Shown here: one piece after another, positions 1 through 64,000 of the stretch
Numbering within the stretch: the stretch's first letter is position 1
Layout of the letters: each line of letters starts with the position of its first letter
Made by a program: the position numbers and the translations under genes
The notes under the pieces: generated by a model
What the model saw: only the letters and a program-made list of their open reading frames with translations
The model's database searches: none
Told to the model about the DNA's origin: nothing
Assembly: GCA_036172245.1 (NCBI GenBank)
Contig: JAYWIR010000001.1
Location: 4,526,001 to 4,590,000, forward strand
DNA length: 64,000 nucleotides
Origin: Raillietiella orientalis
Lineage: Eukaryota
Reading direction: 5' to 3'

Positions 1-1664
1 CTATTAAATATCAAAAAAGGGAATTTCACTGAAAATAGCTGAAGAAATTATATATAAAGTTTTCTTCTCGATATTCCTAATTTCTAATATTGTGAATATA
101 CTTTGGTTTCATCCTTAGCAGTGATTACTTCTTGTTACCTCGTTTTTTATTTCATATTTATATATATCTATGGATGATGTGCATTTCATAACCCTTCAAG
201 AGCGTGGGAGTTTTTTTTTACTGTGCAGTCATTTTTGATTTCACAAGTTGAAATAAAAAATTACTACACAGTAAAATGTCCTATTTAATATATATTTCTC
301 TTATGTACTATTACAGTTAATCTTCCGTTTTCCGTATAATAAATATAAAATACTATTGTGCTTCTTCAGTACATACAATTCTCTTGAACAGTGAAAGTAA
401 TCTATTGATATAAATGTCGTATTATGAAATTATTTGGAAACTTCCACAACTCCTTAACATTCTTCTGTATCTTGCAGTGTGTGCGTGCGTTTTTTTATAA
501 GCCTTCTATATTGCAGTTCTTGACTTTAGTCGTTCCTGAAGAAATTTGATTTTATTCTGAGAATTTCAGTGGTTGTTGTTCACTATAGCTTTTCTTTCAC
601 TTTCTGTTTTTCACCAAGAGATTATTTCTTTTCACGTTATTTTGGAGGATTCTTAAACTCCATAGCAAGGCGCCTAATGTTGAATCTGAATTACATTTGA
701 TTTCAGCATTTTTGATGATTGAATTAATGGTTTTCTCCAGCTTGGGTTTTTTCAGAATTCTTACTTCCATTTCGTGTGTGTGTGTGTTTTGTTTTGATTT
801 TGGTTTACGAATTTCGATTTCCGTACCGGATTCTCTTATGCTTCAAAGCCTTTTCAGTTTTTTGTATCTCGTATAAAAGAAGTTTCGTAGGCTTTTTAAC
901 GAACTGGATCGGTATCATTAGGGGAAAAAAAGTTTCTCCAATGAGAGCATGAAGAAATATCATTCGTAGGTCGGTTACACCGGTGTCTGATTTCCACCGT
1001 TTGATGGAATACTTAGATCTTAGAGCAACTGGTCACTTTGAGTGGTGCATTCAAAATTCACGTAACAGAAAAAAAAAAAAAAATGTGCATGTTAAATATA
1101 GTGTGTACCGGCAATTCAAGGGAATCTGGGCGGGTTTCAGATAAAGGGATGCTTCATCCTGTTTTCTGAGAATGGCAAAAAGTTTATTTGCCAACGTACT
1201 CTTCGTTTTGAGTGCAATTCACGGTGTTCGCACTCGTCTGATGTCCACCACCTGTTATGGCGTGCACATGAAAACAGAAATTTCTTTCTGGTTAAAACGT
1301 AATCAGGTTTTAAGAATCAATAATACTGGGATTTTAAATCCTTGAGTGCATCCGGTGGAAAATTGGCTTGCAGGGCCACTTTCCCATCCCCGTTTACTAG
1401 GGGAATAATTTTGAAATTTAATAATCCTAATTCATTTTTTTAATGTTAAAATTATTTTGTACTCTTGTTGTACTGTATCAGTGGTTTGCAGTTTGCAGTG
1501 GACTCTTACTGGTGTACTTTTCTTTATTTGAAATCTTTACAATTTTAGGAACTAACAGTACTTTAGAATTTAAATGTTTAGAAATGAAACAGATAAATAA
1601 ATGGGGCAGTATTATGTACTATCTAATGCTATCGTGACAATGTTGCTTGAGCAGCATTTTGAAT

Positions 1665-4283
1665 ATGAGCAAAGACAATGAACAACAGTTAATGAATACA
1701 GTTGATAGACATGATCTGATTTCAAGATTAAATAAGATGACAGAGGTAAGCATTGGTCTGGCTTGTAATATGATTAATAAGCAAGTGGTTCTTTCAGGAA
1801 GAAAAAAACTCCACAATTGCTATTCCACAGCATGATATGGAGATATCCAAGAATCTGATTCAATTTCGAGAAAGTGTTGCAAAATGTCAAATGGTCATGT
1901 GTGAAGAAGCATATACAGACATTCGTACTGTAAAGTGAGAACTTACTAAGTCTTTTAAATATATTATTTTAGTATTTTTTGTGCTACCTGGAATATCAAT
2001 GGACAGCCTGCTTCAGAAGCCTTACATGAATGGTTAGCATACGCTGCTATTTTACCAGATATCTTTGCAATAGGATTTCAAGAATTAGATCTTAGTAAAG
2101 AAACATTTTTCTTCAATGATACACCAAGAGAAGAAGAATGGACGTCAGTTGAACAAGAAAGAAATGTTTGTTTTGTCTTATTCAACATTTGTTCTAGGAT
2201 CCTAGTGATAAATAGTCTTCCACAGTCTCATCGCTATTTGAAAATAGCACAGATACGTTTGGTGGGAATGCTGTTACTTGTTTTTATTTTGGAGAAACAT
2301 GCTGCTTATGTCCGCAATATTGCAATGGAAACAGTTGGTACAGGCATAATGGGAAGAATGGTAAAAATGCAACATGTTTTTTGTGTTTAAAATAGATTTT
2401 TAGGGTAATAAAGGTGCTGTGGCAGTTCGTTTTGATTTTCACAGCACTAGTATGTGTTTTGTCAATTCACATCTGGCTGCACATGTAGAAGAATTTGAGA
2501 GAAGGAATCAAGATTTTGATGACATCTGTTCCCGTTTGATATTCAATACATCAATAACACCCAAAGCAATTAAAGATCATGAGTGAGTACTGATTAGGTG
2601 TAAAGAATCCCAGAAATGTGTCACAGTCAGATTTTTTGGTTGGGTGACTTGAACTATCGAATCACAGATATTGATGCAGAGCAAGCTAAACTAAAACTGG
2701 ACACTGCTGGTGTGCAAGCATTATTGCAGTTTGATCAGTTGTATCAGCAACGTCAAAATGGTCGTGTGTTTGTTGGTTACGAGGAAGGTACTATAACATT
2801 TGTGCCTACATACAAGTATGATCCAGGAACTAACAACTGGGATTCCAGGTGAATATTTAAGTAATTCTTGCTTTTCATATTGTTTCATGAAAACAGTGAA
2901 AAAAATCGAGCACCAGCCTGGTGTGACCGTATTTTATGGAGAGGGAATCATATTCATCAGTTGCTTTATACTTCTCATCCTTCACTTTGCCTCAGTGATC
3001 ATAAACCTGTCAGTGCTGTTTTTGAAGTTGGAGTAGGTTATTCGTTTGTTGAAATCAAATTATTGTTTGCTAGCTCAAAGTCATTGATGCAGTTCGCTAT
3101 CGCCGTGTTTATGAGGAAGTTATGAAAAAGTTGGATAAACTGGAGAATGAATTTCTTCCACAAGTTACAGTGGATAAAACAGAGATTCAGTTTGGTGTGG
3201 TGCATTTTTACCAATTTCAACAAGAGCAGCTTATCATTTCCAACACTGGTCAAGTGCCAGTACAGTTTGAATTTATCAAAAAACTCAATGAACAGAGTCA
3301 CTGCAAAAAGTGGCTTACAGTGCAACCACCTTCTGATTGCCTCCGCCCAGGAGAGAAAAAAACTGTGCTCTTTGATGTATTTGTGGACAAATTCTCTGTA
3401 GCAGCTTTGCACAGTGGTCAAGATGAGTTATATGACATCTTGGTCCTCCACTTGCAGGGAGGCAAAGATATCTTCATCACTGTATCAGGAACCTATCAGC
3501 CAAGCTCTTTTGGTGCATCTATCAATGCTCTAATGCATATCCCAGGACCCTTCATTAATACATCAATTGAGCAGCTGCGTGAGTTGGTGTGTAACCAGTG
3601 TTTGTGTCTGTGACCAGATTTGCTCCACCAGGAAAAGAAGAGATCTGTTTTGCCAGTCAATGAAACTTGTGGTATTCCAAAGGAATTGTGGTATTTGGTG
3701 AATCATCTGTACAGTCATGGAATGGATGTTGGTGGACTCTTTACTGTAGCAGCTATCCATCAGGAAATTCAGATGATCCGTGATTGCATTGATTCTGGCC
3801 AACCAGACAACATCGGTACAGCGTGATTTCATGTTATCCCCTTAACTCAAGTAGATAGGTGGCAGTGTCCATTCAGTGGCTGAGTGCCTGTTACTCATGT
3901 TGGACTGTTTCTCAGAACCTGTAGTTCCATACAGCTTTACTGCTGCATGTTTGGCAGCCAGCCACAACTATCTCCTTGCCAAGCAAGTCCTGCATCAGTT
4001 GCCAGCACATCATCAAAATGTATTTATCTACATATGTACTTTCTTAAATGAGGTTTTAGCACATCCAGCCAATGGATTGGATGCCCATACTTTAGGTTAG
4101 GCAAATTTTTTCATTCATTCGTTTCAAATTGGGTTTTCAGCTACACTGTTTGGATCTATTTTATTGAAAGATGCATTTGTACCCAAATCAAAAGTGAGCC
4201 AACAGAACAGTGAACAGAAAAAAGCATCTTTTGTGTATCATTTTATTGTAAATGATATTGACCTTAACCTTTTATTGCATTGA
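1665..4283 (+). CDS. OCRL: OCRL/INPP5B-family inositol polyphosphate 5-phosphatase (5-phosphatase, ASH and RhoGAP-like domains); 5' end uncertain
   Basis: Exons join in frame at GT-AG sites: 1665-1745, 1798-1934, 1973-2143, 2198-2360, 2404-2582, 2627-2848, 2897-3032, 3074-3586, 3632-3815, 3859-4095, 4141-4283 (TGA). Motifs: [62 protein letters not shown] (NTGQVP, DILVLHL); RhoGAP-like ([17 protein letters not shown]). No C-terminal CAAX. Further upstream exons are likely. Confidence 0.93.
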
Positions 4284-4399
4284 GATTTCCTAGTCATTCC
4301 ATGCCTTTTTTTTTCTTTTTATCTTCACTTTTTAATGGTGTTTTGCCATAGCACCAACAACACAATTTGATTTTTGATGTTGCCTTTTAATGAAAATCT

Positions 4400-4405
4400 A
4401 ATAAA
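4400..4405 (+). promoter_or_regulatory. Putative poly(A) signal of OCRL
   Basis: AATAAA about 115 nt after the stop, following a T-rich UTR. Confidence 0.55.
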
Positions 4406-4613
4406 ATAATAGTATCAAGGAAACTTTAGTGAAAATTTCCAATTCTATTATCTCTCTTGTAAATGATTCTTATATGTTGCTGTAATATGCTTGTGAGTAG
4501 TATATTTCAACATATAAAAGTGTTTTGTGGATATACCAGGATATCCTTTGAAATGTTTGCATACTACTTGTGTTAATTCGTGTTGTAATGAATATCATGC
4601 CCACCTTTGGAGA

Positions 4614-4910
4614 CTGGAATCCTGGTGCGATAAAAAATGTTGAAAAAATTGAATCTGTAATAGAAAATTTGAGTATAAAGTATTCTATGACTCGAGTTGT
4701 AATGAATATTAAGCCGATTGTGATGGTAAGAAGTAGAGAAAGAAATGAGAGGGAATAATTTTTTTTTTTAAAGAGATATGTTCATGTTACTGAAATACCT
4801 GATCTTAACAGAAGAATGGTATTAAATAGAGGTACTTCTATGGCAGATGGTAAGGCAAGATTAGATGGGGATCAGGAAAATCTGAATTGTGGATTGACTC
4901 TTAATCTACT
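4614..4910 (-). pseudogene. cox3: NUMT: decayed fragment of mitochondrial cytochrome c oxidase subunit III
   Basis: Minus strand in the invertebrate mitochondrial code (TGA=W, AGA=S, ATA=M) reads SSLSVNPQFSFSWSPSNLALPSAMEVPLFNTILLLSSGISVTWTYLF...LLLTITIGLMFITTRVMEYFMLKFSITDSIFSTFFIAPGFQ. This follows the COX3 consensus SSL...WPP...PLLNTxILLxSGxxVTW...QxxEY...FTIxDSxYGSTFFxATGFH. Confidence 0.9.
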
Positions 4911-5319
4911 CTGTAACCAAGACAAAAGATGGGACAAAATAATTGTTGATACCAGAGACTTTAAAACAAAATAAAATAAGAAACTGGTTATTATGTATTT
5001 TGTTTGCTCGTAAGCCATAATGCTGTTTCTACAAAGCAGTGCATTGTTTCCTGATGATGGTAAATCATCCAAGGATCCAAACTGTTAAGCATCGGTTATT
5101 TGAATTTCACTGAGACTGTTGGCAAGCTGAAACACTGTACGCATGCAAACTGTGGGCACATTTTTAGCAGTGCAAGCAGCCTGTAATTGACTTTGTATAA
5201 AGTGCGATTTCGTTTCTGCTTATCTTTATCGAAATTTTCATTGTGTGCACCTCTAGAAATAAAAATGATTGCATGAATCTTTCCCTCTGCACATGTTTGA
5301 AATGCCTGCATTGGAACTC

Positions 5320-5327
5320 TATCGATA
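5320..5327. promoter_or_regulatory. DRE-like palindrome TATCGATA
   Basis: Exact match to the DREF-binding element; a second copy is at 35671-35678 in MED17 intron 1. An 8-mer can occur by chance. Confidence 0.25.
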
Positions 5328-8300
5328 TTTCAAGGATTTTAACGAAAGCCTTATCGCATTTGGCATTTTGCAACCTTCGAATACAGTTTGCATCAAAGTT
5401 GTTTATCTCCATGTTTCGAATTTCCATAATTATTCCTTACGGAAACTGTAGGAATAATACAATGTTACACCGCACTCGGCCCATGTTTATATCTGGAGAT
5501 AAGTAAATGTAATAGATAAAACACGGCAACTTTTTTCGTGTTCATTTTCTTTTAACCTCGCCATCCTGTGGCACGAGTATCGAAACCAAAGTGAAAAGGG
5601 GGGCAATTCAGGAAACTTTTGCAGCGTTCACGTTGTTTCCATAGACAAAAAAAAAAACTGGTTGGCAGTGGAATCGCTTGTGCCTGAATTGTGTACTAAC
5701 GAGAATTACTGCAAAGAGGAGGTATCATGCTGTTCTCGTCAGCCGTAAGAGGAAAAACCTCTGGAAGACAAAAATGGCTCAAAGCCACTTCCTTGCTGTT
5801 CTCTACCGCTGTACATCCAACTCAATGTAAGCAGAGGATGAAGTTTTATTTTCCAAAATGTTTCCATTAGCTTCAGAATTAGGGTAGGAGTGCAAGCACA
5901 GCTAGCGGGGGTGAAGGATCCTTTTACAACCATCTGAATCCTCTCACATCCCTATGATGAGTAGCATGAAACAAAAGCAAAAGTGGTGTGCAAGTGAATC
6001 ACGTTGTGTCCTGTATGCGGGTCCCATCGCCCCGGTTCATTTCACTGCCACAAACTTTGGAGTGGGCAAAAAAAAGTGTACGGGGTGTTTATTTTCGAGT
6101 ATTGGTTTCGTTGGAGATGGAAAACTTGGTGATAGCTCAGTGAATCTCCAAAGTGCGTTTGCGAGGTTCAACCTTACCAAGAACAAAAGATCAGTTTGGT
6201 GTGTCGTGTCTAACCCTGAGCGTTTACACGTCAAGGTGGTCATCTCCTGGTTCAACTGATACGAAACGCAAGCCCTGAACATCATTACTCAGTGGAAAGT
6301 GTCCGTGACATTTGGCGAAGAGGATTGGATTACACTCGGAATCCTGGAAGGTGTTGTTTTGGACACAGCAGCCACGCACGCAAAAATGCAAAAATGATTT
6401 ATTCGACTGTCAGTGCTTTCCGTCCATGCTGCTCACATTCTTTTGAAAAATTGCTCTGGAAAATTCATTTGTCTCTCGAGTTACACTGTTTCGTTCACTT
6501 TGTATTCCTCAACAGAACTAAGAAGCAAGGGTGTTGTCTTGAGATTTAACTTTTAATCGCGTTGAAAACGGTCAGGTGAGACGTTGAGGTCCAAAGCTGG
6601 TGGTCATATGCAACAATCAACCGTTTTTCTTGGTATCATCATCATCACCGAAACAGACCTCAGTGTCTTTTGCTCTTGAAATCACATTCACCTTTGCCAA
6701 CTGTAAGCTGCTTGTGTCATACAAGTTTGTTTTTTCATCTCCAGATTCTTTTTCTTCTTCCGCCAGCCATGAGGCCCATGTAGTACACTTGGAAGTTGGA
6801 ACTCATCTTTTGAAACGTAACAACGATGTTAAAGAGGAAGTTGACGCCTAGATGGTACGGGTCTTTTCATAACTTTACTGTCTTCTCAGAATGCAATCAT
6901 AAATCCACTTAGGTTTCAGATTTTGGGAAACAGACATACTGGTGCAATGGCTTACTCATCCCGCACTACCGTATTTCAATTTGTATTAATATGTAATGCC
7001 ATGACACATAATCTGTACTTTGGCACAGGTGATGAATATCGATGATGAACTTTCTGTAATTATTTGAATGCGCTCCTCTTTATTGCATGATTAGAATGTA
7101 GACGGATTACATTCCACTGTAGTACCATGGCGTAAGAAAGGCAATTACCAACAACATGCTACGCCATACACATTTAACGGGCATATTTTAAACCATGTTT
7201 ATTTACACGATGGAAAACTTGAAATGTTCCGTTTTTCGATTTTTAAGGAGTCTGTTTTTCAACATTCGAAACGCAAAACCATCGAACTGAAGTGCATTTC
7301 GACATTGGAAACATGCCTCGGTTTACTGCTTACAAGGTTCAATTACAAAGCCGTATTGATTATTAGTGTTTAGAACGACTAGGAAACGACTAGAAACAGC
7401 GAGCGCATAAAAGACTGTGAAATGCACTTACCCGTCTTGCGAAACGGGTCTTTTTGATCTGATCGTGGTCTCTTTTTTGTAAAACATTGTAAAGAAGTTA
7501 GTCAAAATGTCTTCCAAGATTCTGTTCAGCCGACCGGAAACGCGGTTTTGGTGCATTCAGGTTCCTGTAGCTTACTGAACTGAGAACTTTCCAATATTGG
7601 GCTTCTTGATCAACCCGAGTACCCTTTGCAGGTCCTCCTTGATGGTGGAAAAGTCTGCCAACATTGTGGCTATACACATTGATATTTAAATTATATAGAA
7701 GTTTGCAAAACAATAGTTTGGGACTGGTATGAAATTATTCCACATTCACAGAGTGTTACATTTCTTTAGAGAGACTGTGCAAAGTTAGCCTAAGGTACGT
7801 TCCAAAGGGTTCAGGAATGGCATGCTGAATATAATTCCCAGAGATAAGAAAAAATTCCTTTTATGAGCAGTTGAACCAAACAGAACATTTAAAATGATAG
7901 ATGCGAGGACATGTTACCATCGGCTTCTGAATGTACTCATGAAATTGTAATTTGAATAATTGCAGTTATCCAAACTTCAATTCTTTTTTTTCATTTCAGA
8001 CCAGAATAAAATAGAAGATAAACCAGACTAGAATAAAGATTTGTAATACTGAATGCTATATTAGATAAGTCCAGTAGGTGCTGAATAATTTTCTTCTCTT
8101 AAAGAACAATAATGAAGAGCACTGGGGAGCTTTTCTTAGTATGCAGAAGAGAGTCTGAATGCTTCAAGTGATAAACTTCTCACTTCAATAAGTGTAATAC
8201 GGAATCAGATTTTACTTAGGCGTAATTGAGTACGCACGTACACGGAAAAGAAAACCTATTTAGATATTTTCCTATAAGCATATGAGCACATGCATTAAGT

Positions 8301-11300
8301 GCAATTTGCCTCTGCTTTAGAATTCTGTAACTAAAGGATTTCCTTTGAAAATCACTTATTATTTGAAAGAGTACTACTAAAAATGTGTTTGTAATTGGTT
8401 GGCCTATTCACCGGTTGCATCACTGTGTGCATAATTATGTTTGCTGTCATCACAGTAATCCAAATGCAATCTCGACGAGGACACACACAATCAAAATCAA
8501 TGAGTTTTTGTTCTCCATTAAATCATCGTTTTGTGACTAATATAAGAGTATGTTTGTATTATGCCCCGTACTTCACAACGGGGAAAGGGCCATAATTCGA
8601 ATTTCGGACCAATTTGAGATGAAATGGGAGTCTAATCATTTGCATCCCACACTTGTGATTTCTTCTGAATTTCTTTTAGCGAGCATTCGATTATGTGGTG
8701 TGTTATGATGACCCAACTGCATTTTGTCAGGATCCTGCTTAACTTTTGAAAAATTACCCGCGACAATTTTTGAAACACGTTTTCCTCAATCAAAAGCATT
8801 TATGCAGGAAACGAAACCGGAAGAACGGATCTTTATAATTTATCTTTCGGGTTTCTGTGGATTTAATGGAAGGTTTACCACGTAGAAGAAGTGCATACAA
8901 AGGAAAGTATACGTTTGACACATCTCCGTATTAAGTTTACAGTTAACCTTCGATGTGTATCTCTCCCCCCCCCCCCCTTTTTTTTTATAACGTTAGGTTC
9001 GTTTAATTTCGTGGTTTTCAACAGGGATCAGCTGCTCTGAAATCGGTATGCTGTGTGCATTGTGTCTGTATAAAGTGTTGCATGGAATTTGCATCAACAG
9101 AATCCAAGGGACTCTCACGCGTAGTCCTTGCCCAGTCTTGTCCTAGTGAATGCATCTTCAAGTTACGAAGTAACGTCGTTTTCGTTTTGTTCCATGACGA
9201 GTGGAAGCTGCGTAAGAGCCGAGTATCATGAAACACTAATCGTTCCGAGTTTTGAGGAAAGGTAAAAAAAAAAAAAAAAAAAACATTAAAAAAAAAAAAA
9301 AATGCTTTTCACATTGCATGGTGTAAGGTTCGGGGCCGTAGAGTTTGAACTTGTAAACAAACGTGCGCATGTATGAGTGTTTGAGTTCTTTGAGTTTGTT
9401 TGTTTGTTTGTTTTTGTCCTCATCTCATGGGGGCGGGAAGAAAAAAAAAAAGGTCAAATTACAAAAATGCAGTCTCTATTAGTACTCGTAAGATCACAGA
9501 GTTCGAGTCGTTCATTTTTTTTTTTTTTTTCAATCCCCGAAATTGGAACGAGCATGATTGCTGAATTAGAGTAGCTCTGTGCACGTACAACTTGGTGATT
9601 CTTCCCATGTACTAAATAAATGTATAGTTAAAACAAAGTGCATTGTGATTATTGTATTACATTTTCTTTATTTGACTGAAACAACCTTATGCCGAGTAAT
9701 TTGGAAGTGGTGTTGGGTTAGTGTTATTATTACTTTTTATTACTTTTTATTACGCATCAGCACATCGTCTGCTGAGTTTTTCTTTGTTTCATGGATAACG
9801 TTCAGTGCACAAAAGAGTGAATTGGGCATACTTAAGAATAAGATTTCCAGTTGTTTCCGATGATTCTTTTTTTTTTTTTTTCCCTTCCCCCCCCGTTTAA
9901 CGAACTTACTGTTTCTTGTTTTCCGAATATCTCTTACATAATCTCTTGCATGGTATTGTAGCAAGTGTTCCAGTGTTTGTTATTCATTGTTAGTGAGATG
10001 TGATCTGTGTAATTAACAATTATTAAATCAGAATAAAGTTCACTTTTATTTTTTTCTGTTCAGCTGCATTATGCACCGAAAGTTTCAATCATTTGGTGCA
10101 CTTGAACCCAATAATTTACTTCGAAAATCGAGGAGAGTTTAAGCATTGCAAGGAATTTGCATGCAAGTGTATTTAAAATGAGAATGAAAAATATATGTGT
10201 GTTCTTTACTGGTGAAAGCAATTTTTTTCCCCCAAAATATCTTTGTTCTGTAAAATTTGCCTGCATTACAGTACTCAAAGAATTTGGATTAAGAGCTGGA
10301 AAATTTCATGGCCACTGTGAGCAGATTGGTGTAGGACATTTCTTAACAGTTTTGGTAGTAAATAAAGTTGATGAACTTTTACCCAGTCCACCATCTCTGT
10401 CTCCATTCATAATGTATCTTTTAGTTGCTCTTGGAAAGTTCAGTTTTTTTCATTATCTATAATTAAATGTAGATGTACCTGAATATGTATTTGCACACAT
10501 TGCATTATATTTCCAATTTTGACAGGTATGTTCGGATCTTCTCGCCCATTGCCAATTTATTTTCAGATTTTGTGGCTTGTTCAATTGTTAAAGTAATTGA
10601 ACAAATACTGAACAGTTTCAAAATTGAGTCGAATTATGCCACTGGATTCCTTTTTCATACTAAGCGTTTTTGGTAGAATTGTTGGGATTTTCATTTATTT
10701 AAAAATTTAATTGAAATTTCGTTTTTTTTTTGAAAATTGTTTTTTTTTGAATTGAAAGGCAAGATTGCAATTTTCAAAGGGATATTGGTGTCATTTCAGT
10801 GTATTTTATTGTTGTTCATTGCTAATGTTCGTTTGCACATAAGTGTTGATCAACTTAAAAGAAATGGATTTGTTGTCCTCTGTTTTGGACAATTAAGTTT
10901 TGCTGATTTTTTATTTATTGCACCATTGTAGATACAATTTGTCTACTGAGAAAATCAGATTTCATATAGGTCAAACTTAATTAATGTGCTCAGTTTATCA
11001 TTTGAAAATGAAGACCCAATAATAGCAGGTTCTACATTATAAGACAGTATCATAAAATTAATCTTGTTTTTGTTTATCCAAAATAGATCCCTTGTGTCCA
11101 TACATACTACTGTGTAGGAGTTGTATACTTTAATGTAGGAAGTTGCTTGCAGGCTAGGTTTTCAATTTAAAAATAAAAGGTCCTTGACTCTTGGCTTAGA
11201 AAAACTATATGCTTGCTTAATATGCTGGTTTTCCAGTTGTAGCAAAGAATGCAAAATTCAAAGTAAGCAAATTGCATCATGCACTTTGCAATGGAACATG

Positions 11301-14300
11301 GCTGTTGATGTTGATGATAAGCTGGCATCCTAAGGTTTATGTTACAAAACTGGATTTGAGTATTTATTAGCAATTTCTTCATGTGTGATACATCTCTCGA
11401 GATTTTCTTAACACAAACTTTCTCAATTTCCGAACTGTTGTAACACTCAAAAAAATGATTTCTGTGTCCAGTCTTTTCACTTTGTTTTGGTGCTACTGTC
11501 ACTAAACTTAAATTGTGTTTAATATGAATTTGAAGTCAATAGGAAATATTGTGTGCCCTGCCTTGAATTATAATTTGATTGGAATTTGAGCAGCTAGGAA
11601 TTTATAGTATTATAGTATGTACTGTTTGTTCCGTAAAATTGTATTTAGCTGTTTATTTTAACATATTGATTTATGTATAATTCCATATTTTACAGTAAAA
11701 TTTGTTTGTAATATAAATAAAGTGTTTGAAGCTATAGGGTTTGATGGAATTAGATAGTTTTCACCACTTCGTGGTCCATATTCATGTGATCATTCCACCT
11801 TCCCTCTTTGATATTAACAACGCTTAAATCGATGTAATAAGTTCTAGAGCTTTTAAAATCATGAAACCAAAGTGGAATTAAAAACTGTGTTGCTCAGTCT
11901 TGTTGTGTAATCTAATAAGTGGTGGACTGACCACTGTGTTAAACATTGGATCTTTAGAAACATAACTGTGTGATATTAACACCAAAATCTCAGTTTAGTT
12001 ACTCTCTCCACAGACTAGCGATTTTAAATAGCAATTGCTTATAAACAAAATGGCTTTTATTGAACAAAAAGTCTTAGTATGGGTGAAATAAGTGTACACG
12101 CAGAAAAAGAATGGTTATTGTTATTAGAAACTGAAGCCCGCTTCAATAGAAACGTTGATTAATGATCTTTGAAATAATAAAATTTCAAATTTAGTTCCAT
12201 GGCACCCAGTTTTATGTAACGCTCTTTTAGTTCTTAAAAGTTTACAAAGTGATCCGTATTTCCTTTATTTTTTTCCTGATTTCGTTAGTCATGAACGCAT
12301 TAGGCCTTGGTATTCTTTCGTCTACTTTCGTATTCAATTCTATGTTGCTGCCCTTTCTTTGGACTCTGTCGGTTTCGTAGAAAATGCAAATCGCATTGGT
12401 AATTCTGTTAGTGAATATTAAGTTTTCATTTCCTTAATTAGCTATTAGAGATTGAGAATTTTCGTGTATGGTTGTAAATCTTGCATTGAAAAAAGTAATT
12501 TTTCAGATTTTTATGTCTTGTGGAGAAGGATTCATTCTACAGAATTACATAGTTGGACAATTAGACGATGCTTGATGGACTGCAATTGGCATCTTCACAT
12601 GTAAATCAGTGCATGCAGACCGAATTTTGAAATACGAATTCTATATTATACTCTAAACGTAAAGTATACAGAATACGTTCTTCGAAATTATGTAAAATAC
12701 CTTAATGTTTTAGTGAAGCGAAATATCTGTCGTATGCGGAATCTCTATGGAAATTTTGATCAGTATGTGTTAGTACTGCATTGAGTTCTTTTGATGTCAT
12801 CTCTTGCCTTGTGTTTTGGTAGCAATTTTCGCATTTCTTTTTCTTGAACTTGAACTGCTTAAATTATCCCATTCGTTCTGTGGTGCTCGCCGAGTATTTA
12901 ACAAGACATCCAAGTTTGTGTTCCATTTTGTTTTTACATCTGATCATTGGGACATGTAACGGTTATCCAGGGTATTCCGTTTGCAGTGATCCTTAGACGC
13001 TGTGTTTTAGATGAATTGCAGCTTGATGTTTTGGAAACGCGTTGCAGAGGAGCACAAACTTTGTGAAATACGCAAGATCTCATGCAAAGATTTCGAAACA
13101 GGGTTTGGCCGGGCAACTAACTTGGGGAAACTTCGGAATCGCTTTAATTATGGTAGTTTTGCGTTGGCAGATATTTGCAAGTGAAGGGGGGGTGGGGAAA
13201 AAAACCCATCCACACGAAATAATCAGAACGAAGAGATGGGAAAATAAGAGCTGGCTGTAGAATTTTCCAAGTCCCGGAAGTTTTCTAATCCTCTATTTAC
13301 TTGGCTGCCGTTGCTTCATCCTGCGTGCTGGCTCGTTCGAACCAGAGTTTAAAGCCGAAGTTATAAACCGAAGTTTTCGAGTTTCGCTCTAACGCAGGAC
13401 TTAACGAATTTAGGCATGAATTTGTAATTTTGATGATTTAAGAAGTGGCCGGACATCCTTAATTTTGTGTTCTGTTCTCATATATTTGCAGAACATTGAT
13501 TTCGGGCTTTCGTTAAATCAGAGCAGCTCAGTAGCGCCCATTCGAGACATACACTTTGAAGCCATGGTGGTCTTTGATCTTGGGTTATGAAATCAGTAAG
13601 TCTTTTCGATTTGTCTCCTTGAAAGTGTAAATAACGGAAGTACACGTTTGGGTCTGCTTCAGCTTTGTGACGAAGCGTGGCGCGAAAGTCGAGTTTTCCC
13701 GCGTGCTAACGTGCCGGGAATAAGTTCGGGATGGTGAAAGCTCTTTTCGTAAGGAGAAGGAGAAGAAAAAAAATTCTTCATCCGATTCATCCCGATACGT
13801 ATTCAAATACATATATATATATATTTACACTCCAATGCAATTGTACACATTCTGTTGTGGTTTCCTAGAGGTGCGAGTCTCCTCGAGCTCTCTTTGGGAT
13901 GATGCGATCTGTACGGAAAGTTTTTCATTGCCGACACTGAGGGCACTTTCGTGGTTTACCGAGGAAAATTCGACTCGGAAGTTTTTCAGGCGAGCACCGT
14001 ATAAGCGCCGCAGTGGCCATCGGGGTTTGCTCCTCCCCCCTGAAGATTCTTGATGGAAGTTTTCGTACCGACGTTTCATTCCGGAGAGGAAAGAGCATGC
14101 CGATGCGTGCCGTGCTTCTTTTTTTTTTTTTTCTTCTTTCACGTTTTTCAGGCCCGTTTAATTGATTTGTGTCTTCTTTCTGTACACCATCTTGTGGAAC
14201 ATGGGATTCGCATGCCCGGAAGATGCTGTGCAATGAATTTGTTTCGTTTTTGTTCTGAGATTTCGATAATTCCCCGGGGGAGGGGGGCTTACCTGGATTG

Positions 14301-17300
14301 TGAGCTTCAGTTTCTTCAAGTAAATGACTCGTTGGTCTTGTGTACAAACATGCAGTGAACTGCCATTTTCGGTATTTTGTTTGTACATCAGCAGCGTACC
14401 AAATATTTGCTACCTCATTGTTTGTGGTCGTCCATGGTAGCGGGTTAACTAGAGTGGTCAGTGCAACCCAAAGTTGCTCCGAATATTTGTGATTCCAGTT
14501 GCAGAAATTTCGGGGGAATAAGGTGATCATCGATTTTTCAGTTTAGGGGCTGCAACGAGTAAAGGCGAAATGTTTGGTTTCTCCCAAGATCACACCAAAA
14601 GACTTTTGGGGTCCGTTCCTCTGGTATTCAGTGCAATTATTATACCCGATGTGATTATTATTCGTGGCAGTTATTATTTGTTTCAGATCAGCAGCGTTGA
14701 CACGTCGGTCATCAAATTTTTGCTTGAAAAAGGGGCGACTGGGGATGTCCCAACGAATGTGCTGCACAAGAGTGAGAAGCCTCGCTCGATGTGTAAACAT
14801 TATTTTTCTGGGTTGCACTCTGAAAATTGACATTTCGAAAACGGAGAAATCTTTGGGAAGATCATTGTGTTTAAGTAGATTGCAAAATAGCATTTCTGAT
14901 TATTACTTTACTGTAAGTTATAGGAGGTGCTCTGTAGGCATCTTGAGAACATCACCAGTTTACCATTTAGTTCCTATCTGAATTCCAGGAAAAGCGTGTT
15001 CCTTTCTGTGAGGGAGTGGTACAGTACCTTAGCCATAGGTAGACGAATTTGAAATTCGGAGAAAATGCTTTGATTGTACGCATGTGTACCTGTGCACCTG
15101 TTTATCTACATCTTTGTCTTCTTAGCGTGCTTTGTTTAGAATGATCACACACAACTCTGTATCCTTGAGGGAAAAAAAATTGGGCCAAATCCAAAATTCC
15201 AAATGCAGTCGAATGTGTTCTGTAGCTGTCAAATGGAGAACTTTGCAACTTCTCGTGTTGTTCGCTTATGTAAAAAAAAAAAAAAAAAATTCCTGTAGGT
15301 TTATTGATTTACTATTTTTTTCCTGTGATGAATGGATTCTTCTCTGCAGTCCTCATGCATGAAGTTTGTCGTTTCTTTGGCGTGTTCCTCTTTGATACTT
15401 CGACGTCCTCTTCGCTGTTATTGCTGTGAATTTCATTTACAGTAATAATAGTATCCATCACACCAAAAATGGGCCTTTTTAAATTGTCTTGTTCCTGTTT
15501 ATGGTTTTCAGCACATCAAATAGCGGCTAAAATTTTTTTACCAAGAATGCCATAAGGAAGTTTATTCGATTTAGATTACTTGACGCCTTGGGGTCACATT
15601 GATCATTAAGAGATGAAACAGTATGCGTTGCAGGGTGTTTTGTATTATTTTCTTTCACAAAACAAGCGATACATCACATATATTTGCTTCCGGACTTGCG
15701 TTTTTCTGGTACCGCATATTTGTTTTAAGGTATCCTGTTATTGCCTTACTTCCCTTACCGTTTGCTGTTGACTATTCAGTGGGAGCAATAAATGATTGAC
15801 GTTGAGTGAAGCTAAAAGGAATTTTGGTTCAATCCAGTCATCTTATTGCCAGATTGGTACTGAGGTTCGTTAGTTGTTTTCCGTGTCAAAAGTCATGCCG
15901 TCTTTGCAGACAAGAACGGGAGTGATTCGGCACCGTGCACTCAATCGAAAATTCCAGTGCATTCCAGCATACTCGTTGTTTGCATTGGGTTTGATTTTAG
16001 GCAGCTCAGCTTTCCATGCTCATGCTCACACTGAACGAGCGTTATCATCTTCAGACGCTTTCCCGCCTCCAGAAAATTTCTTACCTAGCAGTTTCCTGGT
16101 CATCGGAGTCATCTGTGTATCGTTACTTGTTGGCGCGTGTTGAGTCGCCCGGGGGTAGTGTGGCGTCAAAGGGCAGTAGAAGATGCTTGCGTCGAGTTTT
16201 CCTTCGGAATTGTGTGTAAAAGTAACGTAACCTATCCTTCTGTCCGCGCCTCAGATTTCGGATTTGAACGTTGTATTGCATTTTGAAAACTGTTAGATCG
16301 TATGTGAAGGTAAGCTGGAATCCGGTTTGGCACGGAATCGTGTCCATTCCGGTCAGTGGAAATCAAATGAAACGGTTTGCCACGAGCCTTTTTGAATCCA
16401 ATTCGCAGGAGTCTCCTTGGTTTTTTTGTTAAGGGAAAGCCTTGAAAAGAAGGCATCCCCGACTGCGTGGAAAACCTACCAGATTCGTATCCAGCAGTTC
16501 TGATCTCTTATTTCCAAATGGACCAAACGAGTGCCTAGCACTCCCTATTGCTTACAGACGTAAAGAACGTTCACAATGTACTCTGCCTGCCTTTATTTTC
16601 CTAGTAAGTAGTGCCTTGCCGATTTATTCTTTATTTGATGTACCTTTTAAAATTGTGTGCTTGTTCTTCGTGTTAGTAAATGGCAAGTGAATGCTCATCT
16701 GGTCACCGTTTCCGCCGTGAAATAGTCGCCGCGATCACCCCGGAATTCCTTGTATGACTTTATGCACACCTTCAGCTTTTGAAGGTTTTGGAAAAATTCC
16801 GATGCTTCGTACTGCTGAAGCCCGCCGTGGTACTTTTCTCATGCTTTCATTTCTCAGAGCGAGCACGAGAGCCCTTCCATGGAAATCGAAACATCTCACT
16901 GTCATCACTCCGAGGTCCTCCGCCGGTGCCCATTCGTGAATGTATTCGGGAACGGGGAATCCCCTTGTCTTTCTTGCGGATTTCCCCCCTTTCACGCCCT
17001 CAGTGCTACCGTTCTGAGGGTGTAGCTGCATTTCATCTGCCAAGGAGGTGAAGTGGAGGAAACGAAGTCTGCAAGGATGAAAGTGAACTTGTTCTCGGCG
17101 GTGTGGACCCGATGTACGACGGGGTTCATGCCATACCGGTACTTTGTGCAGTTGACAAGTGTTCGTGCAAAACTGACCCCGTGTCCAAGTCATTGAATGC
17201 GTTTCTGAAATCAGCCTGTTGGGTCCACCCGCAGAATGGAAGGGCGTTGTGAAGAGAATTTATCCACGTGGGTAAATCGCAACGCTGTTGTTGACCATCG

Positions 17301-19282
17301 TTTTTCAAGTGGTTGTTTGTACATGAGTGAAACGGTCTGTCCACTTTCATTCCTGTGCTGTGGTAATTAGAGAGTCCAGAAAGCTATTTGCTTCGCTTTT
17401 GAAAGTGTTGTGTAATCTTGTCGTTTTTTGTATGGGCAAACGGGTGCTTTATCGTAAACTAGAGTTACAAGTGCGTTTCGGTGTGTCATTTTATTTTGCG
17501 TAAGCATCGACCTAAGTTTCCTTTTTCGTATCGGTCGGTCTCTCTCTGCTTGTGGCCCGAATGAGAAGTGACCGTGGTGACTTCTTTCCGGGCATTTTGC
17601 GCGATGTGTTGTCACATCCAGTGGTATTACAAGTGGACTTTTGGGAGAAATGTCGACATTTTCTTCACTTTTCTGTCTTGTGTGCTTTCATTCGTTTTTC
17701 TTTGGATGGAAAGTATTTGATTTGCCATTTTTTCAGCGGGCAAATCAAATACTTTCCATCCAAAAACCGAAGCGTAACCAAAGAAGGACGCGGATCCATT
17801 GAAAAAGTGGGCCTGTGTCCAATGTTTCGGTTTTCTGTACGTACGTTCCGTGTTTTTTTTCGTGTTGTTTCATCACAGCAAGTGCATTGCGTGCGCGCGT
17901 GTGTACACTTTCTTTGCCATGAATAAACGAAAGCGTGGCCTCTCGAGTCCATTCCAGTTTCAGATGAAAGCATGTTGTGGACCACACGTGTTCTAACAGC
18001 TGGAGACCTACACACTCTCAGATAAGAAATTTCCTTTTGATTTGTTTTTTCGTCCCTTAGTGCCAGCAAGGGTGCACAAAGCAGACTTGTTTTTTTTCCA
18101 TTCGTACGTTTTATGTATTCTGCGACCATCGACTTGTCTTGTTCGTTGGGTGTTTTGGCTCCAGGAGCTCTCAAATTTCCAACGTGGTTGTGGCAGTCCT
18201 TGGCTCCTCCTTGGCAATCCGTTCAAAACCGTGCTTTCTTTCCCTTCTTTCTTCTTCTTCTTCCGATTTTCAGCAAACGAGTAGGTAATTCTTCGGCGGT
18301 CGTGATCGACAGAACTGCATTTGTGCTCACCACCAGTCTGGAAGTGTTCTTTGTGATTTTTGGAAAGGTAACCTTAGCCGATCCTCATCGCGAGGGTTTG
18401 TGCTTCAGGTTCCCGTTTCGTGAATTCTTAAAACCTGTCAAGGTACGCTCGCGTACGATTCCTTTCCTTCTAAAGAGCGTGCGTGAAGTAAAATTTCCAC
18501 GGATTTTCTATTGCGGCATCAGTAGGGGCATGAACGACACGTGCTACGTAGTTTCCAAAAGATAAGTGTACTCGGCGCTCATGTACTTGTGTCTTCGCGA
18601 TTACAAGTCGATGCGGATGAAGAGAGCACGGTCAATGTGAAAGCACAAAGTGATTTTATTTTTCATCTCGATGAAGGAGTTGTACTGTACTTCCATGAGT
18701 TTCCCTAAGAGAAACAGTGGATCTCAGATTGGCAGGAAAACCTTTATAACACGAGTAGTGCGTGTTGCAAAATCTGGAAGTTTTTGCTGATTCGCGAACT
18801 GAGTATGGATGTCGAAGAAAAAAAAAAAAAATGCTCCCGGCACATTTTCGATTGGGAAGTCCTTAATTACCCTGACTTTTGTGCATACGTGAATGCAAAA
18901 GATGACAGTCCGTGGCGCCCTTTCCGTAAAGAATAGGTTAAAGTGTGACCCTGGCACAGGAACGGAAAACTGGGTTGCTTGCTGGTCGTTGGTATCGTGG
19001 GTTCTGCGAAAATTAAATTTCCTAAGGTCGGACGCACGGGGGCGGAGGCATTTTTTTTGCAGCTCATATCCCATATATATCAGAAGTTTCAAAAGTACAT
19101 CCGTGATTGCTCTGGGCTCCTTTTTTAAACACGTTTACGAAACATCAGATCCGAAATTCTGAAATCTTCTGTAGTGATGCATTTCTTTTCGGCAGCTGCG
19201 TTTCCGAGCGGATGAAGTTTGCAGTCGGTAAAGTTGAACGTCTCGTTTTCCGTACAGTCCGTACATCTTTCGGTGTATCTCC

Positions 19283-19306
19283 ACACACACACACACACAC
19301 ACACAC
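19283..19306. repeat. (CA)n microsatellite
   Basis: Visible dinucleotide run. Confidence 0.9.
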
Positions 19307-21678
19307 CGGTACACATAATGTGTGCGCGTCTGAACACAATCAAGAAGAGACCTCGGTTACGGGGACAGAAAAGAGCGAGGGAACCACGAGACAGGGTTGT
19401 ATGTGAATTGTGGTTGTATATGAAAGAGCAGGCGGAAGATGTATACTCCAAAATAACCATGAGACAAAGACGAACTCTTGTGTAAAGAGCTCCGTATGTG
19501 TGTTTGGACGAGGCAATCTTGAAAGAATTGCGTTATTTTCTGCTTCGATTGTGTTTTCGCTGTTTCTTGCGTGGATCCAAACGCTCTGAGTTTTCCAAAG
19601 GAACAGATTGCAAATTCTCTCATATTTTTCGTGCGCGGTGATGCACATAGCTGCTCCCACTACGATCTCTCTTTTCCTCTATTGCGAGACCTTTTGCGAG
19701 AAGCTCAGAAGTTCTTGTACACGAAGCCTCGAGCACAGCGCTTGTTTCACATCGACGAATATCTAACGATCTAAAAGCGCCTGCTGCATTGGAATAGAAG
19801 GGCATGAATGACTGGGATGGCCCCAGTGCAAGCTGTTTCCCTCGTTGGGAAACCATGCAAGTGATCTGGATCGGTGGAAGATTGGATTCATAAGTGCAGG
19901 TACTCTCTTCTCCACCGCATCTAATGTCCACATCTTGATGCCCGCTGGTCTGTCGAGGACTTCGGAACCGGAATGGTTTGAACGCGGAATGCAATCCTAC
20001 CTTGGATAAGCAAACAAACGACCACAAAGTTACTTCGAACAGAGATGGGAATGAAGGTTGCATGTTTCGTGCTTTCCACCGTCTCACTAGATTCCATCTT
20101 GCAAAGAGAGTTATTGTAATCCAACGGATCATGTTCGGCGATTATCTGAATGCACGTTTTGTGTGTGTTAAAGAAATTCTTTTGGATTTCGTGGTACACT
20201 TCAGAAATATGTGCGTTGCTTTATAGTGAGAGGGAAGTAAAAATTAAGGCAACTCCTCCTTTGCCAGCTCCGGTATTCTATGTGAAGTACAAGGCGTACA
20301 GAGGATTCGTTTGGATCTTTCAAAGGTTCCTTGCATCTTTTTGCATTGGACACGTGATGTAACGACTGAGTCTACCAGATTTTTTTTTTTGTCCACGTTC
20401 CTCAGGCCGAAGACATGTTCAAGGATCGAGTCCAAGCGAACTTGCAAGTGATTTCGCCAGTGCACGTGTCGGCTGTTGGTGCTTGCAGATGCCATCAACC
20501 GCGAATCGAAAAGCGTTGCTTGTTTTTTTTTTTTTTTCCCCCAAACAAAGTACTTGTTCTTCACCGCATCTTAGGTTTATCTCCTCATCTTCCAGCCTCC
20601 CCCTTTTCGGGTTTTCATGTGTGGGCTTTGAAATCTCGTGCGGTCCTGTGGTTTTGTTGCACGCGATTTTTCTGTGCACTTTTACTTCGGTTGGGATCTC
20701 TTCTCAGCCTCTTGGCGAAGGTCGAAGTCGTGATTTCGGGGAGAATCGATAAAGCCTACAGGTTCTAGCAGCTGTCTCTTTGAACCATAGAAAACGTTGC
20801 CATATCTAAATCACTGACAGCATTCCAAACTTGTAAAAGAATTGCGACTATAAGTAGGAATCAAAAGGTGTTGATTGGTACATGTGAATTGCTTTCAATT
20901 TTCTTTTTGGATTACAATTCTTAGAAGCGTAAGCATCCAATGGCAATCATCCTCGACTGCCGGCTTATTGTGGAATACAGTTGTCATAAGGTGTGCAACC
21001 TTGACCACATCTGAGGGCATTAATTTTCCCGTGCTAATGGTTTGCATACGGAAATCCAGAATGGGTGTCATTTCGTGATATTCTTGCAGGTTTTTGTTTG
21101 CTCGGATCCCGCGACGTGTACAGATCGATTAAAAGGTCAAATTTCCAGTACAGCGGTTGGATAGTTTCGTATACCTATCATCTTAACTAGGAGGTAGGCG
21201 GAACTCACAGTTCAGAGAGAGCCATGCCCGGAGGTTCGCTTTATCTTTTTTGGAAGTGTCCGTACAGAGAACGTCCGGCTTTTAGAATCGGAAGGAATAG
21301 ACGAGGTGACTGCGATTGAGAAAAATAGGTCCTAACCGCAGACTCAGTGCGAAAAGCGGCAGCTTAAAGATTCGTGGGCTCCCGCGAATCGATCGGATCT
21401 GTTCCTTGAAACCTTTTCGTTCTGTGGAAACTCACATCCTTCCTCAGCTTGAAGAATCGTCAGAATCACTCAGCTCGCACGTGTTTTTTCAGACTCGGCC
21501 TCTAAGATGTGCTCTTTATTGTCCGAATCCCTCCTGGCTTGTCTGCGCCTACGGATCTCAGATCTCGTCGCAGTTTCCAATTCAGTTCGGGCATCGAGTC
21601 TGCAGTGGGATGTCCAAAAGTTCAGCGAGGAGTGGTTGACGTGGCCTTTACGCCCCTCCACTGGCAACCACTTTCTTT

Positions 21679-21686
21679 CCGGAAGT
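21679..21686 (+). promoter_or_regulatory. ETS-type motif CCGGAAGT in the presumed FAM76 promoter/5'UTR region
   Basis: Exact motif in a CpG-rich stretch about 800 nt upstream of the FAM76 ATG. A splice acceptor (ttttag, 22476) just before the ATG suggests an upstream non-coding exon. Confidence 0.3.
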
Positions 21687-22492
21687 TCCGTGTTTCTACG
21701 AGTGTGGCTAGATTTTCGGTAGTAATTTTCAGAGCTACACTGCTGCAATGACCACGCGGGGTAATACGGTTTCTACTGCACGTTTTCGAACACTATACAG
21801 TCACTCGTCCAAGCTAAGGGTAGGCTGCAATAAGAATCTGTTGGCGCTTCAATCACGATGGCAATCTGTTTGGAACACGTCGGCAGAAGTACAGTAGGAG
21901 GCAGCATTTAGAAAGAAAGAAAGAAAAACAGGCTTTGGCGACTTTCCTCTGGTGATTCCTTTTGGTTTTAAGACACTTTGATGGTTTAATCAGTTAATGT
22001 AGCACTGGGGAAAAGAATCCGATTGCAAACCGTTTCCAACTATAACCCCAATAGAAATCCGTCCGTGCACAAACTAGAAACGTAACTACCCAGATGTGCC
22101 TGCATTTGCATTCGAATAATGTTACATCTCTTTTTAGAGGGTTTTTTTTTCTTTTTTCTTTTTTTTTGAAAAAAAAAAAAGGAAAAAAAATTTTTTTGAG
22201 TCACACATATCTCCAGTTCCTGCTTTTGTGATTGAAGTCAGTTAGGACGGGTGATTTGTTGGGATAAAGGACCAGTTCTATCCGCACCCACGCTGACGGA
22301 TTCAGTGATTCGTGTTTTATTTTCAAGGAAAAGTTTTCATTCGAATCTTTGTTTTTGATTTTTAAGGAATCTCCCCCCCCCCTTTTTTTTTTGTTCGATT
22401 TTTCCGTATTTGGTTTTTAACGTGCTTGTGTTTTGCATAAACTTCCCTTTTTTGAAACAGGAATATATTGTTTTAGGTTCGTATGAAGCATT

Positions 22493-24281
<1,789 letters not shown>

Positions 24282-25307
24282 CATCCAAAGTACGTGCGGA
24301 AGAGAAGTTTTCATCATATGTTTTTTATCTTTATAAGTTGAGATATTTATTCAGAGAATTTAGAGCATAATGAATTGCCCAGCTGATTTTTCTAAGGAAA
24401 AAATAAAATATATGAAAACAAAGTCCTTGGTACAGCGTACAATAATTGTTGCTATAACACTTTTTTTATAAGCGACCCAGAACAACACAGTTTGTTGTAG
24501 TTAGGCTTTCAGAACACACCTATTGAGACACGTGCTGTCGGGTGTTTCTTGCAGATGTTTCTCAACACCGAGGCTCACTTAGGGTCAGTTCCATCGCACG
24601 TTTCCCATGCACTTTCAAGCACCTTGCTGTCCTCCAGCGAATACACTCATGACCCACGCGGTGTCCAAAATCTTGGAAGAGGTTGCCCTTTATAGCTTTC
24701 TTTCGAAATTCCTAGTGCGACCATTTTTTAAATAAATAAATATATATATATATATACACTTTCGATGCAGAAATGCCCTCAAATTCACAGATGGTAAATG
24801 CCTCTCGTCTGCATTTCTTATTATCATATTTAATTTATGATGTTTATGATGTATTTTGTTTCTGCACCTTTGTGACAGGTAGGGCACGTGTGTCATCCTC
24901 AGATGGCTTTTTGGTCTTTAATCTGTGGATCCACAGCAGTGGTTTCATTGAAATGAGGATGCTCTCTCGCCCGGTGCGGAGTCGCGTCTGCATGCCGCAA
25001 GTGGAACTCCGTTTGGTGAAGAAGAAGAAGCTTTCCGATGTTGCCTTTTCATCACGTCTTAGCATGTAAATGGGTGTGATGGTAGTATTCGGCACTGAGG
25101 AGCCGAACGAGTAGAAAGATGCTGGCAGTTCACTCTGCTTTCCTTTGGTTCTTTCCATTTGCATCCGAGAAACCGTAGCTTCAGGGTAGCGACTCGACGT
25201 CCATTTGACATCCATCAGCGTCTGTTTGTCTAGTCGGAAGTTTTTTTTTTTTTGCCTTTCGTTGAGATGTCACGCTGCTCAGTTTCCAGGGTTAAATCTT
25301 CGAGATT

Positions 25308-25343
25308 TGTGTGCGTGTACGTGTGTGTGTGTGCGTGTACGTG

Positions 25344-25389
<46 letters not shown>
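25308..25389. repeat. Compound (TG)n with a duplicated GCGTGTAC unit, then (AG)n
   Basis: Visible in the sequence. Confidence 0.9.
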
Positions 25390-25391
<2 letters not shown>

Positions 25392-27576
25392 CGTAAAGAT
25401 CATTCTGTGAAACTCCGAATTTTGTTTAAAATGCAGTTTATCCATAAAATTTCAAAATTTCACCTCAGGATTTGTTTTCGATTTCAGATCCGAGGATCGG
25501 CGAATCCCAGCATGGTTTTTTCCCCGAATGCCAGATGTCGCGAAGACTCCAGCGCTCGCGTCCAGATGTCAGGGTCGTTTGCGAGCCGGTCCCCAAACCA
25601 GGTACGTCCTTCGTTCCCTGCACAGGTCATGATTCACCATTTTCGAAAAATTGCAGCCAGTGAGAGCGACGAGTTTTGTGATTTCTCCACCCAGGTTAAC
25701 GGCGGGTGCGTGACAACCCGTGACAGCAGTGGGGCCCGAATGAGGACTCCCCAACCAGGTTCAAACTCCCCTTGCTGTTCCCTGAACGCGCGCAGCGAAT
25801 ACGTGACGCCTCGCACGGATCCCAGGGATCACTGCTTGCCCTCGCTTCGCTTTTGGTCTCTTTGAGTGGTGGCACCTGAGGTGTTGCTCCCATCAAAGGA
25901 TCTCCCGCCCACGGTTTTCCTGTCAGTTGCGTCCTTGATGGCTACTCGCAGGCAGTGGCTGAACTTTTGTGTGAGTGATGGTTTGCTTGTGATTCACGAA
26001 ACGTCTCTTCTCGGGGAGGGTTAAGTGGGCGTTGCCTGTTTTTCCGTTGCTTTGATTCGGAGTGCGTCAAACACGGAAGTACGCATTGTATCAACGTGAA
26101 GTATTTATCCTTGTATGACTTCGTACGCGTGCGTTGGATTTTTCGTACATGCTTCCATTTTATCAACAAGGGCGGTTCCTGAGGTGGTTTCTTTCCCCGG
26201 ATCGGTCCAATGCTGTGTTTTCTTACTGCCCCGTTCTTTGCACTTTCATGAACTCTTTCGTGCCGAAAGACGGAGCAAGCTGGTGCTGCCACACACTCTG
26301 GCCGCTCTTTCGGCAAACGGGGATGCACGGAGTGTAACTGGGAGTGTTTCGCTGCTCTGGCCCCTGGCGTAAGTGAGAAAAAGAATGTGTGGTAACATAA
26401 TTTGGAGACCTGCGTCTTTTGTAATACGCTAGAAAGGCTAATCGAAAGAATCAGGAATCCATGCACCTAAGAAGAGAATTTGAGGATTGGGATGCTTTGG
26501 AGGCACCAAGCAGTGAACTCGGCTCCCCGTGCTCGTCTCAGCGGAAACACTTCGTCGACACTGACGAATGTTCCGCCTCGTTTTCGAATTTCTCGTTGAG
26601 AGGTAACAGAAGCAGACACACATATTGGGGGAAGGGGGAGGGAGGCAAGAAGTCACACATGCTGGTAATAAGGATAACGGGAACACGTGTCAGAAAGATC
26701 TTCAGTATTCAGGGGAAATGATGGAACCATTCGGCGTAAAAGGATCTTTTAGTAAGGGGGGGGGGGGGGGGAAGATGGTTGGAACAGTTTTTGCGCACGA
26801 CTCCGTTCGTTCTCAAAACGAGCGCTTTTTCTCTTTTGAATTGACGGTTTTTGTGAATCGAAGCTTTCGGAGAAGCCGAAGGTGTTGCACTTTCCAGATT
26901 GTTTTTTTTTTTTTTTTCAAGATTTTTTTCTGCGTAATTTATTTGGAATGCTGCCATTCTCTTTGCAACAGAAGAGTGCTGTCCGCGCGAAAGCCACCAT
27001 TGAATGTGATTTCATTATAAACACAAGGTTTGTACACGAAAACCTGCAAACAGCGCAAGGAAAAGTTCTGCGAAAGCTTTGCAACGGTCATCGATATCCC
27101 TTCGGAGAAATCGCTTCCAGGATGGTGTCTTCGTTTTGTCTCTACCCAGTTACACGTGGTGGTTTGCGAAACTTTCGAAGAAGCCCTACAACTGCTGCTG
27201 CTCCTGGTCTGTCGAGGACGAAGACAAAGACAATTGTCTTCGGGTGTTCTCAGCTGATATTCAACCATGTTCCGCCAATCCTTTTGCATCCACGCTGCAG
27301 ATGACATAACGTCTGCGCGTGCCTGCTTGGTCCTTCAGGGCCATCAGATGTAGCCGGTTTAGCCCAGTCCACTCGCCGAATTTGGGTGTAGGGTGGAGGG
27401 GATTCACATTCGGAGGTACTCACATTACCGGGATAACAACTGTGGTGGGCATTAAGAGGCACTCGATGAGCTTCTTTGCGATCTGCATCCTAAGGTGTCC
27501 CAGGGTGTCGAATTCCGTCATCCTCCAATCGGATAAAATTTTGCGAGTGCGGAAAAGACTTCGCACATTACTGAGG

Positions 27577-27608
<32 letters not shown>

Positions 27609-27612
27609 CGTG
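27577..27612. repeat. (TC)n(TG)n microsatellite
   Basis: Visible in the sequence. Confidence 0.85.
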
Positions 27613-30600
27613 TTTTAATAGTGTTTACTATTTTTCGAGTGTTCTCTCTGGTGAAGACCAAACGATTGTATTCCATCCTGCTTGTCTGCAAGAGTTGTTT
27701 TGCTGTAAACTAAGATCGCGTTATTATTTTCCCGTTAATGTGAATGAAGGATTGACAACTAGCTTTAGCAGGATAATTACGTAGCTGTTGCCAGTGGATG
27801 AGCAGATGATCTTCAATAACAGAAGTCTTTTGCCACCTTTCGGACACAAATTATGTAGATTTTGGATGCACCAGCCAGCCGGCGAGTTATGTTTTCTTTG
27901 ATTGGAAAGAAGAGTGTTTGTCGCCTTGGTTACAAGCCGCCTTACTTTGGTTGCATGCTGTTTCAGAGATTCAGAGATTGCATGGATGAAAATGCAAGTT
28001 TCCTACGGGTTTTCTACATTGAGATATGGCGTGAAGTGTTTCACGTGAGCTTTCTTTGCATATCGAGGATGTCTTCGCTCGAAATTTTCTGATTTTTTGA
28101 TGACTGCTCACCTAGTAGCCTCTTTTTGTGCCTCCACAATATTTGCATAATAGATTGGGATCACTTTTTGAAATTAGCACATCATGAAATTGGCATCAGC
28201 AAAGCTTTAAACGCACTCGGAAAAAAAAAAAAAACGAAGCTGGTATTTTCAGTCACTTTCCCGCCAGTTTCATTTCTCCTCCCTTTGTTTTAGATATTGC
28301 AAATGAAAAAAACTGAATCTGTTTTGGAAAAATCCATTGTTTTATTTTAGAAAATGTGAAAGGTTCGTTTCCACTTTCACAGTAGTGTGGATAGGAAGTC
28401 CAATTTGAATTTTTCTTCCGTTGATCCTTCTCAGTGACGTGCTTGCTTGCTGTGCAGCGGCTCATCATCATCTGAGTGCATTATGGAGTTTATGATTTCC
28501 ATCGGATTTCTTCCGAGCACGGTTCCTGTCTTCTGCAACCAGTTATCCTTTGATTTTTGATTTAGTACGGATGCCCTTAAACGGCAGGAAGCCAGCTTGC
28601 CGCTTGCCCTTTACGATCCATACATTTGACACGTGCGTCTCCAATAAACATTGTTTTCCTAGCAAGCACATTGACCCTGCATTCAAGGAAAAGGGTTCTT
28701 GACCATCTGCTTCTTCATCAAGTCATGCGTAGGCGAAGTAGGGAAAATTCTGCACACGGTTCTGATCGTTTCGGTCCTATTGCTATTCTTCCCGTTTAAG
28801 TCCTCAATATAGAATTAAAAGCAAAGGATCTTGGCGGTAGTAGTAACGACGTTGCGTTTCGTCAGCTGAATGGAAAACATGCACAAGATTCTTTGTCCCT
28901 TGCCGAAATTTTTGATAATTTTCTTCCCCTCCTCCTCAGAGTCAGCTGCGCTTTATTTCCTAGCCAACTCTTGTTCCCACACTCATTTTGGGTAACACCG
29001 GATTGCAATTTTAGACCCATTGTGGTTCACGTGATTTCAAAATGTTCTTGGTAATGAATTAAGTTCCACCATAACATCGAACACGTACGATTGGTGACTC
29101 GGAAATGGTGTACGGTTGGTGAAGCACACTGGAAAAGAAATCCACTGTCAGAAACCGAATGTGAAACTACGAAGCAACCATTTTCGAAAAAGCAACGATC
29201 TTACACATAACTGATAAAGACAATTGCCTTAAAACAGATTCTACTTTTTTTTCATCCCAGTGAACAAATCAAGTTTTATTTCAACTTATCCTGTAGAAGA
29301 CGCCACAAAAAGTGCGTGAAAAAAAATATTTTTTTTTGCAGTCTCAAACCTTGTTCGTTTTTTTTTTTTTTTGGTTTTTGTAAGCCCAATTTTTTACTTC
29401 TCGGCCGTTGCCCTCATTTAGTAACCTTATTTTATTTTATTTATCGGTTTGGCAACTCGTTTCAGACCTCTTTCGGCGAGAAACGCGTCACGGGTGGTGA
29501 TTTCGCCCACCACCGCGTGCAGTCGAACTGCAGAAAAGGCCGCGCTCGCAGCCTTTTCTGTATTCCGTGCAACCGACTCTTCGCCTGCGGTTTTATGCGA
29601 CTGCTGCAATTTTTCTGCAGGTCATTCCCGTGGTAACCGGGAAAGCAAGTAGCCGTTTGCTTTACTTTCAGTATGCAAAGCATTGCAAGCACACTGGCAT
29701 ACACTTCATCACCATTGCCTTCCATGGAGACGACTGTTCCCGCCCTCACTATAGGAAAGAATTTGTAAATGCGTGGGCTCTAAGAGCTCGTGTCCTTTCT
29801 CTCCCGTCCCCTCTCAATCAAAAGGCGAAACAGAAACATACTTCAACTTACATTGATCCCGCCGTGGTGCAGTTTGTAAAAGTTCCCTGCGGTTCAAAGT
29901 TCTCTTTGTCTGGGAACTCCCATGTCGTTTTCAACACAAAACGAGAGAGCCGGGGCTAAATGCGTTCCTTTCTAAATTACAGGCCCGTTTCGTGTGGGTT
30001 GCAAACTGCTTTTGGTCCAACATCTTCTGGTATCGAAGTTTCAATCTGGGTTGAGGTTTTTCCAGGAGCCCAGTACGAATGATTTTGGCAACATTTCTTT
30101 TGCAGAGCATCCGTTGAAACTTCATACTCCGAGACCACGTGTTTCGGCTTTCTCTCTCTCTCTCTCTCTGCAAATAGCGCTCGCAGAGAGAAAAAAATTG
30201 CCAGAACCGATGTAATAACCTGGGAAATGCGATCTTTGCATTAGTTCGTACCGGTTTCAAGCATGTGCGATTTTTGGTAATATATGTCTATCACGACTTG
30301 GTAGTTCTGTTTGTCGCGCATTCAGAAACGCGTATGGTGCTGCATGCCGTCGGTGCTTCGTACGCTCCCCTGCAACATCCGGTGTCATCGGAATCAGCTG
30401 AGAAACTCAACCTTTACGACCCCCAAACTTCACAGAAAATGTGATTCTAGAACATCCGATTTCATTAACCATCAAAAGAACTGGATTCGAACACAGCTTC
30501 GTTACTCTCAGGGTTATAAACCTTTTCGTGCATCATTAACTAAGTGAAAAAGCATCATGATGCAGCGATGCCTCATTGGTGACTTAATTATATGCGCTAA

Positions 30601-31044
30601 CAATTACAAAGGATTAGAAGAAACATTGCATACTGGTGTCACTAGACATTCGGGAGACGCCCAGCTTTTAATCTTATTTCCCGATCCACATGCACGCATT
30701 CTGTATGGGTAATGATCAAACTTCAGGTGCTCAGACGAGACTTGGAGCATTCCTCAATCGCCAACTGCAACATTCGTGGTGTATCCGCCTGGGATTTGAC
30801 GAGACTGATAGTTTTAAATACACAAGAAGCGTACAAGTCAACTGTACGAAAATGTAAATTCAAATTTCGAAAATATAACGAAATTGCATTCAAAATTCCT
30901 CGGGAAATAAAACAAAAGAATGGTGGAAAACGAACTGTATTTCAGCCCATTTTAATTAAGCAATTACATGGTGATTGCTTAGCAATGAGAATCAGAATCA
31001 TACTAATTTGGATGCCTTATCAGTAGCCTGTAGCAGTGAAACAA

Positions 31045-33050
31045 TCATCCAATAATAAGGCCACAGCCTAGTCGGAACTGGCTCTTTCCATGACTGAGGA
31101 AGCCACTCAGAGCAAATGTGAAAGGCAGGGGTGCCAATTTTTTTTCCAGACAAGCACCCACTGACCAGTTTGAATCAAACATGGCTACAAGACATTCAGC
31201 TTATAAACGTACACACATAAACTGAGGGAATTACCTCTGAACACTAAGTTAGCCTGAGGTAAATCCACTTGATATCCTATTGTAGCCACTGACTCTTGAG
31301 TCCGGAAGCTAGTTTCAAGCTCTACACCCAGCTTCAGTTGATCACTAGCTTTTTGATAATGGCATATATGAAAGCCTGCACAGCCAAGCGTTCCACTTGT
31401 TGTACATTCCTGACCATATACTTTGGCTGTTAACAGCTGGTATTTTGTCCTGAATACTGCCCCTATCATCCCATCTTACTTTTGTATTTAGCAGCTGTTG
31501 ATGTGATTGCAACTTCCGAACCAGGAACTTGGGCACCAAACTGATAAGCTAATTCTGCACCCAACATCAGTTTTGAGGTTACTGATTGTAAGTAATGGCA
31601 TACAGCGACACCTACAGCAAATAACTTTTTTCTTCTTTGATCTTGGTAACTCACCAGAGCCATTTATAACATCAAGATTGCCTAAAATGAGTGATGATGT
31701 AAACGCCTTACCACTGTAGTCAGCACTTAATTGACTTGCAACTATATTTGATTTCTGTATCTAAATGATGAAAAACTTTAATTTTCAATGAAATTCACAC
31801 CTTCAATTATACCTGTGCTACAGCTTTGGTCCGAAGCTTTGGTGTAACTTGATGAATAAAATGAGCATTTAAGTTTCCACCAGAATCAATATCTCCGAGC
31901 AAAACTGGGAATGCTTCGGTTGGACTAATTTGCTTGGTGCCAACATATGTGGCTCCAAATCTGTATCCAGATGCAGCAATTGAACTCAAATTTAGAGTAT
32001 GAGAGATCTGAAAGTGATTGCTCAGACCCTTATTAACAACCAGTTTAGCACCCTCGAAATTAACAGGGAATACATCTGGAATGGCAAAATGGGCAAAACT
32101 TTAGATATTCAGCATGCCTTTATTTTAATACTGTACACTGCAAATTAGAGAAAACTTTTGTACAAATATTTCCGCAGATGTTAAACAATGTATTCAATAT
32201 TTGCTGCATATTAAGTACTCTACTAATATTAAAAAAAGTGGTTACTCCAAACAACGTTACTGAGATTTCATGGGTACATAAGGTGACTTATACATCATGT
32301 TAAACCTTGCAAAAACAAATGTCACCAAATTCCCTCCCCTTTCTGGCACTTTCTCGCGATGAACTACATGCCTCTAATAATTTTCAAAAAAGTAAGCTAA
32401 CTGCAAATTTCTTTCATAAACTTCAATGATTATGCAGAAGCTGTCAAGAAAATTTGCTTCTATACATTAATATGAATACATAAAAAAGTTAACATTACAT
32501 GAGTTACATGTTGGTAATCAGTAAATTCTGAATCTTCTGGGAAACTCTCAATCATTTCAAAAGAGCATCTACTGTGATTCTCCAAATTACACGAACCAAA
32601 AATCACATAGGCAAGTCGATCTTTCCACCGATTATAGAACGCGAATTCATATTTACACGAAACGTAACAAAATTTATGCGAAACGCCAACGTAGCACGTG
32701 CCTAAAAATGGATGTGCATATCAAGTCGCTTCAAATCTTTATTGGAGTTAACTGGATTCTCCCGGAGACGAAACACTACAAGGAAAAAACTACCAATAAA
32801 ACGAAATAATAAGGAAATACTTTTTTACGCTTGAATTCTTTTCGAAATACGAGCATTCCGCAAAAACATTCAATCACTCCCATATATTGTCACCTTTGCA
32901 ATCTTTATGAAGTTCTTCCATTGTTCCAGGATTCTTCAACCCATTTTCATCGAATGAATGTGAACTTTCAGAGGAAGGACTAGGAATTGGTGGTGGTGGA
33001 GGTGGCATATTGAGACCACCATTCGCACTTGAAGCGATAACATTTCCCAT
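31045..33050 (-). CDS. TOMM40: Mitochondrial import receptor subunit TOM40
   Basis: Exons 33050-32894, 32075-31813, 31760-31655, 31611-31480, 31426-31235, 31184-31045 (TGA). The protein reads MGNVIA...PPPPPP...[41 protein letters not shown]...[10 protein letters not shown]...HYLQSVT...[16 protein letters not shown]...[10 protein letters not shown]. Confidence 0.96.
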
Positions 33051-35563
33051 CACTACCTATATAGTAACTGAAAATCACTTATAAATTTTTATTACGTATT
33101 ATGCTCAAGCTTGTATTCTTTATTAAATACTAATAGAAAATTTAACATAAGTTTCTAAATGAAAATTTTCGAAATACAAATGTCATATCATCCATACCAA
33201 AGTAGAAACAAATTCTTTCAGATAACTTCAAAAAGTAACTAATATAATGCCTACATTAGTCAGATGTTAATGATACAATATAATTATAGCAAACAAGGCA
33301 TCCTATAGCAAAAAAGCGGAAATCACAATCTCCAAGTCAATTTCCGATTCACAATCCTAAACTATTTCCAATTCAATCACTATTCCACTTTCTGTGCAAC
33401 TCCATCACCAAAGGAATACCTCTCACTTCGATTTCCGCAACGATAGTCACGAGGAGTAACACGATTGCTACTTCCGCAAGCAACCTAACAAATTGAAAAT
33501 ATGTCCAACAAAACTACCACAAAAATAAAATGATAAAATCAAATCAGTTTTAAACATTTATTATGAGTTCCAAAATAAGCTTGTTTTCAGAAATATACAC
33601 TGAAAATAATGTGAATATTCTCATTCTAGGTGTAATAAAAAAAAGTGACTAATTCGCTACTGAAATGTCAAGTAAACACAAAATACCAAATATGAAAATA
33701 AACTCTACTCGTAGATTGTTACAGACTGGACACTCCTTTAAATAGTATAACATGATAACCGAAAAAAAACTTTGGATGTCTTTGAATACAAATAATAATG
33801 ACCCATCTCCAATCCTAAGCCCCCAAATCAAATAACAAGGTTTGGTTTTCTATACCAAAATATGGAAACCAAAAAACCTAATTGGTCAAGAGGAGAGTAC
33901 TCTTTTGTTTCATTTTTGGCTCTTGAGACAAATCATTCAGCTTTTTTTTAACAATTTTAACAATCATCAACGATTTATGATTTCAAACCTTTCAGAACCT
34001 TGATTCAATGTCTAAGTCGCAAATCTGGAAAATTATGAAAGTGGAATTCTAGAATTCATGTTTGTTTTCAACTACATTAACTTTTTAAATAGCTCTATAT
34101 GTTGTCTTGAATTATTATAATATTATGCAACTTTTTTTGAAAGTATTTTGGGATACTACTCTATAGCATTTGCAAGAATCGTCTACGAAGTTATTATTTG
34201 TCATATCTTTGATCTGCCGACATACGCAACCATGGAGAATTTCATTCCCTTCTCATAAATACAAATGTATTCTGGATCAAAAAGAAAATCATAACAATAA
34301 TTTTGAAATAGCTTAGATAACTTTCAATTATTGCCCTTCTGTATCTTTTTTTCTGTTTCCGTTGTTTACTGAGATTTGAAGATTCCTCAGAGGGTTATCT
34401 CTGAGGAAGATAGGTTCTGCATCTATAATTCGGAACCCATATTCCTCCATAATAGCCCTTCTTATGTCGAGTAGCTGGATTTATTTGCTGATAAACTACA
34501 ATTTTTTTTGTGACTCGATTTCTGCGTAAATATGAGGCGAAGAGCAGTAATTGCATTTCCCAACCTATTCCAATTGTAACTTGCCCGAATTAATTAATAT
34601 TTTAAAGATGCATAGTAAATCCAAACAATGAACTTTGAAGTTTCCTTTTAATACGAAAAACGTTTCGTACGGTGATAAAATTCCGAGCAAGTTAAAGCAA
34701 TTACCAGTAAAGATGCTGAGAATCTTTGTATGAAAATAAAAAAAAATTACAAATGGAACTGAGTGATTATATTTTGAATAAAACAAATAATAATAATTAG
34801 CTTTTGTTTCATTCATTTAATAAATGCAAATCGCATGAAAAGAAATTTGACAGGCATTCTCAACCTTGGCAGCTCTATTGTGTGTAACTAGTTTGTGGTT
34901 TGTCTGCGTTGCGTAAGTTACCCTACAGTTGATTGCAAGCATCGATTTGAATGTCTTGTCTATTAAATGAAACTGATCTGGGATGTTTGAATGAAATGTT
35001 AAGGATATATATTTCAATTTATAGTTACATCTTTTGTGCCATTCGTTCGTGCTACATATGCGTCGTGTTTCGTATGGAATGTGTTGTCGATCCTGCAATA
35101 GCGCAAGTACGAATTCGCGGTGTATGTTTGTGTGTATTCTTGATATCAACCCGTTCGGTTGTCATGTGGAGTTTCTTTTCTAAATATATTGTCATATTTT
35201 ATCCTTTTTGTCACCGAAAGTAAATTATGGAATGCTGCCTCAGTCCCGTAAGCGAAAAATCGAAATTTGAAGTCAATAATGAATGAATACCCACTTCCAA
35301 GAAAGACAGAAAAATGGAAATTAATTATGGTCCACTGTATTTTTCTATAAATATAAGAGTTCAATGTTAAATGTTGTATGCGAATTTGTTTCCTTTAAAA
35401 AGTAATCCTAATTTCAGATGAAATTATGGTATGTTATTTCATATGAAGTCACCTTGGGCACCTTGTTTAGTGATTCTGATTCAAATAAAAAATCTTAATA
35501 TGTAACTGTTCCTCTATGTAGTCTTATAATCATAGTGAGACTAAACAGTTAAACTATTTAACC

Positions 35564-38037
35564 ATGTCCGGAATGCCTGTTATAGTTCGTGTTGAAGCCC
35601 CTTTGGAACAACAGATCCAAGAGATTACATATGATGGACAAGAAATATACCAACCGTAAGTATACATACATATCGATAGCAGAAAGACGTACGCAAAGTA
35701 TTGTGTTCGTAGCATGTGCTTTGCTGAAATACGATATGTTCACAGTTGTTAAAAGGATGAGTTTCTAATTTGAGTCACTTATTTTGCAGTTGGTGAATGT
35801 TTTCTTATGGTTTAGGTTTTAAATTTCATGTTAAGCATATCAATTTAAAATCAATCCTTATGCACACGATCCATGCTTTTCAGAAGTGGGTGCACAAATT
35901 TGTTAAATAATTAATGAAAATTGAATATGATTGATAAATGAAAACTGATATATGAAAATTCTAGGCCCCTCTCTATGTCAGAAAATTTAACCAGATTAGC
36001 ACAAAAAATTGATTTTAATGAGACAGAGGATGAAGATACTAAGGCTAATGAAACTAACGAGCATAAAATAGAACCTTATCGATCTCAGCCAGTATGGAAG
36101 TGGGAATCTGTGAGAGGAAAATTAAGGTGCCTTAAATTGTTTTGCATTTGTCAAATGTCACATTGGATACACTGAATTTTTATGTGAATTTCTGAATCCT
36201 TATTTAATTTGCAGAAAGGCATTGACTGAAATTAGTGTGTTGATTGATGTACTGCAAATTTGCAAGCAAGGTCATTATATGGTTCTTGATCCCATAGTTC
36301 CCCAGGATGCAGTTGAAAATAAACCTTATGTGCAAATGATTGCCAAAAAAAAAGTGAGCACATGCAGCAATATTGTGTACACTGTATGTAAAGGCCCTTG
36401 CTTCAGCAGCTGCAATTTTGGCCAGTGGTGCAGAACAGTTAAAATCGTCTCAGATGGAAATGCTGAAGTCCAGACTGAGTCATGAGTTTCATGTTGAATT
36501 GTGGCTCCTTAGGCAGACTTGGAGATTGAAAAAAGTTGGCCATACCATTCTTGGTGATATGAGTTATCGTAGTGGTAAGATGTTTTTCAAGAAATATCCT
36601 CTGTTGTATTTTAAGCTTGCCTAAGTTTGTTCTGTATGAACATCCTATGTTTTTTTTTTTAGCGGGCTCTAGATTTTATCAGTCTGGAGTGTTTGAAGTT
36701 ACCAAAATGGAAGAGCCAGTAAGCAAATTGGAACCTTCAATGTCTCCTGCTTCACATGTATCTGCAAAATCTTCTTCCTCATTGAAAGTGACAGTGCCAA
36801 GTGAATTGGAAGGCATTAGCTATATCCAAGTCACGATTCAGAAAGATCAAGAAACACTATGCAATGCTAAACTTAGTGTACCTGATCCTAGCTTGGGGGT
36901 TGGGGAGCAAACATCAACATGGAAGGAGAAACTAGAGGCTGCTCAAAATGTCTTATTTTGTAAAGAATTATTTTTGCAGTTGGCAAGAGATGCAATGCAA
37001 CTTCAAGCCCCCATACCTCATATGGTAGTTGGCAATCAGATTACTGTGTCTTTGTTCCCTGGAATTCAACTTATTATTGGCCTATGTCACAGTGTAGCCT
37101 CTGAACGGCGGCCTCCTTCTCCCCCAGCAAAACTCGATCATAATCATGTCCTGGAACATTCTTTGCATCAGCTACTAAGAGAGATGCATACAAGCAATTT
37201 GAATCATCCAATGCCTACACCCAGCACTGCTATGATAGGTGTATCACGAAAGCGCCATCTAGCTGGTCCCGAAGCATCAAATCTGAGCAGCCTTCTAGGA
37301 TTAACACACAGTAATACCATACTGGAACAAATTATTCGACAGGCTCAGCATATTGTGCTTCGTCTGCGTACTATGTATGTAATTGACACTCAAGCCAAAG
37401 AAATCAGAGATCCACTCCTTGTATCCCATTGGAATACACTGAATTCTCCAACACAGAGTTGTGTGAAGATAAACATAACATCTTATGGTTATGAGACTCT
37501 TAACCGCACATCTCTTGTAGTTCATGTTGGAGAAACATCTTTGCAGGTTGTGTGTCGTGATGGACATGTGATGCATATGTCTTATGAACCACAAGAATTG
37601 AGGGACCTCATCTTGTGTCAAATCTCACATCATCAGATCTCGGCCATTCAATCATTAGCCAAATGCATGGGTTGGGTTGTTTTAGCTAGTTGTTTCAATT
37701 TAGGAGTAGGACCAGTGGAACCTTTAGGCAATTCTTCCAGTTGTTTGGTGATGTCTCCTTCAGGAAACAGGTAAGCATTTTGCAGTTCACGATGTTTTCT
37801 AACATGCTGATCTCCAGGATGATTGCTATTCGCTGTTGGCCACAAACCACACAGACTGGGATGCAAGTCATGTTTTGCTCTGCACCTAGAAGTGACTTTG
37901 TTCCTTCCAGCTTTGTCAAAGATCCCAAATGGGAAAATCTCGAGGGAGATTGGAAAATATTAAACTGGGAAAAGATGGAGGGTAGGAACTTCCTCAACAA
38001 AGTGGAAATGCTCATGGCATGCCTGACCAATTGCTGA
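35564..38037 (+). CDS. MED17: Mediator of RNA polymerase II transcription subunit 17
   Basis: Exons 35564-35655, 35965-36126, 36215-36353, 36394-36574, 36663-37770, 37818-38037. Motifs: [121 protein letters not shown]. Confidence 0.94.
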
Positions 38038-41000
38038 TCAAGTTACATTGGTAGATGGCCTTGGTGGCTGTTGATTTATGAATGTGTTCCACTTGTTAGG
38101 CATTTCAGACATTGCATATTTTCCTGCCACCAAGCTATAATCTTGATATGCCTGCATGATATGTTGTAATCGAGACAAGAGTAGATCATCCGGCACTGTC
38201 TCCTGAAATGTGCCTAGTAATTTTATAAGCTGTTTCTTGAATTTTTGACACTGAAAATAAAAATGTCTTGTTAGTGTTCCCCGTTTTTTTTCTTCCAGTA
38301 TTTACTTTAAAGTTTTCCTCTTCTTTTTGTTGCAGTTTCTCTCTGACACTCTTCAATTCTCCAGTAAGTACGTTGATGACTTTCTCGTGGACTAGGTCAT
38401 CCTTTTGATTTTCTAGGTATTTCTTTTCCATTTGTCCTTCTAATTTCGAAATCTTGATTGATTGTTTGATTTTTACCTTTTCAAGTCGTGAAACGTTCTC
38501 TTTTAGCTTATCACATAATCTTTGGAGTTCCAAGCATTTGGCCTGAAAGTGCGAATTATGAGAGGAAAGGGATCTTTTAACGTACATGTTCCATTGCAGC
38601 AGATTCCACGCAGTTTCGGAGTTGGGAAATTTCATCCTTCAACTGTACAGTTTGCAGATTGGCTTTCTGCAATCCTTTATTCAGACATTTTGATCTGCAG
38701 AAGATTATGGTGAGTTTTCGGCAAGATTCACGATGTGAAAACCATAAGATAATGGAAACCGAAAAAACACCAAAGACAAAACAGATAGCAGTCAAAATTC
38801 TCAGTCGAAATAGCATGCAAAAATGTGCTCATTTCTAGCCTCATGGAAAGCTTGCTTAGGTGTTTTAAAACTGTTCTGATCGATTTCTTCAACCCACCTA
38901 TCCGAATGTTTCGAATTGCAAACCACACATGAGGCAAATGTCGTTTTCTATCTGGGACGGATTTCGTGCCTGATAAGAAGGGCTAATATTCATTGAAGGT
39001 AGAGATTGCTTCGACATTTCAATGGAAAACTTTTAGGTTAAGTTTCCAACATCTCACTCCACTGATTGCATAATCGAAAAACCAAAAGCACACACTTGAA
39101 AACGAATGCAGTGAAAAAAGACCCATAACGACAGCAAAAGTTAACGCTAAGTGCCATCATCGATCCATTTCACTTAATAGAATTGGACTTCACATCAGGC
39201 ACAGCCGCGTCCCACTCAAAATTACTGCAAGTCTGCAACTCTCTGCTGATTATGGCTTGGCCCATGACCCTGACTGCCACAGGTCTTCCTCGGCTTCCTC
39301 TTCACCTCGAGTTGTTTTCTGGGTGAAATTGCCAACCATTTTCGGGTCCAGTTGCCCATCAATAGTCCCTCTCACAACGTGATCGGACTGCGTTGCTGTC
39401 AGTGTACACGTCAACTCAATTTTGAATTAAACTAGGTATAGGGAACTTTGAGCTATTTGAGAACGAACCAGCATTGGGCAAAGACACGTGTCGTCTCAAT
39501 CAGAACAAGCTGGTCTCCTCTATTAAAGTATGCAACGGAAATTCGGGAGCTTGTGGTCATGCGTGCTTAAACCTGAGATTGAAAAGGGAAAACTCAACTG
39601 ATGCATACAGCGCTGCTTAAGGCCGTAAGTGAAAAATCGCTGGTGACCTTTGACACCACACACACCGAAAACCTGTACAAAGAAAGAGAAAAAAGATACG
39701 GTGAAGGAGAAACACAAAAAGCATGATGGAAGTGTTCTTATCAAACTGAAATATCGCATCTTCTACTTTTGATGATCCACGACAAGAATAAGTACTGTGG
39801 TTAACGAAGATTGGGAAGAAGAAGAAGAAGAAAAGACACAAAAGTGAAGAAGCTCAAGTTAGTTTCACAGCTTTTCCATGTGCATTTTCCGTTCTTTAAT
39901 TAGCATGAGACTTCAAGGAGATATGCCGTGTATCTGCTACAATCCGAAAACAAAATCATCAGGAAGGAAATCTTTTCACCTAATTAAGTGCCCAAGACCG
40001 AGGGCAGAACGTGGATTAGGAATTAAGCCTATGCATTGCAGTTCAGAGGATTCTGTCCCCAAACTTTCCAGCATTTTATAATTAACAATCATACTAGCAA
40101 AGGTTTGCAAGAATGACAATCATCAGCTAGATAGTGAAGAACAATCTTTACTGAGGAATTTTAATTACCCTTAGGAATAATTGATTAGGGACTTTTTTTT
40201 AAAAAAAAAGGAAAAAAGAAAACGGTACCCCTGGAATAAACGAGGCCAAGAGTACCGACATTTCGAAACCTTTCGAAATCTCTCAACACGCTGCTCGCGA
40301 GCGAGCAGCGTGTTGAACACGGAAGCGTGTGATGCGGCCCTACGTACCCATTCAAGGTACTGCTGGTGCTTCAGTGTCAAGTGCTCGACTATTTTTCCCG
40401 ACTGTAAAACCGGGGGACATTGGAGCACTGCATCTGCACATCTTCGACGCTGTTTTTGTTCCTCCGACACGAGTCGCCCAGCTGCTCGAAGTCGACTTCA
40501 ATGTTAATTCTTCTTTCAAGTCGGCTTCATTTGCAGATCTTTAAGTAAATGCGTGCATATTTACCACGTGGGGTGGTAAATGGGAGGGAAGCGACCGCCT
40601 CCGGATCGGTGAAGGTTGTGTTCCACGAAGCGTTCGGAATCACCTCAGTTCCGTATCGTTCGTGAAAGGCCGTTTTTTCTCGGTCTCTCTTTTCTGCCAT
40701 CTCTTCTACCCAAACTATTTGGAAACCTTCGATAATCCCCAACATAAAGTTACTCTACGAGTCAAGCTCAGCTACCGACTGAAGACTTCATAGTTCTCTT
40801 GAACCAACAGGAATCTAATTGGAAAACAAAATGCTCCTTTGAAACGAATAATCACACATTCATGTACATGGTTGCAATTGCACGTATGGGTTTTGAAAAT
40901 TTACCATCTCGAAAAGAGTTTCCACGTGAATTTTCAGCTCCCATTCTAGTTAGCCGAATTGCTCATTTCCACTTGGTTGCCTGGTCAGGCTGGGGTCAAC

Positions 41001-41162
41001 AAGTTACCTCATTTCGCAAGTTCACAAATTTCGAACAGTCACTTAAATCCTGAGGGGAGAGATGTCATCAGTTCGGAACTTTGAAATTTCCTGTTTTCGG
41101 CTGGAGGACGTTTGTTCTCTCATTTTTAGTTGTTCTTCAATCAACTTGCAACTTGCAAGAAA

Positions 41163-41194
<32 letters not shown>

Positions 41195-43376
41195 TAATGT
41201 TTATATCTTCATAAATTTATGATATTGTCTACCTCTATGCTTCAATTATTTTTTCAAATGTGTTATTTTCAGTGAGTTTCTTACTGTGTTCCTCTGCACG
41301 CATGCAAGGTCACTCCTGTGTAGCCATTGTATATCTTATGCCCTTGGCAGGTATGTGATGCACCACGAGACCGGAAACACCGCCATTCAGAAGTTCTCAG
41401 AACTCTTGAAAGTGTAACAGGCAAACAGAATTGGAAAGTGCAGCAAATCCAACTTTACAAGTTAAGAAAGGGTTGGACGTGGAAGAACACACAACCCACG
41501 AAATGGGTCCATGTGGTAAGCGCCTGGATTTTGGGATTAATTGGTAATAAAGCAACTCGGTTGATCAAATCAACAAATCTTCGAGGTGGTCCATGTCATC
41601 GCCAAGGTGTTTCTTATCGGATAGGAATGCAGAATCACAAAGCAGCAACATCGTAGAAGACGCGAAACCTTTCTCGCGCAACATCTCGATTCCAGTGCAT
41701 CCGGTTGGCAAGGAAACGAAGAATAGAATGAGGCAAACCCAGGAAACTATCAGAGTGAATAGCTTGGTTCGCCTTTCTTATTTTGCTGTGAAATGAGCTA
41801 AAACTATTTCATGCTTCCTTACTTTAATCACCTTTCTAAAGCTTGGTCTTTTTCAAAAGTAATGACTTCTTTGTCTTTCAACGTTTGAGACAAGGCTGAG
41901 CATTTTTTTTTGAATACTTCTAACTGAGTTGATTTAAAATTGATAGAGTCTTGCAATATTTTAACTTTCGATTGTAACTTTCTTATTATTTCTTCCTTAA
42001 AAAAACAAAAAAAAGTTCAGTAGTCAATTTCGAAAACATAAGATTCACATATTTTCAAGAATTTTCCTGAAACCCTTTTACCAATGACTGTTTAGTGACA
42101 GCGTACATAGTACACGTTTTTGTGGTTTAAGCATGGAAATAAACATGGATGTACTGGAGCTCCTTTCAGACTCTGCGAGAGAAGTCTGGAAAGCAGGGTT
42201 CCTTTCCCCTCCCAGTGCCCTCGACGCAGGAAAATCCATTTTGGAGTTACGGACACGCTTTGGGGGATCGGTCATTCCTTCCATTAAGGTTATAGGTCGT
42301 CCCTAGCCGGTCAAAAAAGGACGGATTTGAATGGACGCGCTTTTCGTGTACCTCTGGCAGTGCTTTTTACGACTACGTGTTTGGAATGCTCTTCTGAAAC
42401 TGTAACTCGGTCGAGCCCACGATGCTTCTTAAGTATGCATACTTTCAACAAGAACGCATGTTTTCCACGTATGCTGCAGATTCAAGGATACATGGATGAG
42501 CTAGCAATCGGTGCAGTGCATAGAATGGAAAATTTCTTGGCTCTTTTCTAGAAGAGTATTTATCTTATTTTATTTTGTTTTATTTATTTTTTCGAGTTTT
42601 CTCAGACGAAGATGTGTGCTCCGTTCTCAAAAAACTACCCTTAATGGGTGAATGAGCCTCTGGTCGACCTTGCTTCCATGATTCACCTGGAGCGGACTCT
42701 AGAAAATGCAAATCGTCAACAGTGTGCAGAAAATGCTTGAACCCACGGTCACGACTCGGAAATCTGCACGGAAAGATTCGGAATTCGATCGGTTCACTCG
42801 ACTGACCACCTGCTTGCTTTTGTACACGAGAAGGACGCTGGATTCAAAACTCATCTGTGGGAAACGTACTCTATTTCTAAACGGAATCTCTCCGATTCTT
42901 ATCGGTTATCCGCCGAATTCCCCGGGAACGAAGTGATGCCCCAGCACTTTTATTGGGGTTTTTCTTTAAAAAAAAAATCTACTCTGGGAGGTCATTCGGT
43001 CCGCTACTGTCACACAGGAATTCAGTAATGCATTTCTTTTTAATTCAAGTATAATTTGTTGTTACCTTAGCATTTCTAACGTAGGGAAGAGGCGAAAAAA
43101 AAGGAATTTTCAGTTCCTCCCCCCCCCACCGACACACACTTACCTTGTGCTGCAGACTCCTTCTCTCTTTCTCGATGGATAAGCGGATTTTGATTTCAAG
43201 AGAATCCAACATCATCTCGAAGTTTTCATCAACATCGATAGGTCCGATGATTTTTTTCAGGTTGTCGATGAACTCCAGGAACTGAAACCAACAAAAACGG
43301 GGTTCTGATATCTGAGGGAAGCGTGCTGATGCCCTGAAGCGATCCAGGAGTGTTCGTGTTTTACCCCTCTGGCGCG

Positions 43377-43411
<35 letters not shown>

Positions 43412-46400
43412 CAAACGCGTATTACAGTGGAGTCGTTGCATCTCTTTTTCCATTCATCTCGAATACCATTTCTTTTACGAGTTGATCAGTCATTAAAAAC
43501 AACTGATGAGCTGTGGTGGGAGCGTCACACTTGCTAAGAGTTGCAGCAATTGAGAAGACCCGACCAAGTTGACTAATTGGTTCTTCATCTGAGAAAGCTG
43601 ACCACGGATCGTTCAGACCCGCTCAATCTTTTATATGAGAGCACACCGCGTGCACTTTGGGTGCTTGTCCCATCCACCCTACTCCCGCTGCCTGCGAGAT
43701 GCCGCGTGACCGATCAATGACCACTGGTCCAAGTGAAGCAGCTCTACGGAGCTTTTGGTGTTGAATTTGTTTCCTCAGGATGTTCCCCTCCCTCTGCCCT
43801 GCTTCGTAAACAGAGATGAGATTCGGTAGGTGCGAATTCTTCCCCGTTCCGCGACGGCGCCTACATCTCGTTCCCGCTGTCCCGAGGCGATCAGCCGGTT
43901 TCGAGGCTGTTTTCTGCTTAGCAGGAAGGCCGGTCCTCCTGGTTGCGTTGAGTGCTGCTGCTCCGTTTCTCGGAAAACCCTTCACCGATCTTGTTTCCAG
44001 GAGACCCTCCGAAGTCAGCTGCCTATCGCGGTCTCTATTCTGTTCTCTTCTAGTGCGTGCAATAAATGGTGTACGTGCGCGTGCGCGGGGAGTTTTCTAT
44101 TTCCACCAGTTTGTCCCGAGAGATTCCCTTTGAAAAGAAGGTCCGTCCTGAAGACTCTCGTTTCTCTCTTCCCATCTTCTTTCCTTTTAGCAAAGTCTCA
44201 GTTCTGTTCGTGATTCTTAAAGGCTGCTGCCTTCTAATAAAGAAAATCCTCCCTTTAAGGATTAAGGAAGGTGTCCTTTTCAGAAGCGCAGGCGTCAGGA
44301 TTGTTTCATTTTCCACCAGCAGATCAACAGCTTGAAGCTGAGGAGCCGCGTGAGAAGAAGAAGGGATTTTCCTGCTTTTCTTTTGACCTCTTCGCTTTCG
44401 TTTCCGATCCCCTAGAACCCCCATTCAAGAAGGGAATGCAGTCGCGGGACGGTGGACGGTTTCCTGCTACCTCTTCGGATTAAACACTCACAGAGGGGAC
44501 CCCCTCCCCAGAGATGGCTTTCGTTTCTCGTTGCTCGGCACGAGCTCGTGGCGCAAATCCTCCTCGTAGGATTCCAGAGAGTTCGGGAAACGAAGCGGGC
44601 GCCGTGTCTCCTTGAACCGAAGAGGGGGAAGACATCACAGCTGCATCTCAAGAAGGAAGAAGGAGGAAATACCTCGAAGCGGCATCAGCGGCACGTGGAG
44701 TAGAGGGAAAAATTCCAGCTGGATCCCTGAACTTGTTTTCCGGAGCGCGCGTTACGTAGGTTTCTTCTGATCGGCTACCAACATAAAAGGAGAGACTGCA
44801 CGGATTACTGCGCTGGCCACCACGTTTCGCCTCAATGAGTGGCAAACTCAAGGACGACCACCTCTGTAGGAAGAAGAGTAATCTGCCAGCTGTTCCCCTC
44901 CTCCCCTCTCCTCTCCGCACTCCACTTCTGACTGCAACTCATCCAGCTTGACAGCCCAGACACGAAAACATCACTGCGAGAAGGACAGGATCTCGTGCCC
45001 ACTTCCCGAATCTTGCGCGGATAGAGAACCCTCGGATGGTGGGTGGTTCTTCGAGTCGTTCCTGAGCCCGACGACCTTTCAAGCTCTCGAAGTTCCTTTG
45101 TTACCTGATGCTTCTTTGATTCACAAACAATCTCTCACATCTCTCTCTCTCTCTCCCTCACACACACATAGCATTGGGAAAGTTACATCATTGGCTAGGA
45201 AACGGTAGCAGCAAGGAGCTCGCTTCCCGGGGAGCGGTCGCAAAAGTGGGATAGTTCCCCAGACAACCTTTTTCCCACTAGCTTTCGCACTCCAGCAATA
45301 CGCAACAGCAACCTGACGATCCTTCCTTCAAATCTGAAGGCTCCACCTTTCACGCTCAAGAGCTGGGAAGCTCAGTGCAGCACTGCTTCATCGAGAAGCA
45401 TCCGCATCATAGGAAATCCGCAATCCTCCAGACGCTCTTCGCATGCCTGAGAACACCTGAGAGTCCTCAGATGGCATTTTCCTACACGTTATCTTTGACT
45501 AAGCTTCCTTAGCCTTGAGCGCAACGCCTACTGGCGGTGAGGATCGAATGAGCAGATGCTCGGTAGGGCAGCACGTTTTTTTGACGCACTCGATCATCGC
45601 ATGCGAGATTCCAACGCCATTACTGAAGAGTCGTGACACCGCCTGGTATCAGCCTGATCGAGGAAGCAACTCAAGGAGAATGATCTATAGAGGCCCATCA
45701 AACCGACGAATCCCGGAAGACGACTTGAAACCTCGTCCGGACCTGCTGCTCCGAAACGAAGGTCGAGTCATCGTCCTCGACGTCGCCCTCCCGTGTGAGA
45801 ACGCGGCAACAGCATGAGGAGAAGCACAGAACAGAAGAGAGGCCCACAACAGGAAGCTGTCTCCCTTGTTTCGCCGACAGAGGGACACCGGGCTTCTGTA
45901 AGAGCACTGGCGGGAGAGTCTGTGGAAGAGACGAAGGAACGGGTGCTTAGAAAACTCAAAATGCCCTGCAAAAAAAGGCAGAAGTATGAAGAAGAGGATC
46001 TTGGTTGCCCTAGCATCCGGGGTAGCCGAAACATTTACATGGACAAACATCGTGGGTCACCACAGGTCGGCACTTGAAGGCTCTATCAGCGAGCCTTATT
46101 AGGATATCGAAATGGGGCTTCTTTCCCCATTCCACATATCACCAACTATAAAACACAAACTAGCAAAAATGCTCTACTAGCAAACATACTCCACAATGAA
46201 TAAACATTTACAATCCAAAACAAATATGATACCCCATTCGAACCCACTCTGATACTACTAATCTGCTCCAACATACAACCATAATCCCAACCAATCCCGT
46301 TTTGTACATTAAAACCAAAACTTTCTACGATACCGCGAAACGTCATTTTCATTAAACTATTTTGTACAGCTATGCATAACACGGACACGTTTGCATGACC

Positions 46401-49400
46401 ACTTTCATACTCATAGCACATATAACAATAACATATGAACCCTTCGCCATCATCACTCTTCCACGAAAGCCATCAGTCCCAACATCCCTATAACCTCTCC
46501 CTACTAATGTAATCATTCCTAAAACTAACAGTATGTAAGCCACCATGCCACGTACTTAGCAATATCCCCAATTAACCCCAGTCTTAAGGGGAGACAACAT
46601 ATGGATGTTAGGGTGGAAACGAATTGACTGATTCTAGAATTTACCACGGTAGCAATTGTGACTTGAAAGATATTTGGGTGGATACACCGCGGTGTTCCGC
46701 TTTCCCTCCTGAGCCGAGCCGAGTGCACTGGGACACGCGACGTCCCAGATCCGGGCGCGAAGATGGGAGCCGACTTCCGGGAACCCCTCCCTCCACCGCG
46801 GGAAGAGGTCGTGGCATTTTCCTTTTCCCTCCTCCCAGCTCGCTCTCCTGCGTCGGCTCAGCGGTCCGCAATGGGCCGCCACCACTGCCGCCGCCTGGTC
46901 GTGCCGCCGGTGGCACGGCATCGCGCGAGGCTCTCGTCCTTTGAGGTGGCGACGCACCTCCTCCCTCCCACAGGGCTCATCCCCACTCCGAGATCATGCA
47001 GCGCGGAAGGACCCATCCACTCCCTTAAGGAAGGGAAGGCGCCGAGCTGCCCCTCCGTGGTGAGGCTGGAGACTGCGAACGGAATGGGAGCACTCCCTCG
47101 CGGTGGTACCACACGCCTGGCAGCCTCCCTCTCCTCCCGTCTCTCCACCGTGTACGGGACCTTCGCCTAGCCTCCCGGCCGTTCCTCGACCGAGCGGGAA
47201 CGTTGGTCCGCAGGTTCGAGGAGACGCCGCCGTTGGATGGAGGGGAGCGAGAGACGAGAGACGGGGAGCCGCCCTCCTCCTACGGCTCAGCTCACGACGA
47301 CGACGCTGGCACAGAAGCGCCTCGGCCACGCCCCGTGCACTCGGAGGAGCGAGGCATGGCTGAAAGGATAATGGGAATCCCTTTGGAGCTCTTCTGCTCT
47401 GCTCTCGCTGCTTTCCTCCCGGTTTCTTCTTCTTTTGGTTGGTGAGGTGCCGCCCTCCGCCCGCTTACGGGCTCTTTGACACCTCCCACGCCACCCGAAG
47501 AGGCGCGCAAGTCTTCTGGTTATGGAGGGTAACCCCGGAGGAATCATCCCTTCCTCAATCTCTCTGGAGGGACCCTCTGTGGGGGGTACCTCCATGGTTT
47601 CCAGAAAGAACCACCGGAAAAAGTCCACTCTTTTGTCCCTCCAGAACCCCGGAGGGACGCTTCCCGATTCCACTGTAGCGCTTCCCGAAGGAAGCAGCTC
47701 CATCCTGCAATACTCTGGAGTGGCAACCCTCCGAGGGGGTACCCACCAGCTCCGTGGAACGCGATAGAAGGTCCACCATGAGGGAAAGGGGAAACGTTTC
47801 CATGGTCACAAACCGAGGGGAACTTCCCCGAGGGGCTCCTTGGTTCTTTGAATGACCCCGTGGGATCAACTTCGCATTCCGGCCAGTCAACGCGGGCATC
47901 CAGTTCCACCAGTGCCGCCGCACCCTGAGCCTGTAGACCAGCTAGCGTCATCTTGCGAGGAGGACTCAAGAAACCCAGGACGCACCTTCGGCAGGTGGCC
48001 ACGTTGGTCAGGAACAACGCATGGAGTAGTGCCTGGTTGCAGGGAACCGTTCGCACGTGGGCGAGGATCCAGGAACCAAGCGCAGAACCGGTGCGACGTT
48101 TCTTATAAGGACTCAACAACAACTGCACTCTCTGGGAGATCCTGGAAAATCCTGTGAAGAGCGCGTCGACAAGCAGAGCCTCCCTGGACGCCGCGCTGCC
48201 CTCCCTTAGAGAACACATGGACGAAAGCAGCCTTACGGCTAAATGGAAGGTCTCCGTGGAGATCTCCGGCAGGAGGAGACGACTGGGAGAGTGGACGACG
48301 GGCCAGCTCACCAGCGCTGCGATCCCCATTGCTCGACCCCGTGGACTTTTGCACCGGGGCGTGCAACTGGGTATTCCGGAGGAGGAACTGCAGTGGCCCC
48401 CGTCTCTCGGCCCCATGAACACCCGCACTCTCCCCTTGAAGTGGCAGCAGTCGGCACTGATGCTGCTGCAACTTGGGGGCTCCCGTGCAACGCCCGCCGG
48501 CATCATTGAACACGGGGGAAGGGGGTGGACCCGAACTGTGCAAGATGCAGGGAGCGGGAATCCTTCCTGCACCTCCTAATGGACCACAGTCCATTAGGAG
48601 GTGCCCTCCGGTTTCTTTAGGGACGCTTTGCTGAGACCCTCGAAGCCCCCGGAGGCAACCCCAGAGACGTCTGAAAGCGCCTCTTCCGTCTGAAGACGCC
48701 CTCACGCCGGCTGCATCCCTCCCTAGCAGCAGTTTGCCTCCCGGGCGGCGGGGTCGTGGCCGCAGGGAACAATTCCAGAGGAGGCCACAATGACAGGGAC
48801 GCCATCTCTTTTGCTGTCCTCTTCATGAGGACAGCGTCAAGATGGCCCCGTCTGGGAGTCTTGAAACAGGAACTTGCCGGCATCCTTACAAGAATGCAGA
48901 GGAGACCATCCAGCACACAGTGATCCCTTCCCGAATCCCCCCATTTTTGGACTGTATGTTTTTTGTTTTATTCTTCTTCTTTTTGTTTGTATCCCCTTCC
49001 CCTGTGCTGCCGTAGCGAACCCTGCTGGTCTGATTGGCAGTTCCCCGCAGGTTCCCTCTCGTAGTTACAAGTGACGTAACAGGATCAAACGTCCTGCCAT
49101 AGACATATGTGTTTATTTTCTATAAATAAACTCCCCGGCCTGACCGGGTGTCAACCAGTGCCACACCCGCAGCCCACGACGCCTCCCCCTATTTCTCGGC
49201 GTCGATCTTTCCCCGGGCGGTACTCGAACCCGTAACTCTCGGTTCCACCTGCGCGGAGACCGCAACCACGCGCCTCGCGTTGGCAGCCTGCGTGGCTGCA
49301 GTCACTTCCCAGGACTCACAGGGAGCACCACGGAGCTATCCAGGTCATCCAGACACCTCTGTCCCTCGAAAGTGCTTTGCCGTGTTCCCTCCTCGTCTCT

Positions 49401-52400
49401 GCACCCTCCCCCGCATTCACCGTCCCGGAATAACTCGCCGAGGAGCAGACAGCAGTGGTCGACGGTTGTTGTACCTGCTTGTCGTCAAAGATGGCGCTGT
49501 TTGTTTTACTGTCAGCATCACATTCACGGGGGTGGCTTCACATCTCCTCTCCTCCACCCCTCACACTCCGAATATCCGCCATCGCTCCGGCATGGCAGGA
49601 CGAACACGCGCAGTATTCGGTATCTCTCCCACCCGTGATCCCACTCTCCTGTTCCCCTCCCACGGGACTCGTCCTTCCCCACGACTGCGTCACAACAGTT
49701 TGAAGCCCTCTATTCTCTTGCTGATTCCTCATAACCGGCTCATTCCTCTTACCTCTCAAACCCGCGCGCTCATCTCTTCCCATGCAATGATCACCCCATG
49801 GGGGCGATTACCCAGCCCTCACTCAGATCCAGCTGCATCCAAGGTGCTCTGCGGAAGGAGCGCTGCTGTTACGCGCCGCCTTGGCGCTGCTCCGCGAGCG
49901 GGAGCACCTCCAACGCGCCGAGCTGCACGATAGAAGGAAACACGAGGGACCGCAGAGGAGTCCAGAGGCGAAAGGGTAGACGACGAACGACGCAGGAACG
50001 AGGGTGCGGCCAGCAGAAGAAAGGGAAGAGGGGGGGGGAGAAACGAAAGGTTCTTCAGTTAGGAGATCCCTGTCGTCTCCGTCCCTAGCCGGTTCGGCCG
50101 TTTGCAGCCGCCTCTTTGCGCTGTTGTCCGCGCGAAACGGCGGCTGCGATCGGATGGCTCCTCCTGCCATCTCAAGGTCTTCCGTTCAACTGCAGGAGGA
50201 ACAGCCGCTTCCGACGATTTCCAGCTCCGTTGAAGCATCCATCACGCAATCGTGTGTTTGAGCCAGCTAAGATGAGATCAAAGGAGATGGTAAACGTTGC
50301 CGTGCGACCGCATCTGGCAACATCCACATTTGTTTCCGTCACGCCATCTTGTGACGGAAGAAATCCGTCGTGAGAGGTCACAAAGGACGCTTTTTCTTTG
50401 TTGTTTTTTTCCCTTCAGTAAGGGGAGAAGTGAAAGGGGAAAGTTTTCTGGATTACCCGCTAACCCATAGAAACCGATGGTGACCTCTTCCTGATCAGAG
50501 TTCCGAGGAGAAAAGCTCCACGGACGGTGGGTTCGAATTCTCTTCGTGTTCTTTTCGTTCAGAAGGTGCTTTCCTTGGTCGCGTGCCCATGACCTTAACG
50601 AAAGGTGCCTATCTTGTGGAGGACCCTGGATTCGCCGTTGGATGGACGCGTAGAAAAGAGGGTGAGGGCGCGACTGCGGAAGTGTTTCCAGGAGTGGGGG
50701 GTTGTGAGGTTTTGGTGAGGCGCCGGTAGGAGAGAGAGATCGGAGGGCGAGAGCTGCTTGCTCGATAAATCTTCCTGATTTGCGGGTGGGGCGGAATGCA
50801 CAGCAGGGACAGTGGAAGCACTCCTGAGAGATGAGGTAGGCTGTAGGCTGCTGGGTTTTCATTTTTTTTTTGATTCGCTGAATAGCTCAAGAGCCGTCGC
50901 GCGCCTGGCGGCTCACTGAGCTCTTTGACGCTGTTCGACACCACCCGAGAGTGCTTGTGATTCTTCAAGATAGAGGGTATCTCGGGAGGGGACCGCCCTA
51001 CGAATCCAAGAAGGGCTCCGGAGAAGAGAGTCCGTTCCTCTCACTCCTGGGGAGGAATACCCAGAGGGAAACCTCCACACTGGTTGTCTCCAAAGGAACC
51101 CTGAAGGGAATCTCCTTCCTTGTTCTCTCCGGAGGAACCCCCGAAGTGGTCCACTCCATTTTTTCTTCTCCGAAGGGAACCCAGAAATGATCCGCTATTA
51201 GGACTTTCTTCTCTTGAGGAGGGACCTTTCGCAAGGGGTTCTCTCCTGGTTTCCTCCCCTGAAGAGAACCTCGAAGGCACGCTTCCGAAATTTCTTTGAA
51301 GGGCGCTCCCCGAAAGGAACGACTCGCTTCTCTGCACTCTCTGGAGAGGTATCACACCAGCTCCATGTACGAGACAGAAGGTCCCCCTTGAAAGGGGAGA
51401 TCCGCTCCTGTGCATAACCGGAGAGGAACCCCCACTCCTTGATTCTGTTTCCTTGGAGGACCCGGAGGTCGACCCCCAATGCCCCGGACCTCATCGGGAG
51501 CACCAGTTTTAACCGCTACCAGTGCTGCACCCAAATGTATAGAGGCCACTCAGCGTCATCTTGCAGGAGGAATTCGAAACCACAACGCACCCTCCATTTC
51601 CCGGCGTCGATTCTTGCCGAGTATTCGAACCTGCGACGCTTAGTGTCACGCGCGGAGACCGCAACCACTTGGCCTCCGACTCAGTCTGCTGGACGGGATC
51701 GGCAAGGGTGGGGCTCCCGCTGCGACGGCAATGGGGATTAAAGCCCGGGGAGAGCTTTGCGTTTCCGGGAAGAGATGGAAGAACGAGCGATCGCCGTGCA
51801 ATGCAGGAACTCGGTTGACTGGATGTTTCGATGTGGCGCTTGCTCTCGAACAGGAACCGGATTGGCGGTTTCTTCAAAGAGGAATCCAAAGAGACGTGCG
51901 CAGCATCGGCACAACCTTGAACCAAATCTCTAGTTCGAACTCAGCTGAGACTCTCAGCGTGTCGGGCAAGAGGTCGCAAGGTGGGCAAACCCTGACGCCA
52001 ATCCCAGAACCAGAACGAAACGCGCGGAGGTCAGGAGGCGACCCGCAAGCTCTGACCGTGTTCTTCCCGACTGCCTCGCGCGGTGCTGAGCGACGGGGGA
52101 AGAGCTGGGACGAGCGAGAAGAGAGACACACACGCGGCGAATTCTGGTCGGACTGTCCGCATCCAATCCCCGGAGGTGCAGCTCGTACCTTGCCGTGGTC
52201 GGCGGCCAGCCTCTCCATCGATTTCCTTCGCGAGGCCATCTCCGCCTGGTTCATCTTGACCGTCTCCCTCAGACGCTCGTTGTCCTCCTTAAGCTGGCAG
52301 TTCAGCATCTTCAGCTCGTTCTGTTCCGAGTCCGCGATCTTCGCCTCCAGGCTCAGTGAGTGGCACTTCTGGACCATGTTGTCGTGCTTCTGCAAGAGGA

Positions 52401-55007
52401 GGGACGGAGGGTGACGGAGGAGCGAGAGCCCTCCCGGCAACGCGACCTCCTCGGACTCTGCTCGTCATAGGAGCAGCATCGCTTAACAGGGCAGGGAGGA
52501 GGACGGAAGGGAAGAGGTGGAAGGGAGAAGACCAAGGAGAAAGAGACAAACATCCTCGGCTTTCGGAAACTCTGCGTTTCTGTCTGCAGACGGGACCCAG
52601 GACTCACTGAGATCATCTCCCAGAGGAATCCCGGCGGCCTGCACGCACGCTGGGAAAGAAGTGGTCGCTCCCTGCTAAGGGAGATAATCTGCTAAGGGAC
52701 AGAGCGACCGCTGCTGGCATTTTCTTTTCTTTTCTTAAGTCTATAGAGTGCACGAACTCTGACGAATGCAGAAGCGCTGAGGAAGTGTTAACCATGGAGA
52801 AGGTGACAACAAGAAGGTTCAGGGGCGTGTGATAGCACTGAAGAACATGCTGGAGCACTGAGTGAAGAGAAGGAAGGAGAGCTCTGCTCTTGCCTCATGC
52901 TCAGTGGTTCTCCCTTCCCCCGGGATCTGCAACTTCGCACGTCTTCCCGAGCCAGAAACTCGGGAGGAGGAGGAGGAGGGCGAAGCTTCCTTGAGCCTTC
53001 CGTTGCATCCTGCAGCGAAGGAAAAGCCTTGCCTGCCACTGATCCGCACCGGGACCGTCAAGAGAGCAGCAGAGGAAGAGGCGATCAAGAGGGGAAGCGC
53101 TTCCCGTGGCAACAGGGAAACCGCAGCGCCAACCCGGTGCTCGTGAGAGGAGAGCGAATGGGATCGAGGGCATGAGGAAAGCGACCGATACGCTGACCCT
53201 TTCTATTCCTCGTAAGGGACGCTTGGAACACGCCACCGTGCCTCACCGAGGAAGATGGATGAAGCTGGCGGTGCGGACTGGTGACGAGAGAGGGTGTCTC
53301 TCTTAGTGGTAGCAACGGCAATTAATCCCGCTTTCTGTGAGCAGGAAGAGAGGTGGCAGCAGGGAAAGATCCAGACGTGAGAGCAAGGTGGACAGAGTGG
53401 AGCGGGGCTGGTGGCGGCAGACTCAGCGCGCTGAGCTGACCTCCGGAAAGCAGGAAAGGGAGGGAGAGGTGGGAGATGGGAAGGAAGGAAGGCTGGGATG
53501 AATGGGGCGAAGCGTTTTTCTTTGCCCTGAGAGCCGGAACGCGTCGCGAAGCGATGCGACCGCACGCTCCCGGAACGCGGCGGACGTCCTCCGGGGGAGA
53601 AAGGAGAAGGGGGTTACCATAGCGATCTCCTCCACGGAGACGAGCAGACGCCGCACGGACTGCTTGATGCTGAGCTCGTCTGTCCCGGCCGCCAGCAGGC
53701 GGGCGAGCGTCTGCTTGAAGTCCTCGAACCGAGTCGCCAGCCTCCGGTAGGCGGCAGCAGCAGCGGCATCCTGCCTCGGCGCATCCTCTGCAGAAGAGAA
53801 GGCGTCTCAGAAGTCACGCGCTGAGCGCATGAAGGCGCGCGCGTGGTCACAGCGGAGCAAGGTCGAACCGTGCGATCGTGCTTGGGTGGTCCTCCCCTCC
53901 CAAGAAACAACCGCGACACTCACGATCCTCCCCTGCCTATGGTCGGGAAGCACTCTCCCCTAGGAGAAGGAGAAGGAGGAGTGGGGAGACAGCAGCTCGT
54001 TCCCACCTTCCTTCCGCTCCCTGTCTCACCCCTTCTTCATCCCATTCCTGCTCCCTCCCTGATCCCCCAGGGACGCCAACAGACGGACAGACCTCCCGCA
54101 ACCCCGGGCGCTCCCCTTCCAGACTTCGCCCGGCCGCTGAGCACTTCTCTCCGCGCGTGTCACGGGGTGCTCGCTGGCCGGATCCAAGGCTCCGCTGCTC
54201 CTTTGACGCACCTCCCCGCGACCCTTCCAAGGAACGGGGACGCCCTATGGGGCTCGCGCGAGTGGAGACCTCCCCTGCCTTTCTCAGAGGCTCCTGCAGG
54301 CGCCGAGGCGCTCCCTTTCTCTGAAAGGTGACTGAAAAGGGATGGGGCAAGGGACCTTCCTGGAGACGAGGAAAACTCGGGAACGAGGGGGGAGAAATGC
54401 AGGAGGCGGGAATCGCGTGCGGTCCGTCGCTTCCTGAGGAGGGGCGGGAGCGACGCCACCTGCAGGGAAAAGCGCGTGGGCTGCTGCGCAACCTGCTTTC
54501 CCCTCTTCCCTTCCCCTCCTTGCCCTCCCTTCCCCTCTTTCGGACGCACAGAGAGAGGGAAAAGCGCCCTCCCGGGAACGGGAGACACCGCCCACTGACG
54601 GACGAAAGCGCGGAGAAAGCTTTCGTTTCTGCGACGCGATGACAGCACCGCCGTGTAGCCGCCACGCGCGCCGTCAATTGGTGTGCAGAAGGTACGAAGG
54701 TGCTCCCGAGGAAGTGACCGTCGTCGCCCGAGACGCTGAGAAGAGAGGAAAGGAAGGGGAGGGGAGGGGACAGAGGGTGGAAAGCTCCCGCAACCTCCAC
54801 CACCTCCTGTCTCCCTCCTCTCTCTCCTCTGCCACCACCTCTGCCTCCCTCGCGTCCAGGAATTGACGCCGCAAGGGGGGCGCTGGAAGCTGCGAGGCCT
54901 ACCTCTCCAGGGATGCATCGTCCCGGAGCCTCGGCTTCCTACTTCTACCCTGGCCGGAGTCGTCCAGCAGCTTGCGGTTCCTCCGCTCGAGGTCACGCAC
55001 GTGGTGT
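38038..55007 (-). CDS. CCDC170: CCDC170-like coiled-coil protein; 5' exons uncertain
   Basis: Phase-consistent exons 55007-54949, 53787-53618, 52389-52189, 43281-43144, 41995-41832, 38694-38586, 38542-38306, 38250-38038 (TGA). The protein reads FEDFKQTLARLL...DHGKFLEFIDNL...FEMMLDSL...IRKLQSKVK...EKDQAL...AKCLELQRLCDKLKENVSRLEKVKIKQSIKI...VINVLTGELKSVREKL...FKKQLIKLLG...VPDDLLLSRLQHIM. This is colinear with the recalled CCDC170 C-terminal half (YLKFLDQL...FDMRLD...KTLEQ...LEKMKEK...IEVVTSEMK...FREVVSQMLG...LPDYEII). The 55007-54949 exon is the least certain. Confidence 0.8.
38256..38261 (+). promoter_or_regulatory. Putative poly(A) signal of MED17
   Basis: First AATAAA downstream of the MED17 stop, followed by GT/T-rich sequence (tgtcttgttagtgtt, gtttttttttc). 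Confidence 0.55.
40283..40316. repeat. Perfect 16-bp inverted repeat with 2-nt spacer
   Basis: TCAACACGCTGCTCGC-GA-GCGAGCAGCGTGTTGA. Confidence 0.95.
41164..41190. repeat. (TA)n microsatellite
   Basis: Visible in the sequence. Confidence 0.9.
43372..43411. repeat. (GC)n(CA)n alternating purine-pyrimidine tract
   Basis: Visible in the sequence. Confidence 0.9.
43900..46200 (+). mobile_element. Decayed non-LTR retrotransposon of the restriction-like-endonuclease type (R2/NeSL/Utopia-like): RT and RLE remnants; boundaries approximate
   Basis: Frameshifted remnants in the expected order. EEPREKKKGFSCFSFDLFAFVSDP (44271-44483) resembles RT ARxxKKxLxxxxLDLxNAFGSVP, and RGDPL near 44493 resembles QGDPLSP. 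RRIPEDDLKPRPDLLLRNEGRVIVLDVALPCEN (45515-45817) is the RLE R/KPD...D motif. SIRGSRNIYM near 46030 resembles the C-terminal SRxIY. An A-rich tail follows. Confidence 0.75.
46950..49800 (+). mobile_element. Decayed APE-type LINE remnants (ORF1/gag-like and endonuclease-like); boundaries approximate
   Basis: A broken zinc knuckle (FHQCRR...LASSC, near 47905-47960) and ORF1-like RGLLHRGVQLGIPEEEL (48154-48579). APE-like ADSSGRRLLYLL...TFTG occurs in ORF 49148-49933. There is nucleotide similarity to 51050-51680. Confidence 0.45.
50480..50960 (-). mobile_element. Decayed Ty3/Gypsy integrase C-terminal (GPY/F) region
   Basis: Across frames: LGWCRTASK, LRSLSPTGAS, SFLRV, RRIQGPPQD, APFVKV, KH. These follow the Gypsy pattern LGxRTAxK...LRPxPxS...HVFLRxDxxRxxLQPPYxGPFKV...KH. 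Confidence 0.5.
51000..51900 (+). mobile_element. Second decayed LINE ORF1-like copy with zinc-knuckle remnant
   Basis: RYQCCTQMYRGHSASSC resembles QCxxCxxxGHxAxxC. It shares AGCGTCATCTTGC (51552, 47944) and CGCGGAGACCGCAACCAC (51651, 49252) with the upstream copy. Confidence 0.5.
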
Positions 55008-55479
55008 CTGGGGAAGAGAAGAGCTCGAAGCCTCGAACTGTGACCACCGTTCGTCCCCCAGGACTCCGCAAGGAAGGCGCGCCGACCCTCGGCCGGAAGC
55101 CCTCCCTTCCTCCCCTCCCCTCTCTCCCTCTCCAATTTACCGGTGCCTCTCAGGAGAGTGGCAGCTGCAAACGACTTCCTTCGGGCTCTTTCTTCCTACT
55201 CCCTCGGGAAGGCGGCGCTCCGACTGCACGGGGGGATGCGAAGGCTGTGCGGCGGCGGGCAGGAGTGCCAGCGGCAGAAGGGCAGCGCACGTCATCGATC
55301 CTTCGGAGTGTCTCCGGAGGCGACGCGGGGAGGAGCGTCGCCTGCGCGCGCGCCAGGCCAGCGACGGGCGTCCTGGACGGATCTGCGGGCAGCGCCTGCG
55401 CTGGGCACGAGCCCCGGATTGGTGTTTTTGGTGCTTCCCCTCGGGCGACAAGGTCCCCTAGCTGTCGAGCCCGTTCGCG

Positions 55480-55912
55480 TTCAGACGGAGCCGCCGTCCG
55501 CAGGGATGCTACTCTCTTCCGGCGAGGCCGCTGCCTCTCCCAGAGGGGCAGCTGTACTCTTGAGGCCACACCTCCCCGTGGGGAGGGCCGGTGGTCCGGC
55601 ATCTTTCCCCACCTGCGGGTCTCCGGACCGCTCCGTTCGCCGAGATCTCTCCAGAAAGACAGCCTGCTCCAGCCGACGCCGAGACCGGGGGTTCCCTCCT
55701 TCCACAGAGCCATCAGCGGTACTCTCGTTTGTCGGGCGGTGAGCGGTGCCATCTGAGCGGAATCTGGTTACCATGGATTCTGCCGTCGGATCCAGACTGG
55801 AACCCATCCCGAGTTCTATTGATTTATTTATCTATTCTATCTATTTATCTATTCTATTTCTTTATTCTATCTATTAATCTATTTGTTTTTTCTACATATT
55901 TATATCCGGAAC
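55480..55912 (+). mobile_element. 3' end of a decayed LINE with simple-repeat tail
   Basis: LLRPHL...SFPTCGSPDRSVRR...RR...PSAVLSF* resembles the terminal CCHC region of LINE ORF2. It is followed by a TATTC/TATC-rich tail at 55816-55912 within otherwise GC-rich DNA. Confidence 0.4.
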
Positions 55913-56523
55913 TTTCGATGTTGCTTGGCACCTGCGAAAGTTAGGTGAGTCGGTCGGACCGGAGCTTTAACTCGAGGGCTCCGGGCAGTTGGATGGGTTT
56001 CCTCCGACACTCCATCGGCACCAACAGCCGCAAACAGCACCCGCTTCACGAAGCGGAAGGGGACTGATGTTGTGCCAGCTGAAGGGATCCGAGGCAGAGC
56101 TCGAGCACCGCAAAAGGGAGATCGCACCCCACTGGACCGGAAAGGGCAAGGGCGGACGGTCCAAGTCTTGCCTGCCTGTCAGGGAATTCCACTCGCCCCC
56201 TCGCCTTTTTGGGAGAGGCGACGCCGCAGATGCTGTTACCCCGCAGCTCAGTGAGGGGACCACGATCCGTTGCGTGCCTGGAAATGCTTTTGCTTCCTAC
56301 TCGGAAGCGGGAGCCACGCACACATCCCATCCACCAATCCCCCTCTGACTCCTCGCGGAGCGCGGCCGTCTCTCCGATTTCCGGCTCCCACGTCCTGGAT
56401 ACGCCCGGCGCTTTGCAAGCGAATCAAGCGCTTGCTCCGTGGGCCTCTCCCTACGATATCCACTCTTGGACCTTGTTTACGCCCCATCCCTTCCATCCGG
56501 CAAATCTCTTCTCCTCTTCCTCT

Positions 56524-56587
56524 TATATATATATATATATTTCTCCTACATATATATATATACACACACACACACATACATACATAC
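56524..56587. repeat. (TA)n/(CA)n microsatellite cluster
   Basis: Visible in the sequence. Confidence 0.85.
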
Positions 56588-58527
56588 TTATGGAGAAGAA
56601 ATTTTGGAGAAAAAATTTTTTCGTGTTTTTCTCCTAGAGAAAGCAACAACGAACGCCTTCAAAAGGCAGGGATGGGGGGGCTGATACCGGGCTGCGATAC
56701 GGCGAAATCATAAGAGAGGAGGAAGAAGGGAAGACGTGCCTTTTGCGTGTATCATGTGGCATGCCACGTGGAAATCACGTTTTACACTCAGTGTGAGCGT
56801 GGCGCTCTTGCCCTTCGTCGGTACTGTGCAGGTGCTCACTGTGCAGTTCTGAGCCCCAACTTTCCCTCTTCCCTTACCCCCCCCTTCTTCTCTCGATCCT
56901 CCTCGATCCTTTTCGCACCATCGTGCGCAAAGGATCGCACTACCTCGGCAGGAATCGTTCACGCGGGAGAGGAGCAGCGACGGCAGGGGAGAGATCGAAC
57001 GGAACGTCGTCGTCGTCAGAATTTCCAAGGCAACGCTGGGACGCCGGCAACAATGGCTGTTCGTGCAACAATCGTTGCCAGGGGAGAGCGTCGTTTGTTA
57101 GCCGCGAACGACTCTCTCCTCTGACTCACCTGGCGGCGCTCAGCCGATGCTGGTGTTTCGTTCCCCCATTCCGACGCTTCCCTGCAGCACGCGTGCGGAG
57201 TGTTGCGGGAGAGGCGTCTTCCCGCCCAGCCTTTCTCGCGTCAGAGCAGGTCGCTAAGCTCCGGAAACAGCTTGACCCCGGCGGGGGAGGAGGCGGCACG
57301 AACGCTGTTGTAGGGACTGGGAGCTGCCCCCAGCGCAGCTGGGAGAGTTCCCTGGGCCACGATCCAGTAGAGTCTTCTCCCGCGGTTCGAAGTCTTCCGA
57401 GCCATATTCGCTTCATGCTGCTCGGTGTTGCGGCTGGAAGATCCCTTCCCCTTCCTTCTCAAACCCACACAAAATCAAAGAAAAAAAGGCTGAAGGAAAA
57501 CAGCGCGGAGGAGCACGTTCACGCATTCCGCCTCTCTGCTGGAAGTGCAACGCGAGGGGCACTTGCCCGGGCTGCCGCTGGCAGAGTGGGCGCGGCAGCA
57601 TCGAGCCGCTTCGGGAGCGGACGACGACTTTGGTCGCTCCCTGGTCGACTCGCCCGCGGGGCAAGAAATCCCGAGGGTAGAAGGGACGCGGGCACCGGTC
57701 GTACGGGAACGGCCAAGCGCGCGGCTTCTTGGCCCCGCCGTTTCGCCGCCGCGGTCCCCGCCGATTCCTCCCCCTTCCGCTCCGCTCCAGACCCGCGCTC
57801 GGCAAGCCCTTCACGCGCGATCTTATTTTCCGGATGTATTCCGGGATAGTCTGCAGTGCTCCCTTCTTCCAGGGACGCGGAACAGGGTCCTCGTGGCAGA
57901 ACGCCTGCTTGAGGTTCCTCCCTTCGCCTCAGGAAGCCGTCGCAGCGGGGGCAGGAGAATCTTCAAGGGACCCGATGGAGTTGGTGGACCCCCTCCCCCA
58001 TTTCCCTCGCCTTCTCCGGACTCCATAAAACCGCCCGCGCTCTCGCGGCGAGGGGAACCGGCTCGCATGCACCCCGGGGTGCGGGTCGGCATCTCCGTGC
58101 CCGCACCCAAAGTCGGGTTCTCCGGGTCGGCGCTTCTTGCACGGAGAAAGCGAGGCGCAAGTGGCGGGGCAGCAGCAGCAGCTCCGAGCCGGGAGGGCCC
58201 GGCGCGCCGCTGCGCGCCGCCCGCAGCCGCACCGCAGTGTCTCGAAGGAAGTTGCCGGTGGCGGCAGCAGCGTGCGGCAGACACTATCCCTTCAAGGCCG
58301 GGCCCTTCCTGCGCCACCAGAGGGCAGCACCGCCAACGGCCGCCCTTTGTCGGTCGCTCATCTGGACAGCTGGGGACGATGACGCTTCATAGAGAGAGGT
58401 ACGAAGGGTGCAGTCGCGCGGAGAAGGAAGGGCGAGCGAGGAGGCACTCCACCGTTCCAGGCGCCCTGAGGCAGGCGGCGAGGAGGCCAGGGAGACGACG
58501 ACGCACCTCCCCCCCCATCCCATCCCG

Positions 58528-61500
58528 ATGGGGCCGGTCGGGGATTCCTGCGGTGGCAAGGGCGAGGCCAAGCGTGAGGTGACCAGATGGATGCCGGTCG
58601 CCTCCAGGCAGCTGTACCACCCCCTGGTGAAGAGGTGCATCCGGCTGCTCCTCGACGAGGTCGTGTACAAGAACGCCAACGCCGAAGGCAGGGTCGTCCA
58701 CTACGAGTCGCCGGAGCAGCTGAGGAACCTCCTGGACCTCAGCCTCAGCGAGACCGGGGAGACGGACGAAGAGCTACTCCAGAGGATCGAGACCGTCGTG
58801 AAGTACAGCGTCAGGACCGGACATCCCTTCTTCATCAACCAGCTGTTCTCAAGGTCACTGTGCCGTTCCGCTCGGCGTGCCGCGGCAACCCGGGTCACTC
58901 GCCGTCCCGCACGCGCGAAATTGGAAGTGGAGGGATGCGAGGCGCGCGCGGACCTTGCGGGCGAAGGAAAAGGCAGCGAACTCTTCCGAACGAAGGCGCC
59001 CCCTGCGCGACCGGGCGGCACGCGCGTCTCCCGGCAACCTTGGGAACTCCCTCCCCCCTCTTCCCCCCGCGGAGAACCGTGCTGCGCGAAGCCACCCAGT
59101 GATGCCCGCGCAGGCGCTGAAATCCACGCTGACGACGAGCCCAGGAGGGCGCGACGCGCGAGCCGTTACCTCTCCCTCCCCCCCCCGCGGGCACGGCAGA
59201 ATGCTTCCGGGTGACCTCAAGCGAGCGCGGGGCAGGTCCCCGCGATCGTCGGCGAGGAGGGAAGGAAGGCAGGCAGCGATGGTGATCCGATACGGCGACT
59301 ACTCGCTCCCTCCCGCGCGTTGGGCACTCCACCCACCGGAAGGGAGTCGTCACTCGTGGATGCTCTGAGCTGCCGCCATCTCGCGCCGCTGCTGCTGCCC
59401 CCGTGATCAGCCCAGGAAAGGGAGCCGGCGTCCCGAGAGGGGCGGTAGGCATGCCGGGCCAAAAAAGGCAAAGCAGGAGAAACCGCTCGGCTGCGCCGCC
59501 ACCATACCGAAACAACCGGTGGCACCAGGCTGGTGGTGGCGATGGGAAGACAGATAGATGGGCGGGAAGGGACAGTTTCGACTCCCGCCGCCGCCCGGAA
59601 GACGTCTTGACGACCCGCTGGCGGCCGACGTCGAGAAAGGAGTGCATTGTTGTCCCCTCCCGGTCGAATCCAAGGAGGGGAGAAAGCGGTAGGAAGGTGG
59701 GAGGGGGGTTTAGGGGAAGTCTGCCGAAGAAAGCGAACCGACCGAAGGACCCTGAGAACTGCTAGTGGCCCTCGCAGAGGGAGGCGGAGGAGGTTGCTCC
59801 CTTGCGTGGAGGAAGGTGCTTGGGACGGCCGGAGGCTGCAGACTGGGAAGGAAGGGGGCTGGCAGAGCGGAACGGAGTCCCCTCCTCCGCTCGTCCCACC
59901 AGAGGGAGCAGGAAGGAAGGAGAGAGTGCGGGGCGCCTGCGGTCCGTCTGAGGTCCCCTTGTGGGAGCGGTCGGCGGGTAGTCAACGGTGCCTGGGAACA
60001 GCGAGTCCCTTACCAAGACCTGCCGACAGCAGCAGTTTGCTGGTGCGAGGTCGCAAGGGGTGGGTGGAGGTGAGGGGGAGAACGTGACGGGACGCCGCCT
60101 AGGTGAGCGCAGTCCCAGCGGCGGCGCGTCCTCGAAGAGGCTCCTGTGAGCACATCCTGATGCACCCGTTTTCCGGGTGCATCAGGATGTGTCTCGGCCT
60201 CCCCTGCGCCGAGGACAAAGCGGGGGACTCGGGTGCCCCTCTCCCTCGCGAGCGTTCGTGCGCGCCCGCCATGCGTCTGCCTGGGAGCGACGTCTCCATC
60301 TCGCTTCTTTCTTTCCCAGTGTTGACCCGTTCGGCCTCCTCGGACAGTGGGTCACTGACGCACTCAACTGCAGCGTCTATACTTACGAGGTGGCTCCAGT
60401 GTTCACCCTGATGGAAACGGAAGTCCTCAACGCCATCTGCAAACTGATCGGGTACTCCGAAGGGAGTGGTCTCTTCGCTCCCGGAGGCTCCATCTCCAAC
60501 CTCTACGGTCTGCTTTGCTCCCGGTTCCACGCGTTCCCTCACACCAAGGTGAGCATCTCACCTTCACTCCGTTGAGCTCTCCGTGAGCTCACAGCCTTTT
60601 CCTCCTACACCGACACCATCGTCACCGTTCTTCCCCCTCCAACATCGTCATCATTCCTCCCACACCATGACCATTCCTCCTACCTTTTCTGACACCGACA
60701 CCATCCGCTCTCCTTGGACACCGACACCGTTCCTCCTCCTCCTTATTCTGCTCTGTCCCTCTTGATGTTCCTACAGGAAGAGGGCATCCTCCAACTGCCC
60801 CAGATGGTGATCTTCACGTCCGAGGACGCGCATTACTCCATCAAGAAGGCGGCCATCATCATAGGGATCGGGAAGCAGAACGTCGTCTGCGTTGCCACCG
60901 ACGCTAAGGGCAGGATGGACGTGGACAGCCTTGAGAAAGCCATCGTCCGATGCTTGGATGAGGGGAAGCATCCTTTGGCCGTAGTGGCCACCTGCGGTGA
61001 ATCACGAAGGGAGGGGGAAGGAGAATCTCCTTCCGGTTTTCCTCTTCAGCTCTGCAGCGCCACTTCTCCCCTTTTCCTCTCCCCAGGAACCACTGTGCTC
61101 GGAGCGTTCGACCCCCTGCCGCCCGTGTCGGACGTCTGCCGAAGGTACGGAGTTTGGCTGCACGTGGACGCGGCCTTGGGAGGAGGGATGATGTTTTCCC
61201 GGAGGCACCGGTCCATGATCCAGGGCATCGAGAGGTGGGAAGGAGGCTGCTCCCCTCCCTCGGGTTCTTTCGAGCCCGTCTCTCTCCTTCCAGGTCCGAC
61301 AGCGTGACGTTCAACGCGCACAAGATGCTGGCCGTGCCGCAGCAGTGCTCCATGTTCTTCACGCGGCACACCAGCTGCCTGGAGCAGATGCTGTCCCTCA
61401 GGGCCTCCTACCTCTTCCAGGAGGACCGCATGTACGACCCCTGCTACGACTGCGGCGACAAGAGCATGCAGTGCGGGCGTCGCTGCGACGTCTTCAAGTT

Positions 61501-61969
61501 CTGGCTCATGTGGCAGGCAAAAGTGCGTGATCCGGGGTTCCGTGTGCCTTACTCCCCTGCTTCTCTCCTCTTCTTCCTTTTGTCCGGCCTTGCCGACTGG
61601 CCCCGCTTTTTCTAGGGTTACCTGGGCTTCGAGAAGCACGTGAACAGGCTGATGGACATCGTCGAGGAGTTCGTGGACCACGTGCGCGCCACCCCTGGGT
61701 TCCGCCTCGTGATAGACCCACCTCCGGGGATCAATGTGTGCTTCTGGTACCTTCCTCCGCGCCTCAAAAACCCGGAAGAGTGCCTGCATTGCGTGGCTCC
61801 CATCATCAAGAAGAGGATGGTTTTGTGTGGATCCATGATGATCTCCTACCAGCCGCTGAGGTCCCTGCCGAACTTCTTCCGGTTCACCGCTCAGAACTCT
61901 TCCCTCACGTCTTCCGAGCTGCAGTTCTTCGTGCAAGAGATCGCTCGCCTGGGCGAAGACATCGAATAA
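58528..61969 (+). CDS. PLP-dependent acidic amino-acid decarboxylase (aspartate 1-decarboxylase/black, CSAD/GADL1-like); start codon uncertain
   Basis: Exons 58528-58853, 60320-60548, 60777-60996, 61087-61234, 61294-61522, 61616-61969. Motifs: YSVRTGHPFFINQLFSSVDPFGLLGQWVTDALNCSVYTYEVAPVFTLME, PGGSISN, FTSEDAHYS, GTTVLGAFDP, WLHVDAA, NAHK (PLP lysine), YLFQED, YDCGDK, QCGRR, NVCFWY, VAPIIK, MISYQP, NFFR. An alternative ATG is at 58591. Confidence 0.92.
60604..60730. repeat. Short dispersed repeat ACACCGACACC (three copies) in decarboxylase intron 2
   Basis: Copies near 60607, 60692 and 60718. Confidence 0.7.
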
Positions 61970-64000
61970 AAAGAAGGGAGGGAAAAAAAACTGCGGTGCC
62001 TCCGGGAGGGGGGGCAGGGGTGGAGGGACGTGACGCGACGCGCGGCAGCAGTGGTCTGAACCATCTCCTCCCCGCCACGCGCGCGCTCGAGTCAGTTGAC
62101 CTTCGAAGGTCTGATGCAGCCTGGACCACGCTGGCAATGGGAAGCCGGCGGCAGCATGAGAAAAGGAAATGGAAGAGGAAGGGACCGGGAGCGCCGCTGT
62201 CCCTCCCAAGAAAAACAGGAGAGGGAGCAGGGAGAACAGAGTGCATGAAAGCCTGGAAAGTCGCTAGAGGCAATGTTAGGAGGGCGAGAGAAGGTCGACC
62301 CCTCAGGGGGTCCCGGAAGTCCGAATAAGGGTCGCTTCCGAGCGCTAGTCCCCTCCCCCTCCTCCTTCCTTCCCACGAGCATTAGAGCGTTTTGCCTTGC
62401 GCCGGTCGCCTAGTAGTGGCGTTTCCGGGGACGCGGTGAACCTTCGCGGTTTCCTCCTTTGGGGGCTCTCGAGTCCGCCTTCCGGAGTCCTTCGCTGCAG
62501 AGGAGCGCGACCTCAGAAAAGCCCGGACGCCGGCCGAGGAAGGCGAGAGAGCTTCCAGGATGCCACTACAACGGCGACCCCTCCGCCGAAGGCATGCGCC
62601 TGACCCCTCACGAAGCGGCGACCGGGCTTCCGGGAGCACGGAGGAGGAGGAGGGCACCCAGGTCCGTCTCTACGACCATCGCTCGTCCCCCCCCCCCATC
62701 CTCCCTGCGTCGTCACCGCGCACGGAAACCTCGCGGCGACGGTCCTCGCGGTCCCAGCGCGCAGCAAGAACATCCCTGCCACTTTCCCCTCGGGCGAAGA
62801 TTCGCCCCCGCACCTCCACCGGAGCCAGGCGGGACCCTTTCTGGTTCGGCGGAGTTGTTTCGACCTCCTGGCAGCTTCCTCCCTGCCGGTGAACCCCCGG
62901 CATGGCGCGCGCGCGCATGCACCCTGAAGGGAACCAACCGAACCGGTGGACAGTAGGCACCGGCGGCGCCTGCGCGGTGAACGCAAACCCTCCGCCCGCC
63001 CATTGCGCCTGCGCGCGGAGATCCTTCTCCGAGACGCAGTCCAAGGACCAAGGACCGCGGAAGGTGCATGTCTGTTGCAGCCACCCACCCGCTCCACGAG
63101 AGACGTCGGAGCCCGACCGCTTCCCGCCAGGGCCGTCCGCTTCGTTGGCGGAGTAGCAGCGCCAATCCCGTGCCCGACACCTACTTCGCGCTTGCCCGCG
63201 GGCACTCGACGGAGACCGAACGATCCGCGCTCCTCACCGGATATCGCGAGACGCTCCACGTGAGCCACGAGGGTTGCCGCTTTTGTATCCTCTTGCACTT
63301 TGCGCCACACTTTGTGGTTGCTCAGGCGCTTAAGCTTTCGTATGCACGACTCACGGGAACGACTCATCTCGCGCACTTCTCACTTGCGGATTCTGTAGTC
63401 CACCACCTTGCTGGCTTTCGGTGGGTCTCACACATAATTTAATATGTATACAGGCACTAGGATGATCCCATGCACAGAACTCCCTAAGTGGTCATGTTGA
63501 ACCGAAGGACAGCTGCAGCACGGCATTGGTACGGTGAAATCCGTGTCAGAGCCCCCCTTTGGGGAACACGCAGCTCTTGACGGGAGAAGAAGAAAAAAAA
63601 AAAACTCTTGCTGAGGCGGATGTGGCCCTTCCTCCGGAGAACGGATTTCCCCTTTCCTGTTCAGTAGCGTTCCACGTAAGCTGCGCTTATCCGTTGCCCG
63701 GAAGAAGGAAGTCCGGACGGCTGAATGTGAAAACGGGCTTAGTGCTGTGCAATCCCGAAAATTCCTCAGGTGCAGCGGCTTGTTCATACCGCATCAGGGA
63801 ATGCTCCCCTTCGTCTGCAAAGGCTCCGATGGAATGGAGGTACAAATTTTCCCGCAGGAACAACACTTCGTTACGAAGACATTCCCTTTTTTTTTGGGGG
63901 GGAGCGAATCTGAGGGAACGGGAAGCGCCAGGGAAAGAAGGAAGCCGCCATGACAGACCGTTCCCTAACACAATCGGGATTGTTACGTCACACTTTCTCG

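Follow-up and report, generated by a model that had tools for sequence, protein, structure and literature searches.

In the siRNA-producing subclass of 3'-cis-NATs, 21-nt small RNAs arise from both strands of the overlap. Convergent 3'UTR overlaps are described as the dominant class among the cis-NAT siRNA loci of Drosophila, with 371 such loci (PMC4079977), and excerpts of the survey by Solda et al. report that, in human, mouse and fly, most pairs of overlapping genes overlap partially, in antiparallel and convergent orientation (Solda et al., 2008; PMC2330155). In the same excerpts, CDS/UTR overlaps are counted as a class in the metazoan catalogue, UTR/UTR overlaps are reported to be preferentially retained, and the conservation of overlapping pairings in Metazoa is found to be poor (PMC2330155).

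The locus analyzed here, within a window of 64 kb (the whole stretch of DNA under study), on balance probably holds two nuclear protein-coding genes of an arthropod-like genome in an ordinary convergent (tail-to-tail) arrangement, with MED17 ending at 38037 and a coiled-coil gene at 38038. Located on opposite strands, the two genes point towards each other with their 3' ends; MED17 is verified and the minus-strand gene is predicted from five phase-matched exons. On the plus strand, the features are:

35570-38037, plus strand: MED17 gene with six coding segments (tblastn with the Strigamia homologue P0001)
35570-35650, 35963-36097, 36207-36377, 36433-36588, 36653-37770 and 37818-38037, plus strand: approximate MED17 coding segments (tblastn)
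37818-38037, plus strand: last MED17 coding exon with stop codon TGA at 38035-38037 (sequence read)
38035-38040, both strands: TGATCA, two stop codons with zero gap (sequence read)

The locus resembles the Drosophila 3'-cis-NAT loci AGO2/CG7739 and r2d2/cdc14, as far as these are described in the excerpted report, in its facing 3' ends on opposite strands, in transcripts that would share sequence and in the compact arthropod-type gene with short introns; it differs in that the overlap is deduced from sequence, is of the CDS/UTR and not the UTR/UTR type, and involves one partner that is predicted and lacks homologues (PMC4079977). With the gene clusters of Solda et al. it shares the partial convergent overlap, their commonest class, and the poor conservation of the pairing, which is also seen at MED17 loci, whereas a zero-nucleotide gap between the stops is present here and not treated in the excerpted text of that study (PMC2330155). 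The preliminary description had considered the arrangement unusual for an animal locus, a view at odds with the dominance of convergent 3' overlaps in the available parts of both sources (PMC2330155; PMC4079977). The arrangement neatly exemplifies a class that is common and well described, and holds nothing new.

The plus-strand gene is a true orthologue of MED17 (Mediator subunit 17), and comparison of its sequence identifies the TGA at 38035-38037 as its authentic stop, in agreement with the original assignment, which is upheld by homology over the full length and by the alignment of the C-terminus. Residues 2-620 of Strigamia P0001 are colinear with 35570-38034 in tblastn and cover all six coding segments. 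With the 374-aa exon as query, 506 proteins reached E<=1e-3, the best of them 2.5e-162 at 68% identity, and the named matches were mostly MED17 proteins carrying PF10156; this Pfam family scored E 7.4e-4 and 18.8 bits, under the 21-bit cut-off, with the single-exon ORF alone. The C-terminus aligns with the extreme C-terminal residues of seven arthropod MED17 proteins, two of which likewise finish in C at the same column. MED17 is compact, with a whole span of approximately 2.5 kb and a last intron of 47 nt (37771-37817, phase 2), so that the multi-kb introns ascribed to the locus do not apply to it, while they do apply to the minus-strand gene, for which introns of 3.1 and 1.1 kb are also predicted.

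The contact of the two stop codons with zero gap could be read directly at 38035-38040, where both frames close: the plus frame 37690..38037 terminates in TGA at 38035-38037, and the minus frame 38038..38301, which spans 87 codons from stop to stop, closes with TGA at 38040-38038. The spelling TGATCA carries no further information, because that hexamer necessarily results wherever TGA stops of the two strands abut, and with 19 occurrences in 64 kb versus approximately 18 estimated from base composition it is not enriched. We regard the zero gap as most probably incidental, belonging to a continuum of short distances between stops, rather than as a device.

For the minus-strand gene, the following model was obtained:

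38038-38250, minus strand: predicted last coding exon of the coiled-coil gene, with 70 codons before the TGA at 38040-38038 (open frame, canonical acceptor, phase 0)
38251-38305, minus strand: predicted last intron of 55 nt (gtaaat...ttttcag; canonical borders), containing the first plus-strand AATAAA of MED17
38306-38542, minus strand: predicted coiled-coil exon of 79 codons (open frame, exon chain)
38543-38585, minus strand: predicted intron of 43 nt between exons 38694-38586 and 38542-38306
38586-38694, minus strand: predicted exon of 109 nt, entered in phase 2 (exon chain)
41832-41995, minus strand: predicted coiled-coil exon of 164 nt (exon chain)
43144-43281, minus strand: predicted exon of 46 codons (exon chain)

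The modelled gene comprises at least five exons from 43281 to 38038, or 286 codons, and a possible ATG is located at 43493-43491. The five predicted exons have GT..AG borders, pyrimidine-rich acceptors and phases that match to give one frame of 861 nt, in which the sole stop is the terminal one. The predicted upstream exon finishes with AACTTTAAA|gtaaat at 38306 and the terminal exon begins after the acceptor tttttattttcag|TGT, both the 38306 and the 38250 junction being in phase 0. As had been proposed, the terminal exon is open throughout (213 nt, 70 codons and the stop), and a phase-consistent chain finishing exactly beside the MED17 stop holds as a prediction with four phase-matched junctions, although the chain was put together by hand by seeking compatible phases and this consistency is therefore partly selected. 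We infer from these features that the exons may be transcribed and spliced as modelled.

The name CCDC170, which had been given to the minus-strand gene, did not find confirmation, as neither a named nor an unnamed homologue was obtained in word-seeded, HMMER, Atlas or Pfam searches, which were queried with single exons. For the terminal exon, 11 candidates and no match came from the word-seeded search (5.8 billion proteins), no homologue from the full HMMER scan (1.84 billion representatives), and only unnamed clusters from the Atlas. A lone HMMER match of this exon (E 1.5e-4) was rejected as a 778-aa tandem-repeat protein of bacterial type that aligned in six stretches. The word-seeded search with the 79-codon exon gave 244 candidates and no match, and in the Atlas this exon retrieved ten unrelated coiled-coil families without CCDC170, one of the ten best sharing the family of the top match. 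Pfam, run over all five minus-strand exons and the neighbouring ORFs, gave nothing above the cut-off for the minus-strand gene. Human CCDC170 is a long coiled-coil protein of about 700 aa, compared to the 286 codons modelled here up to a point at which the 5' end is not reached. The minus-strand coiled-coil gene is a prediction, which would be best explained by a fast-evolving or lineage-restricted gene.

Neither gene has a usable poly(A) signal ahead of its own stop. Cleavage of the MED17 transcript before or at the stop via ATTAAA at 37959-37964 was considered and rejected, as a cut 10-30 nt beyond this hexamer would leave the transcript without its stop codon. The relevant signals beyond the stops are:

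38256-38291, plus strand: likely MED17 poly(A) region with AATAAA at 38256-38261, GT-rich TGTCTTGTTAGTGTT at 38264-38278 and a T8 run at 38284-38291 (hexamer scan and sequence, which suggest its use)
36203-36208, minus strand: first ATTAAA downstream of the minus-strand stop, at a distance of 1830 nt and on the border of MED17 coding segment 3 (hexamer scan)

Since no usable signal precedes the stop, the MED17 mRNA would most likely extend by approximately 240 nt to the AATAAA/GT-rich site. In the hexamer scan, the first AATAAA on the plus strand was located 219 nt beyond the MED17 stop, within the predicted 55-nt intron, and the MED17 3'UTR should therefore run antisense across the entire predicted terminal coding exon; it would also cover the acceptor of this exon, the last one of the coiled-coil gene. 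The mRNA of the latter, for its part, would run antisense into the last exon of MED17, where the scan detected no common poly(A) hexamer on the minus strand for 1358 nt downstream of the stop. Such an absence over 1.36 kb is not what one expects of a normal terminal exon. Given both stops, the claim that the 3'UTR of each gene is antisense to the last coding exon of the other follows from the signal positions, and from these and the zero gap we infer an overlap of the mature transcripts, whose end points are putative, as is any effect of the overlap, be it interference, editing or siRNAs.

At other loci, MED17 often has a close convergent neighbour. For this comparison, 76 metagenome loci were fetched, 27 of which hold the MED17 stop, and nine minus-strand ORFs were chosen in eight loci. 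In at least four of the 27, another Pfam-verified gene converges on MED17 with 91-239 nt between the stops:

L009, L026, L005 and L008: Pfam-verified convergent neighbours of MED17, inter-stop distances of 91, 127, 208 and 239 nt

These loci resemble the window in having a gene that converges closely on the MED17 stop, but their neighbours belong to separate families (Maf, ODAD1-like, CDK2AP and FUT8) unlike the minus-strand gene of the window, and show no zero gap. A verified zero gap was found at none of the 27 loci, and no relative of the minus-strand gene was detected at the metagenome MED17 loci. At L026, the closest relative, the convergent gene likewise encodes a coiled-coil protein (ODAD1_CC, E 6e-15); it gave nothing below E 0.98 when compared with the window. 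Two weak tblastn matches (E about 0.01) of the spliced minus-strand protein to the 76 loci were rejected, as they lie antisense within MED17 coding sequence; one of them, in L013, contains stop codons. The partner of MED17 is different at each other locus examined, and the pairing is therefore not conserved.

It seems rather unlikely, though deserving of consideration, that the minus-strand terminal exon is not as modelled, either because the gene ends differently, by retention of the 55-nt intron (stop at 38188-38186), use of an alternative terminal exon or of a donor within 38250-38038, or because the ORF chain is decayed or non-genic, so that the touching stops would be a coincidence of open frames and only the MED17 stop real. 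The missing homologues of the terminal and the 79-codon exon, the lack of a Pfam family and the 1358 nt without a common poly(A) hexamer are all in line with this explanation. Additionally, 341 of 4683 AG sites (approximately 7%; window 1-42000) are followed by at least 70 open codons, and openness by itself is therefore weak coding evidence. With codon usage trained on MED17, three of the four upstream exons were inseparable from intronic windows; however, the terminal exon had the highest coding score of the five, which was reached by 0 of 337 stop-free intronic windows of 70 codons. Training on the upstream minus-strand exons only gave no discrimination, as 26% of the null windows reached the score. 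Against a different ending also argue the four consecutive canonical junctions with matched phases and typical short-intron lengths (43 and 55 nt, resembling the 47-nt intron of MED17 itself), the strongly coiled-coil composition upstream (E/K/Q/L/R make up 53% of the first 216 residues of the predicted protein) and the 4-6 stops that each of the five remaining frames of 38041-38250 contains. When 37900-38700 was compared with the window itself, no repeat copy emerged. Even with the intron retained, the stops would be just 148 nt apart and the AATAAA at 38256 would keep the MED17 3'UTR over the minus-strand coding end.

We attach little probability to the idea that selection has favoured the overlap as a regulatory device, in which antisense reading by the coiled-coil gene, perhaps restricted to certain tissues, would lower MED17 by polymerase collision or endo-siRNAs, or the reverse. 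The geometry would force at least about 240 nt of complementarity between the MED17 3'UTR and the terminal exon, which could reach 1.4-1.8 kb if the minus-strand transcript runs to the first signal-like hexamers, and 3' overlaps in Drosophila do produce AGO2-loaded siRNAs according to the available parts of two reports (PMC4079977; PMC7144943). However, in the excerpts of the first report, overlapping pairs without siRNAs equal or outnumber the producers at every expression level (PMC4079977), and the change of the MED17 partner from locus to locus likewise speaks against such a device. Equally improbable in our estimation is that the orphan terminal exon was born only recently by recruitment of 3'UTR sequence belonging to an essential gene, or is a switch that throttles MED17 by collision or endo-siRNAs. 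It is similarly doubtful that, as such a reading would have it, a minus-strand mRNA without a hexamer for 1.4-1.8 kb opposes nearly all of the MED17 coding sequence.

An ordinary convergent pair, the reading that we prefer, opens no new question, as the class is well catalogued and this pairing is not conserved. Should the minus-strand gene prove real, annotators would have to reckon with two correct gene models that touch, and pipelines that forbid overlaps would truncate one 3'UTR at such a locus. In that case, the locus would also provide a clean natural CDS/3'UTR antisense overlap with an essential transcription factor subunit, and it could be used to ask if such overlaps give rise to siRNAs or interference outside Drosophila.

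The plus-strand gene could be confirmed as MED17, and its stop codon at 38035-38037 as authentic, by homology matches and by alignment of its C-terminus to arthropod MED17. With the large exon (36650-37774, 374 aa) as query, 506 proteins were found at E ≤ 1e-3, headed by a Strigamia maritima protein (2.5e-162, 68% identity) and followed by MED17 of insects, Daphnia, tick and spider with 55–63% identity; the organism's own MED17 protein was absent from these matches. The organism is thus arthropod-like. In a tblastn search, residues 2-620 of the Strigamia maritima protein were colinear on six segments between 35570 and 38034, and the gene is only about 2.5 kb long. Its last intron is as follows:

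37771-37817, plus strand: last intron of MED17, 47 nt, ACAG/gtaagc ... ctccag/G, phase 2

The translation of the last exon aligns with the C-terminal ends of seven MED17 proteins from arthropods, and in two of these the terminal residue at the same column is likewise C. The single-exon ORF alone fell just short of the Pfam cut-off for Med17 (E 7.4e-4).

The abutting stops announced in the preliminary description are correct to the base: TGATCA at 38035-38040 comprises TGA at 38035-38037 on the plus strand and TGA at 38040-38038 on the minus strand, which in an ORF scan close frames open from 37690 and from 38301, respectively. That these stops form a palindrome means nothing by itself, because two abutting TGA stops on opposite strands must spell TGATCA; with 19 occurrences in the window, the hexamer is about as frequent as our own estimate from base composition predicts. 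A 115-codon open frame (37695-38042, minus strand) that begins just inside TGATCA, antisense to the last coding exon of MED17, is most likely open by chance. Of the two touching stops, that of MED17 is thus real and that of the minus-strand gene probable. For the latter gene, reading of the minus strand and joining of exons in a script gave a five-exon model:

43281-43144, minus strand: exon 1, AG acceptor, GT donor, phase match
41995-41832, minus strand: exon 2, AG acceptor, GT donor, phase match
38694-38586, minus strand: exon 3, AG acceptor, GT donor, phase match
38542-38306, minus strand: exon 4 (79 codons), AG acceptor, GT donor, phase match
38250-38038, minus strand: terminal exon, AG acceptor, phase match, TGA stop

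The AG acceptors lie behind pyrimidine-rich tracts, the donors read gtaagt, gtgatt, gtacgt and gtaaat, phases agree at every junction, and the joined exons (861 nt) contain a single, terminal stop. On these grounds, the 38306/38250 junction proposed earlier is the natural one. The first two introns are 1.1 and 3.1 kb long; the last two, of 43 and 55 nt, belong to the same size class as the 47-nt intron of MED17. A candidate ATG at 43493-43491 is followed by a gtattc donor. The predicted introns contain the microsatellites (AT)16 at 41164-41196 and (CA)13 at 43385-43411. In the predicted protein, E, K, Q, L and R make up 53% of the first 216 residues, as is typical for coiled coils, and 37% of the last 70.

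Openness of the terminal exon alone is weak evidence, because 7.3% of the AG sites in window positions 1-42000 precede at least 70 open codons. By a log-odds score of codon usage, with MED17 versus the minus-gene introns as training sets, the terminal-exon frame reached +8.0, and the other five frames, with 4–6 stops in each, were negative or near zero. The value of +8.0 was not attained in any of 337 stop-free intronic windows of 70 codons (overlapping and hence non-independent; mean –7.7, sd 6.0). By the same score, three of the four upstream minus-strand exons could not be told from the intronic null, and a score trained only on these upstream exons was uninformative. Were the 55-nt intron retained, the minus frame would stop at 38188-38186, and 148 nt would separate this stop from that of MED17. 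At a minus-strand AATAAA (38681-38676) within predicted exon 3, a short alternative 3' end of the minus-strand gene is conceivable, because this hexamer overlaps a TAA in another frame (ATC AAA ATG TCT GAA TAA).

For the spliced five-exon model, the positions of stops and signal hexamers make the mutual 3' antisense overlap put forward earlier a sound deduction. The sole AATAAA or ATTAAA within 1.3 kb past the MED17 stop is an AATAAA at 38256-38261 (plus strand), 219 nt downstream, so that the MED17 3'UTR most likely extends from 38038 to about 38280; an ATTAAA at 37959-37964 was ruled out as it lies upstream of the stop. The AATAAA is followed by TGTCTTGTTAGTGTT and a T8 run, which would together constitute a textbook signal plus downstream element, and is located in the pyrimidine tract of the 55-nt minus-strand intron. 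In that case, the predicted terminal coding exon of the minus-strand gene would be covered in antisense over its entire length, acceptor included, by the MED17 3'UTR. In the other direction, the 1358 nt past the minus-strand stop are free of all 12 common signal hexamers examined, so the minus-strand mRNA would have to run antisense into the last exon of MED17; an ATTAAA does not appear until 1830 nt past the stop, at the edge of coding segment 3 of MED17. The lack of a nearby signal also speaks mildly against the minus-gene model.

The name CCDC170, given to the minus-strand gene in the preliminary description, was supported by no search with single exons as queries and without direct alignment to a CCDC170 reference, and neither was any other name. 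Two of the searches were word-seeded. The terminal exon had no match in a word-seeded search of 5.8 billion proteins and one match (E 1.5e-4) in a full HMMER scan of 1.84 billion representatives, which was rejected as spurious: a 778-aa tandem-repeat protein aligned in six stretches. The 79-codon exon had no match among 244 candidates. In the Atlas, the terminal exon fell into unnamed clusters, and the 79-codon exon hit HOOK, GOLGA2, CAST, CCDC171, filament and other unrelated coiled-coil families, the top one flagged as probably wrong by the tool itself. Pfam returned nothing above cut-off for any exon. The gene should better be called a coiled-coil gene of unknown family.

The wider window changes sharply in composition, from 31–47% GC per 2-kb bin up to 42 kb to 52–68% from 44 kb on, and in the GC-rich part (44000-64000), many frames of both strands contain long open stretches. 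An open frame of 196 codons with a coiled-coil-like stretch in this part (51874-52464, minus strand) had a weak Sas-6_C_CC match below cut-off (E 0.0049) and may belong to the coiled-coil gene modelled here or to a different one. Other genes recognized in the window were:

1959-3613, plus strand: OCRL-like inositol 5-phosphatase exons (Exo_endo_phos2 8e-13; OCRL-like ASH 6.5e-40)
23168-23812, plus strand: FAM76 (4.9e-45)
58393-61969, plus strand: pyridoxal (PLP)-dependent decarboxylase (8e-30), GC-rich codons, in the GC-rich part

Among 76 metagenome loci encoding MED17 relatives, 27 contained the C-terminus and stop. One cDNA-like contig (L001) ends in a poly(A) run 81 nt past the MED17 stop and carries a signal hexamer at +48, which shows a short MED17 3'UTR in one relative. 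From the minus-strand ORFs, among them several short ones only –10 to 24 nt from the MED17 stop, nine others in eight loci were chosen for Pfam analysis; five had no Pfam family and four were verified as convergent genes:

L009: Maf-like gene, 91 nt from the MED17 stop
L026:2954-3778, minus strand: ODAD1-like coiled coil (ODAD1_CC, E 6e-15), 127 nt from the MED17 stop at L026:2821-2823
L005: CDK2AP, 208 nt from the MED17 stop
L008: FUT8, 239 nt from the MED17 stop

A tight convergent neighbour of MED17 is thus common, but the partner is not conserved; none of the four has zero gap. L026, the closest MED17 relative among these loci (70% in the best segment), resembles the window in having a coiled-coil gene as convergent neighbour, but neither this gene nor any other convergent neighbour compared is similar in sequence to the minus-strand gene.

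The arrangement had been considered unusual for an animal locus. Together with the metagenome loci, the relevant passages of two studies place it instead in a common, well-described class. In those of Solda et al. (2008; PMC2330155), overlapping gene clusters of human, mouse and fly consist mostly of partial overlaps of the antiparallel convergent type, overlapping pairs are poorly conserved, and the numerous overlaps in fly are attributed to gene density and long UTRs. Those of Wen et al. (2014; PMC4079977) describe convergent units with 3'UTR overlap as the dominant Drosophila cis-NAT siRNA class (371 loci), with siRNA-free overlapping pairs at least as numerous as siRNA-making pairs at every expression level. 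Dicer-2 substrates arising from convergent transcription are also described in part of a further report (PMC7144943). Interference, editing or siRNAs may occur at the predicted overlap of MED17 and the minus-strand gene. Given the gene model, the mutual 3' antisense overlap would put the locus inside a known class, not outside it.
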